In this document: positions 1 to 64,000 of the stretch, one piece after another
Numbering within the stretch: position 1 is the first letter of the stretch
Layout: every line of letters starts with the position of its first letter
Source of the DNA: Escherichia coli
Lineage (GTDB): Bacteria; Pseudomonadota; Gammaproteobacteria; Enterobacterales; Enterobacteriaceae
NCBI RefSeq assembly: GCF_013122565.1
Contig: NZ_CP053258.1
Length of the DNA stretch: 64,000 nucleotides
Reading direction: 5' to 3' (one strand)
The notes under the pieces: generated by a model
Told to the model about the DNA's origin: nothing
Databases searched by the model: none
What the model saw: only the letters and a program-made list of their open reading frames with translations
Made by a program: the position numbers and the translations under genes

Positions 1-932
1 GTACCGATAATACCGTTGATTACCGAAAGGGTTTTGCTCGACATACCGGTAATGTTGGCGAAACCTAAACCCGACGCATAGAGTGCGTTATCGTTGGTGG
101 TCCAGATATTCAGCCCCAGCACCACAATCGCAGGCAGCAGCAGGCCCTGAGCAATCATCACATCAGAGATATCCGCCATCCCCAGTGCCGCCGCGCCCGC
201 TGCACCGAAAATAAACATCAACGAGTTGCCGAGGAAAAAGGCCACCATCGCCACCAGCACCGCCAGTTTGGCATTGCGACCAAACCGGACAAAGTCAGCG
301 GTGAGCGTACCCGCACTGATAAATGACCCCACAACCAGCGCCAGTGCGACATTGAAATCTAGCGGTTGTGCAGGAACGACCGCTTTTAAGGCGTCCAGAC
401 CGCCCATGCCGTTAACGGCCAGCCACACGGAATAACCACCAAGGCAGGCGATGGCCGGAACCGCAATCACCGAAAGAACGGTCAGCGCCGAAATACCAAA
501 GAACACGGTGACGGTCATCAGTAAACCGGAAACGGCAATCAGCAAATTAATATCCAGCCCAGTTGCCTTGCCCACCGGAATGGCAAACATCGCCACGCCA
601 ACGCCAAACCAGCCAACCTGGGTGCCGCCCAGCAGCAGTGAAGGCAGCCATGAGCCTTTAACACCAAACGAGAAGCGAGCAAGAAGATGGGTGGTCAGGC
701 CGGTTTTTGCGCCAATGTAACCAAGAAATGAAGTGTAAATACCGAGGAGAAGATTACCGATGAGAACTGCGAGGAAGAAATCATGATAGCTAAGACCGGT
801 TCCGAGAGTGCCGCCGGTCCACATACTGGCGGAAAAGAAGGTTAATCCCAGCATGACGAACGTCAATGCCAATACCCCTTTCCGCGCCGACTGCGGGACT
901 GGCCCCTGGCTAAAGTTGTTATCTTGCGACAC
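1..932 (-). CDS. codB: cytosine permease CodB, partial (3' end beyond window start)
   Basis: Reverse complement of 921-932 reads GTG-S-Q-D (MSQDNNFSQGP...); reverse complement of 1-80 reads ...ASGLGFANITGMSSKTLSVINGIIGT; no stop before window edge. Confidence 0.85.
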   Translation of the reverse strand, partial: MSQDNNFSQGPVPQSARKGVLALTFVMLGLTFFSASMWTGGTLGTGLSYHDFFLAVLIGNLLLGIYTSFLGYIGAKTGLTTHLLARFSFGVKGSWLPSLLLGGTQVGWFGVGVAMFAIPVGKATGLDINLLIAVSGLLMTVTVFFGISALTVLSVIAVPAIACLGGYSVWLAVNGMGGLDALKAVVPAQPLDFNVALALVVGSFISAGTLTADFVRFGRNAKLAVLVAMVAFFLGNSLMFIFGAAGAAALGMADISDVMIAQGLLLPAIVVLGLNIWTTNDNALYASGLGFANITGMSSKTLSVINGIIG

Positions 933-1096
933 GAAATTCCCCCTTTTTGCTGTTTGAAACCCAAAAAATCCGCCGCATTCTATTCATCTGAAGATAAAAA
1001 GCAATCGTTTTCGTGGGGAAATATATTTTTTATATGAATGAGTGCAAAAAGGTGGGGGAAAAATTATCGGTGTAAAAACAGTGGGCAGGCATAATA

Positions 1097-1162
1097 AGAC
1101 GCGGTAAGCGTCGCATCAGGCATCTGCGCATGGTGTCGGATGCGCCAGGCGACGCATCCGAC
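1097..1162. repeat. REP-type extragenic palindromes between codB and prpE
   Basis: GC-rich imperfect palindromes, including 10-bp stem gtcggatgcg/cgcatccgac at 1135-1162. Confidence 0.6.
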
Positions 1163-1168
1163 AATAAC

Positions 1169-3055
1169 CTACTCTTCCATCGCCTGGCGGATCTGATCCA
1201 ACGACGCAGGATCATCAATGGTTGTCAGATCCCCAGGATCGCGTCCTTCACAAATCGCCTGGATCGTGCGCCGCAGCATTTTTCCGGATCGCGTTTTTGG
1301 CAATTGCGAGACAAACCAGACGTGCGCCGGCCGGCCAAAGTTGCCAATCTGGCTGTCCACCAGCGCCATAATCGCCTTCTCTTGCGAGTGCGCCACCTCG
1401 CGGTCTTCCAGACTGTCGCTCTCTTTCGGAATGACAAACGCCAGCGCCACCTGCCCTTTCAGCGCATCTTTCACCCCAACCACCGCCACTTCGGCAACGC
1501 CCGGATGACTGGAGATACTCTCTTCAATCTCGCGCGTCCCCAGCCGATGCCCGGCAACGTTAATCACATCGTCAGTGCGCCCGAGAATAAAGTGATAACC
1601 GTCAGCATCGCGGATACCCCAGTCAAAGGTGGCGTACACCGGACGGGAAAACAGCGACCAGTACGTCTTCACAAAGCGGTCGTCGTCGCCCCAGATGGTC
1701 TGAATACACCCCGGCGGCAGCGGCCCTTCCACCACCAGCATCCCTTTCTCGTTGACGCCGCACGGTTCGCCGGTGACTTCATTAAGCAACTGCACGTTAT
1801 AGCCATACATCGGCACGCCGGGGCTACCCAGACGCGTCGGCCTGTCGTCCAGACCGCGAGCAATCGCCATAATCGGCCAGCCGGATTCGGTCTGCCAGTA
1901 GTTGTCGATGACCGGCACATCCAGCGTATTGCTCACCCAACTGGCGGTCGGCTCGTCCAGCGGTTCTCCAGCCAGATAGAGCACTTCCAGCGACGAGAGA
2001 TCGTGTTTGCGAATTTCAGCGGTAGGGAATTTTTTCAGCACGCGAATGGCGGTCGGCGCTGAAAACATCCGGCTAACCTGATATTTCTCGACGATTTTCC
2101 ACCACACACCGCAGTCCGGCCAGGTCGGCAATCCTTCGTAAACGATAGTCGCCATCCCCGCCAGCAGCGGCGCGTAGACGATATACGAATGCCCCACCAC
2201 CCAGCCGATATCCGAGGCGCAAAAAAACACGCCGCCCGCTTTGCCGCCAAAAATGGTGTCCATCGAGGTCGCCAGCGCCACCGCATATCCGCCGACGTCA
2301 CGCTGCACGCCTTTAGGTTTGCCGGTCGTGCCGGAGGTGTAGAGAATGCAGGAGGTTTCGTTGGATTCCAGCCACGCCACCGGTACCCGTGCGCCGATGT
2401 GTTGATGGCGCAACGACGCGAAATCGACATCCCGCCCGCTGACGCGCGCCATTTTCGCCAGCCCGCGATCCACCAGCAAAACGTGGCGCGGCTGATGCTG
2501 CGCCTGACTTATCGCATCGTCGAGCAATTTTTTATAGGGAATGATTTTGCCACCGCGCGCCCCGGCATCAGCCGAGACAATCAGCACCGGTTTAGCGTCA
2601 TCAATTCGCGCCGCCACGCTGTGCGAGGCAAATCCCCCAAACACCACCGAATGAATAGCGCCAATGCGCGCGCAGGCCAGCAGAGTAATATGCGCTTCGG
2701 CAATCATCGGCATATACACCAGCACCCGATCGCCACGCTGCACGCCCAGCGAGCGCAGCATTGACGCCACCGCGTTCACTTCGTCATGCAGCTGGCGAAA
2801 GGTAAAGGTGCGCTCTTCTTCTGTTTCCGAAGAGACGGCAATCAGCGCCAGCGCCTCTGGCTGTTTCTCCAGCCAGCGGTCGATAGCGTTGTGGCACAAG
2901 TTGGTTCGGCCTTCACAAAACCAACGGGCAAACGGCGGATTGCTGTGATCAAGCGTTTGCGTAAAGGGCATCTGCCAGTCAATACGCCGGGCCTGCTCGG
3001 CCCAGAACTGCTCCGGTTCGTTAATCGAACGCTGATAAAATTCGCTAAAAGACAT
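1169..3055 (-). CDS. prpE: propionyl-CoA synthetase (acyl-CoA synthetase family)
   Basis: 628-aa ORF MSFSEFYQRSINEPEQFWAEQARRIDWQ...; AMP-binding motif YTSGTTGKPKG. Confidence 0.93.
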   Translation of the reverse strand: MSFSEFYQRSINEPEQFWAEQARRIDWQMPFTQTLDHSNPPFARWFCEGRTNLCHNAIDRWLEKQPEALALIAVSSETEEERTFTFRQLHDEVNAVASMLRSLGVQRGDRVLVYMPMIAEAHITLLACARIGAIHSVVFGGFASHSVAARIDDAKPVLIVSADAGARGGKIIPYKKLLDDAISQAQHQPRHVLLVDRGLAKMARVSGRDVDFASLRHQHIGARVPVAWLESNETSCILYTSGTTGKPKGVQRDVGGYAVALATSMDTIFGGKAGGVFFCASDIGWVVGHSYIVYAPLLAGMATIVYEGLPTWPDCGVWWKIVEKYQVSRMFSAPTAIRVLKKFPTAEIRKHDLSSLEVLYLAGEPLDEPTASWVSNTLDVPVIDNYWQTESGWPIMAIARGLDDRPTRLGSPGVPMYGYNVQLLNEVTGEPCGVNEKGMLVVEGPLPPGCIQTIWGDDDRFVKTYWSLFSRPVYATFDWGIRDADGYHFILGRTDDVINVAGHRLGTREIEESISSHPGVAEVAVVGVKDALKGQVALAFVIPKESDSLEDREVAHSQEKAIMALVDSQIGNFGRPAHVWFVSQLPKTRSGKMLRRTIQAICEGRDPGDLTTIDDPASLDQIRQAMEE

Positions 3056-3094
3056 AATGCTCTCCTGTTGAACTTACGCCTTACCGCTGTTTGC

Positions 3095-4546
3095 TTAAAT
3101 GACGTACAGGTCGAGATACTCATTGACCGGCATCTGTTCCAGGCGAGTTCTGTCGAGAGAAACCTCCAGAATGCGCTGCTGTTGGCGAGTCGGGAACTGG
3201 CGCGCGAGATTGATTTTGAATTTATCCACCAGTTTCGGTATACCATCCTGACGGCGGCGAGCATGACCAATTGGGTAGTCCACCACCACTTCTTCAAATC
3301 GTGTGCCGTCGGTGAACTCAAGGGTTATGGCATTGGCGATGGCACGTTTTTCCGGGTCGTGGTAGTCAGCGGTAAATGCCGGATCTTCAAAGCAATTGAT
3401 CTTCTCGCGCAGGGCATCAATGCGTTTATCTTGCGCAACGTTGTCTTCGTAATCTGCCGCCGTTAAGCGCCCGAATAACAGCGGGATCGCCACCATGTAC
3501 TGAATGCAGTGGTCGCGGTCTGCCGGGTTATTGAGCGGCCCTTTTTTGTCGATGATGCGAATACAGGCTTCGTGGGTGCGAATGGTCACTTTTTCGATAT
3601 CTGCCGCCGTTTTGCCTGCGGCCTGCATCTGTTCATAGAGCGTCATCGCCGCTTCAACTGCCGTCTGGGAGTGGAACTCCGCCGGGAAGGAGATTTTGAA
3701 CAGCACATTTTCCATGACGTAAGAACCGTACGGGCGCTGGAAGCGGAACGACTCACCTTTAAAGGAGACGTCGTAGAAGCCCCACACCGGCGCGGTCAGG
3801 GCTGACGGGTAACCCATTTCGCCCGTTTTCGCCATCAGTGCCAGACGTACCGCGCGGGAAGTGGCATCGCCCGCCGCCCAGGATTTACGCGTGCCGGTGT
3901 TCGGCGCATGGCGATAGGTGCGCAGCGACTGACCGTCCACCCACGCCAGCGAAACGGCGTTGAGAATTTCCTCGCGGGTCAGACCGAGCATTTCGGCGAC
4001 CACGGCGGTGGAAGCCACTTTCACTAACAGAACGTGGTCGAGGCCAACGCGGTTAAAGGAGTTTTCCAGCGCGATGCAGCCCTGAATTTCATGGGCTTTG
4101 ATCATTCCGGTCAGCACCTGTTTCATGGTCAACGGCGCTTTGCCGCTGGCAACCGCGTTGCGCGAAAGCCAGTCCGCCGTTGCCAGAATGCCGCCGAGGT
4201 TGTCGGAAGGATGGCCCCACTCCGCCGCCAGCCAGGTATCGTTGAAATCGAGCCAGCGGATCATCGCGCCAATGTTAAATGCCGCCTGGACGGGGTCGAG
4301 CTGGAACTGAGTTCCGGGGACGCGCACGCCGTTAGGTACGACAGTGCCGGGGACAATTGGCCCCAGCAGTTTTTTACAGGCCGGGTATTCGAGAGCTTCA
4401 AGACCGCAGCCGAGAGTGTCGAGCAGGCAGTAATGGGCGGTGTCGTAGGCTACTCTGGAGCTGATTTCGTAGTTCATCACGTAATCGACGATATCAACGA
4501 TTTCACGATCAAATTCCGGGCGGATGTTGTTGATTTGAGCTGACAT
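3095..4546 (-). CDS. prpD: 2-methylcitrate dehydratase
   Basis: 483-aa [26 protein letters not shown]...; operon position between prpE and prpC. Confidence 0.93.
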
Positions 4547-4579
4547 TGGGTACGTTTCCTTATTGTTATTCGTAGAGGT

Positions 4580-5749
4580 TTACTGGCGCTTATCCAGCGC
4601 GACAAACTGGCGGTCTTCCGGTCCAACATAATTGGCGGAAGGACGGATAATTTTGTTGTCCTGACGTTGTTCAATGATGTGTGCCGCCCAGCCGGTGACG
4701 CGGGCGATAACAAACAGTGGGGTGAACATCTCGGTGGGAACGCCCATCATGTTGTAGGAAACAGCAGAGAACCAGTCGAGATTGGGGAACATCTTTTTAC
4801 TCTCCCACATCACCGTTTCCAGGCGATCGGCGATGTTGTACATCTTCAGCGAACCGCCTTCCTGCGAGAGCTGCTTCGCCACGCGTTTGATCACCTGATG
4901 ACGCGGGTCGGCGATGGTGTAAACCGGATGACCAAAACCAATGACCACTTCTTTGTTTTCCACGCGCTTGCGGATATCTGCTTCGGCTTCGTCCGGCGTT
5001 TCGTAGCGTTGTTGGATCTCCAGCGACACTTCATTCGCCCCGCCGTGTTTCGGCCCGCGCAGTGCGCCAATCGCGCCAATAATCGCGGAATACATATCAG
5101 AGCCAGTGCCCGCAATCACCCGACTGGTAAAGGTGGAAGCGTTAAACTCGTGTTCGGCGTACAGCACCAGCGAAATATGCATCGCCTTTTCCCAGCTTTG
5201 CGACGGCTTTTCGCCATGCAGCAGATGCAGGAAGTGACCGCCGATGGAGTCGTCATCGGTTTCCGGCTGGATACGTTCGCCGTTATGGCTGTAGTGATAC
5301 CAATAAAGGAGAATCGAGCTAAGTGATGCCAGCAGTTTGTCGGCAATATCCCGCGCGCCAGAGACGGTATGTCCCTCTTTTTCTGGCAGCGTGCAGCCGA
5401 GCGCGGAAACGCCGGTGCGCATAACATCCATCGGGTGCGACGCCGCCGGTAAGGCTTCCAGCACGGTACGCACGTTAGCCGGTAAACCGCGCAGGGCTTT
5501 CAGTTTCGTTTTGTAGGCGGCGAGTTCGTCACGGGTCGGCAGTTTGCCGTGGATCAGCAGATGCGCCACTTCTTCAAATTCGCAATGTTCCGCCAGATCA
5601 AGAATGTCGTAGCCGCGGTAATGCAAGTCATTGCCGCTTTTACCCACGGTGCAGAGCGCCGTATTGCCCGCCGGAACGCCGGAAAGTGCTACCGATTTTT
5701 TCGGTTTAATGACATGGGTACTGTTTTGCAGGATCGTTGTGTCGCTCAT
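4580..5749 (-). CDS. prpC: 2-methylcitrate synthase
   Basis: ORF track gives 431 aa from an upstream in-frame start running through REP sequence; the start at [18 protein letters not shown] gives 389 aa. Confidence 0.9.
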
Positions 5750-5789
5750 GTTGTCCTCGTCATTGTTATCATTTGTAGGGTCGAGATTG

Positions 5790-5876
5790 TTGTCGGATGC
5801 GACGCTATGCGTCTTATCCGACAGTTCAGTGCATCCCGTAGGCCTGATAAGTCGCGTCAGCGGCGCATCAGGCATC
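5790..5876. repeat. REP/BIME elements in prpB-prpC intergenic region
   Basis: Two REP-like GC-rich palindromic units (tgtcggatgcgacgc..., gtaggcctgataag...cgcatcaggca). Confidence 0.6.
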
Positions 5877-5906
5877 GGTTATCGAATACAACCAACGGGC
5901 GTTTTT

Positions 5907-6797
5907 TTATTTCGCCTGGCTACGGGCAAACAGGTCGTCGAGCTTCTCTTCGTACTGGTAGTAGTTGATGCTTTCGTACAGCTCGTTGCGGGTTTGCATG
6001 GTGTCGATGACACTTTTCTGCGTGCCTTCCTGACGCAGGACGTTGTAGACATGTTCAGCGGCGCGGTTCATGGCACGGAACGCTGAAAGCGGGTACAGCG
6101 CCATTGCGACATGGGCGCTGCGTAATTCGTCGGTGGTAAACAGCGGTGTTGCGCCAAATTCGGTAATATTGGCGAGGATCGGCACCTGCACCGCATCGGC
6201 AAACTGGCGGTACATGGCGAGTTCGGTAATTGCTTCCGGGAACAACATCTCGGCACCCGCTTCAACATAGGCCTGCGCACGCTCAATCGCCGCATCCAGT
6301 CCTTCAACCGCCAGCGCATCGGTGCGCGCCATGATCACAAAATCAGGATCGGTTTTCGCATCCACCGCCGCACGGATCCGATCCACCATTTCCTCTTTCG
6401 AGACGATCGCTTTGTTCGGACGATGACCGCAGCGTTTCGCGCCAACCTGATCTTCAATATGCAATCCTGCCGCACCGGCTTTAATCATCGATTTCACGGT
6501 ACGCGCCACGTTAAAGGCCGAAGAACCAAAACCGATATCCGCATCCACCAGCAGCGGCAGCGAACAAACGTCGGTGATACGGCGAATATCAGTCAGCACA
6601 TCATCAAGAGTAGAAATACCGAGATCGGGCAGCCCCAGCGACCCTGCCGCCACGCCACCGCCGGAAAGATAAATTGCCTGATATCCGGCACGCTGCGCCA
6701 ACAGCGCATGGTTGGCGTTAATGGTGCCAACAATCTGCAATGGATTTTCTTTAGTCAGTGCAGCGCGAAACGCTTTACCTGGAGAGTGTAGAGACAT
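5907..6797 (-). CDS. prpB: 2-methylisocitrate lyase
   Basis: 296-aa [51 protein letters not shown]... Confidence 0.93.
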
Positions 6798-6841
6798 AGC
6801 CCATCCTTTGTTATCAACTTGTTATTTTCGTTGATAAAGAC

Positions 6842-6862
6842 AAAGCAAGGGGTGTGCCACAA
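6842..6862 (-). promoter_or_regulatory. sigma-54 (-24/-12) promoter of prpBCDE
   Basis: Minus strand reads TGGCAC-acccc-TTGC (reverse complement of 6845-6859), a match to the TGGCAC-N5-TTGC consensus about 50 nt upstream of prpB start; PrpR is a sigma-54 activator. Confidence 0.75.
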
Positions 6863-7035
6863 TTGCCTTAATAAAATTAAATCTTTAATTTCAATTTGTT
6901 AGAGATAAAGTCATGAACTAATCCGCAAATATGCGTTTCAGTTAACGTTTCAGGCAATGTTTCACCGCGTTTCATTGCAACAATTATGAAACAAGACTAA
7001 ACCCAATATTCGGTTTCTTAACTTTGCGGTGCGCT

Positions 7036-8622
7036 ATGGCACATCCACCACGGCTTAATGACGACAAACCGGTTATCTGGACGGTATCTGTAACGCGCCT
7101 GTTCGAGCTGTTTCGCGATATCAGCCTCGAGTTTGATCACCTGGCGAACATTACCCCTATTCAGCTTGGCTTTGAAAAAGCAGTGACCTATATCCGCAAG
7201 AAACTGGCAAACGAACGCTGCGACGCCATCATCGCTGCTGGCTCTAACGGCGCGTACCTGAAAAGCCGCCTGTCAGTGCCAGTTATTTTGATTAAACCGA
7301 GCGGCTACGATGTGTTACAGGCACTGGCAAAAGCCGGAAAGCTCACCTCTTCTATCGGCGTTGTCACTTATCAGGAAACTATTCCGGCACTGGTGGCGTT
7401 TCAAAAAACCTTTAACTTGCGCCTCGATCAACGTAGCTACATTACCGAGGAAGACGCACGCGGGCAGATTAACGAGCTGAAAGCTAACGGCACCGAAGCG
7501 GTGGTCGGCGCGGGGCTGATTACCGATCTGGCAGAAGAAGCCGGAATGACCGGAATTTTTATCTATTCCGCCGCCACCGTGCGCCAGGCATTCAGCGATG
7601 CGCTGGATATGACGCGCATGTCGTTACGCCATAACACTCACGATGCCACCCGCAACGCCCTGCGTACTCGTTACGTGCTGGGCGATATGCTCGGTCAATC
7701 ACCACAGATGGAACAGGTGCGGCAGACTATTTTGCTGTATGCCCGCTCCAGTGCAGCGGTGTTGATTGAGGGGGAAACGGGGACGGGCAAAGAGCTGGCG
7801 GCCCAGGCGATTCATCGGGAATATTTTGCCCGCCACGATGCGCGACAGGGCAAAAAGTCGCATCCGTTTGTTGCCGTCAACTGCGGGGCGATTGCCGAAT
7901 CGCTGCTGGAAGCAGAGCTGTTTGGCTATGAGGAAGGGGCGTTCACCGGCTCGCGACGCGGAGGTCGCGCCGGGCTGTTCGAAATTGCCCACGGCGGTAC
8001 GCTGTTTCTGGATGAGATTGGCGAAATGCCGCTACCTTTGCAGACTCGCCTGTTACGGGTGCTGGAAGAAAAAGAGGTCACCCGCGTCGGCGGGCATCAG
8101 CCTGTTCCGGTAGATGTACGGGTCATTAGCGCCACTCACTGCAATCTGGAAGAAGATATGCAGCAAGGACGTTTTCGCCGTGATCTGTTTTATCGGCTGA
8201 GTATTTTGCGTCTGCAATTGCCACCACTCCGCGAGCGGGTGGCGGATATTCTGCCGCTGGCGGAAAGCTTTTTGAAAGTGTCTCTGGCGGCGCTCTCCGC
8301 CCCGTTTTCTGCCGCATTACGCCAGGGATTACAGGCAAGCGAAACCGTGCTGATGCACTACGACTGGCCGGGCAATATTCGTGAACTGCGCAATATGATG
8401 GAGCGACTGGCGCTGTTTTTAAGTGTGGAACCGACGCCGGATTTAACGCCGCAATTTTTGCAATTGCTACTGCCGGAACTGGCGCGCGAGTCGGCGAAAA
8501 TTCCCGCTCCACGCTTACTGACACCACAACAGGCACTGGAGAAATTTAATGGCGATAAAACAGCAGCGGCGAATTATTTAGGTATCAGCCGGACGACGTT
8601 CTGGCGGCGGCTGAAAAGCTGA
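7036..8622 (+). CDS. prpR: sigma-54-dependent propionate catabolism activator PrpR
   Basis: Start taken at [15 protein letters not shown] (ORF track begins 12 nt earlier at TTG); AAA+ motifs GETGTGKE and GAFTGS; C-terminal HTH. Confidence 0.9.
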
Positions 8623-8625
8623 ACT

Positions 8626-8655
8626 GCCGAATGCAGCGCGAACGCTTTATCCGGC
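8626..8655. repeat. REP-like palindrome downstream of prpR
   Basis: gccgaatgcagcgcgaacgctttatccggc resembles REP consensus with a few mismatches. Confidence 0.5.
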
Positions 8656-8722
8656 ATAAATTTCAATAGATGATGATCGCCGATAAACTTACGCATCGGG
8701 CATGTTTATATAGGGTTCAGAA

Positions 8723-8998
8723 TTACTTCTTCTTATAAATATCCGCCGTGCCGTGGATCTTATTGTCAGTTTGACCAGAGGTCAGCACCAACACATCAGC
8801 CCCTTTTTCATCGGCTTTTTTGATTAAATCTTCTTTTGCATCTGCAGTCGACATTTCATTACTGGTTGAAATATCACCTATTTTTTCATACTGCGATGCA
8901 ACTTTTTCAAATTCCGCTTTGGTCATCAATTCAGCGGCATAGACATTGGCAACGGCAAACGCTAACGCACCGACTAACATTTTAGAGATTATTTTCAT
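8723..8998 (-). CDS. yahO: small periplasmic DUF1471 (YdgH/BhsA/McbA family) protein YahO
   Basis: 91 aa, signal peptide [22 protein letters not shown]-terminal ...[13 protein letters not shown]. Confidence 0.85.
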
Positions 8999-9144
8999 AT
9001 TACGGCTCCAGAGTTGTTATCACACTATCACCCACCCACATTATTGGGTTGATTAATAATTAGTTCAGTCAGGGCATAAACGCCAGTAACCGGAAATAAG
9101 ACACTTTGTGATCTCTCTCGCACCCGATTAGTTTTGGTAGAAAT

Positions 9145-9816
9145 ATGATGAAGTTAGTTCACTTATTTATGGATGAAATCACTATGGATCCTTTGCACGC
9201 CGTTTACCTGACCGTAGGACTGTTCGTGATTACTTTTTTTAATCCGGGAGCCAATCTCTTTGTGGTAGTACAAACCAGCCTGGCTTCCGGTCGACGCGCA
9301 GGGGTGCTGACCGGGCTGGGCGTGGCGCTGGGCGATGCATTTTATTCCGGGTTGGGTTTGTTTGGTCTTGCAACACTAATTACGCAGTGTGAGGAGATTT
9401 TTTCGCTTATCAGAATCGTCGGCGGCGCTTATCTCTTATGGTTTGCGTGGTGCAGCATGCGCCGCCAGTCAACACCGCAAATGAGCACACTACAACAACC
9501 GATTAACGCACCCTGGTATGTCTTTTTTCGCCGCGGATTAATTACCGATCTCTCTAACCCGCAAACCGTTTTATTTTTTATCAGTATTTTCTCAGTAACA
9601 TTAAATGCCGAAACACCAACATGGGCTCGTTTAATGGCCTGGGCGGGGATTGTGCTCGCATCAATTATCTGGCGAGTCTTTCTTAGTCAGGCGTTTTCTT
9701 TGCCCGCTGTGCGTCGTGCTTATGGGCGTATGCAACGCGTTGCCAGTCGGGTTATTGGTGCAATTATTGGTGTATTCGCGCTACGCCTGATTTACGAAGG
9801 GGTGACCCAGCGGTGA
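9145..9816 (+). CDS. yahN: LysE/RhtB-family amino acid exporter YahN
   Basis: 223-aa polytopic membrane ORF MMKLVHLFMDEITMDPLHAVYLTVGLFVITFFNPGANLF... Confidence 0.85.
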   Translation: MMKLVHLFMDEITMDPLHAVYLTVGLFVITFFNPGANLFVVVQTSLASGRRAGVLTGLGVALGDAFYSGLGLFGLATLITQCEEIFSLIRIVGGAYLLWFAWCSMRRQSTPQMSTLQQPINAPWYVFFRRGLITDLSNPQTVLFFISIFSVTLNAETPTWARLMAWAGIVLASIIWRVFLSQAFSLPAVRRAYGRMQRVASRVIGAIIGVFALRLIYEGVTQR

Positions 9817-9832
9817 GCAGATAATTTACTCT

Positions 9833-10078
9833 CTACGTAATCAACCTGATTTGCCGAATCCCGACCATCGGCGATGATAGCCCCCGTAATGCGTGGTCCT
9901 TATTTCCGATAAGTTTACTTGAGTCTTTAGCTTCCCATTTCAGCCCACTCTCCCCTGTGTGGGCTTTTTTCATTGGTCTGACCCGTCCTGAATAGCCAAA
10001 CAATGGCAATGTTCCACTTTGCAGGGATGATAATAAGGGGATCTGATTCAGAAGAGTTTTGAAAAGTTGGACCGCCAT
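9833..10078 (-). CDS. yahM: small hypothetical protein (81 aa from internal Met; yahM position)
   Basis: ORF track 9833..10108; assignment by position and length only; contains the yahN terminator and overlaps a tRNA-like element, so coding status is doubtful. Confidence 0.4.
   Translation of the reverse strand: MAVQLFKTLLNQIPLLSSLQSGTLPLFGYSGRVRPMKKAHTGESGLKWEAKDSSKLIGNKDHALRGLSSPMVGIRQIRLIT
9943..9970 (+). terminator. rho-independent terminator downstream of yahN
   Basis: Stem gcccac/gtgggc with 10-nt loop followed by TTTTTT. Confidence 0.6.
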
Positions 10079-10148
10079 CGAGGCCTCGAACCCCGTACCA
10101 TACAACAATCCTGGTTGTCGTCTGCTCTTCCTGATGAGCTAATGGCGG
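10068..10148 (-). other. tRNA-like element (possible tRNA pseudogene or relic attachment site)
   Basis: Minus strand: acceptor stem CCGCCAT/ATGGCGG (7 bp), D-arm GCTC-ATCAGGAA-GAGC, T-arm CGGGG-TTCGAGG-CCTCG, encoded CCA; anticodon region atypical (ACAAC-CAGGATT-GTTGT, A at position 33) with extra nucleotides. Confidence 0.5.
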
Positions 10149-10490
10149 TTTTTGATATGAGCCTTACAGCATATTTTCTGTCAGGCTTGAGTGCGATGCG
10201 TAAGATACAGAAAAGACCCCACACAAACATGATGGAATTATGATTTTTTTCATATGAATGTCAACCCACACATTCACAAAACATCTGCATAAGATCATTT
10301 TTTATACCCCGCATGGCTGCGAAACCACTGCTGGTGCTTTTTTAAGCGAATTGTCGCCGATCACAACAAAATATCGGCGAAAAAAGAGATGGAATGCCAG
10401 TTAGCATACAGATATACAGATGAAATGATTACCTGCATTGCGATTCACTCTCTGGTGGAATAACAACTTGCAGGTGGAACCCTTTCTGAA

Positions 10491-11306
10491 CTAAAGAGTG
10501 TAGCGGATTTTAACGTGCTTATTTACAGGATAATATCTGTCACCTAATTCCTGCACTCTATTAGATATCCATTCATTTAATCGTGCGTCATCTCTGTATG
10601 TTTTTACGTCCAGAACAGAGAGCAATAACATCACCAGTGATTCAGGAAAAACAGGGTAGATATTTTTTAAGTGTAATAATAATCCATGCGCAAGCGCCTG
10701 CTTAATGGGCGCGTCTGTCTCCGGAATAGACGACATTTCGCGAAGCCATTTTTCCACATGCATACACTCTTTCCCTTTAGGGAAAAGTCTCAGCAAAGGC
10801 ATATGGTGTTCAAGAAGAATACATTTGCAATCTGTTCGCACTGAATCGATAAACTGCACTAATTTCTTAAGCCCGGTAAAGCGTCCAGCCTGCACGTTTG
10901 CTTTAATATCAAGAAACGCATCATCCTGGTCATATACCCAAACTGTCCCTTTTTGATTTTCAAGTATGCGAAAAACAAACTTAACCGGGTGATCAGGGTA
11001 ATCCATCCAGTCATAAAATCCAGGGAAATCATTAAACTGCACATTTATGGTGAGTGCGTTATCGTCTGACCACTCACAGTCTCGTACGGCAGCCATGAGA
11101 TGAATGAGTTTGTCGTCATCGACTAAATCATCACGACAATCATAAGGATAATCATAATATTGTTTAATCAAAACCTTGAATATATCGACACAGGAAACCA
11201 GGGAGCTTTTGATATCCTCTGGTAACTGATTGTTTTTAACCGTATTAAGTATGCTTTGTTGCGTGTATGGCATCAAATTATTGTGCGGAGCTTTTAATGA
11301 TATCAT
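10491..11306 (-). CDS. yahL: hypothetical protein YahL, AT-rich gene
   Basis: 271-aa ORF MISLKAPHNNLMPYTQQSILNTVKNNQLPEDIK...; visibly lower GC than neighbours; no recognisable motifs. Confidence 0.7.
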   Translation of the reverse strand: MISLKAPHNNLMPYTQQSILNTVKNNQLPEDIKSSLVSCVDIFKVLIKQYYDYPYDCRDDLVDDDKLIHLMAAVRDCEWSDDNALTINVQFNDFPGFYDWMDYPDHPVKFVFRILENQKGTVWVYDQDDAFLDIKANVQAGRFTGLKKLVQFIDSVRTDCKCILLEHHMPLLRLFPKGKECMHVEKWLREMSSIPETDAPIKQALAHGLLLHLKNIYPVFPESLVMLLLSVLDVKTYRDDARLNEWISNRVQELGDRYYPVNKHVKIRYTL

Positions 11307-11548
11307 CGCGATCTCTCTTAAATAAAAATAAACGTCGCAGATAATAAAGCTCTGATTAAACCAGGCACTATCAGAAATCGCTCATAACTAACGTATGAAG
11401 TATTGTGTACTGGAGGGAGTTAATTTAACAATTTGAATTTACGTTATAGGTTTTACCACTACTTTGATATTATTTCGCTCTCCTTAACTAAAAAGTTAAG
11501 TGGAGAGCGAAGTTAATATGTTAAACCACCGGGTATTTATTAATTTTT

Positions 11549-12598
11549 TCAGTCTGTTAGTGTGCGATTATCGATAACAAAACGATATTTCACATCACCA
11601 CGCAGCATTCGCTCATAGGCTTCATTAATTTGATCGGCCCGAATCATCTCTATATCAGCCACGATGCCATGTTCGGCGCAAAAATCGAGCATCTCCTGTG
11701 TTTCTGGAATGCCGCCAATCATAGAACCGGCTATCGCACGGCGTTTCATGATCAGGTTGAAAACTTCCGGCGATTTATGCGGTGTCGCAGGCGCACCAAC
11801 CAGCGTCATGGTGCCATCGCGCTTCAGCAAGGTGGTAAAATCGTCGAGATTATGTGGCGCAGCTACTGTATTCAAAATGAAATCGAAACTCTTCAGATGA
11901 GCCGCCATCTCATCGGCATTGCGTGAGTTAACAACTTCATCGGCCCCCAGGGCTTTTACCGCTTCGCGTTTTGACTCAGAAGTGGTAAATGCCACCACAT
12001 GTGCCCCCATCGCGTGGGCCAGCTTAATCCCCATATGTCCCAGACCGCCGATGCCGACCACGCCCACTTTTTTACCCGGCCCGGCCTGCCAGTGACGTAG
12101 CGGCGAATACGTGGTGATCCCTGCACACAACAAAGGAGCCACCGCCGCCAGCTGCTCTTGCGGGTGACGAATACGCAGAACATATCGCTCATGTACGACG
12201 ATCTGTTGTGAGTAGCCGCCCAGAGTATGGCCCGGTTCGTCCGGCGTCGGCGAGTTATAGGTGCCGGTCATGTGATCACAGTAGTTTTCCAGCCCGTCTT
12301 CACACTCTTCGCAATGTTTACAACTGTCGACAATGCAGCCGACACCGACCAGATCGCCCGGCGCATGTTTTTCAACCTGATCACCAACGGCTACCACACG
12401 CCCCACAATTTCATGACCCGGTACGCAGGGGTAAACCGTCCCCGCCCACTCGGAACGGACCTGGTGGAGATCGGAATGGCAGACGCCACAGTAAGCGATT
12501 TCGATTTTGACATCATGCGGTCCCGGTTCACGCCGGGTGATATCCATCGGTTCAAGTGGTTGTTTAGCGGAATATGCACCAATAGCCTTGATATTCAT
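11549..12598 (-). CDS. yahK: NADPH-dependent aldehyde reductase (zinc alcohol dehydrogenase family) YahK
   Basis: Start at MNIKAIGAYSAKQPLEP (349 aa) with AGGAG 8 nt upstream; Zn-ligand motif GHEIVG and CGVCHSD. Confidence 0.88.
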   Translation of the reverse strand: MNIKAIGAYSAKQPLEPMDITRREPGPHDVKIEIAYCGVCHSDLHQVRSEWAGTVYPCVPGHEIVGRVVAVGDQVEKHAPGDLVGVGCIVDSCKHCEECEDGLENYCDHMTGTYNSPTPDEPGHTLGGYSQQIVVHERYVLRIRHPQEQLAAVAPLLCAGITTYSPLRHWQAGPGKKVGVVGIGGLGHMGIKLAHAMGAHVVAFTTSESKREAVKALGADEVVNSRNADEMAAHLKSFDFILNTVAAPHNLDDFTTLLKRDGTMTLVGAPATPHKSPEVFNLIMKRRAIAGSMIGGIPETQEMLDFCAEHGIVADIEMIRADQINEAYERMLRGDVKYRFVIDNRTLTD

Positions 12599-12869
12599 TG
12601 CATTCACTCCTGTTCGAAGAGGTATCTGGATGATGTGAGGAACGTCTTTGCAGCAAAACTCGCTCATTCAATATAGCCAATGAATGGTTGCCCGTGATGG
12701 GCTCTGAGACGTCGATACCGGAGAGTTTAATGACCAATAGTGGTGTCGTTTTTCGTGGCAGATCACACTTTCTGGCACCAGCGATATCCCTTTTCCACCT
12801 TAAAACCGGGGCGATATCGTGACTGGCGAATTAGACTGGCGTGAAATTCAATTATTACGCACACGCCGT

Positions 12870-13517
12870 TTACCCCGCAAAAGAAACACGCAATAACTTT
12901 AACTGCCCGTTAATAATGCCAAATTCCAGTATAGTTGTGCCATCACAAACAGCCGGTGGAATTTGTTCATTAGCCTGCGAGCCAATATTCAGCGTAATGC
13001 CATCGTCAGAAATATTCCCCGACATCGCCAGTTCACATATTCCCGTGACGTAGTGGCGCTCCCCTTTCTCTTCGTAATAGAAACGTCCATCATTGAGGGG
13101 ATAATATTTTCTTTTTTGCTCCGCTGGCGTCAGCGAATGACTGAGATAATCATCAATCCATTGGGTACCCGGATGTATCGTGAATTTTGTGACATTATGC
13201 AGACGCCGCATAATGGTTTCTGAATGGCGATCAAATAGTGCTTCTGTGAAGGGTTCAGATTCAGGAAACTCAATCTCAGCGAGAAAGCCGAAATAGGTAT
13301 CGTAGGGGAATTTTAAGAAGGTTTTTAGTTTCGTGGCATTCTTTGCACTCAGCGCTTGCTGAAACTTTTGCAATTGCGTTAAGGCATCTTTTTTCTGCTC
13401 TGGCGTGACCAGGGGCTGTATGCGCACCGCCTCGCATTCGTGTTGTGAATTTCCAGCAGGGCAAGTTGCCAGGACGGCCTGACTCAGAAACAACAGCGAT
13501 AACCAAAGAAATCTCAC
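12870..13517 (-). CDS. hypothetical secreted protein (215 aa, N-terminal signal peptide, four Cys)
   Basis: GTG-start ORF MRFLWLSLLFLSQAVLATCPAGNSQHECEAV...; hydrophobic signal sequence followed by Cys; no family recognised; I do not recall a gene here in K-12. Confidence 0.5.
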   Translation of the reverse strand: MRFLWLSLLFLSQAVLATCPAGNSQHECEAVRIQPLVTPEQKKDALTQLQKFQQALSAKNATKLKTFLKFPYDTYFGFLAEIEFPESEPFTEALFDRHSETIMRRLHNVTKFTIHPGTQWIDDYLSHSLTPAEQKRKYYPLNDGRFYYEEKGERHYVTGICELAMSGNISDDGITLNIGSQANEQIPPAVCDGTTILEFGIINGQLKLLRVSFAG

Positions 13518-13636
13518 GGAGTCTATCCATCCCTGGATAAAAAAGATAATCCGCAGTGTACGTCATGGGCAAAACGCAGAGGATATCGGGTTTTAAAATC
13601 GGAATAGTGCCTGCCCGGATATCCTCGCTGATAACG

Positions 13637-15016
13637 TTACACCACACTCCCCCACACCAGTTGTCCTTTATGGAACGTTGCCGTTCTCGGCGAGATACGC
13701 GCCACCGCCTCGGCGGAACAGGAGGCGTCCACCAGCACAAAGCTGGCGTCATCCTGTGCTTTCGGCCAGACGCGCTCGCCTTTTTCATTCAGCGGCAATA
13801 CATCACCAGTGGCTAAAAACAGCGAGCGGGAGAGGTTCTGTTCGTTAGGACGAATATAGAGCTGCGCGTAGAGATTGGCTTTTTCCAGCATGTCGCCCAG
13901 GCCGTAAGGCGACCAGTGGTCAATAACGCTGTCAGTTCCGGTCATGACTTTTACGCCTTTGTCGTGCAACTGTTTGAGCGGCATATGCAGCGTGCCAATC
14001 GGCACCGTCGAGGCGATAGAAATTTGCTGCGCCGCCATCCGGTGCGCCAGCGCATCGACCTGTTGTTCGTTGAGCGTTGCCAGCGCAAAGGCGTGGCTGA
14101 TGGTCAGCTTACCTTTCAGTTGCGGCGTTTTCTCTACCGTTTCAACCATATAATTGATGGCTGCCACGCCTGCCGGAGTGGTTTCGTGCATGTGAATATC
14201 GACGCCTTTGTCATAGTCAAGGGCAATCTGGAACATGGTGTCGAGGGATTTTTCCATCGCGCCATCGACATTGGTCGGGTCCAGCCCGCCGACGTAATGC
14301 GCGCCCGCCTGCATTGCTTCACGCATTAAGGGTTCCGATTTCGACAGCAGCAAACCGTGCTGCGGGAAGGCGACAATTTCACACTCGAAGCCCGCCTGAC
14401 GTCGCGCCAGCACCGCCTGCAAATTTTGCAGATTTTTCAGGCCGGAAACCGGTTCGATATTGCAGTGGCTGCGGGCAATGGTGGTGCCTTTCGACTGCAA
14501 TAAATCGATCAGTTTTTCCGCCCGTTCCTGCGTGTACGGTTGCAGCTCCGGCAGCATTTTCTGCTCGAGCTTAATCATGTCCTGGATGGTGGTGCCTGCC
14601 GGACGATTGAGCGAGCGCCACGGCCCGCCGTAAAAGGTTTTGTCGAGATGAATATGCATGTCGCGGGTGGTGGGCAGCATCAGCTTACCGCCAGCGTCAT
14701 AGTGCGGCAGCGTGGCGTCCGGATGCTGATTGTTCTCGCGCAGTGCAACAATTTTGCCGTTCTGAATCTCCACGGTCTGGCGCGCCGTGCGGGTCTGCAC
14801 CGCCACGCCATTTTCGTAGTCAAATCCAGTTTCCAGCAGCACGTTGTCGAGATAGTAATGCGGGTCAGTGATTTTCATGGTGTTGTTCGCTTCGCAGTTT
14901 GTGGTGCCAGCTACCGCCGCATGGGCGAGCGGCACAGAGGTACCAAACAGCGCGGCGGCGGTGACCATCTTACCGCTCTGGCTCAGAAATTCACGGCGGC
15001 TATTGTTTTCTTTCAT
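13637..15016 (-). CDS. yahJ: Tat-exported amidohydrolase-superfamily enzyme YahJ
   Basis: 459-aa ORF; twin-arginine motif SRREFL in MKENNSRREFLSQSGKMVTAAALFGTSVPLAHA; metal-binding HxH motif (DMHIHL). Confidence 0.85.
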   Translation of the reverse strand: MKENNSRREFLSQSGKMVTAAALFGTSVPLAHAAVAGTTNCEANNTMKITDPHYYLDNVLLETGFDYENGVAVQTRTARQTVEIQNGKIVALRENNQHPDATLPHYDAGGKLMLPTTRDMHIHLDKTFYGGPWRSLNRPAGTTIQDMIKLEQKMLPELQPYTQERAEKLIDLLQSKGTTIARSHCNIEPVSGLKNLQNLQAVLARRQAGFECEIVAFPQHGLLLSKSEPLMREAMQAGAHYVGGLDPTNVDGAMEKSLDTMFQIALDYDKGVDIHMHETTPAGVAAINYMVETVEKTPQLKGKLTISHAFALATLNEQQVDALAHRMAAQQISIASTVPIGTLHMPLKQLHDKGVKVMTGTDSVIDHWSPYGLGDMLEKANLYAQLYIRPNEQNLSRSLFLATGDVLPLNEKGERVWPKAQDDASFVLVDASCSAEAVARISPRTATFHKGQLVWGSVV

Positions 15017-15025
15017 CTTACGTCC

Positions 15026-15976
15026 TTACGTTTTAATAATATGGGTGCCCGTTTCACCGCGCAGCGCCGCAGGCAGGCATTCCGGCGTGGTGATAATCAC
15101 TTCTTTGCCGCCCTGTTCCAGGAACGTCAGGCTGGCGATGATTTTTGGCAACATGCTGCCAGGCGGAAAATGCCCTTCCTGCATATAGCGGGTCATGGTG
15201 GCAATATCCACCCGATCGAGCGCCTGCTGCTGCGGTTTACCAAAATGAATACACACTTTTTCCACGCCAGTGGTGATCACCAGAATGTCGGCGTGAATTT
15301 CACGGGCCAGCAGCGCGGTAGAGAGATCTTTGTCGATAACCGCGTCCACGCTTTGGTAATCCCCCGCTTCAGTACGCACTACCGGAATTCCACCGCCGCC
15401 CGCGCCAATTACGACAAAACCTTGTTGGATCAGCGCTTTAATGGCAGGTGCTTCGACAATACGTTTCGGTTCCGGCGAGGCGACCACGCGGCGATAGCCC
15501 CGCCCGGCATCTTCAACAAAACACCAGTCAGGGTTTGCCTTTTGTAATTCGTCACGCTGGCTGTCACTAAAGAATGCGCCGATGGGCTTGGTGGGATGGG
15601 CAAATCCCGGATCGTTTTTATCCACTTCCACCTGAGTCACCACGGTGACGGCTTTTTTCTCGCCGTGGCGCGCCAGCCGGTTGTTCAGCGCCTGCTGGAT
15701 CAGATAGCCAATGCCACCTTGCGTATCCGCCACACAGTTTGCCAGCGGCGTTAAGGGCAGCCCTTCGCGCTCGTGGGCAATCTCCGCACGGCGTAAATCC
15801 AGCCCGACCTGCGGCCCGTTGCCGTGGGTCAGCACAATGTCGTAATCGGAAGCCAGCATTTCCAGCACCGTATCGGCCACGGCTTTCACCGCCTCCGCCT
15901 GATGCTCAATCGACTGGCTGGCGTTATCTTTGATAATGCTGTTGCCACCAATGGCAACGACCACAAGCTCTTTCAT
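15026..15976 (-). CDS. yahI: carbamate kinase-like protein YahI
   Basis: Start at MKELVVVAIGGNSIIKD (316 aa); ORF track begins 39 codons upstream. Confidence 0.85.
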   Translation of the reverse strand: MKELVVVAIGGNSIIKDNASQSIEHQAEAVKAVADTVLEMLASDYDIVLTHGNGPQVGLDLRRAEIAHEREGLPLTPLANCVADTQGGIGYLIQQALNNRLARHGEKKAVTVVTQVEVDKNDPGFAHPTKPIGAFFSDSQRDELQKANPDWCFVEDAGRGYRRVVASPEPKRIVEAPAIKALIQQGFVVIGAGGGGIPVVRTEAGDYQSVDAVIDKDLSTALLAREIHADILVITTGVEKVCIHFGKPQQQALDRVDIATMTRYMQEGHFPPGSMLPKIIASLTFLEQGGKEVIITTPECLPAALRGETGTHIIKT

Positions 15977-16071
15977 AATTTTATGTCCGCTACAGAGGGT
16001 GATGAGGTTATGAGAGTGAGGTTGCCCCTCTCCCCAGAAGGAAGAAGGGATCGTAAGGTGCAGTTGGAGGG

Positions 16072-17490
16072 TCAGACGCCGTAACGTTCGCACCAGCCAA
16101 GAATGGCTTTCTCGAAGCAGGCGAATGGCGGATGCACAATGCCCGCGCCAATCATGCCGACGCCCGCATCTTTATGGGCGATGGCGGTGTTGATCACCGG
16201 CAGAATGCCGCTGCTACCCACGCGGGTGATGTCGATTGCCGACGGCACGCCCATAAAACCGAGCAGCGGAATGGTGACGTTGGGGTTTTCACCGAGGGTG
16301 ATTTCGCGCATCTGACGGGAGAAATCGATAGCCTCTTCCACCGTACCGCCCACCAGCGCGACGATAGCGGGCGCGGTCGCCATAGCAAATCCGCCAATAC
16401 CGTAGGTTTCGGTGATGGCGCTATCGCCGATATCCAGCCCCGAATCTTCCGGCTTATAACCGGCAAACATCGGCCCGATCACCTGCTGCGCCGGGCCGGT
16501 AAACCATTGCCCCGGCAGGCCGCTGACTCGCAGGCCAAACTCGACGCCGTTACGTGCCATCGTGGTCACCACGGTGCTGTATTCGATGCCGTGCGCCGCA
16601 TCCATCGCCGCTTTACACATCGCCATCCACGTCGGGCCGGAGAAGTAGTCGCTGCTGGCGACAAACTCAAATACTTCGCGCTGTTGCTCCACGGAATAAC
16701 CTGCCTGAATAATCCCCGGCGTCAGCGCCTGAATCAGCAGCGTCGTCCCGGCGTTATTGCGGTTATGGCATTCATCGCCCATATGCAGCGCCTGCGCCAG
16801 CATTAAGCGCAGATCGATCTCGCCGATAATTTTCATCGCGTCGCGCAGCATTGGTCCCTGCACATCGCGCATCCAGTTCAGGCGGTCAATCACGCTCTGG
16901 TCGTTAGCGCCCATACGCAAAATCTTCGCCATCTGCTCGCTCATATTGGTATAAGCGATGTTGCCGTAGGTTTTGTTTTTCACGATGTGCATAAACATCG
17001 AGGCCGAGGTAACGCCCGCCATCGATCCCACGCAGTCGTGTTCGTGGCACGGCGAGAAGGTGATCTCCCCGGAGGCCGCCAGTTCAGCCGCCTCGTCGAG
17101 ATCTTTCGCCAGCCCTTCGAACACCAGCGCCCCGGTGACCGCGCCTTTCATCGCGCCGCACATTTTTTCCCAGGTAACCGGCGGCCCGGCGTGAAGAATG
17201 GTTTTCGGCGTCATGCCCGGCACCACGTTAATCGCCTGATCAAAACCAATCAGCACCGGATGCGACTGGATAATGCGCTCCAGCGCCTGCTGGTTAGCGG
17301 CGGCGATTTTGTCTGCCAGCGGCGAATCGGTAATGTTATCCAGCGCCTGCACCACCTGCATATTGCCCTGCCCCGGCGGCGTCCAGTCGAGTTGGGTCAC
17401 TTCTACGTGCTGCTTTTTCAGGTCATCGCTAAACATGGCGATGCCGACGTTAATAACGTTCAACGGTTGGCTAAACAGTGACTGGCTCAT
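16072..17490 (-). CDS. yahG: DUF1116 protein YahG (YlbE/AllG paralogue)
   Basis: 472-aa ORF MSQSLFSQPLNVINVGIAMFSDDLKKQHVEVTQLDWTPPGQG...; start overlaps yahF stop. Confidence 0.8.
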   Translation of the reverse strand: MSQSLFSQPLNVINVGIAMFSDDLKKQHVEVTQLDWTPPGQGNMQVVQALDNITDSPLADKIAAANQQALERIIQSHPVLIGFDQAINVVPGMTPKTILHAGPPVTWEKMCGAMKGAVTGALVFEGLAKDLDEAAELAASGEITFSPCHEHDCVGSMAGVTSASMFMHIVKNKTYGNIAYTNMSEQMAKILRMGANDQSVIDRLNWMRDVQGPMLRDAMKIIGEIDLRLMLAQALHMGDECHNRNNAGTTLLIQALTPGIIQAGYSVEQQREVFEFVASSDYFSGPTWMAMCKAAMDAAHGIEYSTVVTTMARNGVEFGLRVSGLPGQWFTGPAQQVIGPMFAGYKPEDSGLDIGDSAITETYGIGGFAMATAPAIVALVGGTVEEAIDFSRQMREITLGENPNVTIPLLGFMGVPSAIDITRVGSSGILPVINTAIAHKDAGVGMIGAGIVHPPFACFEKAILGWCERYGV

Positions 17491-19037
17491 CAGGCTTCCT
17501 CCCCTTTGCAGATAAATTCACGCGCCAGCAATCCGGTATTGGTGCTGCTGCTCGCCAGAATCACTCCGGCATCAAGCAGCATCTGGCTTTGTTGTTCTAA
17601 CGATGGCGTATCAAGATCGGTACCCAGCACATAGGCGAGAATGATCAACTCGCGTCCTTCGGCAGCGGCGATCGCTTTCGCTTCTTTGATCGCCTCGATG
17701 GTGGAGCCGACCGGATCTTCATGCGATCCAAATCCGAGCACAAAATCCATCACGATCACCGCCACTTCTGGATCGCGCGCCTCTTCGATCAAGCGACTGA
17801 TGCGGTTGGTGGGGTCAATCATTGGATGCGGCTTGCTGTTGGTGAAGTCGTCATCGCCAAAGTCGAGGAAGGTGTGTTTGATGCTGCGGTTGATATCTTT
17901 CAGGCGGAATTCCGGATCGGGCTGGATATTGCTGTAGACATCGCCATGTTTTTCCATCACCGCGAACATGATTTCGTCACACAGCGTGCCGCCGCAGAAC
18001 AGGCCACGAATGTATTTCTGCTGCGGTTGCAGACGCGCACGCACATCCGCAATCAACGGCTGGTTAAGCGTATGCAGGTCGAGATGTTCTTGTTTCACGC
18101 CGGAGAGCATCACCGCTTTTAGCGCCGCTTCTTTGCTGCCACGAGCAAACTGTAGACCCTGCTCATCCACCGGCGTTTCACCGCGACCGAGGAAACAGAC
18201 CACCACCGGCTTGCGGCAGGCACGTGCGCGTTCCAGCACTTTGCGGGCCACCGCAGGCGCGGGAGGTTTTGAAATCAGCGCGATAATTTCAGTTTGCGGA
18301 TCGTTTTCCAGCATCCCGATGGCGTCAAGCATCATCAGGCCGCCGATTTTCTCGCTCAGGTCGCGCCCGCCGGTGCCAATCAGTTGTGAAACGCCGCCAC
18401 CAAATTCATGAATGCGGACGCTCAGCTCCTGGCTGCCGGTGCCGGATGCGCCAACAATACCGATGTTGCCGCGACGCACGGCGTTACCAAAACAGAGCGC
18501 CGCGCCGTTGATAATCGCCGTGCCACAGTCTGGCCCCATCATCAGCAGCCCTTTTTCGTGGGCCAGTTGCTTGAGCGCCAGTTCATCTTCAACTGAGACG
18601 TTATCGGAAAACAGCATCACGTTGAGATCGTTTTGCAGCGCCTGACGCGCTTCGCGAGCAGCAAACAGACCGTTGACCGAAATCACCGCCAGGTTACTTT
18701 CCGGGATATGCTTTTTGGCGCTGGCAATAGTGGCGTAACGCGCCTCGTGCGAGCCGCTTTGCGCTTTGGTGTTGAACAGTTCTTCAATCTCCACCAGCAA
18801 CTGCTCGTTGTCCGCACCCGATTTACCATTGATGACAATCATCAGGTCGCCGTTTTTCGCCTGTTCCAGCTCCGGCGTCAGCAGCCCTAAATTCTTCAGC
18901 ACGCCTTTGTTCATTTCGGTCGCCATCGCCACAAATGCCTGCTCGACGCCGTCGAGTTTATTTGCACGCGTGGAGATAGACATCAGCGAGACAGAATCAA
19001 AATAGGTATTCGGTTTAATGACTATTTTAACTGACAT
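17490..19037 (-). CDS. yahF: FdrA-family CoA-binding/succinyl-CoA-synthetase-like protein YahF
   Basis: 515-aa ORF MSVKIVIKPNTYFDSVSLMSISTRANKLDGVEQAF... Confidence 0.8.
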   Translation of the reverse strand: MSVKIVIKPNTYFDSVSLMSISTRANKLDGVEQAFVAMATEMNKGVLKNLGLLTPELEQAKNGDLMIVINGKSGADNEQLLVEIEELFNTKAQSGSHEARYATIASAKKHIPESNLAVISVNGLFAAREARQALQNDLNVMLFSDNVSVEDELALKQLAHEKGLLMMGPDCGTAIINGAALCFGNAVRRGNIGIVGASGTGSQELSVRIHEFGGGVSQLIGTGGRDLSEKIGGLMMLDAIGMLENDPQTEIIALISKPPAPAVARKVLERARACRKPVVVCFLGRGETPVDEQGLQFARGSKEAALKAVMLSGVKQEHLDLHTLNQPLIADVRARLQPQQKYIRGLFCGGTLCDEIMFAVMEKHGDVYSNIQPDPEFRLKDINRSIKHTFLDFGDDDFTNSKPHPMIDPTNRISRLIEEARDPEVAVIVMDFVLGFGSHEDPVGSTIEAIKEAKAIAAAEGRELIILAYVLGTDLDTPSLEQQSQMLLDAGVILASSSTNTGLLAREFICKGEEA

Positions 19038-19890
19038 AATTCCCTCCGTAGGTTTGGCTCAGCGCACAACCATCGGCCATGCCATACAGCATGTCGCAGC
19101 CGGAACTGGAGCCAATATGTTTAATTTTTTCTATTGCCTGAGTTGCGTTCCCAGGAATGTCATAAATAATGTTGTGAATAAAACGATGAATATTTTCCCG
19201 GCAGCGTTGTTGTAATGCGGCTTCGAGCGTTATGGCACTTAATAATGTGGTATTATTTCTGCCGCGTTGCAGACCGAGATAAAATTCCTCTTTGTATTTT
19301 TCCGCCGGATGTCCGGAAATAAATAAAATAAGTACCAGTCCGGTCAGATAATCATCGGCTGATGGCGTAAGCCCAATCCCTAATCCCATCATATTAGCTA
19401 CCGCTGAGGCGATATTTTGTTTTTCGTTTACGGCCTGAATAACTGCTTGTCGTTTAATATGTAATTCTTTATTTAACGCCTGATAAAACGGATTATCGCC
19501 GCGATAATTAAACAGGGTTTCATTTTCCCCCAGGTGCTGATGAATAATGTCGTGCCACTGTTGCCAGGCGATAAGGTGAAAATTCACAGCGGTCATTTGC
19601 AAGGTTGGGGACAGCCAACGCTGGCAATGACTCATCTCTATATGAAGATGTTGACCAACCGTAATGCCTTGATCGTCAAACTGAACCTTATCACCATGCC
19701 GGAACAGACCATCAAAGTGAGTGAGTGCCAACCGACAACTGTTTGGCGCATTGTCGTACTCTTCACAAAGCAGCGTTAGCAACTGCTGGCGAGCCGGGAG
19801 TGCGATATTTACCGCTCTGGCAAAGACCTGTTCAACCTGTCCTTGCCCCCGCTGCGCCAGAAAATCAGCATCCGCAGTTAGCGCCCACAC
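19027..19890 (-). CDS. yahE: DUF2877 protein YahE (YlbF/AllH paralogue)
   Basis: 287-aa ORF; 11-nt overlap with yahF start. Confidence 0.75.
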   Translation of the reverse strand: MWALTADADFLAQRGQGQVEQVFARAVNIALPARQQLLTLLCEEYDNAPNSCRLALTHFDGLFRHGDKVQFDDQGITVGQHLHIEMSHCQRWLSPTLQMTAVNFHLIAWQQWHDIIHQHLGENETLFNYRGDNPFYQALNKELHIKRQAVIQAVNEKQNIASAVANMMGLGIGLTPSADDYLTGLVLILFISGHPAEKYKEEFYLGLQRGRNNTTLLSAITLEAALQQRCRENIHRFIHNIIYDIPGNATQAIEKIKHIGSSSGCDMLYGMADGCALSQTYGGNYVS

Positions 19891-19929
19891 ACACCGTCTT
19901 TCTGGTGTGTTGATAGCAAGCCTCCCGGT

Positions 19930-20535
19930 TTATGCGCCTGCGGCAATCAGTAACTGCGCAATCTCTTCAAAGCCCCGTTCTCGCGCCAGTTCCAGCGGTG
20001 TTTTGCCATATTTATCGGTCAGATGCGGGCTGGCACCGTGTTCCAGCAATAACTGGACAATCGCCTGCTGTTTAATCCCGCCATCATTAAGCACAATCGC
20101 TTCCAGTAGCGGCGTCCAGCCAACATGGTTGGTCTGGTTAACGTTAATATCGGTGTGCGCCAAAAGCTCTTTTACAATACTTAAATGGCCTTTTTCACAG
20201 GCAGGCGTCAGGCCGACACCGCCAAAACGGGTTACGCAATTAAGATCGGGTTTAGCCGGTAAAATAATTCGTAGTAGCGTTAAATCATCGTACAGACAGC
20301 TAATTAAAAAAGGATTTAAACAGGTATGATCTTGTTTATTAATATCCGCTCCGGCATCAATTAATGCCTGAACGCAAGCATATTGCTGATATAAACTTGC
20401 CAGCGTAATTGCCGTTTTCCCGTGGCGATCGCAGGTATTAATATCGACACCCAGCGCAAGGCAGGTTTTTACTTTATCGATATCACCCTGTTGCGCAGCC
20501 AATAAATAGTCGGCAGGTAGATTTTTTATAGTCAT
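19930..20535 (-). CDS. yahD: ankyrin-repeat protein YahD
   Basis: 201 aa with ankyrin-like repeats (DRHGKTAITLAS..., GLTPACEKGHLSIVKELL..., GWTPLLEAIV..., YGKTPLELARERG...). Confidence 0.8.
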   Translation of the reverse strand: MTIKNLPADYLLAAQQGDIDKVKTCLALGVDINTCDRHGKTAITLASLYQQYACVQALIDAGADINKQDHTCLNPFLISCLYDDLTLLRIILPAKPDLNCVTRFGGVGLTPACEKGHLSIVKELLAHTDINVNQTNHVGWTPLLEAIVLNDGGIKQQAIVQLLLEHGASPHLTDKYGKTPLELARERGFEEIAQLLIAAGA

Positions 20536-20792
20536 TCACATTCCCCTGGTTTTTGTGGCTGTTTTCGATGAATTGAGAATAGCAACGATAATCTGATAAA
20601 AGAACCCGCTTAAATTTAATTCGCCGTATTTCGCCTTTTTGTTGAATGATGTTCAACAATCTTTTCGCAGTGTGCGGTAGTGCAATATTTGTTTCTTTGA
20701 CCCGATACCCTTTCACTCAATCAGGTTTTATTTCTCTATAGTCTGCACATGTAAGAGTAGCTTTCGTCCATGTCTAACCAGAGGGGAACAAG

Positions 20793-21290
20793 ATGAACGG
20801 ACTCACGGCAACGGGTGTCACCGTCGGTATTTGTGCAGGGCTTTGGCAGTTAGTGTCTTCACATGTCGGGCTCTCTCAGGGATGGGAATTATTAGGAACC
20901 ATTGGCTTCGTCGCCTTTTGCAGTTTTTATGCCGCAGGCGGCGGTAAATCGGGGTTTATCAGAAGTCTGGCGGTTAATTATTCCGGGATGGTGTGGGCAT
21001 TTTTCGCCGCGCTGGCTGCCGGTTGGCTGGCCTCGGTGAGTGGGATTTCTGGGTTCTGGGCCAGCGTGATGACTACCGTGCCTTTCTCAGCGGTAGTGGT
21101 CTGGCAAGGGCGTTTCTGGTTACTGTCTTTTATTCCCGGAGGCTTTCTCGGCATGACGCTATTTTTTGCCAGCGGGATGAACTGGACGGTGACATTACTG
21201 GGTTTTCTGGCGGGTAACTGCGTGGGGATAATTTCAGAATATGGTGGGCAAAAATTAAGCGAAGCGACGACTAAACGCGACGGGTATTAA
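20793..21290 (+). CDS. yahC: inner-membrane protein YahC
   Basis: 165-aa hydrophobic ORF MNGLTATGVTVGICAGLWQLVSSHVGLSQGWELLGTIGFVAF... Confidence 0.8.
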   Translation: MNGLTATGVTVGICAGLWQLVSSHVGLSQGWELLGTIGFVAFCSFYAAGGGKSGFIRSLAVNYSGMVWAFFAALAAGWLASVSGISGFWASVMTTVPFSAVVVWQGRFWLLSFIPGGFLGMTLFFASGMNWTVTLLGFLAGNCVGIISEYGGQKLSEATTKRDGY

Positions 21291-21381
21291 AAGTTATTCA
21301 AAAATGATTACCCATCTTTAATTGATACCTCTACAGTTATGCCTGGAGAAAATTAAAGTAGAAAATGGCGGGAATGGTTTA

Positions 21382-22314
21382 ATGAACTCAATTTTTACCG
21401 AAGAGAATCTGTTGGCATTTACTACCGCTGCGCGTTTTGGCAGCTTCAGTAAAGCCGCAGAAGAGTTGGGTTTAACCACTTCCGCCATTAGCTACACCAT
21501 TAAGCGTATGGAGACGGGGCTGGATGTGGTGCTGTTCACTCGCAGTACCCGCAGCATTGAGTTAACGGAGTCCGGGCGTTATTTTTTCCGCAAAGCTACC
21601 GACCTGCTGAATGATTTTTATGCCATCAAACGTAGCATAGATACTATTTCGCAGGGCATAGAAGCGCGTGTGCGCATTTGTATTAATCAGCTGCTTTATA
21701 CGCCCAAACACACCGCACGCTTATTGCAGGTACTGAAAAAGCAGTTTCCTACCTGCCAGATTACCGTCACCACCGAAGTGTATAATGGCGTCTGGGATGC
21801 GATTATTAATAATCAGGCGAATATCGCTATCGGCGCACCCGACACGCTGCTGGACGGTGGCGGTATTGATTACACTGAAATTGGCGCGATTCGCTGGGCT
21901 TTTGCTATCGCCCCGGATCACCCGTTAGCCTTTGTGCCGGAACCCATCGCCGAAAGCCAACTGCGTCTCTATCCTAATATCATGGTGGAGGACACCGCGC
22001 ATACGATTAATAAAAAAGTGGGCTGGTTGCTGCATGGGCAGGAGTCAATTCTGGTGCCAGATTTCAACACCAAATGTCAGTGCCAGATTTTAGGTGAAGG
22101 AATTGGTTTTTTGCCGGATTACATGGTCCGTGAGGCGATGGCGCAATCCCTGCTGGTTACCCGACAAATCCATAATCCACGCCAGGATTCACGCATGTTG
22201 CTGGCGACCCAGCATTCAGCAACGGGTCAGGTGACGCAGTGGATTAAAAAACAATTTGCGCCAAATGGCATATTAACGGGGATCTATCAGGATTTACTGC
22301 ATCGGGAGAATTAA
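21382..22314 (+). CDS. yahB: LysR-type transcriptional regulator YahB
   Basis: Start at MNSIFTEENLLAFTTAARFGSFSKAAEELGLTTSAISYTIKRME (310 aa); ORF track starts 20 codons upstream. Confidence 0.85.
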   Translation: MNSIFTEENLLAFTTAARFGSFSKAAEELGLTTSAISYTIKRMETGLDVVLFTRSTRSIELTESGRYFFRKATDLLNDFYAIKRSIDTISQGIEARVRICINQLLYTPKHTARLLQVLKKQFPTCQITVTTEVYNGVWDAIINNQANIAIGAPDTLLDGGGIDYTEIGAIRWAFAIAPDHPLAFVPEPIAESQLRLYPNIMVEDTAHTINKKVGWLLHGQESILVPDFNTKCQCQILGEGIGFLPDYMVREAMAQSLLVTRQIHNPRQDSRMLLATQHSATGQVTQWIKKQFAPNGILTGIYQDLLHREN

Positions 22315-22355
22315 TCGCTGCCAACCTCCCGATGCGCTGTGAATAGCGGTTTACA

Positions 22356-23444
22356 TCAACCACCTGCTTTCATTACCCATTCAGAGATAAATTTATTACC
22401 CGGAACTGGCGGGGAGTACAAATAGCCCTGCAAAAAGTGAACGCCTTTACCGATCATTAAATCCGCCTGCTCCTGGGTTTCTACCCCTTCCGCTACGATA
22501 CTCAGACCAGGCTTACGCGCCAGTTCGACAATATTGTCCACAATATGACCGGATATTTCGTCGACACTCGCCATTTGCACAAATGACTTATCGATCTTAA
22601 TAAAATCGACCGGAAACGCCTGCAGATAACGATAGGTCGCATAACCCGTACCAAAGTCATCCAGCGCAAAGGTAATGTTGTGCTGATGAAGGCTGTCAAA
22701 TATCGCTCTGGCTTCTGGCGTTACCGGAATAGGGTTACGTTCCGTTAGCTCGAGAACCAGTTTGATCTTATCGTTTCCTAATTTCTTGACCAGGTTCAGG
22801 CATTCTTTTTCAAATCCCGCGGCCAAAAAACAACCCGCCGAGACGTTGATACCAATATGGAAATTATCCGGCAGCAAATGTTTTACCGGCATCAGAATAT
22901 CCGCAGTCTGTTTCATCAGTTGGCGGGTCATTATGACAATAAGACCGGATGACTCCGCCAGAGGAATAAACTGATCCGGCGGGATGATTCCCGTTTGTGG
23001 ATGTTCCCAGCGGACAAGCACCTCACAGCCCGTCAGTACCCCAGTCTGCGCGCAGAAAACCGGTTGGATCCACGGTTTGAATTCATGGTTTTCCAACGCC
23101 AGACTGATGGCTTCAGGCGTGACGATATGGTGATAGTGATTATCATTAATATATCTGTGACTATTACTACCCGTGGCGGATATGATCTCCGGATTGTACT
23201 GAAAGAAAATATCGCGCCAGAAAGTAATATCGCTCTGAATCCCCAGTTTCTCAAAGAGCTGTTTCTTTTGATGTGAAATGGTCTTTGCACTGCGATTTCT
23301 GTACTGTGATATTTCTGTTACAGACATTCCCTGCATCAGCAGCTTGAGTAGCAGTCGTTCTTTCTCGGATACGCTACCAGGCAATGACAAATGAACCGTT
23401 GTACCGAACTCTTGCAGAAAAACACGAAAATCACATGAATTCAT
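22356..23444 (-). CDS. pdeL: c-di-GMP phosphodiesterase PdeL (YahA): LuxR-type HTH plus EAL domain
   Basis: Start at MNSCDFRVFLQEF (362 aa); N-terminal HTH (LTEISQYRNRSAKTISHQKKQLFEKLGI), C-terminal EAL domain. Confidence 0.88.
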   Translation of the reverse strand: MNSCDFRVFLQEFGTTVHLSLPGSVSEKERLLLKLLMQGMSVTEISQYRNRSAKTISHQKKQLFEKLGIQSDITFWRDIFFQYNPEIISATGSNSHRYINDNHYHHIVTPEAISLALENHEFKPWIQPVFCAQTGVLTGCEVLVRWEHPQTGIIPPDQFIPLAESSGLIVIMTRQLMKQTADILMPVKHLLPDNFHIGINVSAGCFLAAGFEKECLNLVKKLGNDKIKLVLELTERNPIPVTPEARAIFDSLHQHNITFALDDFGTGYATYRYLQAFPVDFIKIDKSFVQMASVDEISGHIVDNIVELARKPGLSIVAEGVETQEQADLMIGKGVHFLQGYLYSPPVPGNKFISEWVMKAGG

Positions 23445-24278
23445 GAACACACCTTTATCTTTTATCGCTGTTCAGTATGAGTGATTACCTGTGGATTCCT
23501 GAGCACACATAAGGGGTAACCATAAACATCAGCGATGCCATACGTATAACATCCCACATCACTATCAATAAGATTATCTTTACCTCTGATGCTCGCTCAA
23601 TAACAGTTACGCTAAATACTTTAAAAAGGTAATCACAAGTCAAACTCAGGAGATAATCACGCAAGAATGCAATATTAAAATTCAGATACTCATTTTGGGT
23701 AATAAAGAAGTAGTTGGACTATTTCAATATTTATAATTTCCCACTACGTACTGGCATCCATTCATGAGCAAAGGCGCATTATATGAATTTAACAATCCAG
23801 ATCAACTGAAAATACCTCTCCCTCATAAACACATAGCGTCAACATTCAATGACATAATGAGTAAAGATGTTGGTTATGCGTACGTATCATTACTCTATGC
23901 CTGTCCCTTAAAAACCCACCCATTAAGACTGAATCCATTCAGCAAATGATAACTAATATTATAGCAATGACAATAAAAACAATATTTAAAACATTCAATA
24001 AAATATCACACACAGATAATTAAACCTTAAATAACAAATTGTTGCGTTAATTTCAGTTGATTTACGATACACATTTCTCATGAATAATGAGTCATTTCAA
24101 ATGATCAGCAATATTTACATTAAATAAGACTAAACTTATTGAACATTCGCAACAGCCCAAATGTAGGTTTTGGCTTGTAATAGTTCTTTTCTTTTTTATT
24201 ATCTGTTGTCTGGTAATCATCAATAGATACTAAGTGCTTAATCGTATAGATATAACGTATCAAGAGGTAGGAGAAACA

Positions 24279-24306
24279 GCGCCATATGCAGACATGGCGC
24301 GGTTTT
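24279..24306 (-). terminator. putative terminator downstream of betT
   Basis: Stem gcgccat/atggcgc (7 bp, 8-nt loop); minus-strand reading followed by TGTTTCT. Confidence 0.45.
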
Positions 24307-24318
24307 ATGCAATAACAA

Positions 24319-26352
24319 TCACGCGTCCGGGAACATCACGCTATGGCCCGGCGCTTCACGATGGAGATGGATAAAGTTAAGGTGCCGCTCGTACTGGTCG
24401 AGAATATCGGTGATCACCTGCTCTTTGCTGTAGTCCATCAGGTCGTTGCCCTGGCTGCCTTCTAACAGGAAGGTTTCCAGCCGGTAGTAAGTCGATTTAC
24501 CGCTACGTGCGCGGTAGGTAAAGCCCGGCACCGAATATTGCTGTGGCCAAATCTGATAGACAAAGTTTTGCTCTTCGCCCATATGCACCAACAAATCCAG
24601 ATGCCCCAACTGTTGTCCCTCTTCCGGCGGTAGGCTTTTTAGCTCCACATACGCGCCGCGCAACCGCAGCTCTTGCGCCACTTCTTCCATTGCCGGGTAA
24701 CAGACCGTCTCCATCATCTGTTTAGTGTAACGCGTGCCCGGATAATTCATCAGGCGCGAGAGACGTTTTTTCCAACTCAGGCGATCCTGAAGCCCCAGCG
24801 GTCGCGGCGCGGTATCGCGGTTGGCACTTTCACGGCGGTAATCTTCTACTTTCAGAGATTTATACAACCCCGCCATCACGAAGAAGATCACAAAGCTGAA
24901 CGGCAGCCCCATAATCACCGTGGTGTTTTGCAGCGCGGATATCCCGTTGGTCATCAGCATGCCGAGCGTCAGCAGGCCAATCGCCACCGACCAGAAGACG
25001 CGCAGCCAGCCGGGGGCGTCGCTGTTGATATCTTTAAGCTGCGAGGTGAAATTCCCCAGCACCAGCGCCCCGGAGTCCGCCGAGGTCACATAAAACAGCA
25101 GGCCAGTAATGGTGGCGACGGAGGCGCTAAAGGTAAACGCCGGATACTGCGCCAGCAGGCTGTAGAAGCCGCGCTCCGGATGGACCATCGCTTCCTCTGC
25201 AAATGCCGCGCCGCCGTGGATGATTTCATACAGCGCGCTATTGCCGAACACCGAGAGCCATAACAGCGTGAAGGTAAACGGAATAATCAACGTGCCCAGC
25301 ACGAACTGGCGAATGGTACGCCCACGCGAGATACGCGCCAGGAACAAGCCGACAAACGGCGACCATGCCACCCACCATGCCCAGAAGAAGAGCGTCCAGT
25401 TATTCATCCACTCAACTGGACGGTCGAAGGCAAAACTGTTGAGCGTCATGCCCATAAAGCGATTCACATAGTCGCCAACATTCAGCACCAGTGCATTAAG
25501 CAGGAACGAAGTGTCGCCCATAAACAACACGAACAGGATCAATCCCAGCGCCAGCGCGACATTAAGCTCCGATAACACGCGAATGCCCTTATCGACACCG
25601 GATGTCACCGAGATAGTGGCGATGATCACCGACAAGGCGATCAGTGCCGCTTTCGCCGCCATTGAATCAGGAATATCAAACAGTACGCTCAAGCCATAGT
25701 TAAGCTGCACCACACCGATACCGAGCGTAGTGGCAATACCGAAGATGGTGCCGATCACCGCTGCAATATCCACTGAGTGACCTATCGGCCCGTTAATCCG
25801 TTTACCGAAGATCGGGTACAGCGCCGAGCGGATGGTGAGCGGCAAATTATAACGATAGCTAAAGTATCCAAGCGCCATGCCCATCAGCGCATACATCGAC
25901 CAGCCGGTTAAGCCGTAGTGAAACAGCGTCCAGACCATCGCCTGACGCGCGGCCTCAATCGTCTGTCCCGCGCCTTCCGGCGGCTGCATATACTGCGTTA
26001 CCGGTTCGGCTACGGAAAAGAACATCAGATCGATACCGATCCCGGCAGCAAACAGCATCGCCGCCCAACTCAGCAGACTGAATTCCGGTTTGGATTGTTC
26101 TGGCCCGAGCTTCACCGAACCAAAACGCGAACAAGCGATACAGACCACAAAGACAATATAGAGCGTTGCCGCCAGCAGATAGTACCAACCGAAGGTTTTA
26201 GAGACCCAGTCCAGCGTGCGGCCAATCCACAGGGCCGAGAAGTCGCGAAACAGGATCGTTGTCAGGGAAAACAACAAAATCAGTCCGGCGGAAGTGTAAA
26301 ACACCACCGGATTGATTTTGTCCTTTTCCCTGCTGTGTGAAAGGTCTGTCAT
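24319..26352 (-). CDS. betT: choline transporter BetT (BCCT family)
   Basis: 677-aa ORF MTDLSHSREKDKINPVVFYTSAGLILLF... Confidence 0.93.
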   Translation of the reverse strand: MTDLSHSREKDKINPVVFYTSAGLILLFSLTTILFRDFSALWIGRTLDWVSKTFGWYYLLAATLYIVFVVCIACSRFGSVKLGPEQSKPEFSLLSWAAMLFAAGIGIDLMFFSVAEPVTQYMQPPEGAGQTIEAARQAMVWTLFHYGLTGWSMYALMGMALGYFSYRYNLPLTIRSALYPIFGKRINGPIGHSVDIAAVIGTIFGIATTLGIGVVQLNYGLSVLFDIPDSMAAKAALIALSVIIATISVTSGVDKGIRVLSELNVALALGLILFVLFMGDTSFLLNALVLNVGDYVNRFMGMTLNSFAFDRPVEWMNNWTLFFWAWWVAWSPFVGLFLARISRGRTIRQFVLGTLIIPFTFTLLWLSVFGNSALYEIIHGGAAFAEEAMVHPERGFYSLLAQYPAFTFSASVATITGLLFYVTSADSGALVLGNFTSQLKDINSDAPGWLRVFWSVAIGLLTLGMLMTNGISALQNTTVIMGLPFSFVIFFVMAGLYKSLKVEDYRRESANRDTAPRPLGLQDRLSWKKRLSRLMNYPGTRYTKQMMETVCYPAMEEVAQELRLRGAYVELKSLPPEEGQQLGHLDLLVHMGEEQNFVYQIWPQQYSVPGFTYRARSGKSTYYRLETFLLEGSQGNDLMDYSKEQVITDILDQYERHLNFIHLHREAPGHSVMFPDA

Positions 26353-26414
26353 CCAGTATCCCCACTGTTATTGTTACCATTTAAAATCAAATTCGCAACA
26401 ATTAAGACACATTT

Positions 26415-26437
26415 TATATTGAACGTCCAATCAATAA
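26415..26437. promoter_or_regulatory. putative BetI operator in betT/betI divergent promoter region
   Basis: Near-palindrome tattgaacgtccaatca (TTGAACG/CGTCCAA half-sites) between the divergent starts. Confidence 0.4.
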
Positions 26438-26480
26438 CCGCTTTAATAGATAAACAACGCTGATGAATGGAGTGGCGAAA

Positions 26481-27068
26481 ATGCCCAAATTGGGGATGCA
26501 GTCGATCCGGCGCAGACAACTGATCGACGCCACGCTGGAAGCAATAAATGAAGTGGGCATGCATGATGCGACGATCGCGCAGATCGCCCGCCGGGCGGGC
26601 GTTTCCACCGGGATCATCAGCCACTATTTCAAGGACAAAAATGGTCTGCTGGAAGCGACCATGCGCGATATCACCAGCCAGCTGCGCGACGCGGTGTTGA
26701 ACCGCTTGCACGCGCTTCCTGATGGCAGCGCCGAGCAGCGATTACAGGCGATTGTTGACGGAAACTTCGATGAAACGCAGGTGAGCAGTGCGGCGATGAA
26801 AGCCTGGCTGGCGTTCTGGGCCAGCAGTATGCATCAGCCGATGCTCTATCGTTTACAGCAGGTCAGCAGCCGCCGCTTGCTGTCGAATCTGGTGAGCGAG
26901 TTTCGCCGCGAATTGCCGCGCGAACAGGCACAGGAAGCGGGCTACGGCCTGGCCGCGCTGATTGATGGATTATGGCTGCGCGCGGCACTGAGCGGCAAAC
27001 CGCTGGATAAACCTCTCGCACACTCGCTGACCCGTCACTTTATTACTCAGCATTTACCCACCGATTAA
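26481..27068 (+). CDS. betI: TetR-family repressor BetI
   Basis: Start at [19 protein letters not shown] (195 aa); TetR HTH. Confidence 0.9.
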
Positions 27069-27081
27069 CCGAGGAGACGTG

Positions 27082-28554
27082 ATGTCCCGAATGGCAGAAC
27101 AGCAGCTTTATATACATGGTGGTTATACCTCCGCCACCAGCGGTCGCACCTTCGAGACCATTAACCCGGCCAACGGTAACGTGCTGGCGACCGTGCAGGC
27201 CGCCGGGCGCGAGGATGTCGATCGCGCCGTGAAAAGCGCCCAGCAGGGGCAAAAAATCTGGGCGGCGATGACCGCCATGGAGCGCTCGCGCATTCTGCGT
27301 CGGGCCGTCGATATTCTGCGCGAGCGCAATGATGAACTCGCAAAACTGGAAACCCTCGACACCGGAAAAGCGTATTCGGAAACCTCAACCGTCGATATCG
27401 TTACCGGTGCGGACGTGCTGGAGTACTACGCCGGGCTGATCCCGTCGCTGGAAGGCAGCCAGATCCCGTTGCGTGAGATGTCATTTGTTTATACCCGCCG
27501 CGAACCGCTGGGCGTGGTGGCAGGGATTGGCGCATGGAACTACCCGATCCAGATTGCCCTGTGGAAATCCGCCCCGGCGCTGGCGGCAGGCAACGCAATG
27601 ATTTTCAAACCGAGCGAAGTCACCCCGCTTACCGCGTTAAAGCTGGCTGAAATTTACAGCGAAGCGGGCCTGCCGGACGGCGTATTTAACGTGTTGCCGG
27701 GGGTGGGCGCGGAGACCGGGCAATATCTGACCGAGCATCCGGGCATTGCCAAAGTGTCATTTACCGGCGGTGTCGCCAGCGGCAAAAAAGTGATGGCTAA
27801 CTCGGCGGCCTCTTCCCTGAAAGAAGTGACCATGGAACTGGGCGGTAAATCACCACTGATCGTTTTCGACGATGCGGATCTCGATCTCGCCGCCGATATC
27901 GCCATGATGGCGAACTTCTTCAGTTCTGGTCAGGTGTGTACCAACGGCACCCGCGTCTTCGTTCCGGCGAAATGCAAAGCCGCGTTTGAACAAAAGATTC
28001 TGGCACGCGTTGAGCGCATTCGCGCGGGGGACGTTTTCGATCCGCAAACCAATTTTGGCCCGCTGGTCAGCTTCCCGCATCGCGATAACGTGCTGCGCTA
28101 TATCGCCAAAGGCAAAGAGGAAGGCGCGCGCGTCCTGTGCGGCGGCGATGTGCTGAAAGGTGATGGCTTCGATAATGGCGCATGGGTTGCGCCGACCGTG
28201 TTCACCGATTGCAGCGACGAGATGACCATTGTGCGCGAAGAGATTTTCGGGCCGGTGATGTCCATTCTGACCTACGAGTCGGAAGACGAAGTCATTCGCC
28301 GCGCCAATGATACCGACTATGGTCTGGCGGCGGGTATCGTGACGGCGGACCTGAACCGCGCGCATCGCGTCATTCATCAGCTGGAAGCGGGTATTTGCTG
28401 GATCAACACCTGGGGCGAATCCCCGGCAGAGATGCCCGTTGGCGGCTACAAACACTCCGGTATTGGCCGCGAGAACGGCGTGATGACGCTCCAGAGTTAC
28501 ACCCAGGTGAAGTCCATCCAGGTTGAGATGGCTAAATTCCAGTCCATATTCTAA
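27082..28554 (+). CDS. betB: betaine aldehyde dehydrogenase
   Basis: Start at [15 protein letters not shown] (490 aa); aldehyde dehydrogenase active-site motifs (ELGGKSP, catalytic Cys region). Confidence 0.93.
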
Positions 28555-28567
28555 CCAGGAGGTTTAT

Positions 28568-30238
28568 TTGCAATTTGACTACATCATTATTGGTGCCGGC
28601 TCAGCCGGCAACGTTCTCGCTACCCGTCTGACTGAAGATCCGAATACCTCCGTGCTGCTGCTTGAAGCGGGCGGCCCGGACTATCGCTTTGACTTCCGCA
28701 CCCAGATGCCCGCTGCCCTGGCATTCCCGCTACAGGGTAAACGCTACAACTGGGCCTATGAAACGGAACCTGAACCGTTTATGAATAACCGCCGCATGGA
28801 GTGCGGACGCGGTAAAGGTCTGGGCGGATCGTCGCTGATCAACGGCATGTGCTACATCCGTGGCAATGCGCTGGATCTCGATAACTGGGCGCAAGAACCC
28901 GGTCTGGAGAACTGGAGCTACCTCGACTGCCTGCCCTACTACCGCAAGGCCGAGACGCGCGATATTGGTGAAAATGACTACCACGGCGGCGACGGCCCGG
29001 TGAGCGTCACCACCTCCAAACCCGGCGTCAATCCGTTGTTTGAAGCGATGATTGAAGCGGGCGTGCAGGCGGGCTACCCGCGCACGGACGATCTCAACGG
29101 TTATCAGCAGGAAGGTTTTGGTCCGATGGATCGCACCGTCACGCCGCAGGGCCGTCGCGCCAGTACCGCGCGCGGTTATCTCGATCAGGCCAAATCGCGC
29201 CCTAACCTGACCATTCGTACTCACGCTATGACCGATCACATCATTTTTGACGGCAAACGCGCGGTGGGCGTCGAGTGGCAGGAAGGCGACAGCACCATTC
29301 CAACCCGCGCAACGGCCAACAAAGAAGTGTTGTTATGTGCAGGCGCGATTGCCTCACCGCAGATCCTGCAACGCTCCGGCGTCGGCAACGCTGAACTGCT
29401 GGCGGAGTTTGATATTCCGCTGGTGCATGATTTACCCGGCGTCGGCGAAAATCTTCAGGATCATCTGGAGATGTATCTGCAATATGAGTGCAAAGAACCG
29501 GTTTCCCTCTACCCTGCCCTGCAGTGGTGGAATCAGCCGAAAATCGGTGCGGAGTGGCTGTTTGGCGGCACCGGCGTTGGTGCCAGCAACCACTTTGAGG
29601 CGGGCGGATTTATCCGCAGCCGCGATGAATTTGCGTGGCCGAATATTCAGTACCATTTCCTGCCAGTGGCGATTAACTATAACGGCTCGAATGCAGTGAA
29701 AGAGCACGGCTTCCAGTGCCACGTCGGATCGATGCGCTCGCCAAGCCGTGGGCATGTGCGGATTAAATCCCGCGACCCGCACCAGCATCCGGCAATTCTG
29801 TTTAACTACATGTCGCACGAACAGGACTGGCAGGAATTCCGCGATGCAATTCGCATCACCCGCGAGATCATGCATCAACCCGCGCTGGATCAGTATCGTG
29901 GCCGCGAAATCAGCCCCGGTGTCGAATGCCAGACGGATGAGCAGCTCGATGAGTTCGTGCGTAATCACGCCGAAACCGCCTTCCATCCGTGCGGTACCTG
30001 CAAAATGGGCTACGACGAGATGTCCGTGGTTGACGGCGAAGGCCGCGTACACGGGCTGGAAGGCCTGCGCGTGGTGGATGCGTCAATTATGCCGCAGATT
30101 ATCACCGGCAATTTGAACGCCACGACGATTATGATTGGCGAGAAAATAGCGGATATGATTCGTGGACAGGAAGCGCTGCCGAGGAGCACGGCGGGATATT
30201 TTGTGGCAAATGGGATGCCGGTGAGAGCGAAAAAATGA
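28568..30238 (+). CDS. betA: choline dehydrogenase (GMC oxidoreductase)
   Basis: TTG start giving [21 protein letters not shown] (556 aa); FAD-binding GxGxxG. Confidence 0.9.
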
Positions 30239-30966
30239 GTCGTGATTTGAACTGACGCAAGTCCCTGCAAAGTTAAGCGTTACCGTCTTGAGATAGGTAT
30301 ACAAAGTCTCATACTTCTCTCTCAACAATCCGAAATAATCGGGTACCCGCGTTTACCGGATCAGGAAGGCATATACTATCCGGTCTGCGCTTTCTACTGC
30401 AATATTTCTAAAAGTTGCGCAACACGCGGCAGGATAGTGCTTTTACGCAAAGAAGCACTTTCTGCCGCCCGGGAAATGCGCGCGTGCTATACGCCGTTTT
30501 ACCTGAGATATGACAGAGTAAAGCCCTGTTAAAATACTCTTGTCGTCTCAGGTAAAATAAGTGATTAATATCAATCATATATTTTTACAGCAAGACAACC
30601 ACGTACAAACTCAGGATTAATATGTTTTACCGATTCCCCAACATAACCCAAATCAAGCGAACTAATTTGTGCCATTTCTTTCTCTGTCAATGAGAAATCG
30701 ATTTTTGATGGGCATCTGCAATACTCTGAAGCAGACTATAAGGAAAATTCTACTGCCCCCCTCCATTCCGCATGAACAATGAGTCTACGTTAAAACGTAA
30801 CCTCAAATTAGTATGTGGATTTTGATATCACTTATGCAAAAAATTCATTAATAATGTAGGACTGAAACCTCTCTATTTTCGGGGACAACGAAGCAGACGC
30901 TACCAGTGCTTTTGCCTTCGGCCTTGCTGTTTTTGATACACTTAGGGCCCAGGGCATAACGAAAAT

Positions 30967-31857
30967 GTGCGATATGACGAAGAATTAATGGAGAATGTGA
31001 TGATCAGGCAGAAGATTCTACAGCAGCTCCTGGAGTGGATTGAGTGCAATCTCGAGCACCCTATTTCAATTGAAGATATCGCACAGAAATCTGGCTACAG
31101 CAGACGCAACATCCAGCTTCTGTTCCGAAATTTCATGCATGTGCCTTTGGGAGAATACATTCGCAAACGAAGGCTTTGTCGTGCCGCCATTCTTGTCCGG
31201 CTCACCGCAAAATCTATGCTTGATATTGCACTCTTTTTGCATTTTGATTCACAGCAGTCATTCAGCCGCGAATTTAAAAAGTTATTCGGCTGCTCTCCCC
31301 GTGAATACCGCCACCGTGATTATTGGGATCTCGCAAATATCTTCCCTTCTTTTTTAATACGTCAACAGCAAAAGACGGAGTGTAGATTAGTCAACTTTCC
31401 TGAGACACTTATTTTTGGCAATTCATTTAAATATGACATTGAAGTGTCGAATAAATCACCGGATGAAGAAGTCAAACTGCGACGTCATCATTTAGCCAGA
31501 TGTATGAACAATTTTAAGACGGATATCTATTTCGTCTCCACGTTTGAACCGTCAACAAAATCGGTCGATTTACTCACAGTTGAAACTTTTGCCGGTACGG
31601 TATGTAAACAAACCGATTCAGAGATGCCGAAAGAGTGGACAATTAACCGAGGACTGTATGCATCTTTCCGCTATGAAGGTGAGTGGAAGCACTACCCTGA
31701 ATGGGCGCGAAACCTCTATCTGATGGAATTACCCGCCAGGAGGTTAGCCAGAGTGAACGGCAGTGATATTGAGCGGTTTTATTACAATGAAGATTTCGTA
31801 GAAAAGGATAGCAATGATGTTGTTTGCGAAATATTTATTCCTGTTCGTCCGGTTTAG
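30967..31857 (+). CDS. AraC-family regulator with GyrI-like effector domain (ykgA-like)
   Basis: 296-aa ORF; N-terminal AraC HTH (ISIEDIAQKSGYSRRNIQLLFRN...FDSQQSFSREFKKLFGCSPREYR); true start may be an internal Met. Confidence 0.7.
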   Translation: MRYDEELMENVMIRQKILQQLLEWIECNLEHPISIEDIAQKSGYSRRNIQLLFRNFMHVPLGEYIRKRRLCRAAILVRLTAKSMLDIALFLHFDSQQSFSREFKKLFGCSPREYRHRDYWDLANIFPSFLIRQQQKTECRLVNFPETLIFGNSFKYDIEVSNKSPDEEVKLRRHHLARCMNNFKTDIYFVSTFEPSTKSVDLLTVETFAGTVCKQTDSEMPKEWTINRGLYASFRYEGEWKHYPEWARNLYLMELPARRLARVNGSDIERFYYNEDFVEKDSNDVVCEIFIPVRPV

Positions 31858-31911
31858 CTGTCGCTATATCTAAATGAATTTATAACGAGACTACTGTCAG
31901 GCAATTCAATA

Positions 31912-31944
31912 AATAATGGCGTTGAAGATGTCAACGCCATTATT
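31912..31944. terminator. bidirectional rho-independent terminator between AraC-family gene and eaeH
   Basis: Perfect 14-bp stem aataatggcgttga/tcaacgccattatt, 5-nt loop, T-rich flanks on both strands. Confidence 0.7.
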
Positions 31945-31979
31945 GTTTATTAGAATGCTACTTTCATATCCTTAAAATA

Positions 31980-34900
31980 TTATTTAGCCGCTTCTTCTCC
32001 CTTTGCCGTATCTTCTGCCACGGCGGTAATGGTCACCGTCACTGGCTTCATTTCGTACCCGCCATAGGTCAGGGCGTTAAATGTGAACGTATAGACACCA
32101 GGCTTGCTGGTACTAAATGTACGCGTGATTTTTCCGCTCACGAAATGGTCATTTTTCGACGGCAGGAACTGATAATCCTTCTCCGTCACCCCTTCCGGCG
32201 TCTGAATGTCGACCCACATATTCCCCCCAACGGGGTTGTTTGCCGACATCAGTGTCACCTCCAGCTTCGCAGTCGATTTCCCATCCGCCACCAGAGATTG
32301 CACATCAGATGATGCGGTGAGTACCGCATTTTTATCATCCGCGACGAATTTAGATTCGGCAGTTTTCGTCGATACCTGACCGTTGTTCTGACTCACTTGC
32401 GCCGTGAGTGTATATGTCGCCGCAACAGTAGTGGTAGCGGTGAAAATAGCCTGCCCTTGCTCATTCGTTGTCGCAGTGCCATTCGGTTCCAGGTTTAACG
32501 AAGCCGGGCTGGCAGTCAGCGTCACTTCGCTATCTTTCAACAGGTTGTTATTGGCATCAGTCACCGTAACTTTATACGTTTGTTTGGCTTTGCCGTCCGC
32601 CAGCGCATAGTTGCCAATCACCTCAATACCGGAGACGGTTGCGGTAGCCTTATCGGCTACAAACGTTATAGTCTGCGTATTCGAAGGCTGGCTATTCCCT
32701 GCCGATGCCGTGATCTCATACGTTCCGGCAGTCACTGAAACCACCTGCAACTCTGCTTTCCCCTCATCGTTGGCTTTCACCCAGACATTATCGCCTGTAA
32801 GCGGCTTGACACCCCGGGGCAGATTAAAGGTCACCAGGCTCCCTGGAACAGGGTTACCATTTTTATCCTCAACGGTCGCCGTCAGCGTAAAGGCATCTTT
32901 GCCGTTTGCCACTTTTTGAACGGCGGTGTCTACCTGCAGGTTTGCCTGACCGGTGCTGGCATCCGCGTTGAATTTCACCGTGACCGTCTTCTGAGCACCA
33001 TTCACCGAAGCGGAAATATTGTGTTCTCCCGCAACCGTTGACATAAGCTCAATGTCCACTTTCCCTGCCGCATTGGTTGTTACTGTATTCCCCGTCTTGC
33101 TGGTCACACCCTGCGGTAAAGTCAGCGTAACTTCTTGCCCCTGCAACGGGTTACCATAGCTGTCCACGACGGTCAGGGTTATCTGGTTAGCAGACTGTCC
33201 ATTAGCCAGTTGGTTATTAACCTTCACTGTCATATCACGAATATCAGCCTGAGAAGCGTCCCCTGCAACGTTCAGCACCAGTGGCTGAGCAACAGCATTT
33301 TGGCCGTTCACTCGCGGCATCACAGACAACTGACCCGCAGCCGATCCCAGCGTTAAGGTCGCCACGTAGACCCCATTACCTTTCTCTGTCCAGTTTCCTG
33401 CTGAAGGACGCTCACTCCCCGTGCTGGCGGCACCGCTAAACACTGGTGCATCTGGCTTCAGCCCGGTGACCGGGTTCCCGTACGCATCCTTCACGGTGAA
33501 GGTGAGTTCCGTCGTCGTTTTGACGGTCGGAGCCTTATTGTCCGCAACAAGCGTAGAGTTCGCTGATGACATCTCTCCGGCGATGACCGTCAACTGCGCG
33601 GCTTCGGTGGCTGCTGGCTGGCCGTTGAAGAGCGGCATGACACGAAGCTCGCCCGTCTTTCCGCCTGTAGTCAACGTAGCAACATAGGAACCGTCACCTT
33701 TTTCGGTCCAACTGGAAACGGTCGCCCCTTCAGAGGCGGTCCCCGTCAAACTTGCCGACAACGCAAGACCACTGATAGCGTTGCCATGCGCATCTTTCGC
33801 CACCAGCATCACGGTTGTGCTTTCGCCGGCTTTTACGTGATCTTCTGCGACAGAGACTTTCGACTGGTTTGAAGATAACGCATCAGCCACCACGGTTACT
33901 TTTGCCGCATTTGCTGCCGCATCCTGTCCATTTAGCTTCGGCATAACTTCTAATTCACCCGCCGTAGAGCCGAGAGTAATCTGCGCAGTCCACGTCCCAT
34001 CACCATTATTTGTCCAGCCCGATGCCGTAGAACCTACAGCAGCGGCACCCGCTAATGACGGCGCTTCCGGCGTGAGGCTGGTCACAGGGTTGTCATAGGC
34101 ATCTTTTACCGTCCAGATTGCCGTAACTGTACCCCCAACCACCGGTTTATCAGGATTCAGGGTGATGGACGAATGTGCTGCATCAAGCGGCCCGGCAACA
34201 AACTTCAGCGTTTGTTGTAATGTGCCCAGCTGATACTGCTCGCTGAAGGCACGCACAACAACATTTCCTGCGCGAGTCGAAGAAACCGTAGCGCTGTAAA
34301 CCCCTGGTTTTATTTCCGAAATGGCACCAACGGTAACACCATTAATGTCTTGCGGAACAAGTCGCAGGCGGCTGGCTTCTCCCGTCACCGGATTACCCTC
34401 GGAGTCCACCGCAGTCAACGTCAACGTATAGGCTTGCTGACCATCAGCAACCACGTCACCTGACGGCTCGTTAGCGCTCAGGGTGGAGTTTGCCACATCC
34501 ATCATCGTGGCCCGCAGTTCTGCAGTGACGGTTTTGCTCATGCCATCAACGCTAACAGTAATCGTTGCCTCACCTGACTGCGTTCCGGTAGTAAAGACAG
34601 ACTGATACACCCCTGCTTCAGTTTCGGTGAACTCACCCAGTGTTGGCTTTGCCTGTGATTTAGTGGACTTCAGGGAACGAGTCACAATATTTCCAGCCGG
34701 TTTGAAGGCTAGTTCAGTCTTGATCTGATCTTTCATGCCCGTGACTGGCTGGCCCTCGGCGTCGCGCAGAGACAGCACCAGCGGTCTTTGCTCATTACCG
34801 TTAGCAAGCATTTGAATACGGCTCTGACCGTCAAGCGTTAACGCCGTGCGATCGGCACTCATACCTGCTCCGGTAATGACCACCTCTGTCTGCACGCGTT

Positions 34901-36233
34901 TTGAGGCATTGCCTTTGTTATCGTAGGCAACCGCAGAAATCGCATAATAATTGTCTTTGCCTGCCTGGTAAGCCGGGAGCGTCACTTGCCACTGATTACC
35001 CTGCCCCGTAATTTTTCCGCCTGCGGCCAGCAAAGACGGCGCTTCCCATTGAACATTTTTCAGACCGTGAGTTGCTTTACTCACCACAAGCCCCAGGGAA
35101 ACCGTCTGCCCGCCCTTGCCTTCAATACGTTCAGGCAGAGCAATACGGATCACTTCAGATTTGCGGTACTCAAGAACGATGTTGTTATTACGCTCAACCA
35201 GGTCATAGCGGCTGCCTGCCAGCATTCGACGCTCGCGAATGCTGTCTGTATCGAGTTGTTTTTGCAGAGGTTCGCCAATCCGATAATTAACTTCCAGGCC
35301 AAAGCGAGTGTCATTCTCACCACTCTTGCCCTGCTTATGCCCGGCACTCAGGGTCAGAAGAGGCACTGGCGTATAGGTCACCTCGGCAGAAATAGCATGC
35401 GGGTCTTTCTGGCGTTTATCTTTACCAAACAGCCCGACTTCATCGCCATAATACTGTTCATACATCAGGCTTGCGCCAAGCTGCGGCCAGGCGGGTAAAT
35501 AGCCCTCAGCACGAATATCCCAGCCATTCGCCGGGCGTTCCTGATAATCCTCAACATCCGGCGATTTTTTCCAGCCAGAAGCCCGGATATAACCATTGGC
35601 GCTCAGTTTCAAATAATCACGCCAGTATTCCGCACCAACACCAATGCGGGTATGACTACGGGATAAATCATGGTCGATAAAGGTGTTCACCCCCGCCATC
35701 CAGTCATTTCCTGAAAAATGACGCCAGCCAAAACCAATATTTGACTGAGTGCGATCATCTGTACGATGTATTGCCCCCTGAGTGAACAACATATTTGTCG
35801 GCGTATCATAAATAGGATAAAGCATTTCCAGAGAAGAATCCTTCAGCGAGAAATCTTTATCGACATTGAGTTTGACGCGCGCAGTACCGTATTTCCCGAG
35901 CCACTCCTGTATTTCCTGGTTAGCTTTAGCGGTGGCCATTCCGGTAATAAAGTTACGTGTCGCATCGCTATCTGGCTGACTGCTTAAAAAATTCCCAGCA
36001 TTTGCGGCAAACGACGCGACATTTTTCTCCACATTATTATCAGCAGCTACTGTGGTATTTTCCATGCTCAACCGTGGCTGAACCGCATGCTGCGCGCGTG
36101 CCGCCATTACTGGGGTAAAGGTGACCGCGAGTGGAAAAAGAACCTGAACAGAGATATTTGCCCACGCCACACAGCGGGCCAGAACTGAATAACGAAATCG
36201 TGGTTGTTTATGACCTGTTTTATAACGCGACAT
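31980..36233 (-). CDS. eaeH: intimin/invasin-family outer-membrane adhesin, full length (EaeH/FdeC)
   Basis: 1417-aa ORF; N-terminal beta-barrel region followed by many tandem Ig-like repeats; truncated pseudogene in K-12 as I recall. Confidence 0.85.
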   Translation of the reverse strand: MSRYKTGHKQPRFRYSVLARCVAWANISVQVLFPLAVTFTPVMAARAQHAVQPRLSMENTTVAADNNVEKNVASFAANAGNFLSSQPDSDATRNFITGMATAKANQEIQEWLGKYGTARVKLNVDKDFSLKDSSLEMLYPIYDTPTNMLFTQGAIHRTDDRTQSNIGFGWRHFSGNDWMAGVNTFIDHDLSRSHTRIGVGAEYWRDYLKLSANGYIRASGWKKSPDVEDYQERPANGWDIRAEGYLPAWPQLGASLMYEQYYGDEVGLFGKDKRQKDPHAISAEVTYTPVPLLTLSAGHKQGKSGENDTRFGLEVNYRIGEPLQKQLDTDSIRERRMLAGSRYDLVERNNNIVLEYRKSEVIRIALPERIEGKGGQTVSLGLVVSKATHGLKNVQWEAPSLLAAGGKITGQGNQWQVTLPAYQAGKDNYYAISAVAYDNKGNASKRVQTEVVITGAGMSADRTALTLDGQSRIQMLANGNEQRPLVLSLRDAEGQPVTGMKDQIKTELAFKPAGNIVTRSLKSTKSQAKPTLGEFTETEAGVYQSVFTTGTQSGEATITVSVDGMSKTVTAELRATMMDVANSTLSANEPSGDVVADGQQAYTLTLTAVDSEGNPVTGEASRLRLVPQDINGVTVGAISEIKPGVYSATVSSTRAGNVVVRAFSEQYQLGTLQQTLKFVAGPLDAAHSSITLNPDKPVVGGTVTAIWTVKDAYDNPVTSLTPEAPSLAGAAAVGSTASGWTNNGDGTWTAQITLGSTAGELEVMPKLNGQDAAANAAKVTVVADALSSNQSKVSVAEDHVKAGESTTVMLVAKDAHGNAISGLALSASLTGTASEGATVSSWTEKGDGSYVATLTTGGKTGELRVMPLFNGQPAATEAAQLTVIAGEMSSANSTLVADNKAPTVKTTTELTFTVKDAYGNPVTGLKPDAPVFSGAASTGSERPSAGNWTEKGNGVYVATLTLGSAAGQLSVMPRVNGQNAVAQPLVLNVAGDASQADIRDMTVKVNNQLANGQSANQITLTVVDSYGNPLQGQEVTLTLPQGVTSKTGNTVTTNAAGKVDIELMSTVAGEHNISASVNGAQKTVTVKFNADASTGQANLQVDTAVQKVANGKDAFTLTATVEDKNGNPVPGSLVTFNLPRGVKPLTGDNVWVKANDEGKAELQVVSVTAGTYEITASAGNSQPSNTQTITFVADKATATVSGIEVIGNYALADGKAKQTYKVTVTDANNNLLKDSEVTLTASPASLNLEPNGTATTNEQGQAIFTATTTVAATYTLTAQVSQNNGQVSTKTAESKFVADDKNAVLTASSDVQSLVADGKSTAKLEVTLMSANNPVGGNMWVDIQTPEGVTEKDYQFLPSKNDHFVSGKITRTFSTSKPGVYTFTFNALTYGGYEMKPVTVTITAVAEDTAKGEEAAK

Positions 36234-37128
36234 TGAGATAATTTCCTGATGAACGAATTAACGAACATATGCAGACACAAATAATGGCGTCTGCTTGTCA
36301 GAAAAACCGGGAATTTCCCGGTTTCCTTTTCCGCAGAAAAGGAAATACCTTTATGTAAGAAAGTGCACCGCCACCTAATATATTCAGTGTCTGTAGCCAC
36401 TCATCAGGTGGTTGGGCGCGGGATTATATTTTTATTTATGGGTGAAAATTTAGCTTTTTGTGCAAGTCATTAAAGTATGATTGTCACACTATATTCTCCG
36501 TTTAAATACAGTGAATATATTTTTATTTAAAGTGAATAATGATGTTCTGCTTTTAGTGACCACGATTAGAATTACGCCTAAAGAGGTATATGTTCATAAT
36601 AAGCCAATATTTTTTAAGGGTATTTATTTTCTTTCATCGGGCTATAAAATCCCGAAATATCGGATTTGCACAGCACCGATCAACAGTGCTTAAGCAGGCG
36701 GGTGCTGTTTACGACCAGGATAGTTAAGATAATATCCGGGAAAAGTTGGACATCAGCCCTGTAGAACCTGAATAAGTTCGCCTGACTTTACATAATCATG
36801 AACCGCGTTTTCGGAGCCACAGGCGGTACCAAAGTAAAAGGCTGGTGATGGGTACCTTTAGCCGAATCAGGTAGAAGTCATGAAATTCCCCCCTTAATCC
36901 ACAGCGTGTTCCTGAACTAACCATTCCGGATAGACTATTGGATCAAATTCAGGCATCGAAAGGAACAGGCTGTTTCCCGTTAAGGGATTAATTATCTATT
37001 TTCCTTAATAGATAACTGATGTAATACCTCTATTCAAATTTGTGATACATGTCAAAAAATTGGTTGACCAAACTCGTTATTTATATAAGGACACTTACGA
37101 AGTGCATTTTTAAAGCGAGGAAGTACCA

Positions 37129-37230
37129 ATGAAAGAGAATAAAGTACAGCAAATCAGTCATAAACTGATCAATATCGTTGTTTTTGTTGCAATAGTAGAA
37201 TACGCCTATTTATTTCTCCATTTCTATTAA
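37129..37230 (+). CDS. ykgR: small membrane protein YkgR (33 aa)
   Basis: ATG preceded by GAGGAAG; MKENKVQQISHKLINIVVFVAIVEYAYLFLHFY; not in the ORF track (too short). Confidence 0.6.
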   Translation: MKENKVQQISHKLINIVVFVAIVEYAYLFLHFY

Positions 37231-37290
37231 TAACGGCAATAAACTGTTCACTTTAGTGATATTTAAAATATGCATCCTTTTTCTGCTTTT

Positions 37291-37317
37291 CAAGCTGTTC
37301 AAGCTGTTCAAGCTGTT
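37291..37317. repeat. perfect 9-bp tandem repeat x3 (caagctgtt)
   Basis: caagctgtt caagctgtt caagctgtt followed by partial cag; intergenic. Confidence 0.9.
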
Positions 37318-37657
37318 CAGCGGCGTAAGAGAAAGTATTGAGTATGAATTCGACGATTTAACCATATCTGTTTGATTGGTAATCATCCGTGATTAATGCT
37401 GGTCTATTGATTACGCCAGCATTAACCGCTTAGGGATGTATTCTTCCTGTTCATATACAGCCCTCGAAAAAGAGAGCAAATAAAACTGTGTCCAATATTA
37501 CTCTACCACTCCAGACCGAAGTATCGGTAGAATTAGCAGAACGGCTGGTACAGTAGATTGGGATAGCGTCATTTGTCAGGCATTCCATTGCCATAATAAT
37601 AATTATGAATCAATAGACGTGCTTCTTGATCATGTCTTAAAAATTATACCACGAGCC

Positions 37658-37888
37658 TTATGAAGCATCATTTTTACTGACTGGTGTTAACTTTGCTATC
37701 ATATAAACTCTGTTCTTAAAAAACGCGCCCAGAATTTTATATGATTTTCCTTGTTTTTCTGCCTGTAAAGAAATTTCTTTTTCAGTGCTGTCAATGGTTG
37801 AACCGACGGCAGTAATCGTTTTGGCGACGCTACTGAAAGATAATAAAGACAGTGTCATCACAACAATTAAAGAACAGATAGTATTCAT
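37658..37888 (-). CDS. small secreted protein, DUF1471-like
   Basis: Start at MNTICSLIVVMTLSLLSFSSVA (76 aa); mature part resembles the YahO/BhsA family (TIDSTEKEISLQAEKQGKSYKILG). Confidence 0.5.
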   Translation of the reverse strand: MNTICSLIVVMTLSLLSFSSVAKTITAVGSTIDSTEKEISLQAEKQGKSYKILGAFFKNRVYMIAKLTPVSKNDAS

Positions 37889-38103
37889 GCTAATTCTCCT
37901 GACAATTGAGAGGATGAGTTTTATATACATAGATATTAAACATGAGTCATATTTACTCCAAGAGAAAATACCCCTTCTGTAATTAAACCTTCATCTCCTT
38001 CGGAATGAGTAATGCATAATATAATGCATCTTGCTATGCAAAACAGTGGATATAAATTTTCCTCCCGACCTATTTAATAAAACGTGAATGTAAAAGTTAT
38101 TCT

Positions 38104-38841
38104 TCAGTTTGCAGATGCAGTGGGTCTGATGGTAATTTCGGTTGTATCAACGCTTTCGGGCGATTCAATAATATGCCTTACAGCACGGGCAATATCCGCA
38201 GGTTGAAGTGCAACAGAACGGTAGACATCCATTGCCTTCATGGTTTCCACATGGGTAATGGTTGAAGCCAGTTCACTTTCGACAACGCCAGGATTTACGC
38301 ATGTCACACGGATTTTCGAGCTTTCCTGCCGTAAGCCATCAGAAATAGCCCTTACTGCAAATTTTGATGCGCAATAGACTGCGCCTGTGGGCACAACAGA
38401 AAGGGCACCAATAGAACCAAGATTGATTATCTGACCGGAACCCTGTGCTTCCATCACCGGAAGTACAGCGCCAATTCCCCAAAGTACACCTTTGATATTC
38501 ACGTCTATAGTGAGCTCCCATTCATCCTGTTTTCCTGCTGCAAGCGGTGAAAGCGGCATAACGCCCGCATTATTGATAAGAACATCAACTCGCCCCCAGC
38601 TATCCAGCGCTGCTTGCACGAAATCGGCCATGGACTGTCGGTTTGTGACATCCAACTCCCGCGCTTTAGCAATTCCTCCTGCGCGGCAGATTTCGGTTGC
38701 AATGGCTTCGATACGCTCAACTCTGCGTGCGCCCAGTAAAACCTTTGCACCTGTCGTTCCCAGCGCTCTGGCAATACCTTCCCCAATACCACTTGATGCG
38801 CCGGTAATTAATATGACCTTATCCATTACGTTCTCCTTCAA
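38104..38841 (-). CDS. short-chain dehydrogenase/reductase (SDR)
   Basis: 245-aa ORF; Rossmann motif TGASSGIG, NNAG motif, catalytic YxxxK (YCASK); true start may be MDKVILITG. Confidence 0.85.
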   Translation of the reverse strand: MKENVMDKVILITGASSGIGEGIARALGTTGAKVLLGARRVERIEAIATEICRAGGIAKARELDVTNRQSMADFVQAALDSWGRVDVLINNAGVMPLSPLAAGKQDEWELTIDVNIKGVLWGIGAVLPVMEAQGSGQIINLGSIGALSVVPTGAVYCASKFAVRAISDGLRQESSKIRVTCVNPGVVESELASTITHVETMKAMDVYRSVALQPADIARAVRHIIESPESVDTTEITIRPTASAN

Positions 38842-38924
38842 ATGTGTTCGGAGAGAGAATAGAACTTTATGATTGGTTCCAGTATCCTGCTTTCAATGTA
38901 CTCAGTGGTTAGCGGCATTAAACA

Positions 38925-39824
38925 ATGAAAATCGATCTTAATCTTTTACCCATTTTTATCGCGGTAGCAGAAGAGAGTAATTTTAGTAAAGCCGCCGCAC
39001 GACTGGGCGTTACCCGTTCAGCGGTCAGTCAGGGAATAAGACGCCTTGAAGATGCATTCGGGACAATGCTTGTAATGCGGACCACGCGCTCAGTTAATTT
39101 GACGGAAGCGGGAGAACGGCTGCATAAATCGTTGTCATTACCTTTATCCGGTATTGAGGCAACGTTCGAAGAGATGGTTTCTGACCATGTGCCACGCGGA
39201 CTTCTCAGAATCGCGGTGACGTCGATAGCAGAAGAATTTCTTTCAGGTCCGCTAATCGCTTCGTTTGCAGCTGCCAATCCAGCCGTTACGCTTGATATTG
39301 TTGTAACGGATGAGGAATTCGATATCGTGGCCGCAGGTTACGATGCTGGCGTAAGGCTCGGAGAGGTCATTGAAAAAGACATGATTGCTGTGCCCATTAC
39401 CGGCAGGCAGCGTGAAATGGTCGTTGCCTCTCCCTCCTATCTCGCAGCCAACAGCACTCCTGTTCATCCGCGTGAACTTGTGAATCATAAGTGTATCGGC
39501 TGGCGTCAGTCCCCGGAGGTTGCGCCTTATCGCTGGCCATTTGAAGAAAACGGGAGAGCTTTCGACCTTGCGATTGAACCGCAGATTACGACTAATGATC
39601 TGCGTCTGATGTTGCGGCTGGCTCTTGCCGGTGGAGGAATAACAATTGCCACTCAGGAAACTTTCAGGCCGTATATTGAAAGCGGTAAGCTTGTATCGCT
39701 GCTTGATGACTTTCTTCCACAATTTCCGGGCTTCTATCTGTATTTCCCACAGCGTCGCAATATTGCACCAAAGCTCCGCGCCCTGATTGACCACGTCAAA
39801 GAATGGCGGCAGCAATTGACTTAA
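38925..39824 (+). CDS. LysR-type transcriptional regulator
   Basis: 299 aa; N-terminal HTH (FSKAAARLGVTRSAVSQGIRRLE); divergent from the SDR gene. Confidence 0.85.
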   Translation: MKIDLNLLPIFIAVAEESNFSKAAARLGVTRSAVSQGIRRLEDAFGTMLVMRTTRSVNLTEAGERLHKSLSLPLSGIEATFEEMVSDHVPRGLLRIAVTSIAEEFLSGPLIASFAAANPAVTLDIVVTDEEFDIVAAGYDAGVRLGEVIEKDMIAVPITGRQREMVVASPSYLAANSTPVHPRELVNHKCIGWRQSPEVAPYRWPFEENGRAFDLAIEPQITTNDLRLMLRLALAGGGITIATQETFRPYIESGKLVSLLDDFLPQFPGFYLYFPQRRNIAPKLRALIDHVKEWRQQLT

Positions 39825-40389
39825 ATGTCTGCACCTGCACGGCCTGATGTCAGAACAATATTTTGATGAATTGCCTACACCAGCTAGCCGCAGCACATTC
39901 TTGCATACGACATGTCTGCGGTTTACTTTTCACGCTCAAACCTTATGGTAAAGCACAATAATGATCCCCAGGGCTATATAAATGTTTTGTAATTAGCTCT
40001 TAAGACGAACTTTTCAGACTAACTTCTTTATTCATCCATAATGAAGACTGTATTAGGAAGTTCTCTAAAAACATGAATAACCACTGTCTTACAATGAATT
40101 TAGTTTACAGAACATTCTTATTGAGAAAAAACAACACTGTACACACCCAATAATATAGAAATGTAAATTTAAGTTTATTAATCTTTTGAATTATAATCAT
40201 AACTTTCTGTTAACCATTAGAATATCAATAGATTATAATCACTGAACACACATTTTTATAATTGCTATTCCCACACTCAAAATGCGCATCCCAATATCTT
40301 ATTTGACACTTTGTTGTTTGCTACTAGAGTTAATTGGGTGCTGACAAGGCACATGTTATTTACAAATTGGAAATCAGAGGAGAAATGAT

Positions 40390-40572
40390 ATGACCGAACA
40401 TCGTGGCGGTGCAGGTAATTTCGCTGAAGATCGACAAAAAGCTTCTGACGCAGGTCGTAAAGGTGGCCAACAAAGTGGTGGTAATTTTAAAAACGATCCA
40501 CAAAGAGCATCAGAAGCAGGGAAAAAAGGTGGTCAGAATAGCCATGGCGGCGGTCGTAAATCTGACTCTTAA
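40390..40572 (+). CDS. KGG-repeat stress protein (YciG/YmdF family)
   Basis: 60 aa with repeated GG[NQ]..KKGGQ motifs. Confidence 0.8.
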   Translation: MTEHRGGAGNFAEDRQKASDAGRKGGQQSGGNFKNDPQRASEAGKKGGQNSHGGGRKSDS

Positions 40573-40645
40573 TTTTTCATCTCCCTAAATTCGTGAATAA
40601 CTGCAGCTAACTGCGAGCCTACGGGCTCGCAGGGACAACTCTGGA

Positions 40646-41152
40646 GTGATTATGCAAATTAAATCTGTTGAAGATATCTTCATCCATTTATTATCTGACA
40701 CATATAGTGCTGAGAAACAACTAACCAAGGCACTATCTAAACTTACTCGCTCCGCATATAGTGATAAATTAACCGCTGCTTTTCAGTCACATCTTGATGA
40801 GACACATGGTCAAATTGAACGCATCGACCAGGTTGTTGATTCTGAAGATGGTATTAAACTAAAAAGAATTAAGTGCGCCGCAATGGAAGGCCTTATTGAA
40901 GAGGCGAATGAGGTAATTGAAAGCACTGACAAAAATGAAATACGTGATGCTGCGTTGATTGCAGCAGCACAAAAAGTAGAACACTATGAAATTGCCAGTT
41001 ATGGCACCCTGGTAACACTTGCTGAGCAATTAGGATTTAAAAAAGCGGCTCAACTCCTGAAAGAAACTCTGGAAGAGGAAAAAGCTACTGATGTCAAATT
41101 AACAGACCTGGCATTTAATAATGTTAATAAAAAAGCTCAGGATAACTCCTGA
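40646..41152 (+). CDS. DUF892 ferritin-like protein (YciE/YciF family)
   Basis: 168 aa ...VEDIFIHLLSDTYSAEKQLTKAL...KVEHYEIASYGTL... Confidence 0.8.
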   Translation: MIMQIKSVEDIFIHLLSDTYSAEKQLTKALSKLTRSAYSDKLTAAFQSHLDETHGQIERIDQVVDSEDGIKLKRIKCAAMEGLIEEANEVIESTDKNEIRDAALIAAAQKVEHYEIASYGTLVTLAEQLGFKKAAQLLKETLEEEKATDVKLTDLAFNNVNKKAQDNS

Positions 41153-41186
41153 ACTATAGACTTCACTTTTTTAGGAGAAATATATT

Positions 41187-41693
41187 ATGAATAGCATTGA
41201 ACATTATCATGACTGGCTTCGTGACGCACACGCAATGGAGAAACAAGCGGAATCAATGTTGGAGTCTATGGCCAGCAGGATAGAAAACTATCCTGAGTTA
41301 CGTTCCAGAATTGAGCAGCACATTAGCGAAACAAAGAACCAGCTTTCACAGCTTGAAAGCATACTTGATCGTAATAATATTTCTCGCTCTGTCATTAAAG
41401 ACTCTATGAGTAAAATGGCCGCGTTTGGGCAATCTATTGGTGGAATTTTTCCATCTGATGAAATTGTCAAAGGTTCGATCAGTGGCTATGTTTTTGAACA
41501 ATTTGAAATTGCGTGCTACACATCTCTTCTCGCAGCAGCCAAAAATGCGGGTGATACAGCTTCAGTACCAATTATTGAAGCAATTCTTAATGAAGAAAAA
41601 CAAATGGCTGAATGGCTTCTTAACCATATTCCAGACACCACTGAGCAGTTTATGGTCAGATCTGAAATTGATGGCGCTGAAGCAAAAAAATAA
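41187..41693 (+). CDS. DUF892 ferritin-like protein (YciE/YciF family), second copy
   Basis: 168 aa MNSIEHYHDWLRDAHAMEKQAESML...FEIACYTSLLAAAKNAGD... Confidence 0.8.
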   Translation: MNSIEHYHDWLRDAHAMEKQAESMLESMASRIENYPELRSRIEQHISETKNQLSQLESILDRNNISRSVIKDSMSKMAAFGQSIGGIFPSDEIVKGSISGYVFEQFEIACYTSLLAAAKNAGDTASVPIIEAILNEEKQMAEWLLNHIPDTTEQFMVRSEIDGAEAKK

Positions 41694-41711
41694 TTCTTTA
41701 GAGGAGGAATT

Positions 41712-42602
41712 ATGTTTAGACACGTGAAAAAACTTCAATATACAGTACGTGTAAGTGAACCAAACCCAGGCTTAGCTAATCTACTTTTAGAACAATTCGG
41801 CGGCCCACAGGGTGAGCTTGCAGCTGCATGCCGATACTTCACTCAAGGTTTAAGTGATGAAGATGCAGGTCGAAGGGATATGCTGATGGACATAGCAACA
41901 GAAGAACTAAGCCATCTCGAAATTATTGGTTCTCTTGTTGGTATGCTCAACAAAGGTGCAAAAGGAGCACTCGCTGAAGGAACTGAGAATGAAGCGGAGC
42001 TTTACCGTTCCTTAACTCAAAATGGCAATGACAGCCATATAACTTCTCTTCTCTACGGAGGAGGCCCAGCATTAACTAATTCAGCTGGAGTACCCTGGAC
42101 TGCAGCTTATGTTGATACTATTGGCGAAGTCACAGCCGATCTTCGTTCAAATATTGCAGCTGAAGCTCGTGCAAAGATCATTTACGAGCGTCTCATTAAT
42201 GTTACTGATGATCCTGGAGTGAAAGACACTCTGGCATTTTTAATGACCAGGGAAGCAGCACATATGCTTTCTTTTGAAAAAGCATTACATTCAATTCGTA
42301 ACACTTTTCCACCAGGAAAATTACCACCGATTGAGAAGTACAAAAACGTATATTACAACATGTCAGAAGGTGAAGATGTCAGAGGTAGTTGGAACAGTGA
42401 TGAAAACTTTGATTATGTTTCCGATCCAGTTCCAGCTGTTGACGGTGGGGATGGGAAGGCCTCGATAATTCTTTCGACCAAGCAAGAAGCTATGATAAAA
42501 GCTATGGCAACAAGGTTGAAATCCCATGAAGATATCAATCCTGTCACTGGCGCTGAGCTTGCTGAAGGAGAGCCACAAACAAAGGTAAATAGTAAAAACT
42601 AA
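41712..42602 (+). CDS. manganese catalase (KatN-like)
   Basis: 296 aa; ...LAAACRYFTQG...EELSHLEIIGSLV... and ...REAAHMLSFEKAL... typical of di-Mn catalases. Confidence 0.75.
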   Translation: MFRHVKKLQYTVRVSEPNPGLANLLLEQFGGPQGELAAACRYFTQGLSDEDAGRRDMLMDIATEELSHLEIIGSLVGMLNKGAKGALAEGTENEAELYRSLTQNGNDSHITSLLYGGGPALTNSAGVPWTAAYVDTIGEVTADLRSNIAAEARAKIIYERLINVTDDPGVKDTLAFLMTREAAHMLSFEKALHSIRNTFPPGKLPPIEKYKNVYYNMSEGEDVRGSWNSDENFDYVSDPVPAVDGGDGKASIILSTKQEAMIKAMATRLKSHEDINPVTGAELAEGEPQTKVNSKN

Positions 42603-42692
42603 TTATCTTCTGGTATTTAGCTATCTCTCATAAATTTTAATGGCCGCAGAGATATCCTAAGCTCTAGCCACTGAAAATACATTTATATTTCG

Positions 42693-42725
42693 AAGCCCGC
42701 GATATTATAAGCGGGCTTTTATTTT
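42693..42725 (+). terminator. rho-independent terminator after the catalase gene
   Basis: Stem aagcccgc/gcgggctt (8 bp) followed by TTATTTT. Confidence 0.7.
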
Positions 42726-42832
42726 AACCTTCTGGTATTACAGGCCACTCAATATCCGGTGCTACTGATGGCTCAACACGATTCAACAACATCCGATATG
42801 TCTTCCATGCGGCCATTCAACATTTCGCAGAA

Positions 42833-43718
42833 ATGCAACTAAGAGACATTACTGAATCAAAAATTTATTCAGCAATGCAGAAAATGACGAACCGGCGTCA
42901 TGAGGAAAACTGGAAACTCAGGGCAGAAGCATGCAGAAAAAAGGGAAACCTGTTCCAGAATACACGCCAAACCCAGCGTCTGTTGCAACGAAGGCTACGC
43001 ATCTTTCATTTATAAAAGCCCTGCTAAGAGCCGCAGAGCGTGAATAGAAAATGCTGGATAAGGCACCAATTATTAAAGTGCCTCAACCGAAGAATAAACG
43101 GATCCGCTGGCTGGAACCTCATGAAGCACAAAGGCTGATTGATGAATGTCCGGATCCATTAAAGTCTGTTGTTGAATTTGCACTGGCAACAGGTTTAAGA
43201 CGCTCGAACATCATCAACCTTGAATGGCAACAAATAGACATGCAGCGCCGGGTGGCCTGGATAAACCCGGAAGAGAGTAAATCAAACTGCGCGATTTGCG
43301 TTGCGCTGAATGATACTGCATGTCGAGTATTGAAAAAACAAATCGGGAATCACACCGTTGGGTATTTGTGTAAAAGGAAAGCTGTACAAAACCAGACGGA
43401 ACGAAAGCGCCAACAGTCAGGAAGATGCAGTATGACGCAAACACAGCCAGGAAAACGGCGCTGAGACGAGCTGGTATTGATGATTTCAGATTTCACGACT
43501 TGAGACACACCTGGGCAAGTTGGCTGGTTCAAGCCGGAGTCCCGTTGTCAGTGTTACAGGAAATGGGAGGCTGGGAGTCTATCGAAATGGTTCGACAATA
43601 TGCTCACCTCGCACCTAATCACCTTACCGAACACGCACGGCAAATAGACTCGATCCTAAACCCATCGGTCCCAAATTTGTCCCAGTCAAAAAATAAGGAA
43701 GGTACTAACGATGTGTAA
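42833..43718 (+). pseudogene. decayed tyrosine recombinase (phage/island integrase) beside thrW
   Basis: Three consecutive short ORFs in different frames; second and third carry integrase catalytic boxes ([18 protein letters not shown]; [12 protein letters not shown]...MVRQYAHL); N-terminal half absent or degenerate. Confidence 0.75.
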
Positions 43719-43732
43719 CTTATTGATTTAAA

Positions 43733-43808
43733 TGGTGCCGATAAGAGGAGTCGAACCTCCGACCTTCGCATTACGAATGCGCTGCTCTACCAACTGAGCT
43801 ATATCGGC
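43733..43808 (-). tRNA. thrW: tRNA-Thr (anticodon CGU)
   Basis: Minus strand GCCGATATAGCTCAGTTGGTAGAGCAGCGCATTCGTAATGCGAAGGTCGGAGGTTCGACTCCTCTTATCGGCACCA; full cloverleaf, anticodon loop TTCGTAA, encoded CCA. Confidence 0.92.
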
Positions 43809-43922
43809 CCTGAAAGGACATGTTCACGAACGTGAATCACGGTGGACAAGGTTAAAACTAACCGGGCGATGCGTCAATGGCCTTGTGAATCAAATGGCTA
43901 CTTTTGCATCACCCGGTTTTAT

Positions 43923-45176
43923 TTACGCACGAATGGTGTAATCACCAATGCCGATCCACTTGTAAGTGGTCAGTGCTTCCAGCCCCATTGGGCCACGCGC
44001 GTGGAGTTTTTGTGTGCTTACCGCCACTTCCGCACCCAGACCAAACTGGCCGCCGTCGGTAAAACGCGTAGAGGCGTTAACGTAAACAGCGGACGAATCC
44101 ACTTCGTTAACAAAACGCTGGGCGTTGCGCATATCGCGGGTCAGGATCGCATCGGAGTGTTGTGTGCCGTGTTCACGAATATGGGCGATGGCATCGTCAA
44201 GATCGCTGACGATTTTGACGTTCAAATCTAATGACAGAAACTCATCGTCATACTCTTCGGCTTTAACCGCCACCACCTTCGCGGGGCCTGTCTGCAACTG
44301 CGCCAGCGCAGCAGCATCTGCGTGTAACGTCACGCCGCTTTCCGCCATTTGCTTGCTTAATGCGGGCAGGAAGCTATCGGCGATGTTTTTATTTACCAGC
44401 AACGTTTCTACCGTATTACATGTGCTCGGACGCTGAGTTTTCGCGTTGACGATCACTTTTAATGCTTCAGCGATCTCTGCACTTTCATCAACGTAAATAT
44501 GGCATACGCCTATACCACCAGTGATCACCGGGATTGTCGACTGTTCGCGGCACAGTTTATGCAAACCAGCGCCACCACGCGGGATCAGCATGTCGATGTA
44601 TTTATCCATACGCAGCATTTCACTGACCAGCGCACGGTCAGGATTATCAATCGCCTGCACGGCACCCGCCGGTAAGCCACAGGATTTCAGGGCGTCCTGA
44701 ATCACCGCCACCGTTGCCGCGTTAGTGCGACAGGTTTCTTTGCCACCACGCAGGATCACCGCATTACCGGTTTTCAGGCACAGCGAAGCGACATCAACCG
44801 TCACGTTCGGGCGCGCTTCATAAATCACGCCAATAACCCCCAGCGGTACGCGACGACGCTCAAGACGCAGGCCGCTGTCCAGTACGCCGCCATCGATTAC
44901 CTGCCCCACCGGATCGGCGAGATTGCACACCTGGCGCACATCGTCGGCAATGCCTTTCAGCCGTGCGGGCGTCAGTGCCAGACGGTCAAGCATCGCTTCG
45001 CTAAGGCCATTGGCACGCGCGTCAGCAACATCCTGGGCGTTAGCGTTGAGGATGATTTCGCTTTGTGCTTCCAGTTCATCGGCGATTTTTTCCAGCACGC
45101 GATTTTTTTCGCGGCTGGAGAGTTGCGCTAATTTATACGAGGCTTGCTTCGCGGCAATGCCCATTTGTTCCAGCAT
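43923..45176 (-). CDS. proA: gamma-glutamyl phosphate reductase
   Basis: 417-aa [41 protein letters not shown]... Confidence 0.93.
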
Positions 45177-45187
45177 CAGCCTGCTCC

Positions 45188-46291
45188 TTAACGGGTAATC
45201 ATGTCATCACGGTGAACGGCAACCGGGCCGTATTCATATCCCAGTATTGCATCAATTTCTTGCGAGTGGTGTCCGGCAATACGGCGTAATGCATCGCTGT
45301 TGTAACGACTGACGCCGTGAGCGATATCGCGACCTTCGAGGTTGCAAATGCGGATGACTTCACCACGCGAGAAATTGCCAGTCACGCTTTTAATGCCTTT
45401 CGGCAACAGGGAGCTGCCGCGTTCAAGAATGGCGGCAGTTGCCCCTTCATCTACCGTGATTTCACCCGCCGGCGGCGCACCGAAAATCCAGCGTTTACGG
45501 TTTTCAAGCGGAGTCGCCTGGGCATGGAACAACGTACCGACGGAAATGCCTTCCATCACATCACCAATAACGCCCGGCTTGCTGCCCGCGGCAATAATGG
45601 TGTCGATACCCGCACGGCAAGCCACGTCTGCGGCCTGCAATTTGGTACTCATGCCGCCAGTTCCGAGGCCTGAAACGCTGTCACCGGCAATCGCGCGCAG
45701 TGCGTCATCAATGCCGTAAACATCTTTAATCAGTTCTGCCTGCGGATTGCTGCGCGGGTCAGCGGTATACAAACCTTTTTGATCGGTCAGCAGCAACAGT
45801 TTATCGGCACCCGCCAGAATCGCCGCCAGCGCAGAAAGGTTATCGTTATCGCCGACCTTAATCTCTGCCGTAGCGACAGCATCGTTCTCATTGATTACCG
45901 GAACGATATTGTTATCGAGCAACGCTCGCAGGGTGTCGCGGGCGTTCAGGAAGCGTTCACGGTCTTCCATATCAGCACGGGTCAGCAGCATCTGCCCGAC
46001 GTGAATGCCATAAATCGAAAACAGCTGTTCCCACAGTTGAATCAGTCGACTCTGCCCTACCGCCGCCAGCAGTTGTTTCGAGGCGATAGTCGCTGGCAGT
46101 TCCGGGTAACCCAGGTGCTCACGTCCGGCGGCGATCGCGCCCGACGTCACAATAACAATCCGATGCCCGGCGGCATGTAACTGCGCGCACTGGCGAACAA
46201 GTTCAACGATATGGGCACGGTTCAGGCGGCGCGATCCGCCTGTTAGCACACTGGTGCCGAGTTTTACCACCAGCGTCTGGCTGTCACTCAT
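45188..46291 (-). CDS. proB: glutamate 5-kinase
   Basis: Start at [19 protein letters not shown] (367 aa); ORF track starts 29 codons upstream. Confidence 0.92.
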
Positions 46292-46479
46292 GATTCTCTG
46301 CCATTCAATTTTAGGAAAAATGATATCAAACGAACGTTTTAGCAGGACTGTCGTCGGTTGCCAACCATCTGCGAGCAAAGCATGGCGTTTTGTTGCGCGG
46401 GATCAGCAAGCGTAGCGGCAGTTGTTTACGCTTTTATTACAGATTTAATAAATTACCACATTTTCAGAATATTATTAAT

Positions 46480-46497
46480 CTGTAATATATCTTTAAC
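46480..46497 (+). promoter_or_regulatory. Pho box (PhoB binding site) of phoE promoter
   Basis: CTGTAATATATCTTTAAC, about 80 nt upstream of phoE start. Confidence 0.65.
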
Positions 46498-46578
46498 AAT
46501 CTCAGGTTAAAAACTTTCCTGTTTTCAACGGGACTCTCCCGCTGAATATTCGCGCGTTAATTAAAATCAGGAATGAAA

Positions 46579-47634
46579 ATGAAAAAGAGCACTCTGGCAT
46601 TAGTGGTGATGGGCATTGTGGCATCTGCATCCATACAGGCCGCAGAAATATATAACAAAGATGGTAATAAACTGGATGTCTATGGCAAAGTTAAAGCCAT
46701 GCATTATATGAGTGATAATGACAGTAAAGATGGCGACCAGAGTTATATCCGTTTTGGTTTTAAAGGTGAAACACAAATTAACGATCAACTGACTGGTTAT
46801 GGTAGGTGGGAAGCAGAGTTTGCCGGTAATAAAGCGGAGAGTGATACTGCACAGCAAAAAACACGTCTCGCTTTTGCCGGATTGAAATATAAAGATTTGG
46901 GTTCTTTCGATTATGGTCGTAACCTGGGCGCGTTGTATGACGTGGAAGCCTGGACCGATATGTTCCCGGAATTTGGTGGCGACTCCTCCGCACAGACCGA
47001 CAACTTTATGACCAAACGCGCCAGCGGTCTGGCGACGTATCGGAACACCGACTTCTTCGGCGTTATCGATGGCCTGAACTTAACCCTGCAATATCAAGGG
47101 AAAAACGAAAACCGCGACGTTAAAAAGCAAAACGGCGATGGCTTCGGCACGTCATTGACATATGACTTTGGCGGCAGCGATTTCGCCATTAGTGGGGCCT
47201 ATACCAACTCAGATCGCACCAACGAGCAGAACCTGCAAAGCCGTGGCACAGGCAAGCGTGCAGAAGCATGGGCAACAGGTCTGAAATACGATGCCAATAA
47301 TATTTATCTGGCAACTTTCTATTCTGAAACACGCAAAATGACGCCAATAACTGGCGGCTTTGCCAATAAGACACAGAACTTTGAAGCGGTCGCTCAATAC
47401 CAGTTTGACTTTGGTCTGCGTCCATCGCTGGGTTATGTCTTATCGAAAGGGAAAGATATTGAAGGTATCGGTGATGAAGATCTGGTCAATTATATCGATG
47501 TTGGTGCTACGTATTATTTCAACAAAAATATGTCAGCCTTTGTTGATTATAAAATCAACCAACTGGATAGCGATAACAAATTGAATATTAATAATGATGA
47601 TATTGTCGCGGTTGGCATGACCTATCAGTTTTAA
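46579..47634 (+). CDS. phoE: phosphate-starvation porin PhoE
   Basis: Start at [21 protein letters not shown] (351 aa); ends ...VGMTYQF. Confidence 0.93.
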
Positions 47635-47672
47635 TGGATATTGCCGGATGTGATGCATCCGGCACATTTCAC

Positions 47673-48131
<459 letters not shown>

Positions 48132-49376
48132 TTAACACAAACGTTTTTCGATCCAGTCGGTGATTTCCTGAAGACCTTTGTCAAAATTCCGATACACCGG
48201 GTTAAATGGGATCTCTAATAATTTACCGTCAGCAGATGATGAGGTGATTAAGCGTGAGTCCTCTTCCGGGCTGAACGGATCGTTCTTCCAGTAGCCTGAT
48301 AACATTGGCGTTGGGCAGCGACGTCCCAGCAATCCTTGCACTTTTAATGAATAGCGATTCAGCTCCACGCGCAACGCTTCGTCGGAAGCATCATGCATCC
48401 CCAAACGACTCGCCAGAACGTCAAGATACATTTCCGGCACCTGTTGCTGGCACTTAAAATCACTCAACAGGGTATGAACTACCGGACCAAGACAGGCAAC
48501 CGCTTTCAGACGCGGCGATTCAAGGTATGCCAGACGCACTGCAACGTTAGCGCCGAAACGGAAACCAAAGGCCGCGACGCGAGTGTGATCCACCCACGGT
48601 ACGTTAGGCAGCGCCTTTAAGACGTGCTGATGCAACAGGCTGGAGTCCTGGGTGAGCTTCCATTTTGAAGAAAAGCCCACCGACGGCATATCAATAGTCA
48701 GCATCGCAATGCCGCGCGGCGCAAAATAACGTTCATACAGGCTGTAATAGTCCGTCTGCATCGCATCCAGACCACCACACATTAATACTGTCGGGAACGG
48801 GCCATCGCCTTTCGGCATATGCAAAAAGCCGGTGATGGGCGCACCGCCGGGTACGGTAAACTCCATCTGCCGCATCGTGCCCGGCAGACGCTGAGCGGCC
48901 TCTTCATAGGCGCGGTTTGACAAAGCCTGCGCTTGCTCAGCCAGGTCATCTCCTTTCAGATGAGGATAGGCGGCAATGTTGTACAACGTAGCCGCATGAA
49001 GCCAGTGTCGACCACTGAGTTGCGGATCTTCTTCCGCACAGGCTTTTTGTTGCCACACCATCGCCTGGGTGGCCCACTCATAAATCCAGTTGCCGCCGCG
49101 GTAGCCAATCACCGTATCGTATAAATCATCGTCGGTACGTTCGGCATCGCTCATCACAATACGGGCCTGGACGTCGAGGATTTCACGTGGGTCAATGCCG
49201 CGCCAGATCCACATCAGACGGTTAATCATGCGATACCAGTGAGGGATGGTTTTACCATCAAGGGCCGACTGCACAGGCGGTTGTGCGCCGTGATTAAAGC
49301 GGCGGACTAGCGTCGAGGTTTCAGGATGTTTAAAGCGGGGTTTGAACAGGGTTTCGCTCAGGTTTGCCTGTGTCAT
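48132..49376 (-). CDS. frsA: esterase FrsA (alpha/beta hydrolase)
   Basis: 414-aa [30 protein letters not shown]... Confidence 0.9.
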
Positions 49377-49467
49377 GGATGCAGCCTCCAGAATACTTAC
49401 TGGAAACTATTGTAACCTGCCTGAAGTTAAAAAGAACAACGCCCGGCAGTGCCAGGCGTTGAAAAGA

Positions 49468-49926
49468 TTAGCGACCGGAGATTGGCGGGACGAATACGAC
49501 GCCCATATCCCACGGCTGTTCGATCCAGGTATCTTGTGGGATATCAACAACATAATCATCAACCAGCGGACGACCAGCCGGTTTTGCGAAGATGGTGACA
49601 AAGTGCGCTTTTGGATACATTTCGCGGATTGCCACTGCAGTACCACCGGTATCCACCAGGTCATCAATTACGATGAAGCCTTCGCCATCGCCTTCTGCGC
49701 GTTTCAGCACTTTAAGCTCGCGCTGGTTGTCGTGATCGTAGCTGGAAATACAAACGGTATCGACATGACGAATACCCAGTTCACGCGCCAGTAACGCACC
49801 CGGTACCAGACCGCCACGGCTTACGGCAATAATGCCTTTCCATTGTTCAGAAGGCATCAGTCGGCTTGCGAGTTTACGTGCATGGATCTGCAACATGTCC
49901 CAGGTGACGATGTATTTTTCGCTCAT
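49468..49926 (-). CDS. gpt: xanthine-guanine phosphoribosyltransferase
   Basis: 152-aa [42 protein letters not shown]... Confidence 0.93.
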
Positions 49927-50186
49927 GTGAAGTGTCCCAGCCTGTTTATCTACGGCTTAAAAAGTGTTCGAGGGGAAAATAGGTTGCGCGAGATTATAGA
50001 GATCTGGCGCACTAAAAACCAGTATTTCACATGAGTCCGCGTCTTTTTACGCACTGCCTCTCCCTGACGCGGGATAAAGTGGTATTCTCAAACATATCTC
50101 GCAAGCCTGTCTTGTGTTGACAACATTTTCTGCTAACCCTGTGACCTGCAATACTGTTTTGCGGGTGATCGACAAGGAGACTTAAC

Positions 50187-51644
50187 GTGTCTGAACTGTC
50201 TCAATTATCTCCACAGCCGCTGTGGGATATTTTTGCCAAAATCTGTTCTATTCCTCACCCGTCCTATCATGAAGAGCAACTCGCTGAATACATTGTTGGT
50301 TGGGCAAAAGAGAAAGGTTTCCATGTCGAACGCGATCAGGTAGGTAATATCCTGATTCGTAAACCTGCTACCGCAGGTATGGAAAATCGTAAACCGGTCG
50401 TCTTACAGGCCCACCTCGATATGGTGCCGCAGAAAAATAACGACACCGTGCATGACTTCACGAAAGATCCTATCCAGCCTTATATTGATGGCGAATGGGT
50501 TAAAGCGCGCGGCACCACGCTGGGTGCAGATAACGGCATTGGTATGGCGTCTGCGCTGGCGGTTCTGGCTGACGAAAACGTGGTTCACGGCCCGCTGGAA
50601 GTGCTGCTGACCATGACCGAAGAAGCCGGTATGGACGGTGCGTTCGGCTTACAGAGCAACTGGTTGCAGGCTGATATTCTGATTAACACCGACTCCGAAG
50701 AAGAAGGTGAAATCTACATGGGTTGTGCGGGGGGTATCGACTTCACCTCCAACCTGCATTTAGATCGTGAAGCGGTTCCAGCTGGTTTTGAAACCTTCAA
50801 GTTAACCTTAAAAGGTCTGAAAGGCGGTCACTCCGGCGGTGAAATCCACGTTGGCCTGGGTAATGCCAACAAACTGCTGGTGCGCTTCCTGGCGGGTCAT
50901 GCAGAAGAACTGGACCTGCGTCTTATTGATTTCAACGGCGGCACACTGCGTAACGCCATCCCGCGTGAAGCCTTTGCGACCATTGCTGTCGCAGCTGATA
51001 AAGTCGACGCCCTGAAATCTCTGGTGAATACTTATCAGGAGATCCTGAAAAACGAGCTGGCAGAGAAAGAGAAAAATCTGGCCTTGTTGCTGGACTCTGT
51101 AGCGAACGATAAAGCTGCCCTGATTGCGAAATCTCGCGATACCTTTATTCGTCTGCTGAACGCCACCCCGAACGGTGTGATCCGCAATTCCGACGTGGCA
51201 AAAGGTGTGGTCGAAACCTCCCTGAACGTCGGTGTTGTAACCATGACCGACAACAACGTAGAAATTCACTGTCTGATCCGTTCTCTGATCGACAGCGGTA
51301 AAGACTACGTGGTGAGCATGCTTGATTCGCTGGGTAAACTGGCTGGCGCGAAAACCGAAGCGAAAGGCGCATATCCTGGCTGGCAGCCGGACGCTAATTC
51401 TCCGGTGATGCATCTGGTACGTGAAACCTATCAGCGCCTGTTCAACAAGACGCCGAACATCCAGATTATCCACGCGGGCCTGGAATGTGGTCTGTTCAAA
51501 AAACCGTATCCGGAAATGGACATGGTTTCTATCGGGCCAACAATCACCGGTCCACACTCTCCGGATGAGCAAGTTCACATCGAAAGCGTAGGTCACTACT
51601 GGACACTGCTGACTGAACTGCTGAAAGAAATTCCGGCGAAGTAA
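50187..51644 (+). CDS. pepD: cytosol nonspecific dipeptidase PepD
   Basis: 485-aa GTG-start ORF MSELSQLSPQPLWDIFAKICSIPHPSYHEEQLAEYIVGWAKEKGF... Confidence 0.92.
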   Translation: MSELSQLSPQPLWDIFAKICSIPHPSYHEEQLAEYIVGWAKEKGFHVERDQVGNILIRKPATAGMENRKPVVLQAHLDMVPQKNNDTVHDFTKDPIQPYIDGEWVKARGTTLGADNGIGMASALAVLADENVVHGPLEVLLTMTEEAGMDGAFGLQSNWLQADILINTDSEEEGEIYMGCAGGIDFTSNLHLDREAVPAGFETFKLTLKGLKGGHSGGEIHVGLGNANKLLVRFLAGHAEELDLRLIDFNGGTLRNAIPREAFATIAVAADKVDALKSLVNTYQEILKNELAEKEKNLALLLDSVANDKAALIAKSRDTFIRLLNATPNGVIRNSDVAKGVVETSLNVGVVTMTDNNVEIHCLIRSLIDSGKDYVVSMLDSLGKLAGAKTEAKGAYPGWQPDANSPVMHLVRETYQRLFNKTPNIQIIHAGLECGLFKKPYPEMDMVSIGPTITGPHSPDEQVHIESVGHYWTLLTELLKEIPAK

Positions 51645-51700
51645 TTATTTGATTTGCTGCCGGATGGCGTTCAATCACCTTCCGGCAGTTTCATCCTTCA

Positions 51701-52315
51701 TTATCCTTCGATAAAAGCCATCCCTGTAAATGTCCGTCGCGGGTTGCCACGTTCAATCTGGTGATGGAACATTCGCCGCTGCGATTTCAGCACCGCGCTA
51801 TTCTCCTGTTGCTGTTGTTCCAGCTTCCAGGCAATCAGCAATCGCGCCAGCCGTTTGTTAGCATGCTGGCTGCGCTCTGACTGAACCTTCACGCTAATAC
51901 CGGATGCCAGATGCGTGGCACGTACCGCCGAGTCGGTTTTATTGACATGTTGACCGCCCGGCCCCGACGAACGCAGCGTCTCATACCGGATCGCATCGGA
52001 TTGCCCCTGCTCATCAGCGGTAAAACGCCCAATGCCCAGAAACCAGTTTTTACGCCCGTGATGTGGGCGATACGGGCTCGGGCAAATCCACTGAATAGTG
52101 CCACACCAGCTTTCGCTTAACGCCCATGCGTTGTCGCCATCCAGAGAAATCAGCGCCGAACGCAGCGTGTCAGAGTAGCGGCCTGTTTCTGTTTCCAGCA
52201 CCGTTACCGCGACGTCTTGTCGGGCAGTTTCTTTAATTAGCCTGTCCAGCGCCTTTTTCACTGCGAGACAACATTCTTCCGGCCCCTGCGCTGAGGAGAG
52301 TTGTAGCAAGATCAT
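51701..52315 (-). CDS. prfH: release-factor-like protein PrfH (GGQ motif, no codon-recognition domain), apparently intact
   Basis: Start at [21 protein letters not shown] (204 aa) overlapping rtcB stop in ATGA; GGQ motif in [11 protein letters not shown]. Confidence 0.8.
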
Positions 52316-53463
52316 CCTTTTTTCCCTCCACTGTTTTTGAGCGTTAGCACCGGACGCAGTCGCGCGACAGGAATAATTAACCCAGCCTGCACCAGACATT
52401 GCACCACGCTTTCAGCCGATTTATAAGCTTGTGGCGCTTCTTCAAAGATGAGTTGTTTATCGCGACAAATTACCCGGCTGCCAAGTTCAGTACGCGAGAG
52501 TTGCGTCACCGTGTATTTCGCTGCCAGACGCCCTTTACAATCGGTGCGCCCCCATTTACGCCCAGCCCCATGCGCCAGCGAATGCAATGTTTCCTCACTC
52601 CTGACGGGCTGAACCAGCCAGGAGTAATCACCGCGTGAACCGGGAATAACCACCAGACCACAGTCATCAGGCGTGGCACCTTTACGATGTAAGACCCCTT
52701 GTTGATCACCGATTCGACACGCGCTAACAAAGTTATGCGCCACATCCAGAACCGGACTTCCGGTGGCCTTAACCTGTTGCATTATGCGCAAAGCGATCAG
52801 CTGGCGATTAATACGCGCAAACGCCAGCGCATCGTCATGTTCCGCAATATAACGTAGCGCGTCGTCACTGCCTTCAGGCAAACCATGATGCGAAAACGAG
52901 GCAATATGCCGCTGTAAAATAGACTGCCCTAAACCACGCGAGCCGCTATGAACCAACAGTTGCAGATGCTGCGCATCCAGACCTGCCAGTGCAAACAGTT
53001 CAGCGTTGATGATTTGATCAACTTGTTGCAGTTCAGCGAAATGATTGCCGCCACCGATAGAGCCAAGCGAGCTGCGCCACGGATGCTGTGCAAATGCTGA
53101 CGGCAGGTTTTCCTCCAGCCAGCTTTCTTCAGCAACGTCATCCAAAGCTGATAATCGCTTTTCAAACTTATCGGCGTTGTATTTGCGAGCGAGAATATCT
53201 GTTTGCCATAGCGCCATGCCGCAGCCGATATCATTGCCGACCAGTGCCGGGTAAAAACGACCAACTGAGAAGAACGCTGCGCCAATCGGGTAGCCGCGTC
53301 CGGGATGTAAATCTGGCATCCCCACTACGCGCTGCATGTTGGGTAAATTTGCCGTGGTGTGTAATTGTTGGATCGCTAAACTCTCGATCCACAGGTCATC
53401 AGATGCGATGGTAAATACCGCATCGGATAAGGGACGAATATATTTGCCCATGTACCATTCCAT
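52312..53463 (-). CDS. RtcB-family RNA ligase paralogue (RtcB2), apparently intact
   Basis: 383-aa ORF with RtcB-like His/Cys-rich segments (...[16 protein letters not shown]..., ...[10 protein letters not shown]..., ...AHGAGRK...); translationally coupled to prfH. Confidence 0.75.
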
Positions 53464-53464
53464 T

Positions 53465-53600
53465 TATACTCGTCATACTTCAAGTTGCATGTACTGCGAC
53501 TGCGTTCGTTCACCCCAGTCACTTACTTTAGTAAGCTCCTGGCGATTCACTCGCTTGTCACCTTCCTGCAACTCGAATTATTTAGAGTATATAAATATTA
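53465..53600. repeat. ERIC/IRU-like intergenic repeat
   Basis: Minus strand contains GTGAATCgCCAGGAGCTTACtAAAGTAAGTGACTGGGGTGAaCGAACGCAGTCGCAGTACATGCAACTTGAAGTATGACGAGTATA, close to the ERIC consensus as I remember it. Confidence 0.55.
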
Positions 53601-53768
53601 AAAATCAGGAAATGGCAGACGAATCCAGGGCAAGAAAAAAGAATTAATCCTGGAAAGGTCTGCAAAGAGTCATTGATAAAGGATTTGTCATGATTTACCT
53701 CCTTGCAGTTTGTGGAATCAGAAAACGCGCACATACTAGGCGGGCGTTATTTTCATTGCAAGCTGGAT

Positions 53769-54221
53769 TTAATGTTGCGGTTTATATCGCATATAAAAAT
53801 TAGTAAACCACGCACCCCGGCATTCAACGCGCTGCTGCTTAACTGTCTGAAAACCATAACGTTCAAAAAAGGGTTTTGCGGTTATGCTGGCGTCCACCGT
53901 AAGTTCGGATTCAGACTTAATCCAAGGTTTTAACAAAGCACTGGCAACCCCACGGCGGGTGTATTCAGGGTCAACAAATAACATATCGATATAATGTTCA
54001 ATGCGGGAAATAAAACCAACCGGTTGTGCATTAATGACTGCAACCCGCACTTGTGATTTCGCGAGTTTCTCCTTCCAGCGAGATTCGTCAATCTGCGCCC
54101 AGACTGCAATTTGTTGTGGTGAATAATGCTCACTGGCTGTCATCGTAACCGCTCTAATGAAAATAGCGCATAGTTGCTGAAAATCGCCAGGCTGATAGTT
54201 TCTTATTTGTATGTTATTCAT
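53769..54221 (-). CDS. yafP: GNAT-family acetyltransferase YafP
   Basis: 150-aa [28 protein letters not shown]...; start overlaps dinB stop (ATGA). Confidence 0.85.
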
Positions 54222-55273
54222 AATCCCAGCACCAGTTGTCTTTCCATTTGAGGGTCAAGCAACGTCACATGCAGCCCCACCAGTCGCACACCGCGCCCGC
54301 CGCGGCGTTCATCCCAGGTTTTACGCGCGGTGGCGATTAGATCAGCTTTATTCAGCCGCGGCCAGACGTGCTCCTGGGTGGTTTGCTGAAAATCGTCGAA
54401 CTTTAATTTCACCCCCTGGCGAGCAATCAGTAAATCAGGTTTTACCTTTGCCAGACGGCGTTCAAGTTCCGGATACAGCCGCTCGATAATCGCTTCACAT
54501 TCAGACCAGTGATGAATATCTTCCGCCATCGTGCGTTCCACGCCGACGGATTTTCGCAACCGTTCGCTGTTAACATCGCGTTCGTCAATCCCCTGACTAC
54601 GCTCCCACAAAATGCGGCCAAATTTGCCAAAACGTTTAAGCAACGTCACCAGATCACACTTTTGTACATCACCGCAGGTCCGCAGCCCCATCGCTTCCAG
54701 TTTTGCCGCCGAGACTTTGCCGACGCCGGGGATTTTTGCCAGTGGTAAGGTTTGTAAAAATGCCGGAACTTCTGCCGGCGTAATCACAAACTGGCCGTTG
54801 GGTTTATTCATGTCGGAGGCGATTTTGGCGAGAAACTTTACTGGTGCCACGCCCGCAGACGCCGTCAGTTGCAGCTCGCTGAAAATCGTCTGGCGGATTT
54901 CCTGGGCGATGAGGGTCGCAGAACCGTGGCAATGGACGCTATCGGTGACATCGAGATAAGCCTCATCCAGTGACAACGGTTCAATACGCGAGGTGTAACG
55001 CGAGAAGATTTCACGGATATGATTTGAGGCTTCTTTGTAGGCGTCAAAGCGCCCCGGAAGCAAGGTGAGATGTGGGCATAATTTGAGCGCCATCCCAGTA
55101 GGCATAGCGCTACGTACGCCAAATTTACGCGCGGGATAATTGGCGGTGCTGATCACCCCCCGACGTTCGCGGCTGCCGCCAATAGCAATAGGGATATCGC
55201 GCAGGGCGGGATTGTCGCGCATCTCCACTGCGGCGAAAAAGCAGTCCATATCCACATGAATGATTTTACGCAT
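54218..55273 (-). CDS. dinB: DNA polymerase IV (Y-family)
   Basis: 351-aa [61 protein letters not shown]... Confidence 0.95.
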
Positions 55274-55287
55274 TGCTCACCTCTCAA

Positions 55288-55303
55288 TACTGGTAAAGTA
55301 TAC
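55288..55303 (-). promoter_or_regulatory. LexA box (SOS operator) of dinB
   Basis: Minus strand CTGTATACTTTACCAG (CTG-N10-CAG) immediately upstream of dinB. Confidence 0.8.
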
Positions 55304-55343
55304 AGTGATTTCAGGGTTTGAGAAATGCGTAAAGATTCAGCAT

Positions 55344-56234
55344 TTAACGCGTTCGCTGCGAAAGCACCTGCTGCTTATCCAGCTTTTGCACCAGTGGCTG
55401 CACCACTTTATCCCCATGCTGACCAAAGTATTGATACAGCGTATCGGACGCACTTTTGGTCAGCACCATAATCTCAATACGCCGATTGCCCGCACTTTGC
55501 GGATTTTTCGCGTCCAGCAGCATCTGGTCCGCCATTGCGCTTACCTGCATCACTTTATCTTCCGGCATTCCTGCCTCTTCCAACACCCGACGAGCCGAAA
55601 GCGCGCGGTCACCCGAAAGGTTCCAGTTGTTGTAGATATTGTTTTTGTAAGCCATCGCATCGGTATGCCCGGTAATAATAATTTTGTTATCGAGCGAGTC
55701 GAACACTGGCGCGAGCTCCACCAGCAAAGTTTTAAAGAACGGCATAATCTGCGCGCTGCCGCGTTCGAACATATTGCGGTTCTGGTCGTCTTTAATCAGC
55801 ACGCGTAATCCCTGCGGGACAATCTCCATCTCCAGATTCGCTTCCATATGCGCATCACGGGCAATGGTGTTGATACTGGTTGCCAGCTCGCCAAGCTCGG
55901 TGGCGGATTTCTTCTTCAGCAGCGCCGTATTCTCGTTGACGTCGCGCGCTTTTTTCTCCGTCTCTTCCGGCACCGCCACGGTGGCAGGTTTTGGCGGATG
56001 AGACGGGCTGATTTTATTTAACGGCGACAACCCGCCACCATTGAAAATCGACTGCCCGTGCAGCGCGGCGATAATGCTTTCACGCTCGGATTTACTGACG
56101 CTGTTGACAATCAACTTTATTGTCGTCACCAAAGGGGCCGAGCGTATTTCCGAGGTTTCCGCCCGCTTTACCCTGGACGCGATGCCCGGCAAACAGATGG
56201 CGATTGACGCCGACCTTAACGCCGGGTTGATCAA
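55344..56234 (-). pseudogene. lafU: lafU fragment (MotB-like C-terminal OmpA-type domain), Flag-2 remnant
   Basis: ORF C-terminal region has MotB/OmpA-like peptidoglycan-binding domain (...IIITGHTDAMAYKNNIYNNWNLSGDRALSARRVLEEAGMPEDKV...NRRIEIMVL); N-terminal TM part absent; upstream 190 nt overlap the fhiA ORF on the other strand, so the true 5' boundary is uncertain. Confidence 0.6.
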
Positions 56235-57813
56235 CCAGGCGCAGGCGCAAACCCGGCGTAAAGATGTTGCCAGCGAGGCCGATTTCTACGGCGCGATGGA
56301 CGGGGCATCGAAGTTTGTGCGCGGGGACGCCATCGCCGGGATGATGATTCTGGCGATCAACCTGATCGGCGGCGTCTGTATCGGCATCTTCAAATACAAC
56401 CTGAGCGCCGACGCTGCCTTCCAGCAGTATGTGCTGATGACCATCGGCGACGGCCTGGTGGCGCAGATCCCTTCCCTGCTGCTCTCCACCGCGGCCGCGA
56501 TTATCGTCACCCGCGTCAGCGATAACGGCGATATCGCCCATGACGTGCGCCACCAGCTGCTGGCAAGCCCGTCGGTGCTCTACACCGCCACCGGGATCAT
56601 GTTCGTGCTGGCGGTGGTGCCGGGGATGCCGCATCTGCCGTTTTTGCTGTTCAGCGCCCTGCTTGGCTTTACCAGCTGGCGGATGAGCAAACGCCCGCAG
56701 GCGGCGGAGGCGGAAGAGAAAAGCCTCGAAACGCTGACCCGCACTATCACCGAAACCAGCGAGCAACAGGTCAGTTGGGAAACCATTCCACTGATCGAGC
56801 CCATCAGCTTAAGCCTTGGCTACAAGCTGGTGGCGCTGGTGGACAAAGCACAGGGTAACCCGCTCACCCAACGTATTCGCGGCGTGCGGCAGGTGATTTC
56901 TGACGGCAACGGCGTGCTGCTGCCGGAGATCCGCATTCGGGAAAACTTCCGCCTTAAGCCGAGCCAGTACGCCATTTTCATCAACGGCATTAAGGCTGAT
57001 GAAGCAGATATTCCGGCGGATAAACTGATGGCCCTGCCCTCCAGCGAAACCTACGGCGAGATTGACGGCGTGCTGGGGAACGACCCGGCGTACGGGATGC
57101 CGGTGACCTGGATCCAGCCCGCGCAGAAAGCGAAGGCGCTGAATATGGGGTATCAGGTAATCGACAGCGCCAGCGTGATTGCCACCCATGTGAACAAGAT
57201 TGTGCGCAGCTATATTCCTGATTTATTTAATTATGATGACATCACGCAGTTGCATAACCGTTTGTCGTCGATGGCACCGCGCCTGGCGGAGGATTTAAGC
57301 GCGGCGCTCAATTACAGCCAGTTGCTGAAAGTGTACCGGGCGCTGCTGACCGAAGGCGTTTCCCTGCGCGATATTGTCACCATCGCCACCGTGCTGGTCG
57401 CCAGTAGCACAGTGACCAAAGATCATATTCTGCTGGCGGCCGATGTGCGCCTGGCGCTGCGGCGCAGCATTACCCATTCGTTCGTTCGCAAGCAGGAGCT
57501 GGCGGTGTATACGCTGAATAATGAGCTGGAAAATCTGCTGACCAACGTGGTGAATCAGGCGCAACAGGGCGGCAAAGTGATGCTCGACAGCGTGCCGGTG
57601 GACCCGAATATGCTCAACCAGTTCCAGAGTACGATGCCGCAGGTAAAAGAGCAGATGAAAGCGGCGGGGAAAGACCCGGTGCTGCTGGTGCCGCCGCAGT
57701 TGCGCCCTTTGCTGGCGCGCTACGCAAGGTTGTTTGCGCCGGGGCTGCATGTGCTGTCGTATAACGAAGTGCCGGATGAGCTTGAGTTGAAGATTATGGG
57801 GGCGTTGAGTTGA
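56041..57813 (+). pseudogene. fhiA: fhiA/lfhA fragment (FlhA homologue lacking N-terminal region), Flag-2 remnant
   Basis: FlhA-like motif ...INFIVVTKGAERISEVSARFTLDAMPGKQMAIDADLNAGLI... begins about 20 codons into the ORF; junction with the lafU fragment lies in 56041-56234. Confidence 0.6.
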
Positions 57814-57849
57814 TGGCTTTTAAGAAACGCAATACGATGACATCAATTT

Positions 57850-58248
57850 ATGACGTCAGGGATTGATAAGATGATGAAAACGCGTTCATTAATATCTCAA
57901 GCATCGAACATTATCACAATTAAAGGTCAACCAGCCGCAGTGACATTTGAAGCCGATATCAACGCATTTCGCGGCAAGTTCCTCAATGTAAACGGTTATT
58001 GTGACTTTGTAGCCACAAGTATTGAGGCATTATATCGTGAAGGCGAAAGCGCGCTGGATGAGTGGATGGCGGATTGTGAAGAGGACGGTATTGCCCCTTT
58101 TCGTGAAGAAGAAGAGCAAAAACGCCTGACGCTTCGTGTTCCTCATCACATTGATTCGCGGCTGACCATCGTCGCCAGACAACATTCCATTTCAAAAAAC
58201 CAGCTCATTATTGATGTCTTAGAACGTGAGTTTTCAGCCCAGATGTAA
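57850..58248 (+). CDS. HicB-like antitoxin-family protein (N-terminal HicB fold plus C-terminal ribbon-helix-helix), no HicA partner found
   Basis: 132-aa ORF; C-terminal RHH-like segment KRLTLRVPHHIDSRLTIVARQHSISKNQLIIDVLEREF; strong terminator immediately downstream. Confidence 0.55.
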   Translation: MTSGIDKMMKTRSLISQASNIITIKGQPAAVTFEADINAFRGKFLNVNGYCDFVATSIEALYREGESALDEWMADCEEDGIAPFREEEEQKRLTLRVPHHIDSRLTIVARQHSISKNQLIIDVLEREFSAQM

Positions 58249-58252
58249 ACAG

Positions 58253-58282
58253 GTCGGATGCCGCGTGGCATCCGACCTTTTG
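58253..58282 (+). terminator. rho-independent terminator
   Basis: Stem ggtcggatgc/gcatccgacc (10 bp), loop cgcgtg, followed by TTTT. Confidence 0.75.
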
Positions 58283-58304
58283 CCAGTTCGTCAATATTAC
58301 CCAT

Positions 58305-59054
58305 TTACAAAATCGTCTCTTCCGTCAAAATCCGCCGCGCGCCTAAAAAATGATCCTGCCAGAAAGGTTCAGCTAATCGGCTTATCCGAATGGTTTCGCC
58401 GGTACGTGGTGACTCGATAAACTGACCGTCTCCCAGATACACCCCCATATGATCGGCTATCTCGCGGCTGTGAATATGGAAAAACAGCAAATCTCCCCGG
58501 CGCAGGTCGTTATTCGCCACAATCGTTGCCCGACGGTAGTGATACATCTCATTAGCCGTGCGCGGGAGTTTCGCCTCGAGGATCTTGTTGTAGGCATAAA
58601 AAACCAACCCGCTACAGTCGAAGCCTTGATCGGGCCGTGTGCCGCCCCAGACGTAAGGCTTGCCAAGCTGCTGCTCCAGGCGGTGGATCGCCACTTCGGT
58701 GATGTTATGCAGGTGATCGCTGCTTAAAAAGTGGTTGTTTTCCGCCAGCGCCTGCCAGCGTCTGTCACTCGCCTTGAGCGGTGCAGGAAACCATTCTGGA
58801 TGCTGTTTTATCTGCTCCCGGTTGTGCTGGCGCAGCGCCCTTCTGCTTTCGGCATTGCCTTCCACAATATAGCTGGCCTGTTTTTTCAGATGGGTTTGGT
58901 ACTGTTTTAATAACCGCGCACGGTTTTGCATCCGCTGGCGGGCGGCGTAGCTGAAAGAGATGTGTGATGTGGTGGCGCTGGCAAATGAAGAAAACGGCAA
59001 GCAAAGCAACAGTAATCCCGACAACACAAAGGATGGAATCGACGGCAAGGACAT
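58305..59054 (-). CDS. yafL: NlpC/P60-family lipoprotein YafL
   Basis: Start at MSLPSIPSFVLSGLLLLCLPFSS (249 aa); NlpC/P60 catalytic Cys region GFDCSGLVFYAY. Confidence 0.85.
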   Translation of the reverse strand: MSLPSIPSFVLSGLLLLCLPFSSFASATTSHISFSYAARQRMQNRARLLKQYQTHLKKQASYIVEGNAESRRALRQHNREQIKQHPEWFPAPLKASDRRWQALAENNHFLSSDHLHNITEVAIHRLEQQLGKPYVWGGTRPDQGFDCSGLVFYAYNKILEAKLPRTANEMYHYRRATIVANNDLRRGDLLFFHIHSREIADHMGVYLGDGQFIESPRTGETIRISRLAEPFWQDHFLGARRILTEETIL

Positions 59055-59231
59055 ACTCAATAATGGCTGGTCATGCTTTAATGTTGCAGTGTATCCCGGA
59101 TCGTTTCTGAACAAACTTAATAAACCATTATTATAAAATTAACAGATATATTTCAGTGGATTATGTAAATACATCAGTTTATTAAATTGCTCATGAATTG
59201 CCGCTGTTGCTCAATTGAGCTACAATTCAAG

Positions 59232-59247
59232 CTGAATATATATACAG
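59232..59247 (+). promoter_or_regulatory. LexA box of dinJ-yafQ promoter
   Basis: CTGAATATATATACAG (CTG-N10-CAG) about 17 nt upstream of dinJ start. Confidence 0.75.
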
Positions 59248-59263
59248 CACAGGAGATACCCCA

Positions 59264-59524
59264 ATGGCTGCTAACGCATTTGTTCGCGCCCGAATCGATG
59301 AGGATTTGAAGAATCAGGCGGCGGACGTACTGGCCGGGATGGGGCTGACCATCTCTGACCTGGTTCGCATAACCCTCACAAAGGTCGCGCGTGAAAAGGC
59401 ATTGCCGTTTGATTTACGCGAGCCTAATCAATTAACTATTCAATCAATCAAAAACAGCGAAGCTGGCGTTGGTGTTCATAAGGCCAAAGACGCCGATGAT
59501 TTATTTGATAAATTAGGAATTTAA
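59264..59524 (+). CDS. dinJ: antitoxin DinJ
   Basis: 86-aa ORF MAANAFVRARIDEDLKNQAADVLAGMGLTISDLVRITLTKVAREKALPFDL... Confidence 0.93.
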   Translation: MAANAFVRARIDEDLKNQAADVLAGMGLTISDLVRITLTKVAREKALPFDLREPNQLTIQSIKNSEAGVGVHKAKDADDLFDKLGI

Positions 59525-59526
59525 AT

Positions 59527-59805
59527 ATGATTCAAAGGGATATTGAATACTCGGGACAATTTTCAAAGGATGTAAAACTTGCACAAAAGCGTCATAAGGA
59601 TATGAATAAATTGAAATATCTTATGACGCTTCTTATCAATAATACTTTACCGCTTCCAGCTGTTTATAAAGACCACCCGCTGCAAGGTTCATGGAAAGGT
59701 TATCGCGATGCTCATGTCGAACCGGACTGGATCCTGATTTACAAACTTACCGATAAACTTTTACGATTTGAGAGAACTGGAACTCACGCGGCGCTCTTTG
59801 GGTAA
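59527..59805 (+). CDS. yafQ: mRNA interferase toxin YafQ (RelE family)
   Basis: 92-aa ORF MIQRDIEYSGQFSKDVKLAQKRHKDMNKLKYLMTLLINNTLPLPAVYKDHPLQG... Confidence 0.93.
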   Translation: MIQRDIEYSGQFSKDVKLAQKRHKDMNKLKYLMTLLINNTLPLPAVYKDHPLQGSWKGYRDAHVEPDWILIYKLTDKLLRFERTGTHAALFG

Positions 59806-59960
59806 AGCCCGCTTCCGATGAAATTTGTAAACCCTGCGCCGACAGGCTTGCGTAAAACTCTTTTGGTGATAATGTGAGCCTTCCAAATCCAGACTATTCC
59901 GATTTGGGATCTATTTTGCCGTCCTGGCGTGTGTAACCGTTTTATCAAGGAATAAGCAGT

Positions 59961-60701
59961 ATGCGTAAAATCGCATTAATTCTTGCGATGTTGTTGATCC
60001 CGTGCGTTTCGTTTGCCGGTTTGCTGGGCAGCAGTAGCTCGACCACGCCAGTGAGCAAAGAGTATAAGCAGCAGTTGATGGGATCCCCTGTCTACATCCA
60101 GATCTTCAAGGAAGAACGTACGCTCGATCTCTACGTCAAAATGGGCGAGCAATATCAACTGCTCGACAGCTATAAAATCTGTAAATATTCCGGCGGCTTA
60201 GGGCCAAAACAGCGTCAGGGCGATTTCAAAAGCCCGGAAGGGTTTTATAGCGTCCAGCGTAATCAGTTAAAACCAGACAGCCGTTACTACAAAGCGATTA
60301 ATATTGGTTTCCCCAATGCCTATGACCGTGCGCATGGTTATGAAGGGAAATACCTGATGATCCACGGCGATTGTGTTTCCATCGGCTGCTACGCGATGAC
60401 CAATCAGGGTATTGATGAGATCTTCCAGTTCGTTACTGGTGCGCTGGTGTTTGGTCAGTCAAGTGTGCAGGTGAGTATTTACCCGTTCCGCATGACCGAC
60501 GCCAACATGCAGCGCCATAAATATTCCAACTTTAAGGACTTCTGGGAGCAACTGAAGCCGGGTTATGACTACTTTGAGCAAACCCGTAAGCCACCGACCG
60601 TTTCTGTGGTCAATGGTCGTTACGTGGTCAGCAAGCCGTTAAGCCACGAAGTTGTGCAGCCACAACTGGCATCAAACTACACGCTCCCCGAGGCAAAATA
60701 A
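59961..60701 (+). CDS. yafK: L,D-transpeptidase-fold protein YafK
   Basis: 246-aa ORF with signal peptide [19 protein letters not shown]; catalytic-region motif [12 protein letters not shown]. Confidence 0.88.
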
Positions 60702-61439
60702 GCGCCATTCGCCTGGCATAATCTTTTGCCAGGTTTCATTGCCCGTCAGCGGCTGTGTCGCAATCACCGTGACCACATCATTCGGTGTGGTCTGCGAGCT
60801 GAAGTCGATTTCCACATCCTGATCCAGCAACGTTGCCACGCCAAACGGTGCGCGGCGGGTGATCCAGTGCAGATTGGTCGAGCAATACGCCATTACATAG
60901 CGCCCATCCGAAAGCAGCATGTTGAAAACGCCCTTCTGCCGCAGTTCGTCCGCCAGTGAAGCGATATATTTAAACACTGCTGCCATGTTGCCCGGCGTGC
61001 GCGGGTAACGCTGCGTTAATTTATGCAGCAGCCAGCAGAAGGCTTTTTCGCTGTCGGTTTCACCGACCGGGCGGAAGTTGCCGGTTTCCAGTGATTTGTA
61101 GCCCGTCAGTTGTCCGTTATGGGCATAAGTCCAGTTACGCCCCCATAACTCGCGGGTAAATGGGTGAGTATTTTCCAGCGCCACCTCGCCCCGATTAGCC
61201 TGGCGAATATGAGCCACCACCGAACAGGATTTTATCGGGTAGTCCTGGACAAGTTTGGCGATGGGGGAATTAAAGCTGGGTTGTGGATCTTTAAATGTGC
61301 GACAGCCTTTACCTTCGTAAAAGGTAATGCCCCAGCCATCTTTATGTGGCCCGGTTCCACCACCACGCTGTACAAGTCCGGTGAAACTAAAGCAGATATC
61401 GGTAGGGACGTTGGCGCTCATCCCGAGCAATTCGCACAT
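60672..61439 (-). CDS. yafJ: class II glutamine amidotransferase YafJ
   Basis: Start at [19 protein letters not shown] (255 aa; N-terminal Cys nucleophile after Met); 30-nt convergent overlap with yafK. Confidence 0.85.
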
Positions 61440-61501
61440 GGGTAACCTCCACAACAGCGGGAGCGCATGGCCCCCGGCGAAGATTGATTTAAGAATTTTC
61501 A

Positions 61502-61640
61502 GGTCGGATGCGGCGTGAACGCATTATTCGGCCTTCGGTTCGCGTACAGATTTGTAGGCATGATAAGACGCGTCAGCGTCGCATCAGGCATCAGCGCACA
61601 AATGCTGGATGCGGCGTAAACGCCTTATCCGGCCTACGCC
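61502..61640. repeat. BIME (three REP units) between yafJ and gmhA
   Basis: ggtcggatgcggcgtgaacgc..., gtaggcatgataagacgcgtcagcgtcgcatcaggca, tgctggatgcggcgtaaacgccttatccggcctacgcc. Confidence 0.75.
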
Positions 61641-61644
61641 AGAC

Positions 61645-62223
61645 TTACTTAACCATCTCTTTTTCAATTAACTGGATCAGGATATGGATCACTTTAATGT
61701 GGATCTCCTGAATGCGGTCGGCATAACCAAAGTGCGGAACGCGAATTTCGATATCCGCCGTGCCAGCCATTTTGCCGCCGTCTTTACCGGTCAGGGTGAT
61801 CACTTTCATCCCCTTCTCACGCGCCGCTGCGATCGCTTTGATCACGTTTGCAGAGTTACCGGAAGTGGAGATCCCCAGCAGTACATCGCCTTCGCGACCT
61901 ACCGCTTCAACGTAACGGGAGAAAATATCATTGAAACCGAAATCATTACCGACGCAGGAAATATGACTAACGTCAGAAATAGCAATCGCCGGGTAGCCCG
62001 GACGGTTTTCACGGTAGCGACCGGTCAACTCTTCGGCAAAGTGCATGGCGTCGCAATGGGAGCCGCCGTTGCCGCAGGAAAGCACTTTACCACCGGCTTT
62101 AAAGCTGTCTGCTAACAGGACCGCCGCGCGCTGAATGGCGTGAATATTGGCGTCATCTTTTAAAAAGTTAGCCAGCGTTTCCGCCGCTTCGTTCAGTTCG
62201 TTACGAATAAGATCCTGGTACAT
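61645..62223 (-). CDS. gmhA: phosphoheptose isomerase
   Basis: Start at [20 protein letters not shown] (192 aa); ORF track starts 54 codons upstream. Confidence 0.92.
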
Positions 62224-62462
62224 GAGGATATCCTTCAGCATAAATGTAATAGACAAAATGCAGTGTACCGGATACCGCCAAAAGCGAGAAGTACGGGCAG
62301 GTGCTATGACCAGGACTTTTTGACCTGAAGTGCGGATAAAAACAGCAACAATGTGAGCTTTGTTGTAATTATATTGTAAACACATTGCTAAATGTTTTTA
62401 CATCCACTACAACCATATCATCACAAGTGGTCAGACCTCCTACAAGTAAGGGGCTTTTCGTT

Positions 62463-64000
62463 ATGATGATTTTGAGTATTCTCGCTACGGTTGTCCTGCT
62501 CGGCGCGTTGTTCTATCACCGCGTGAGCTTATTTATCAGCAGTCTGATTTTGCTCGCCTGGACAGCCGCCCTCGGCGTTGCTGGTCTGTGGTCGGCGTGG
62601 GTACTGGTGCCTCTGGCCATTATCCTCGTGCCATTTAACTTTGCGCCTATGCGTAAGTCGATGATTTCCGCGCCGGTATTTCGCGGTTTCCGTAAGGTGA
62701 TGCCGCCGATGTCGCGCACTGAGAAAGAAGCGATTGATGCGGGCACCACCTGGTGGGAGGGCGACTTGTTCCAGGGCAAGCCGGACTGGAAAAAGCTGCA
62801 TAACTATCCGCAGCCGCGCCTGACGGCTGAAGAGCAAGCGTTTCTCGACGGCCCGGTAGAAGAAGCCTGCCGGATGGCGAATGATTTCCAGATCACCCAT
62901 GAACTGGCGGATCTGCCGCCAGAGTTGTGGGCGTACCTTAAAGAGCATCGCTTCTTCGCGATGATCATCAAAAAAGAGTACGGCGGACTGGAGTTCTCGG
63001 CTTATGCCCAGTCTCGTGTGCTGCAAAAACTCTCCGGCGTGAGCGGGATCCTGGCGATTACCGTCGGCGTGCCGAACTCATTAGGCCCGGGCGAGCTACT
63101 GCAACATTACGGCACTGATGAGCAGAAAAATCACTATCTGCCGCGTCTGGCGCGTGGTCAGGAGATCCCTTGCTTTGCACTGACCAGCCCGGAAGCGGGT
63201 TCCGATGCGGGCGCGATTCCGGACAACGGGATTGTCTGCATGGGTGAATGGCAGGGCCAGCAGGTGCTGGGGATGCGTCTGACCTGGAACAAACGCTACA
63301 TTACGCTGGCACCGATTGCGACTGTGCTTGGGCTGGCGTTTAAACTCTCCGACCCGGAAAAATTGCTGGGTGGTGCAGAAGATTTAGGTATTACCTGTGC
63401 GCTGATCCCGACCACCACGCCGGGCGTGGAAATTGGTCGTCGCCACTTCCCGCTGAATGTGCCGTTCCAGAACGGACCGACGCGCGGTAAAGATGTCTTC
63501 GTACCGATCGACTACATTATCGGCGGGCCGAAAATGGCCGGGCAAGGCTGGCGGATGCTGGTGGAGTGCCTCTCGGTGGGCCGCGGCATCACCCTGCCTT
63601 CCAACTCAACCGGCGGCGTGAAATCGGTAGCGCTGGCAACCGGCGCGTATGCGCACATTCGCCGTCAGTTCAAAATCTCTATTGGTAAGATGGAAGGGAT
63701 TGAAGAACCGCTGGCGCGTATTGCCGGTAATGCCTATGTGATGGATGCTGCGGCGTCGCTGATTACCTACGGCATTATGCTCGGCGAAAAACCTGCCGTG
63801 CTGTCGGCTATCGTTAAGTATCACTGTACCCACCGCGGGCAGCAGTCGATTATTGATGCGATGGATATCACTGGTGGTAAAGGCATTATGCTCGGGCAAA
63901 GCAACTTCCTGGCCCGTGCTTACCAGGGCGCACCGATTGCCATCACCGTTGAAGGGGCTAACATTCTGACCCGCAGCATGATGATCTTCGGCCAGGGGGC
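62463..64000 (+). CDS. fadE: acyl-CoA dehydrogenase FadE, partial (3' end beyond window)
   Basis: ATG at 62463; [43 protein letters not shown]...; open to the window edge, so absent from the ORF track. Confidence 0.9.

Follow-up and report, generated by a model that had tools for sequence, protein, structure and literature searches.

The 64,000-nucleotide stretch of Escherichia coli DNA analysed here (RefSeq assembly GCF_013122565.1, contig NZ_CP053258.1; hereafter the window) carries on its minus strand two overlapping genes, rtcB2 and prfH, preceded by a leader region that contains a short open reading frame (ORF) of its own. The gene pair and its downstream border comprise the following features:

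51657..51688, no strand assigned: CTGCCGGA...TCCGGCAG, an inverted repeat within the 56 nt that separate prfH from the convergent gene pepD (read from the sequence)
51701..52315, minus strand: prfH, peptide chain release factor H, 204 amino acids (ORF and translation, TIGR03072, match to PDB 7SA4)
52312..52315, minus strand: ATGA, in which the rtcB2 stop runs into the prfH start, a signal for translational coupling (direct sequence reading)
52312..53451, minus strand: rtcB2, release-factor-H-coupled RtcB RNA ligase, 379 amino acids from the conserved ATG
53452..53463, minus strand: in-frame upstream extension (MEWY) of the rtcB2 ORF (ACG in strain wlxctx60; profiles start at residue 5)

The two ORFs (52312..53463, 383 amino acids, and 51701..52315, 204 amino acids) have no internal stops. 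The rtcB2 stop codon TGA (52314..52312) overlaps the prfH ATG (52315..52313) in the sequence ...AAAAGGATGATC..., and the pair is full length and translationally coupled, as the original prediction had it. An identical 4-nt ATGA overlap is found in the Salmonella, Citrobacter and Klebsiella loci. The position of the ligase gene directly upstream of, and overlapping, prfH is the arrangement by which a gene is counted as an RtcB2. Both genes align without gaps to two other alleles, and no frameshift, a lesion that would have undone the prediction of an intact pair, is seen against other alleles. The dN/dS values against the same two alleles are 0.13–0.16 for rtcB2 and 0.03–0.08 for prfH; both genes are under purifying selection. 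Beyond prfH, the inverted repeat is a possible terminator hairpin shared with pepD, which the terminator scan did not flag because its loop is 16 nt long.

The start of rtcB had initially been placed at the first ATG of its ORF (53463). This has to be revised, since the conserved start lies at 53451. The second ATG is most likely the true start of a 379 amino acid protein because PGAP annotates 1140-nt genes in relatives, the NF007153 alignment begins at residue 5, strain wlxctx60 has ACG in place of the upstream ATG, and the published numbering of the catalytic His294 fits no other start. The MEWY extension is probably not translated.

RtcB2 scores 638.4 bits against the family model NF007153 (cutoff 407) and 623.7 bits against TIGR03073 (cutoff 271.8). 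Its motifs NDIGCG, GGNHF, VHSGSRG, VAHNF and AHGAGR can be aligned with those that form the active site in RtcBs of known structure, to which it is about 30% identical over partial alignments. Residues D74, C77, N136/H137, H168, H239 and H294 (counting from the start at 53451) are all present and are invariant in 14 RtcB2 orthologues; the loss of metal-binding His or Cys residues that might have been feared is not seen, with all ligands and the catalytic His294 kept. The assignment of these residues to individual metals we take from established RtcB structural work. H294 is also the residue mutated in the study of E. coli RtcB2, where H294N loses protection (PMC9304027). The fold family (PF01139) and the active-site motifs are common to RtcB2, RtcB1 (of the rtcBA-rtcR operon) and the archaeal and human tRNA-splicing RtcBs, and the RtcB chemistry works through His-GMP to join ends with a 3'-phosphate or 2',3'-cyclic phosphate to those with a 5'-OH (PMC9304027). 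In contrast to RtcB1, RtcB2 is shorter and coupled to prfH, and the substrates of the two enzymes do not overlap: that of RtcB2 is the cleaved 30S subunit, not tRNA (PMC9304027).

The PrfH protein scores 326.5 bits against TIGR03072 (cutoff 166.65), while the RF1 and RF2 models fall far below their own cutoffs. It is identical at 199 of 204 residues (97.5%) to chain 8 of PDB 7SA4, the E. coli PrfH on a damaged ribosome. The GGQ peptidyl-hydrolase motif expected of this short release-factor homologue is kept at residues 120–122, in a domain common to PrfH, RF1/RF2 and ArfB/ICT1. The protein had also been described as lacking a codon-recognition domain. The decoding domain is in fact present, since residues 7–190 align to RF2 116–303, that is, to domains 2, 3 and part of 4; what is missing is the N-terminal domain 1, whose absence from PrfH has been described (PMC1586002, PMC9304027). 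PrfH retains homologues of domains 2 and 4 of RF1/RF2, but it has SPY at the position of the RF2 SPF and does not read stop codons, and in the structure this domain touches rRNA rather than mRNA. The decoding domain is repurposed for reading cleaved 16S rRNA. The contacts A9, G11, P12, R52, S53, R83, H85, H86, R88, K89, N90, R181, H184, R189 and Q122 are all kept, and the residues listed in PMC9304027 for recognition of the cleaved A1493 phosphate, h18/S12, C1914 and C1054 are all identical here. The five substitutions relative to 7SA4 chain 8 (R20K, A30T, T31A, E104G, A175V; reference to window) all lie outside the published contact residues. The 97.5% identical PrfH has been shown to hydrolyse peptidyl-tRNA on damaged ribosomes only (PMC9304027). 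ArfB and the Capnocytophaga-type PrfH subfamily carry a C-terminal tail, which marks that subfamily (PMC12829566); our PrfH is collinear with 7SA4 chain 8 over residues 1–204 and therefore has no conserved tail, which places it in the tail-less subfamily.

The closest characterised system is the operon of E. coli ATCC 25922 (Tian et al. 2022, PMC9304027; Maviza et al. 2022, PMC9223846; PDB 7SA4). It occupies the same locus, between pepD and yafP/dinB, with the same gene order and ATGA coupling. Its RtcB2 is about 95% identical to that of the window, with H294 and the metal ligands kept, and the PrfH contacts are all shared; the two are nevertheless different alleles, separated by 5 PrfH and about 16–20 RtcB2 substitutions. 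Taken with the family-model scores, these identities bear out the placement among characterised RtcB2 and PrfH proteins. For the ATCC 25922 proteins, PrfH-dependent peptide release on cleaved ribosomes, religation of 16S rRNA by RtcB2, and protection in vivo have been demonstrated (PMC9304027, PMC9223846, PMC13166195), so that the rescue of ribotoxin-cleaved ribosomes, which the original prediction gave as a proposal, is now an established activity of the system. The locus in the window is very probably an intact copy of this known two-gene rescue-and-repair operon. The steps below were established with the nearly identical ATCC 25922 proteins, and the allele described here is known from its sequence. 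A colicin E3 or CdiA-type ribotoxin would cleave 16S rRNA between A1493 and G1494 and stall the ribosome; PrfH would then enter the A site, where its remodelled domain 2/4 would recognise the cleaved 3'-terminal A1493 phosphate and its GGQ would hydrolyse the peptidyl-tRNA; after dissociation of the subunits, RtcB2 would reseal the 16S rRNA in the 30S subunit via a His294-GMP intermediate.

One might ask whether RtcB2 is mainly regulatory rather than an rRNA ligase. In Pseudomonas aeruginosa its orthologue ArmZ (61% identity over 375 residues, PA7) gained an anti-repressor role, binding the repressor MexZ, in which it acts via a C-terminal helix. The literature treats that role as P. aeruginosa-specific, however, and no MexZ/MexXY partner is seen within the window. 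All ligase residues are kept here, and the roughly 95% identical ATCC 25922 protein religates 16S rRNA cut at A1493/G1494 in 30S subunits (PMC9304027) and loses protection when H294 is changed to N. We give a mainly regulatory RtcB2 hardly any credence and retain the reading as an rRNA repair ligase.

Between yafP and rtcB2 lies the leader region, with the following elements in the order of transcription:

53733..53761, minus strand: sigma-70-like promoter (TTGCAA-17 nt-TAGTAT), which begins 8 nt downstream of the yafP stop (consensus match)
53697..53704, minus strand: Shine-Dalgarno (SD) sequence AAGGAGGT for the leader ORF, whose ATG follows at a distance of 5 nt; part of the candidate helix P0
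53644..53691, minus strand: leader ORF, 15 codons and stop (MTNPLSMTLCRPFQD; cross-species survey, invariant in four E. coli strains, K-12 included)
53608..53620, minus strand: GTCTGC, the 3' arm of helix P1 (53615–53620), then CCATTTCC, the 5' arm of helix P3 (53608–53615) (alignment; RNAalifold for P1)
53469..53592, minus strand: ERIC (intergenic repeat unit) in the loop between the P3 arms (sub-threshold Rfam V_AS5 match, ERIC2 primer, strain alignment)
53455..53461, minus strand: GGAATGG, the sole SD-like element before rtcB2 and the 3' arm of P3 (cross-species conservation)

A fixed search rule finds an equivalent leader ORF upstream of rtcB2 in 79 of 80 species, and the 80th was recognised by eye; the same rule returns 0/80 on reverse complements and 2/80 on shuffled sequences. 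Members of this leader family are short (13–17 codons), with a strong SD and a Cys codon 5 codons before the stop (a distance kept in 73 of 78), and the ORF in the window qualifies. The sequence of the N-terminal peptide is unconstrained; what stays constant is the ORF with its SD, the Cys-to-stop spacing and P1. A 50 amino acid ORF on the same strand (53582..53734) was rejected as a candidate: it lacks an SD, and in K-12 and wlxctx60 a poly-T run of different length throws it out of frame. Rfam contains no described family over the leader, the sub-threshold ERIC-like V_AS5 match being its sole return.

We propose that the leader has its own promoter at 53733..53761, predicted from the consensus and from conservation across species: TTGCNN-(16–18 nt)-TANNNT occurs 38–55 nt before the leader ATG in 74 of 79 loci, with a spacer of 17 in 69 of those 74. 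The transcript is predicted to begin about 7 nt downstream of 53733. A consensus scan of the leader at 9/12 or better returned no promoter, since this one matches at 8/12 and was therefore missed; the scan returned no intrinsic terminator either. The 5' arms of helices P1 (GCAGAC, 53658–53663) and P2 (CCAGG, 53649–53653) both lie inside the leader ORF. Across 41 distinct leaders, pairing in P1 amounts to 98.8%; three of its six pairs show compensatory changes, and RNAalifold independently predicts the same six. This covarying helix links the leader ORF to a downstream segment. Pairing in P3 is 76%, and six Providencia sequences carry a compensatory CG-to-UA change there. The 3' arm of P3 belongs to a GGA(A/T)TGG motif that Enterobacterales, Pseudomonas and betaproteobacteria all keep ahead of the rtcB2 ATG and that is sequestered by P3 in the predicted folds. 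A further candidate, P0, would pair CTGCAAGGAG (53699–53708) with CTCTTTGCAG (53660–53669); it is present in minimum-free-energy folds and both of its arms are invariant.

The repeat that had been noticed upstream of rtcB (at 53465–53600) is real and spans 53469–53592. ERIC elements are imperfect palindromes of about 127 bp with a conserved core, dispersed in extragenic, transcribed positions. The ERIC2 primer matches 21 of 22 positions at 53507–53528 (one mismatch; 0 matches expected by chance), and the Rfam model V_AS5 matches 53469–53592 from end to end with 43 bits, a score short of the gathering score of 96; we infer that this V_AS5 match is an ERIC copy. The query containing it hits a median of five places per genome across E. 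coli genomes, with extra matches in nearly every one, among them plasmid hits confined to 53465–53501. Full, short and absent states of the element are found at this site when strains are aligned. The window contains a single copy, which forms a long hairpin in the predicted fold, and its insertion might alter or blunt the regulation by the leader.

At least 80% of the rtcB2-prfH locus is present in 2,709 of 5,426 complete E. coli genomes; it is therefore a known and common system, already characterised. The copy in the window is at most 96% identical in DNA to any of these genomes, and its RtcB2 differs from the common E. coli RtcB2 at about 4–5% of residues and about 5% of bases. The flanks are 97–98.6% identical to K-12 and other E. 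coli, against about 95% for the locus itself to other alleles, and are less similar to E. whittamii and to the sampled Escherichia sp. genomes than to E. coli. On these grounds we set aside a non-E. coli Escherichia as the source of the window; the genome is of E. coli type and carries a divergent rtcB2-prfH allele. In K-12, ykfJ and prfH share with the window the promoter, the leader ORF, the ERIC, the first 69 or so codons of rtcB2 and, at the 3' end, five-sixths of prfH. Both are annotated as pseudogenes, and the segment corresponding to window positions 52225..53244 (about 1.0 kb) is absent through a deletion across the junction, which takes most of rtcB2, the ATGA and the first 30 or so codons of prfH. 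The statement that the K-12 genes are remnants is thereby confirmed, in agreement with PMC1586002 and PMC9304027.

Such losses raise the question of whether the pair in the window, though intact in sequence, is silent or decaying, for instance through a recent inactivation that has yet to leave a visible lesion, such as an uncoupling of the leader by the ERIC. We think this very unlikely. The locus has been lost by deletion in about half of the complete E. coli genomes, so selection on it is intermittent, and the allele is unusually divergent; yet dN/dS is well below 1 in both genes, with no indels or stops, and all catalytic residues are kept. In sequence, the ERIC does separate the regulatory helix from the ribosome-binding site (RBS), but the same arrangement is common to other strains with intact genes (e.g., strain 1105), and in the fold the hairpin draws the P3 arms together, not apart. 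On the preferred reading of an intact operon, the strain should tolerate colicin E3 and CdiA-type cleavage of 16S rRNA better than K-12, which is useful for the prediction of phenotypes, and the gene pair offers a textbook-ready case of damage-reversal defence against ribotoxins.

How might the leader act? We evaluated an ermC-type model, in which stalling of a ribosome on the leader would expose the rtcB2 RBS, by partition-function folding of 60 leaders with a footprint of 28–30 nt that covered either the Cys codon or the stop. RBS accessibility was unchanged (0.34 vs. 0.35), and we rejected the model as the sole mechanism. When P1 is enforced, the RBS is unpaired at 0.38 vs. 0.35 overall (p = 0.009), and at 0.45 vs. 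0.29 in E. coli; we regard these modelled values as weak support for switching at the RBS. The folding thus shows at most weak coupling between ribosome position and RBS accessibility. This, with the empty terminator scan, would suit a reading in which the 15-codon ORF and the helix are not a stall sensor in enterobacteria at all and would instead provide a constitutive structure in the 5'-UTR, encode a small protein or persist as a relic conserved for mRNA stability. Experimental reports on the enterobacterial leader are also missing from the literature searched.

Against that reading stands the relationship with Pseudomonas. The PA7 member of the leader family, whose upstream ORF ATGATTCAGTTC... 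fits the published Q3/F4 and nucleotide-7/12 mutations of PA5471.1, is PA5471.1 itself, and the leader in the window is its orthologue rather than just a similar sequence. The role of PA5471.1 has been demonstrated genetically, and the P. aeruginosa operon PA5471.1/armZ (PA5471)/PA5470 (prfH) is orthologous in both genes and leader (Morita et al. 2006, 2009, reviewed in PMC3516279, PMC12057347). Both leaders have a short ORF behind a GCAAAGGAGG-type SD, share the conserved codons for ...TLCR... and contain a GCAGRC/GYCUGC helix. The two differ in that the PA5471.1 ORF has 13 codons rather than 15, and that stall-dependent attenuation, demonstrated for P. aeruginosa, is inferred for the window. 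The distance from leader to gene is about 250 nt in P. aeruginosa and 240 nt here, the latter only through the ERIC; in ERIC-less E. coli it is 115 nt. A variable N-terminal peptide combined with a kept ORF, SD, Cys-to-stop spacing and P1 is, moreover, typical of a regulatory leader, and, according to a second-hand report, 4-azaleucine, an analogue that perturbs translation, can induce K-12 ykfJ (PMC3516279), which retains the leader. With this evidence on both sides, we consider it improbable that the enterobacterial leader is not a sensor of ribosome stalling.

It is instead probable, by orthology with P. aeruginosa, that rtcB2-prfH in E. coli and in every sampled proteobacterium with RtcB2-PrfH is under a conserved PA5471.1-type leader switch that senses the condition of the pool of translating ribosomes. 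The operon would be transcribed from its own promoter, the 3' half of the leader ORF would form the 5' arm of P1, and these assignments follow from orthology. In P. aeruginosa, a PA5471.1 that is not translated through trips an RNA switch that turns on armZ (the rtcB2 homologue) and PA5470. If the leader behaves alike here, impaired or damaged ribosomes would themselves induce rtcB2-prfH. The ERIC sits within the leader, after the switch and before the rtcB2 RBS.

The searched literature on ArmZ/PA5471, RtcB2 and prfH does not describe the enterobacterial leader, and the E. coli papers searched on rtcB2-prfH neither address regulation nor mention the leader ORF. PA5471.1 was reportedly defined by Morita et al. 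in 2009 (J Bacteriol), a paper outside the scope of that search which may mention the leader. What stands out at this locus is the leader, with its predicted promoter, 15-codon ORF and covarying helix, as the orthologue of a Pseudomonas leader that responds to impaired translation. If the switch operates as we suggest, damage to or stalling of the ribosome would turn on its own repair genes, and the induction of ArmZ by aminoglycosides would be a co-opted ribosome-repair response. It would also join two literatures that do not cite one another in the papers searched, that on ArmZ and MexXY in Pseudomonas and that on RtcB2-PrfH colicin defence in E. coli.

The region is the E. coli pepD/prfH/yafP/dinB locus, and its flanking DNA matches E. 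coli genomes, K-12 among them, at 97-98.6% identity. A full-length, translationally coupled rtcB-prfH pair had been proposed here, and both ORFs are found in the sequence at full length. The TGA stop of the rtcB2 ORF overlaps the prfH ATG in an ATGA (52312-52315, minus strand), and yafP-dinB lies upstream of rtcB2, on the minus strand as well. The features discussed below are as follows.

Features of the rtcB2-prfH locus (window positions)
50187-51644, plus strand: pepD, convergent with prfH
51701-52315, minus strand: prfH, 204 amino acids from the ATG at 52315
52312-53463, minus strand: rtcB2 ORF, 383 amino acids from its first ATG
53469-53592: ERIC repeat
53663-53658 with 53620-53615: helix P1 of the leader RNA, six pairs, GCAGAC (Cys-Arg codons) with GTCTGC
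53691-53644, minus strand: leader ORF of 15 codons, MTNPLSMTLCRPFQD
53704-53697, minus strand: perfect leader Shine-Dalgarno sequence, AAGGAGGT
53761-53733, minus strand: sigma-70-like promoter, TTGCAA-17-TAGTAT, between yafP and the ERIC repeat

The convergent prfH and pepD are separated by 56 nt that contain an 8-bp inverted repeat, CTGCCGGA...TCCGGCAG (51657-51688), which may be a terminator hairpin common to both genes; the terminator scan missed it because the loop is 16 nt. On the other side, dinB and yafP overlap directly at 54218-54221 (within 53769-55273, minus strand). The yafN-yafO toxin-antitoxin pair lies between these genes in K-12 and strain 1105 and is missing from that interval in the window, strain wlxctx60 and one Klebsiella locus. 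Adjoining dinB is the lafU ORF of the Flag-2 lateral flagellar cluster (55344-56234 and beyond, minus strand); flhA/lfhA beside it is annotated as a truncated pseudogene in relatives. Among the RNA features of the window, tRNA-Thr(CGT) (thrW, 43733-43808) is called by both ARAGORN and Rfam. The ARAGORN tRNA-Ser(GGA) at 10068-10148 (minus strand), where the Rfam tRNA model is silent at its gathering threshold, is probably a false positive. Rfam also places naRNA4 (CssrE, a REP-derived nucleoid-associated RNA) at 61557-61634 (minus strand) with 74.5 bits, above the gathering score.

The RtcB2 product scores 638 bits against the NCBIfam equivalog NF007153 (“RNA ligase RtcB family protein”; cutoff 407) and 624 bits against TIGR03073 (release_rtcB; cutoff 272). 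It is matched by solved archaeal, bacterial and human RtcB structures, with the active-site motifs aligned. Loss of the metal-binding residues would have spoken against a working ligase; D74, C77, N136/H137, H168, H239 and H294 are all kept and are invariant in 14 orthologues from 13 genera. Mutation of H294 abolishes function (PMC9304027). The first ATG of the ORF (53463) is probably unused and translation probably starts at the ATG at 53451, because PGAP annotates rtcB2 of relatives as 1140 nt, the family profile starts at residue 5, ACG replaces the first ATG in strain wlxctx60, and the H294 numbering fits only the ATG at 53451.

PrfH scores 326.5 bits against TIGR03072 (release_prfH; cutoff 166.65) and far under the cutoffs of the RF1, RF2 and ArfB models. 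It is identical at 199 of 204 residues to chain 8 of PDB 7SA4 (“Peptide chain release factor H”). The five substitutions (positions 20, 30, 31, 104 and 175) leave the GGQ at 120-122 untouched, and none falls on the A1493-phosphate, h18/S12, C1914 or C1054 contacts in the residue list of PMC9304027. The original prediction was right that GGQ is retained; its claim of a missing codon-recognition domain is inexact. PrfH aligns with residues ~116-303 of RF2 and, in contrast to RF2, lacks RF domain 1, while the domain 2/4 homologue has been retained with a new role in rRNA recognition, with SPY at the position of the RF2 SPF.

The ATCC 25922 proteins have been characterized (PMC9304027, PMC9223846, PMC13166195). 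PrfH releases peptides only from ribosomes cut between A1493 and G1494, and a 2.55-Å structure accounts for its recognition of the cleaved ribosome; RtcB2 religates the cleaved 30S subunit and not tRNA; together they protect cells against colicin E3 and E3-like toxins. From 95-97.5% identity to these proteins and the conserved residues, we infer the same function for the window pair, which supports the rescue and repair role first suggested for it.

At least 80% of window 51600-53700 is covered at one place in 2,709 of 5,426 complete E. coli genomes, and the remainder mostly have deletion forms with 41-51% covered. The K-12 copies are indeed remnants: MG1655 lacks window 52225..53244, and its ykfJ and prfH are both annotated as pseudogenes. 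This deletion of about 1 kb has already been described (PMC1586002, PMC9304027). The intact pair is ordinary, part of a known and common system. A frameshift was a further concern; in comparison with two other strains, both genes align without gaps, with nucleotide identities of 94-95% (rtcB2) and 95-98% (prfH) and dN/dS of 0.13-0.16 and 0.03-0.08, respectively. The allele is unusually divergent, its best full-length match among the 5,426 genomes being 96.0%, yet it is clearly maintained. Across 51600-53700 it is ~94-95% identical to others, compared with 97-99% for pepD and frsA; against strain 1105, prfH is 97.7% and rtcB2 94.1% identical, and the pattern looks mosaic.

The promoter, Shine-Dalgarno sequence and leader ORF form a stretch that is invariant among four E. 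coli strains, K-12 included. We surveyed rtcB2 loci from 80 species with a fixed rule (a Shine-Dalgarno sequence and an 8-20-codon ORF starting with ATG, no more than 450 nt upstream). A leader ORF is found at 79 of 80 loci, compared with 0/80 reverse complements and 2/80 shuffles; that of the last locus is recognizable by eye, so that all 80 sampled loci have one. The ORFs are 13-17 codons long; 78 of those found by rule share ...(L/I)C(R/G)..., with Cys five codons ahead of the stop in 73 of the 78. In P. aeruginosa PA7 the ORF reads ATGATTCAGTTC... (MIQFSTLCRLRLA) and lies 254 nt 5' of the armZ orthologue. It fits PA5471.1 in the published details (Q3, F4, an amber at nucleotide 7, F4L at nucleotide 12). 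In P. aeruginosa, armZ (PA5471) encodes an RtcB-like product and PA5470 is prfH; the PA5471.1 leader ties their expression to ribosome stalling (PMC3516279, PMC12057347). Given the PA7 match, and armZ/PA5470 being orthologous to the rtcB2/prfH operon, the E. coli ORF is, on comparative grounds, the orthologue of PA5471.1. The E. coli RtcB2-PrfH literature searched yielded no mention of a leader, ArmZ or PA5471, and a search for work joining the two systems, which did not extend to the 2009 paper defining PA5471.1, found nothing relevant.

The leader RNA contains a conserved helix. When 41 distinct leaders are aligned with MAFFT, P1 is 98.8% paired, with compensatory changes at three pairs (AU to GC, 7 sequences; GC to AU, 16; CG to UA, 2), and the paired fraction collapses to 18-49% in slid controls. 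RNAalifold independently gives exactly the same six pairs. An inner helix P2 (CCAGG with CCTGG; 70% paired) and P3 (76% paired), which joins CCATTTCC right after P1 to GGAATGG just 5' of the rtcB2 ATG, have weaker support than P1; the single compensatory change of P3 is seen in Providencia, where the GGAATGG site reads GAGTTAAT and the partner segment has changed to match. The GGA(A/T)TGG (window 53455-53461), 5-7 nt ahead of the rtcB2 ATG, is kept from Enterobacterales to Pseudomonas and betaproteobacteria, a conservation that exceeds the need of a weak Shine-Dalgarno sequence.

The ERIC-like repeat reported upstream of rtcB2 is real (full-length sub-threshold Rfam match to V_AS5, 21/22 of the ERIC2 primer, a long hairpin in the fold). 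It is full-length in the window, K-12, strain 1105 and comparison locus L009, short through an internal deletion in wlxctx60 and locus L011, and absent from locus L008 and E. whittamii. The site lies inside the P3 loop, with full, short and absent alleles within Escherichia, and Klebsiella spallanzanii has a short ERIC-like element at the equivalent position. This suggests either that the site is an insertion hot spot or that the insertion is old and was lost repeatedly.

In minimum-free-energy folds the leader Shine-Dalgarno region pairs with CTCTTTGCAG (P0) and P3 extends into the 3' arm of P1; P1 therefore competes with both, in what would be the four-segment topology of classical attenuators. 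Enforcing P1 costs ~2.7 kcal/mol on average and has only a small effect on ribosome-binding-site accessibility in folding, a simulated ribosome on the leader leaves that accessibility unchanged, and the terminator scan found no canonical terminator in the leader. By orthology with PA5471.1, the operon should be switched on when ribosomes fail to complete translation of the leader, which would fit the reported stalling of E3-cleaved ribosomes at start codons (PMC13166195). The conserved leader adds modest interest to a known system, since it offers a concrete and testable way into the induction of the repair operon.

Follow-up and report, generated by a model that had tools for sequence, protein, structure and literature searches.

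In Escherichia coli K-12 the dinB gene is known to be bound by LexA and to be expressed in a damage-inducible manner. The operon to which it belongs occurs in two forms, and the shorter of these, in which dinB is followed directly by yafP with the same ATGA overlap as reported below, was described in 2011 by Gutierrez, Elez, Clermont, Denamur and Matic (Nucleic Acids Res 39:4192; PMC3105422). In that survey dinB and yafP were the only genes of the operon in 40% of the sequenced strains (98 in all) and in 50% of the ECOR collection; group B1 is two-gene, group A is mostly four-gene, both forms are present in groups B2 and D, and Escherichia fergusonii has four genes (PMC3105422). The authors proposed that the two genes were lost independently three times or more, through recombination between ATGA sequences, and invoked 'translational frameshifting' at the overlap (PMC3105422). 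In CFT073, a two-gene strain, YafP makes 4-nitroquinoline-1-oxide more cytotoxic and less mutagenic, and Pol IV works against the cytotoxic effect; an acetyltransferase activity of YafP on nitroaromatic metabolites is a proposal (PMC3105422).

The window – by which we mean the whole 64 kb stretch of E. coli DNA that was analysed – contains a dinB–yafP locus that we identify, with a probability of roughly 0.93, as this known two-gene form of the operon. The two genes are adjacent and lie head to tail on the minus strand, and the locus has the following features.

53769-54221, minus strand: yafP, encoding a GNAT-family N-acetyltransferase of 150 aa, intact (NF007338 equivalog)
54218-54224, minus strand: junction ATTATGA, the last Leu codon and TGA of dinB overlapping the yafP ATG
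54218-55273, minus strand: dinB, encoding DNA polymerase IV (Y family) of 351 aa, intact (NF002677 equivalog)
55288-55307, minus strand: LexA (SOS) box CACTGTATACTTTACCAGTA, with a CTG-N10-CAG core, read from the sequence
55297-55324, minus strand: candidate sigma-70 promoter of dinB, with -35 TTCTCA, a 16-nt spacer and -10 TATACT

Both products are well preserved. DinB is 99.4% identical to K-12 DinB and matches the NCBIfam model NF002677 over residues 1–345 with a score of 546.7 bits (cutoff 256, E = 2e-164). Its translation retains D8, D103 and E104 and the C-terminal QLVLGL, which from established knowledge of E. coli Pol IV we take to be the catalytic carboxylates and the beta-clamp-binding motif, respectively. 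YafP is 96% identical to its K-12 counterpart, from which it differs by six substitutions, and it matches NF007338 over its full length (1–150 of 150) with 322.7 bits (cutoff 146, E = 3e-97). With the ORFs intact and scoring far above the cut-offs, a reading of either gene as an artefact or a pseudogene was ruled out. Across the junction the gene strand reads CTG GGA TTA TGA ATA ACA, and the ATGA at 54218-54221 (TCAT on the plus strand) is shared by the dinB TGA and the yafP ATG, just as the initial annotation had it.

The LexA box CACTGTATACTTTACCAGTA lies 14 nt upstream of the dinB ATG and is identical to the K-12 dinB box at 19 of 20 positions. The one difference is at the last base, which is A in the window and G in K-12, the A being nearer to the consensus, and the CTG-N10-CAG core is invariant across 20 Escherichia loci. 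A canonical LexA box had been claimed ahead of dinB and this is what we find, at 55288-55307; the end coordinate given with that claim (55303) cuts through the box. The candidate promoter has 9 of 12 consensus matches in a consensus scan, with its -10 hexamer TATACT inside the LexA box, and because the stretch is identical to that in K-12 we infer that it serves as the dinB promoter here too. A search with the idealised LexA 20-mer TACTGTATATATATACAGTA, with up to three mismatches allowed, returned no match, because in its central AT-rich part the box, like that of K-12, does not follow the idealised consensus; it differs from TACTGTATATATATACAGTA at six positions, and so does the K-12 box. 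The box was therefore judged by direct comparison with K-12 and 19 other loci.

The genes for the YafN antitoxin and YafO toxin are missing. With the K-12 proteins as tblastn queries, neither YafN (best E-value 1.1) nor YafO (best E-value 3.6) was found in any part of the window, and the K-12 yafN–yafO cassette likewise gave no blastn match within these 64 kb. The proposed absence of the pair from the operon thus holds for the whole window, and the statement that goes with it, that yafN and yafO sit between dinB and yafP in K-12, is right; the gene order in a K-12 derivative is dinB–yafN–yafO–yafP, whereas in the window nothing separates the polymerase gene from the GNAT gene and an SOS box precedes the two, which supports the interpretation offered with the observation. 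Alignment across the junction shows that the window is short of exactly 759 bp relative to K-12, and these comprise the dinB–yafN spacer, yafN, yafO and the 9-nt yafO–yafP spacer.

In K-12 the 759-bp cassette is bounded by a 7-bp direct repeat, ATTATGA, with one copy at the dinB stop and one at the yafP start, and the window keeps a single copy. The repeat is present at both ends of the cassette in all eight four-gene loci examined (K-12 and seven others). The final Leu codon and the stop codon of Pol IV fall within the left copy, and the YafP start codon falls within the right, so that a deletion between them would leave both proteins unaltered, Pol IV in its clamp-binding C-terminus and YafP at its start.

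Three described arrangements come closest to that of the window. The four-gene operon of K-12 has the same promoter and a LexA box that differs by 1 nt, and its neighbours are those found in the window, lafU and a truncated flhA-like gene upstream and rtcB/prfH downstream, although rtcB and prfH are fragments in K-12 whereas rtcB2 and prfH are intact in the window. The yafP gene follows yafO in K-12, whereas its overlap with dinB in the window would place it under translational coupling to the polymerase gene instead. With CFT073 the window shares its arrangement in full: order, strand, the ATGA (ATTATGA) fusion and the LexA core are all the same, neither locus has yafN or yafO, and the differences are allelic only, with 95.5% identity over 200 bp at the junction and with the outer positions of the LexA box (1 and 20) being T and G in CFT073 but C and A in the window. 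A third arrangement is that of Escherichia sp. E1V33 (dinB–yafN–yafO remnant–yafP), in which the toxin gene was lost by a short-homology deletion that leaves a TGA overlapping the yafP ATG; here the yafN antitoxin gene and the dinB–yafN spacer are retained, whereas the window has lost the entire cassette.

The two forms are about equally common. A direct dinB–yafP junction, scored when a 200-bp query centred on the junction was covered by one uninterrupted match, is present in 2,569 of 5,426 complete E. coli genomes (47%), and yafN–yafO DNA, sought with the K-12 cassette, in 2,847 of the 5,426 (52%). The two counts add up to 5,416, and genomes with the two-gene form therefore essentially never hold yafN–yafO elsewhere. 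CFT073, EC958 and strains of O103:H2 and O111:H8 have the two-gene form, and K-12, O157-like strains and UM146 the four-gene form. K-12 is thus unrepresentative in this respect, about half of E. coli strains making no YafO toxin during the SOS response. The two-gene structure, its frequency and its functional rationale were all published in 2011, and the locus is an ordinary polymorphism, roughly one E. coli genome in two having this form; its main use is as a point of annotation, and given that publication it has little discovery value. What is added here to the 2011 paper are the genome counts, the 7-bp repeat and, as described below, a cassette of low divergence, which refine the evolution of one toxin–antitoxin locus and open no new question.

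Gene content, junction, repeat, box and frequency were observed directly, and these, together with the literature and with established knowledge of the SOS system and of overlapping genes, lead to the following account of regulation, translational coupling and biochemistry. LexA bound to the box overlapping the -10 hexamer would repress a single dinB–yafP transcript, and DNA damage would derepress the operon by way of RecA-stimulated self-cleavage of LexA. An internal promoter or terminator would not fit into the 4-nt overlap, and one LexA-controlled transcript is therefore the natural reading; the overlap, the LexA box and the published work on K-12 and CFT073 (PMC3105422) point to co-transcription. 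Since no usable Shine–Dalgarno sequence precedes yafP at normal spacing, its translation most likely depends on ribosomes that have just translated dinB: after terminating at the dinB stop codon these would reinitiate at the yafP ATG overlapping it, a termination–reinitiation coupling that is a more conventional reading of an ATGA overlap than frameshifting. YafP synthesis would thereby be tied to that of Pol IV, directly so in all two-gene strains, and from the literature YafP would modify nitroaromatic genotoxins and Pol IV bypass the resulting adducts. Neither the YafO mRNA-interferase toxin nor the YafN antitoxin would be made from this operon.

As to how the two-gene form arose, we favour deletion: in a four-gene operon 759 bp would have been lost between the two copies of ATTATGA. 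Comparison of dinB and yafP from 19 loci shows two-gene and four-gene alleles interleaved in neighbor-joining trees, and alleles of the two kinds can be nearly identical on both sides of the junction. Over 1,509 positions, four-gene VG1046 and two-gene 1919D62 show 7 differences, none of them from -178 to +453 of the junction, and UM146 (four genes) and 1410D004 (two genes) show seven scattered differences. Near-identical flanks of two- and four-gene alleles on at least two haplotype backgrounds point to repeated deletion. Losses of other kinds also affect the toxin gene. In E1V33 (locus L003, 3466-3510) yafO is lost after codon 8, the remnant of 10 codons ending in a TGA that overlaps the yafP start codon, and yafN is kept; yafO of PK8261 (locus L014, 734-1132) has an internal stop, and that of MINF_8D is interrupted by IS1.

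Among outgroups, the four-gene form is present in Escherichia whittamii and the divergent SCPM-O-B-8794, and the two-gene form in Escherichia sp. MOD1-EC7003. A contig scan with YafP, in which peptide patterns had to match exactly, covered five loci; E. fergusonii, E. albertii and E. marmotae fall outside it, and the state of E. fergusonii is taken from PMC3105422. The 7-bp repeat alone leaves the direction of change unproven, because a target-site duplication would leave the same repeat.

Deletion in general need not mean deletion in this lineage, and it is quite possible, if somewhat against the odds, that the two-gene allele of the window entered by homologous recombination, with another two-gene strain as the donor. 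The allele is a mosaic, its dinB being closest to that of four-gene K-12 (14 differences) and its yafP to that of two-gene EC1515 (6 differences, against 12 to K-12); the 200 bp at the junction are 100% identical to EC1515, whereas the best match over 1,880 bp reaches only 98.5%. However, recombination following a local deletion could give the same pattern, and the comparison of one window with 19 loci is too small to place the breakpoints.

A further alternative to deletion as a one-way process emerges from the cassette itself. In the four-gene loci (L001, L004, L006, L009–L011, L014 and L016) yafN–yafO is 3–8 times less diverged at synonymous sites than dinB and yafP. The K-12 and E. whittamii sequences give dS values of 0.29 (dinB) and 0.17 (yafP), as against 0.088 (yafN) and 0.037 (yafO), and the ratios are similar between K-12 and UM146; for yafO this amounts to 3 synonymous differences, a small count but one far under the roughly 18 that the flanking rate would give. 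Such shallow divergence implies either exchange between lineages after they diverged or unusual constraint, and suggests that the yafN–yafO cassette has been exchanged recently between lineages. It also weakens the outgroup argument for four-gene ancestry, and gains by homologous recombination become possible beside losses. Presence and absence could then be a two-way polymorphism, with repeated loss at the ATTATGA repeats through slippage or recombination and re-acquisition by way of the conserved dinB and yafP flanks. We regard this as tentative and less likely than not, but it would explain why cassette dS is 0.04–0.09 and that of the flanks 0.17–0.29 even between E. coli and E. whittamii. 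If it is true, the published outgroup argument for four-gene ancestry is unsafe, and the cassette is a selfish element for which the SOS operon acts as a landing pad.

Deletion would have to be given up altogether if the two-gene form were ancestral and yafN–yafO a mobile cassette inserted at the ATGA overlap with duplication of ATTATGA, the window never having held it. The perfect 7-bp direct repeat that flanks the cassette is what such an insertion would leave, the 3–8-fold lower synonymous divergence fits a cassette that is younger or more recently exchanged than its flanks, and the divergent Escherichia sp. MOD1-EC7003 also has two genes. Nevertheless we consider this origin improbable. 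The four-gene form is present in E. whittamii, SCPM-O-B-8794 and, according to PMC3105422, E. fergusonii; the cassette has no transposase, integrase or terminal inverted repeats; flanks that are near-identical right up to the junction are more easily produced by deletion than by a cassette brought in from a donor that had diverged; and the partial deletions and pseudogenes of yafO reflect ongoing decay. The notion that the operon itself is decaying, with dinB, yafP or SOS control non-functional, has the six YafP substitutions relative to K-12 (W59R and L100W among them) in its favour and is scarcely credible, given two full-length ORFs scoring far over curated equivalog cut-offs, unbroken Pol IV catalytic residues and clamp-binding motif, and a promoter and LexA box that equal those of K-12 save for one base shifted towards the consensus.

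Downstream of yafP the window carries an intact ribosome-repair gene pair preceded by a conserved region. RtcB2 and PrfH repair and rescue ribosomes cut by colicin E3 (PMC9223846, PMC9304027), and in K-12 and many other strains only fragments of rtcB2 and prfH are present. The features of this segment are as follows.

51701-52399, minus strand: prfH, full length, overlapping rtcB2 (the pair spans 51701-53463)
52312-53463, minus strand: rtcB2, a 383-aa ORF, full length in the window
53455-53592: ERIC-like repeat between the leader and rtcB2
53615-53761, minus strand: conserved leader region between yafP and rtcB2
53663-53615, minus strand: nested hairpin of the leader, GCAGAC..TCCAGG / CCTGGA..GTCTGC, with its 5' arm inside the mini-ORF
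53691-53644, minus strand: 15-codon mini-ORF of the leader, MTNPLSMTLCRPFQD
53704-53697, minus strand: strong Shine–Dalgarno sequence of the leader, AAGGAGGT
53761-53733, minus strand: candidate promoter of the leader, TTGCAA-17-TAGTAT, with 8 of 12 consensus matches (under the scan threshold) and a variable patch as its spacer

The likely start of rtcB2 is the ATG at 53451, which fits the RtcB start annotated in RefSeq (MGKYIRP). A 121-nt block of the leader has 4 variable positions in 19 loci, compared with 12 in the 51 nt that precede it, and has no substitutions in E. whittamii, where the neighbouring genes differ by about 6%. A downstream AUUUCCU, followed by a U-run, is able to pair with the leader Shine–Dalgarno sequence as an anti-Shine–Dalgarno. 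An Rfam search of 53350-55450 placed no known RNA family over the leader, and the E. coli RtcB2–PrfH literature searched does not mention a leader upstream of rtcB2. In Pseudomonas aeruginosa the homologues armZ and PA5470 are controlled by a leader peptide, PA5471.1, through ribosome-stalling attenuation, which makes a similar sensor at rtcB2–prfH plausible; by this analogy 53615-53761 looks like a leader or attenuator of the rtcB2–prfH ribosome-repair operon.

A scan for a terminator after yafP found none, the only hairpin there being no better than shuffled sequence (z = -0.4); this stretch was accordingly rejected as a terminator and is now read as the spacer of the leader's candidate promoter. 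With both gene pairs on the same strand and no convincing terminator between them, SOS-induced read-through from dinB–yafP into rtcB2–prfH is conceivable. The ERIC-like repeat was detected as a sub-threshold match to Rfam V_AS5 (43 bits against a gathering threshold of 96), and the same Rfam search returned one other match, a chance one. The window, K-12 and others have the whole repeat; in some strains it lacks 72 bp internally, and B2 strains and E. whittamii do not have it at all.

Several further observations concern the remainder of the window. Next to the flhA remnant the hicA toxin gene has been deleted (57817-58248, plus strand), making this a second toxin–antitoxin locus without its toxin: compared with 1919D62, 82 bp stand in place of the 379 bp that contain hicA, and hicB is left with a new N-terminus as the ORF at 57850-58248 (plus strand). 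The neighbouring dinJ–yafQ region aligns to 1919D62 free of gaps and appears to be retained. A segment of about 3.8 kb by thrW–proA (39876-43714) has no counterpart in 1919D62, the best-matching strain; the ORF at 41712-42602 within it matches manganese catalase below the threshold (167 bits, cut-off 350). Among the 5,426 complete E. coli genomes of RefSeq the best match to positions 44000-64000 is only 97.6% identical, which makes this part of the window unusually distant.

Follow-up and report, generated by a model that had tools for sequence, protein, structure and literature searches.

The lafU'/lfhA' scar of the Flag-2 cluster in Escherichia coli: a known deletion whose junction probably arose more than once

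The two gene remnants and their junction

In the 64-kb stretch of E. coli DNA analysed in this study, hereafter called the window, the list of open reading frames contains two divergent ORFs that overlap by 194 nt (56041-56234), one of 296 aa on the minus strand (55344..56234) and the other of 590 aa on the plus strand (56041..57813). A first-pass annotation of this DNA had described them as a MotB-like C-terminal fragment (lafU) on the minus strand and an FlhA-like fragment without its N-terminus (fhiA) on the plus strand, lying back to back with an overlap of about 190 nt, and our analysis bears out each of these points. The only Pfam match of the minus-strand ORF is OmpA (8.4e-15, residues 155-248), and its alignment with LafU begins at residue 53. 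The plus-strand ORF matches FHIPEP (4.4e-189) over profile positions 99-656 of 657, with the N-terminus missing, and aligns with LfhA from codon 131. The homology of both stumps to Flag-2 genes is far above chance level. As judged from ORFs, identities and annotated loci, the pair sits between dinB on the lafU side and a hicB-like gene and yafL on the lfhA side, where dinJ-yafQ and dpaA are also located. No flagellar genes were seen among the large ORFs of the 64-kb window.

The first-pass annotation had also proposed an alignment against a strain with an intact Flag-2 locus as the way to place the breakpoint. This alignment was run with E. coli EC1 (NZ_CP058574.1, coordinates given as L003), in which Flag-2 lies between dinB and the lfhA-side flank, lafU encodes 307 aa (L003 9154..10077, minus strand) and lfhA encodes 697 aa (L003 45660..47753, plus strand). 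By blastn, window positions 55200-56112 correspond to L003 9010-9922 with 94.7% identity, and positions 56101-57821 correspond to L003 46041-47761 with 95.7% identity. A three-way base-by-base alignment shows that the lafU-side match extends to 56112, while the exact lfhA-side match begins at 56110 (L003 46050). The two homologies abut at these three shared bases, ATC, with nothing of the Flag-2 cluster between the stumps. The ATC corresponds to W52/I53 of lafU on the minus strand and to I131 of lfhA on the plus strand, and is embedded in an imperfect 12-nt direct repeat that reads CTGTTGACAATC on the lafU side and CTGATGATCATC in the deleted lfhA-side copy (9 of 12 bases identical). The scar junction itself reads ...GACAATCAACTTT..., and it is base-identical in K-12, O157:H7, IHE3034 and strain 7/2, with the surrounding 200 nt collinear. 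The missing interval measures 36,130 bp against EC1 and 36,097 bp against FAM21845, a second strain with an intact cluster. Thus, the proposed removal of Flag-2, leaving only two outward-facing terminal genes truncated at their 5' ends, is confirmed against the intact EC1 locus, and a full-length alignment of the fragments, which had been named as the observation that would speak against it, did not occur, since both stumps are 5'-truncated relative to EC1.

What did not hold is the reading of the ORF overlap as the signature of the deletion. The true overlap of homology is 3 nt, or 12 nt if the imperfect repeat is counted, and not 190 nt. The 194 nt are made up of 69 nt of plus-strand frame running through antisense lafU, 122 nt of minus-strand frame running through antisense lfhA, and the junction. 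The overlap is chance read-through past a 3-nt junction and has no biological meaning. Likewise, the 5' extension of the minus-strand ORF is an open-frame artefact and not lafU sequence. The RefSeq annotation starts lafU' at a GTG at 56129, and the RefSeq lafU is 786 nt long in K-12 and others. The features of the locus are listed in Table 1.

Table 1. Coordinates of the gene remnants, their ORF extensions and the junction in the window
Feature	Position	Strand	Details
lafU' (mbhA) remnant	55344..56112	-	codons 53-307, stop and last base of W52; from Pfam and EC1 alignment
lafU' ORF 5' extension, non-homologous	56113..56234	-	TTG at 56234; antisense to lfhA'
lfhA' (fhiA) remnant	56110..57813	+	codons 131-697 and stop; from FHIPEP match and EC1 alignment
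lfhA' ORF 5' extension, non-homologous	56041..56109	+	TTG at 56041; antisense to lafU'
Deletion junction ATC	56110..56112		shared by both parents; crossover somewhere in these 3 nt
Imperfect 12-nt direct repeat, surviving copy	56101..56112		the blastn matches overlap there

The remnant lafU' represents the 3' 83% of lafU and has an intact frame of 255 codons. It has lost the first 155-158 nt, that is codons 1-52, which encode the N-terminal transmembrane helix (...FADFTLAMMALFMTLW) and the MotB_plug region, and it keeps the OmpA-like peptidoglycan-binding domain. The same division is seen among its relatives, as full-length LafU proteins have both PF13677 and PF00691 and truncated ones have PF00691 only. 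With regard to a functional stator of the MotB/LafU type, lafU' has no PF13677 match, residues 1-52 are gone and lafT is absent from the locus. The remnant lfhA' represents the 3' 81% of lfhA with an intact frame of 567 codons. It has lost the first 390-393 nt, corresponding to codons 1-130 and about three N-terminal transmembrane helices, and retains the remainder of FHIPEP as well as the cytoplasmic domain. With regard to a functional export gate of the FlhA type, profile positions 1-98 are absent and 130 codons are missing. A promoter scan gave weak consensus matches only, including a weak sigma-70-like match at 56048-56075.

Occurrence of the junction in E. coli and in other genera

What the window carries is already known, namely the canonical lafU'/lfhA' scar of the Flag-2 deletion (mbhA/fhiA in older nomenclature). 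Passages of De Maayer et al. 2020 (PMC6993521) and the paper by Archer et al. 2011 (PMC3032704) describe it with credit to Ren et al. 2005, and a study of ST131 (PMC5369007), which also credits Ren et al. 2005, gives the scar fragments as '1700 bp' of lfhA and '769 bp' of lafU. According to passages of De Maayer et al. 2020, truncated copies are present in all 76 Flag-2-negative strains among 100 analysed, and pairs of lfhA/lafU pseudogenes are found in 531 of 4028 Enterobacterales strains, Citrobacter clade A included (PMC6993521). As it stands in the window, the feature is ordinary, textbook genome archaeology of E. coli that needs no new explanation. Of 5426 complete E. coli genomes, 4071 (about 75%) match window positions 55300-57900 without a break, and in the other genomes, among the matches listed, the match is split at the junction, at query position 802/811. 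The ends of the cluster interior are present in 1330 of the 5426 genomes, and the stump sequences are kept in 5425 of them.

Within E. coli, the scar was compared with the intact loci of EC1 and FAM21845. The Flag-2 cluster of FAM21845 is intact but already degenerate, with an internal stop in flgF and an IS1 in a regulator gene. Compared with K-12, FAM21845 is clonal on the lfhA side (a single mismatch over 6.3 kb), whereas on the lafU side the two are 2.2% diverged from 69 nt off the junction onwards. This asymmetry shows that recombination ends near the junction. Among the matches listed, only intact genomes match FAM21845 on the lafU side. EC1 and FAM21845 are 4-5% apart through the cluster and both flanks, and the differences between them that come closest to the junction are found at -69 and +11 nt. 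We constructed in-silico scars by joining the flanks of an intact strain at the canonical junction, using 2500 + 2500 nt for FAM21845 and 2000 + 1750 nt for EC1. At least 14 real genomes contain the FAM21845 in-silico scar (5000 nt) as one contiguous stretch with 100.0% identity, among them CFSAN051542, whose annotation confirms the scar. The EC1 in-silico scar (3750 nt) is 100.0% identical in at least 8 genomes, including M7424, which has the same yafO internal stop and the same accessions of flanking proteins as EC1. Because homologous recombination could carry the scar from the EC1 to the FAM21845 haplotype, or back, only with crossovers within -69/+11 nt of the junction, it is simpler to suppose that each haplotype underwent the deletion in situ.

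For other genera, evidence was obtained by a protein search with the lafU' ORF and by contig look-ups. A scan of genome contigs for the 48-nt junction pattern of E. coli, which is too species-specific for other genera, returned two mis-binned MAG contigs only. The protein search revealed truncated LafU with only the OmpA domain in E. albertii, several Citrobacter species, Kluyvera, Dryocola, Atlantibacter hermannii and Ewingella. The LafU' of Ewingella, a genus of the Yersiniaceae, is 58% identical, with the taxon named via cluster membership. The N-termini of truncated LafU in these genera have in common the junction peptide (V/M)TT(I/M/T)KL^IV(N/S)SV, where ^ marks the junction, VTTIKL comes from lfhA codons 131-136 read in antisense and IVNSV represents LafU 53-57. 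In contigs of Kluyvera, C. amalonaticus, A. hermannii and Ewingella, a 5'-truncated FHIPEP gene stands back to back with the truncated lafU, and the lfhA' frame is intact with exactly 567 codons in all four. The genes flanking the Atlantibacter and Ewingella scars are unlike those in E. coli. At the DNA level, the junctions read ...AAGTT(G/A)AT^(T/C)GT... at identical codon positions, on genus-specific sequence, with a microhomology of GAT or AT. Furthermore, LafU' of the Kluyvera scar is identical in amino acids to full-length Kluyvera LafU, the Ewingella scars are 94.8% identical to each other and 94.6-96.2% identical to the intact Ewingella allele, and clusters at 90% identity mix full-length and truncated LafU in Ewingella, Dryocola and Citrobacter. 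The scar of A. hermannii and the intact gene of A. subterraneus are separated by a dS of 1.04 and a dN of 0.033 (dN/dS 0.032).

Origin of the junction and state of the remnants

We propose that lafU codon 52/53 and lfhA codon 130/131 were brought together at the ATC microhomology by one deletion of about 36 kb, which took with it all 40-odd lateral-flagellar genes in between and, from both terminal genes, the 5' ends, membrane anchors and promoters. This exact deletion appears to be recurrent, having affected two or more deeply diverged E. coli haplotypes as well as six or more genera that belong to two families. Taken as a whole, this account, in which the window carries the canonical scar of an approximately 36-kb deletion at ATC, the deletion recurs and the stumps look conserved on account of their youth, is very probably the correct one. 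The finding of the same base-exact deletion in other genera and on unrelated backgrounds makes it probable that the event took place many times, and its recurrence on diverged haplotypes and genera suggests that some position-specific process acts at both sites. From these sequence comparisons we consider it reasonably probable that the lafU(W52/I53)-lfhA(I130/I131) junction is regenerated repeatedly, which would imply a position-specific deletion or excision process that has gone unrecognised. That the exact deletion is not a one-off would be new relative to the literature consulted in this study.

Homology does not explain the choice of the sites, because the EC1 cluster offers hundreds of better direct repeats, with 240 exact 12-mer pairs and 44 exact 16-mer pairs more than 5 kb apart, than the 3 nt at the junction. 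Homology-driven slippage was rejected as a sufficient cause on the same ground. Across scars, the microhomology at the junction is 2-3 nt. Both breakpoints lie at the end of a similar transmembrane motif, ...L-F-M-T-L-W^I53 in lafU and ...V-F-I-I-L-M-I130^I131 in lfhA. An informal inspection by eye for the core motifs of dif, hix/gix, fim and integron attC found no match at the sites. The REP-associated transposase gene rayT, which adjoins lfhA in K-12, was considered as the agent and rejected, as neither the window nor the scars of other genera contain it.

Several other explanations have to be weighed against this account. It is unlikely that a single ancestral deletion in E. coli/Shigella was inherited and spread by homologous recombination, with the diversity of the remnants either imported from intact alleles or older than the split from them. 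A single origin would agree with a junction that is identical in every E. coli examined and a scar carried by 75% of the genomes, with the truncated copies in 76 of 76 Flag-2-negative strains given in passages of PMC6993521, and with the mosaic structure of the alleles, in which the K-12/FAM21845 divergence boundary no more than 69 nt from the junction places a recombination endpoint there. However, it does not explain why six other genera, one of them a member of the Yersiniaceae, have this junction on genus-specific sequence, and it needs crossovers within 11-69 nt of the junction, on both sides, to produce scars that match two intact haplotypes, themselves 4-5% apart, with 100% identity over 3.75-5 kb. 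In principle, scars with exact flanks could come by a very short junction patch, with arms of about 60-70 nt, from another scar haplotype, and the intact state could be regained by recombination from a donor of the same haplotype. A junction that is precise to the nucleotide and recurrent might also suggest that Flag-2 is an island that excises and integrates reversibly, the lafU and lfhA sites being attachment sites for a host-encoded site-specific recombinase. This is the least probable of the readings considered here, and equally improbable is its corollary that the scar is an empty attB at which integration rebuilds the intact genes. The lfhA site does contain a 12-nt perfect palindrome, TGATGATCATCA, which includes GATC, and the inner ends of the lost segment form an imperfect inverted repeat (13-14 matches of 21), but the latter similarity is explained by the F-x-x-L-x-I transmembrane motif that both sites encode. 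In ST131, the presence of Flag-2 was inferred as an 'insertion' relative to subclade B1, a carrier of the scar (PMC5369007). Against an island, no recombinase is annotated in the EC1 and FAM21845 clusters and none was found by Pfam among their hypothetical proteins, which leaves room for a host-encoded enzyme, and the shared core is only 2-3 nt. The reciprocal junction of a circle or tandem (...CTGATGATCATCCACAGCG...) is absent from the 5426 complete E. coli genomes, a weak negative since finished assemblies rarely hold circles. Moreover, the interior and flanks of EC1 and FAM21845 diverge together with no discontinuity at either site, and six intact lfhA alleles show no recombination discontinuity at their site, on which grounds site-specific insertion was rejected.

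The state of the stumps raises the question of function. In none of five E. coli sequences with the scar is either frame interrupted, and no indels are present. Between scar alleles, dN/dS is 0.015-0.056 for lfhA' (dS 0.16-0.26) and 0.00-0.09 for lafU' (dS 0.09-0.18), and lafU' of strains 7/2 and O157 differs by 24 synonymous and 0 non-synonymous changes. Such values could indicate that the stumps are an old functional two-gene module under purifying selection whose junction formed once, long ago, a view we regard as very unlikely, and no better a prospect is the content that such a module would have, an FlhA-like protein without its N-terminus and a LafU fragment with the OmpA domain, soluble or periplasmic. 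This view can draw on the 567- and 255-codon frames that are intact in all scars examined (five from E. coli and four from other genera), on the low dN/dS between scar alleles and between A. hermannii and A. subterraneus despite a dS above 1, on the near-universal retention of the sequences in E. coli (all but one of the 5426 genomes), on the RefSeq annotation of lafU' as a CDS, and on the hypersensitivity of the Keio mbhA deletion mutant in a ciprofloxacin-tolerance screen (PMC13131330), although this phenotype may be a polar effect on dinB, which lies 70 nt downstream. Yet intact alleles show equally low values (dN/dS 0.011-0.030 for lfhA, at a dS comparable to that of scar alleles), and scars that are identical to intact alleles of the same haplotype or genus are too recent to have decayed. 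Neither a start codon nor an RBS is conserved, and the starts vary by genus and are located in antisense lfhA. The stumps are also without membrane anchors, the promoter-like match is weak, and both alleles would have to persist across families. The scar alleles are not monophyletic, and beyond about 150 nt from the junction the scar-scar, scar-intact and intact-intact distances are the same. Private changes number 12N:42S in scar alleles versus 6N:50S in intact alleles, which is the direction expected under relaxed selection but is not significant (Fisher p = 0.13), and the four 'private' non-synonymous changes of K-12 are also present in the intact, already degenerate allele of FAM21845. The stumps are therefore most likely inert, and their conserved look seems to stem from the youth of each scar compared with the intact allele that gave rise to it, not from function. 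These results also call for caution, as low dN/dS and intact frames are no proof that a gene fragment functions.

If the recurrence that we favour is true, the loss of lateral flagella would be a directed switch operating at a high rate rather than random decay, and the presence or absence of Flag-2 in phylogenies would have to be read differently, such that the 'insertion' markers in ST131 may represent losses that occurred repeatedly. Recurrence would also imply a deletion mechanism yet to be characterised, which could be assayed by junction PCR in intact strains.

Comparison with known systems

The precise excision of Tn10 and Tn5, which is independent of transposase, reportedly proceeds by replication slippage between short direct repeats with the help of inverted repeats, as Egner and Berg in 1981 and Foster et al. 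in 1981 are said to have found. The scar resembles this system in that a short direct repeat (ATC) abuts imperfect inverted repeats and in that the event is precise and repeatable. In Tn10/Tn5, however, the direct repeat is 9 nt and the inverted repeats are about 1.3 kb, whereas at the scar they are 3 nt and about 21 nt with 62-67% identity. Such repeats would be far too weak for efficient slippage over 36 kb, and the likeness is best taken as an analogy.

Relative to intact Flag-2 loci, represented by E. coli 042 in the literature and by EC1 and FAM21845 in this study, the window has homologous terminal genes at the same dinB-yafL chromosomal site, but is without about 36.1 kb, from lafT to lfhB, and without lafU codons 1-52 and lfhA codons 1-130. 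The closest counterpart is found in K-12, where lafU (mbhA, b0230) and lfhA (fhiA, b0229) are the same stumps in the same divergent orientation, with a base-exact junction and the same adjacency to dinB. The alleles in the window are about 96% identical to those of K-12 (lafU' 96.5%, lfhA' 95.9%). Its surroundings differ from K-12 by a hicB-like gene in the place of rayT and by the absence of yafN-yafO between dinB and yafP. The pseudogene pairs in passages of De Maayer et al. 2020 (PMC6993521) reflect the same en bloc loss with the outermost genes alone left. Those passages give presence or absence by BLAST without junction positions, whereas our alignments show the codon and nucleotide position of the junction across genera.

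State of Flag-2 and the sequence context of the scar

Although the Flag-2 cluster of E. coli FAM21845 (L024, NZ_CP017220.1) is intact, it has already been inactivated by a stop codon within flgF and by IS1, which breaks the gene of a CadC/LafZ-like regulator. Functional decay of Flag-2 can therefore come before clean deletion. Four non-synonymous changes of the K-12 lfhA stump are also found in FAM21845 lfhA. Over 6.3 kb from the junction on the lfhA side, K-12 (L004) and FAM21845 are clonal, with one mismatch, whereas on the lafU side they show 2.2% divergence from 69 nt off the junction onward. This sequence pattern indicates that the scar coincides with a recombination or replacement endpoint.

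Among 5426 complete E. coli genomes, the best identity of the window's scar haplotype (55300-57900) is 96.0-96.5%, while the nearby proA-proB-phoE-frsA-gpt-pepD block (43900-51700) shows identity up to 98.7%. Hyper-diversity is general across dinB to yafL, with dS of 0.1-0.26 between E. coli alleles.

In the typing of ST131 subclades, Flag-2 presence has been described as an 'insertion' relative to the scar-bearing subclade B1 (PMC5369007). If precise deletion is recurrent, this 'insertion' could equally represent repeated loss. The Keio deletion mutant of mbhA (lafU') had a strongly reduced score in a 2026 ciprofloxacin-tolerance screen (PMC13131330), possibly via a polar effect on dinB.

The scar or Flag-2 in other taxa

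The exact E. coli scar junction also occurs in two short MAG contigs, L007 (JAIJJM010000815.1) and L008 (SFGJ01000062.1), labelled as Collinsella sp. and Clostridiales bacterium; these junctions almost certainly reflect E. coli contamination of the bins. In Citrobacter sedlakii, a serine recombinase gene starts about 200 nt downstream of lafU and is probably part of an element inserted beside the Flag-2 cluster.

Features of the window and of the Citrobacter sedlakii locus
Feature	Sequence	Coordinates	Strand	Remarks
tRNA-Ser(gga)	window	10068-10148		
Inverse autotransporter	window	31980-36233	-	full-length, 1417 aa; IAT_beta + repeated Big_1/Invasin_D3 domains
tRNA-Thr(cgt)	window	43733-43808		adjoins proA
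rtcB-family ligase gene (383-aa ORF) and adjoining prfH-like ORF	window	51701-53463	-	both full length
HicB-family antitoxin ORF	window	57850-58248	+	Pfam 3.4e-10
Large serine recombinase gene	L022, Citrobacter sedlakii	2213-2999		Resolvase + Recombinase + Zn_ribbon_recom; Flag-2 intact

Neighbouring genes in comparison with reference strains

There is apparently no prophage insertion at tRNA-Thr(cgt) beside proA in the window, and genes of the prp and bet operons lie upstream. On the lfhA side, K-12 has rayT at the position of the HicB-family ORF, which, out of five reference loci, is also present in that of strain 7/2 alone (95.5%). No hicA precedes this ORF, because the gap to the lfhA' stop is only 36 nt; in strain BS90R-A, an intact lfhA is followed by hicA-hicB.

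On the other side, the dinB stop (54218) and the yafP start (54221) overlap (window 53769-55273), and the yafN-yafO toxin-antitoxin pair is missing between the two genes, unlike in K-12, O157:H7, IHE3034 and 7/2, which all carry it there. Since dinB also lies directly beside an acetyltransferase gene in Kluyvera and C. amalonaticus, this adjacency may be the ancestral arrangement. The rtcB-family ligase gene and prfH-like ORF are likewise complete in IHE3034 and EC1, but only fragments are present in K-12, O157 and 7/2.

Follow-up and report, generated by a model that had tools for sequence, protein, structure and literature searches.

The Convergent Genes yafK (dpaA) and yafJ Share a Conserved 30-Nucleotide Coding Overlap From Escherichia to Photorhabdus, With Rho-Dependent Read-Through in Escherichia coli K-12

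Introduction

Where does a messenger RNA end when the coding sequence that it carries finishes inside a gene read from the other strand? This question is raised by yafK (also known as dpaA or ldtF) and yafJ of Escherichia coli, two genes that converge in the 64,000-nucleotide stretch of DNA analysed here (RefSeq assembly GCF_013122565.1, contig NZ_CP053258.1), hereafter the window. A sequence-only reading of the window held that the coding ends of yafK, on the plus strand, and yafJ, on the minus strand, overlap by 30 nt, that this leaves no room for separate terminators, and that convergent transcription must collide or read through. In the following, the overlap is traced through Enterobacterales and set beside published transcript data. 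Taken together, the data make it likely that this is a genuine ancient tail-to-tail overlap, which arose by stop loss and was locked in by dual coding, with read-through transcripts that are ended by Rho and RNA duplexes that are a tolerated by-product.

Materials and Methods

The locus was taken from 80 species-level Enterobacteriaceae genomes, in which both stop codons were placed by extending tblastn matches; entropies were computed on an ungapped alignment of 78 species. Distant relatives of YafK were found by protein searches, and their contigs were then inspected. The published transcript data are those of K-12 MG1655; the DNA analysed here belongs to another E. coli strain, which is ~98% identical in this region. 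The K-12 orientation is reversed relative to the window, such that the window coordinate equals 305766 minus the K-12 coordinate. The duplexes of Huang 2020 (Table S3) were placed on the window by sequence.

Two Protein-Coding Genes With a Common Coding End

According to the open reading frame list, yafK/dpaA (plus strand, 59961-60701) and yafJ (minus strand, 60672-61439) have positions 60672-60701 in common, exactly 30 nt (Table 1). Within this segment, the codon registers are antiparallel, with position 2 opposite position 2. The plus strand reads TCA AAC TAC ACG CTC CCC GAG GCA AAA TAA (S N Y T L P E A K stop), and the minus strand reads TTA TTT TGC CTC GGG GAG CGT GTA GTT TGA (L F C L G E R V V stop). 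The same overlap is found in the RefSeq annotation of K-12 XL1-Blue (dpaA, 245065-245805; yafJ, 244327-245094) and in that of the closest E. coli match. The names, strands, coordinates and 30-nt length given by the sequence-only reading thus agree with both the open reading frame list and the RefSeq annotation.

Table 1. Features at and around the yafK-yafJ junction, in window coordinates.
Feature	Position	Strand	Details
yafK/dpaA (ldtF) coding sequence	59961..60701	+	246 aa; open reading frame, RefSeq annotation, PDB 8IKR
yafJ coding sequence	60672..61439	-	255 aa; open reading frame, translation, RefSeq annotation
Dual-coding overlap	60672..60701	both	Last 9 codons and stop of each gene, phase 123:321
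yafJ stop TGA	60672..60674	-	Complement of YafK Ser238 codon TCA
yafK stop TAA (TAG in ~1/3 of species)	60699..60701	+	Complement of YafJ Leu247 codon TTA (CTA)
RNase III 21-nt duplexes with 2-nt overhangs	60676..60699	both	Huang 2020 Table S3 'yafJ yafK', K-12 245066-245090
Candidate weak intrinsic terminator of yafK	60711..60740	+	Inside yafJ codons 234-243
Rho termination region, yafK direction	~60991	+	K-12 244775(-), antisense to yafJ, score 6.55, p = 2.8e-17 (Adams 2021, PMC7815308)
Rho termination region, yafJ direction	~60161	-	K-12 245605(+), antisense to yafK, score 6.11, p = 3.0e-16 (Adams 2021, PMC7815308)
gmhA (lpcA)	61645..62223	-	Upstream of yafJ, same strand; RefSeq annotation

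Both partners are genuine protein-coding genes, and the pair is a convergent overlap. In each gene, the entropy at the three codon positions follows a coding pattern (0.16-0.18, 0.09-0.11 and 0.98, respectively). The product of yafK, DpaA, is a periplasmic amidase of the YkuD fold that detaches Braun's lipoprotein from peptidoglycan (PMC10653827), and PDB entry 8IKR matches its residues 20-246. YafJ can be assigned by homology to the class II (Ntn, Cys2) glutamine amidotransferase-like proteins: its orthologues match Pfam GATase_4, and a Pseudomonas aeruginosa homologue (PDB 1TE5) aligns to residues 1-252 of its 255 residues (E = 2e-100), with GEWxL..GE conserved. The yafJ start codon is the ATG at 61439, with a Shine-Dalgarno sequence (GGAGG) in front of it.

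Megablast located the yafK-yafJ segment in 5423 of 5426 complete E. coli genomes at an identity of at least 95.8%. Over positions 59900-61500, the window is 99.0% identical to its best match among these 5426 genomes, and ~98% identical to K-12. Fifteen matches of this region lie on plasmid-typed records, which are possibly F-prime episomes carrying this part of the chromosome.

Conservation and Age of the Overlap

At the first tblastn pass, the overlap measured exactly 30 nt in 81 of 82 Enterobacteriaceae loci. The one apparent exception, Citrobacter koseri NCTC10786, did not hold up, as its yafJ is fragmented and the 3' fragment retains an identical 30-nt overlap. At this locus (L035, 3712-5323), both yafJ and gmhA are fragmented; these may be pseudogenes, or the breaks may be long-read indel errors. 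The 30-nt overlap, together with gmhA and yafJ running convergent with yafK, was also present in Cronobacter, Shimwellia, Pantoea, Mangrovibacter, Photorhabdus and one metagenomic locus, with YafK identities as low as 58% in the metagenomic locus and 53% in the Photorhabdus locus. In all 89 of 89 loci, the 30-mer has exactly one stop at each end, at identical positions from Escherichia to Photorhabdus. A YafK homologue of 52% identity found elsewhere (P0141) has different neighbouring genes; thus, the adjacency of yafK and yafJ appears to be an Enterobacterales feature. The presumed earlier state, with yafK and yafJ adjacent and not overlapping, was not found among the loci examined.

Judged from these comparisons, the conservation of the overlap goes far beyond chance, and the overlap is old and fixed, being neither a strain-specific mutation nor an artefact of sequencing or annotation. 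An earlier stop in either gene, which would dissolve the overlap, is excluded by the conservation in thousands of genomes and in the 89 loci. The chance that the genes do not truly overlap, one of the stops having been produced by an error in sequencing or annotation, is negligible: both stops keep the same place across 89 independent loci and also in RefSeq, and full-length DpaA (residues 20-246) was expressed for crystallography (PMC10653827).

Constraint Within the Shared Codons

Inside the overlap, the mean third-position entropy is 0.28 for yafK and 0.40 for yafJ, compared with ~0.98 in the rest of both genes, i.e., synonymous variation is ~2.5- to 3.5-fold lower. The constraint is most visible at the two stop codons. 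Leu247 of YafJ, which lies opposite the yafK stop, is encoded by TTA or CTA in 78 of 78 species, as against 0-30% at 20 other conserved leucine columns of yafJ. Likewise, Ser238 of YafK, opposite the yafJ stop, is TCA in 78 of 78 species, as against 0-44% at 14 other conserved serine columns. The yafK stop itself is divided between TAA and TAG (53:25 among the 78 species), a switch that is silent in both genes; this alternation indicates that the site is able to mutate. Each stop is thus preserved in the alignment as a sense codon that the partner gene otherwise seldom uses.

Because each stop is at the same time a sense codon of the other gene, the arrangement is locked in. [quoted passage not shown] Dual-coding lock-in of this kind would be what holds the overlap in place; the conservation is observed, and the mechanism is the one that we infer from it. 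Strict conservation would be expected equally under selection for a regulatory overlap, such that regarding the duplexes described below as a by-product is a judgement of what is most likely.

The two tails are not constrained to the same degree. Among distinct 30-mers, the pairwise identity is 0.80 for the YafJ tail, with mostly V/I and E/D exchanges, vs 0.71 for the YafK tail, whose exchanges include P to A, T or S and E to K or Q. In Pantoea, for example, Phe248 of YafJ is retained through a change from TTT to TTC, while the last residue of YafK changes from K to E.

Probable Origin by Loss of a yafK Stop

Which of the two genes grew into the other? A search of 1.8 billion representative proteins returned distant YafK homologues that align only to about residue 221-231, and several single-domain homologues (P0176, P0177, P0150, P0194 and P0192) end 0-4 residues past the match. 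Structural work on DpaA gives a similar boundary: the crystal was obtained only after trimming with V8 protease, and the model ends at residue 229 in chain A and 224 in chain B (PMC10653827). Thus, the nine residues encoded by the overlap (238-246) lie outside the ordered domain. These comparisons suggest that the YafK tail is a lineage-specific addition and yafK the younger partner in the overlap.

In the history that fits these data, the C-terminus of YafJ would be ancestral and yafK the later extender. An ancestral yafK stop ~20 codons earlier would have been lost, with translation reading on to the next in-frame stop inside yafJ, the complement of the Leu247 codon. Most likely, yafK gained its tail of ~20 residues in this way. 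A route through stop-codon mutation has been found sufficient for the convergent overlaps of E. coli (Lillo & Krakauer 2007, PMC2174442), and loss of the yafK stop, which matches this route, is the simplest history.

Read-Through and RNA Duplexes in K-12

Published genome-wide data allow the fate of the two transcripts to be followed in K-12. Adams 2021 (PMC7815308) reported a Rho termination region ~290 nt past the yafK stop and another ~510 nt past the yafJ stop, positions that have a resolution of hundreds of nucleotides, limited by 800-nt windows (PMC7815308). Upon treatment with bicyclomycin, reads downstream of yafK rose from 20 to 289 (Adams 2021, PMC7815308). On both strands, read-through increases when Rho is inhibited; termination is thus Rho-dependent in both directions. 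Past both stops, there are 80-nt stretches with raw C/G ratios of 1.3-1.7, modest values that are compatible with Rho loading but not decisive.

Both genes are also covered by antisense RNA. In the wild type, sense and antisense levels are 71.3 and 17.4 RPM for yafJ and 130.2 and 12.0 RPM for yafK, and the antisense levels of neighbouring genes are 0.25-2.4 RPM (Huang 2020, PMC7373196). Most simply, the antisense RNAs would be 3' extensions of the two mRNAs and not products of internal antisense promoters. Double-stranded RNA captured with p19 amounts to 145-189 RPM for yafJ and 187-609 RPM for yafK vs 1-19 RPM for yafQ and dinJ, and the duplexes listed under 'yafJ yafK' in Table S3, with read counts of 1028/1027 and 756/1653, fall within the overlap (Huang 2020, PMC7373196). 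The transcripts thus overlap in vivo and yield double-stranded RNA processed by RNase III in published K-12 data, two properties that characterize convergent excludons. In K-12, both strands are thus transcribed through the overlap, terminated by Rho farther on and paired into substrates of RNase III, which cuts the duplex within the overlap. Neither mRNA can end before it has entered the partner gene; each would probably continue, untranslated and antisense, for at most a few hundred nucleotides until Rho ends it.

Collision of RNA polymerases requires that both genes be transcribed simultaneously on the same DNA molecule. Of the alternative posed by the sequence-only reading, that transcription must collide or read through, the second half is supported in MG1655 by the Rho regions, the antisense reads and the duplexes; a collision is possible, and both genes are modestly expressed (71 and 130 RPM).

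A more far-reaching reading of the same duplexes is that the overlap was selected as a functional convergent excludon, in which the gmhA-yafJ unit and dpaA are coupled reciprocally through RNase III, transcriptional interference or both. The pair does appear among the 165 convergent excludons detected in at least 50% of 58 MG1655 transcriptomes (ExcludonFinder 2025, PMC12288877). RNase III duplexes lie inside the overlap itself, the double-stranded RNA (145-609 RPM) stands far above that of yafQ and dinJ, and the gene order, with gmhA and yafJ facing yafK, is kept from Escherichia to Photorhabdus. In addition, gmhA and dpaA both have to do with the outer membrane, the one through LPS heptose synthesis and the other through the detachment of Lpp, a connection drawn in the present analysis. 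Neither anticorrelated expression nor a phenotype was found. Moreover, sense RNA is not consistently higher when RNase III is missing: compared with the wild type, the two rnc mutants have 34 and 45 vs 71 RPM for yafJ and 111 and 178 vs 130 RPM for yafK (Huang 2020, PMC7373196, Table S1c). Dual-coding lock-in alone accounts for the conservation, and we regard a selected excludon as unlikely. The narrower proposal that the exact length of 30 nt reflects selection for obligatory antisense coupling of the gmhA-yafJ unit with dpaA, over and above lock-in, is less probable still. If it were true, the RNase III cut would decide how stable the two mRNAs are relative to each other, and the release of Braun's lipoprotein from peptidoglycan would in this way be tied to LPS-core synthesis or to the activity of YafJ. 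The preferred reading remains an overlap held by dual coding, with Rho-ended read-through and tolerated duplexes.

Terminators at the Junction

The statement that there is no room for separate terminators can be examined on each strand in turn. A terminator can sit within the coding sequence of the partner gene. On the plus strand, a hairpin begins 10 nt past the yafK stop, with an 8-bp G+C-rich stem (60711-60718 paired with 60727-60734), an 8-nt loop and a UUCAUU tail; the predicted RNA fold of 60695-60745 has a free energy of -15.7 kcal/mol (z = -2.98). Pair counting across 76 distinct sequences found 96% of stem cells paired, compared with 12-50% when the 3' partner was slid. Shimwellia and Pantoea have a longer stem of 10 bp, and in Mangrovibacter the stem is formed anew by other bases. 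It is weakened or lost in Klebsiella and Raoultella relatives and is absent in L087 and Photorhabdus. The yafJ codons that form its arms, P242, G243 and T236, have low synonymous entropy. Two-sided covariation in the stem is almost nil, and the U-tract is short, interrupted and present on the plus strand only. A stem that is mostly invariant neither proves nor disproves RNA structure. RNAalifold gave no consensus structure for the region downstream of yafK, a consensus terminator scan of 59200-62500 returned nothing convincing at the junction and did not report the 60711-60740 hairpin, and an Rfam search of the whole window had no match at the junction. Both arms of the hairpin contain a Dcm site (CCTGG/CCAGG, at 60712-60716 and 60729-60733).

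It is conceivable that this embedded hairpin, and not Rho, mainly ends yafK, in which case the RNA overlap would span only ~40-70 nt and the Rho signal would be a minor leak. The stem and its UUUCAUU tail so close to the stop, the z-score, the pairing retained across sequences and lengthened or rebuilt in other genera, and the low synonymous variation at P242, G243 and T236 would all suit such a terminator. The failure of the consensus scan to detect it, the poor U-tract, the near lack of two-sided covariation and the decay of the stem in Klebsiella and Raoultella relatives, L087 and Photorhabdus would not. Furthermore, no Term-seq 3' end is listed at this position, and the rise from 20 to 289 reads under bicyclomycin indicates substantial read-through past the hairpin. 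We therefore consider termination mainly at the hairpin possible, though doubtful.

Lists of mapped 3' ends do not place either transcript end. Supplementary files 1 and 3 of Adams 2021 list no Term-seq 3' end for yafK or yafJ, the TERMITe supplements list no 3' end of these genes, and the SMRT-Cappable-seq supplements have no entry for either gene.

For yafJ, no conserved hairpin was found downstream of the stop, where third-position entropy is 0.88-1.47 and the fold of 60600-60700 on the minus strand has z = +0.8. Two minus-strand scan hits at 60718-60700 were discarded as yafJ terminators, as they are located upstream of the yafJ stop. A GUUGUG-GCUG-CACAAC hairpin just past the stop was likewise set aside; it is not conserved even within Escherichia, and the synonymous variation of the region is high. 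The claim of no room is thus too strong and only in part correct, given the candidate hairpin located 10 nt past the yafK stop, inside yafJ. Further along the plus strand, a terminator-like hairpin at 60999-61016 inside yafJ (GCGCGGGTAACGCTGCGT then TAATTTAT) lies within ~10 nt of the Rho region at ~60991.

The hairpin at 60711-60740 might instead act through the encounter of polymerases. Bidirectional termination driven by collision, in which converging polymerases pause at the hairpin of the overlap and dislodge each other, has been proposed for ynaJ-uspE and described as a class for convergent E. coli pairs (bioRxiv 10.1101/2022.10.23.513370), and a palindromic hairpin does adjoin the overlap here. 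This hairpin is upstream of the yafJ stop, however, and polymerases halted there would leave a truncated yafJ mRNA. Both strands display Rho-dependent read-through, not sharp Rho-independent ends, and the model applies best to highly expressed pairs (bioRxiv 10.1101/2022.10.23.513370), whereas yafK and yafJ are expressed modestly. Such a mechanism is thus very improbable at this locus, and Rho-ended read-through, the preferred reading, is the one carried forward below.

Neighborhood and Significance

Some of the transcription that enters yafJ probably originates at gmhA. The two genes are separated by only 23-90 nt in Cronobacter, Shimwellia, Pantoea, Mangrovibacter, Photorhabdus and the metagenomic locus, and are therefore probably co-transcribed there. 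In E. coli, the spacer is ~205 nt long and full of REP/BIME-like palindromes (61500-61640), which have an Rfam match to naRNA4 (RF02564) at 61557-61634 on the minus strand (74.5 bits).

On the other side, the type II toxin-antitoxin pair dinJ-yafQ (59264-59805, plus strand) immediately precedes yafK and has the same orientation. In Cronobacter, Shimwellia, Pantoea, Mangrovibacter and Photorhabdus, the equivalent site lacks this pair and is occupied by dinB or nqrA; hence, the pair looks like a later insertion beside a conserved yafK-yafJ-gmhA-fadE block. Farther out, the yafL (C40 peptidase) open reading frame at 58305-59114 on the minus strand has a TTG start and 269 aa, compared with 249 aa in K-12, the longer form being probably a mechanical open reading frame call. 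Rfam also placed one tRNA gene at 43736-43808 on the minus strand, which is unrelated to the overlap.

Much of what concerns this locus is already known: the overlap is in the standard annotation, and published genome-wide tables include the overlapping transcripts, their dependence on Rho and their cleavage by RNase III. What the present comparison modestly adds is that, from Escherichia to Photorhabdus, the overlap measures exactly 30 nt and each of its stops appears locked in place as a rare codon of the other gene. The finding is an ordinary one, of little importance beyond this locus. It illustrates cleanly the way in which such overlaps come to be fixed, with stops kept as the partner's rare sense codons throughout the history of an order. 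It is also of practical relevance to genome engineering, as the 30 nt cannot be recoded, nor either gene cleanly deleted, without altering the other gene: a full deletion of yafJ takes the last 9 codons and stop of DpaA, and a full deletion of dpaA truncates YafJ. Should the excludon reading prove true, the overlap would link two envelope functions.

Comparison With Known Systems

Bidirectional terminators (Ju et al. 2019, as cited in bioRxiv 10.1101/2022.10.23.513370) resemble the present case in that a hairpin lies close to where two convergent genes meet. They differ in that the U-rich tail is here on one strand only, the hairpin lies inside yafJ before its stop and termination is sensitive to Rho. 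On the minus strand, the hairpin (60711-60734), upstream of the yafJ stop, is followed by GAAUGGCG, which is not a U-tract; no Term-seq 3' ends are listed for either gene in Adams 2021, and bicyclomycin-sensitive read-through occurs on both strands. By these features, the locus does not qualify as a bidirectional intrinsic terminator. For arfA-mscL (PMC10070815), another E. coli convergent pair with a reported 3' antisense overlap, a regulatory effect has been reported, whereas none is reported for yafJ-dpaA.

Convergent excludons (PMC12288877, PMC7373196) share with this locus overlapping transcripts and RNase III duplexes, and yafJ-dpaA is itself listed among them. Most excludons overlap in their untranslated regions only, the mean intergenic distance in E. 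coli being 95 nt, whereas yafJ and dpaA overlap in coding sequence; an RNA overlap is thus unavoidable whenever both are transcribed. The excludon concept is defined by mutually exclusive expression; what yafJ-dpaA has in common with it are overlapping transcripts and duplexes, and the sense levels in the rnc mutants show no consistent rise.

The Rho termination of antisense RNA described by Adams 2021 (PMC7815308) is matched by bicyclomycin-sensitive regions on both strands, each inside the opposing gene; antisense regions form the largest class in that study (51.5%). For yafK and yafJ, the antisense RNAs are most simply seen as 3' extensions of the mRNAs, not as transcripts of dedicated antisense promoters.

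The pair belongs squarely among the convergent overlaps catalogued by Lillo & Krakauer 2007 (PMC2174442), who counted 58 in E. coli, with phase 123:321 accounting for ~1/3 of those longer than 4 nt, and predicted intrinsic terminators in 20% of the genes involved. In those pairs, as here, two genes read from opposite strands have their 3' coding ends in common, and 123:321 is the second commonest convergent phase. The length of 30 nt is near their mean overlap of 26 bp, an origin by stop mutation fits, and any terminators lie within the partner. The yafK-yafJ pair is thus no different in kind from these overlaps; what is added here is the depth and exactness of its conservation, from Escherichia to Photorhabdus.
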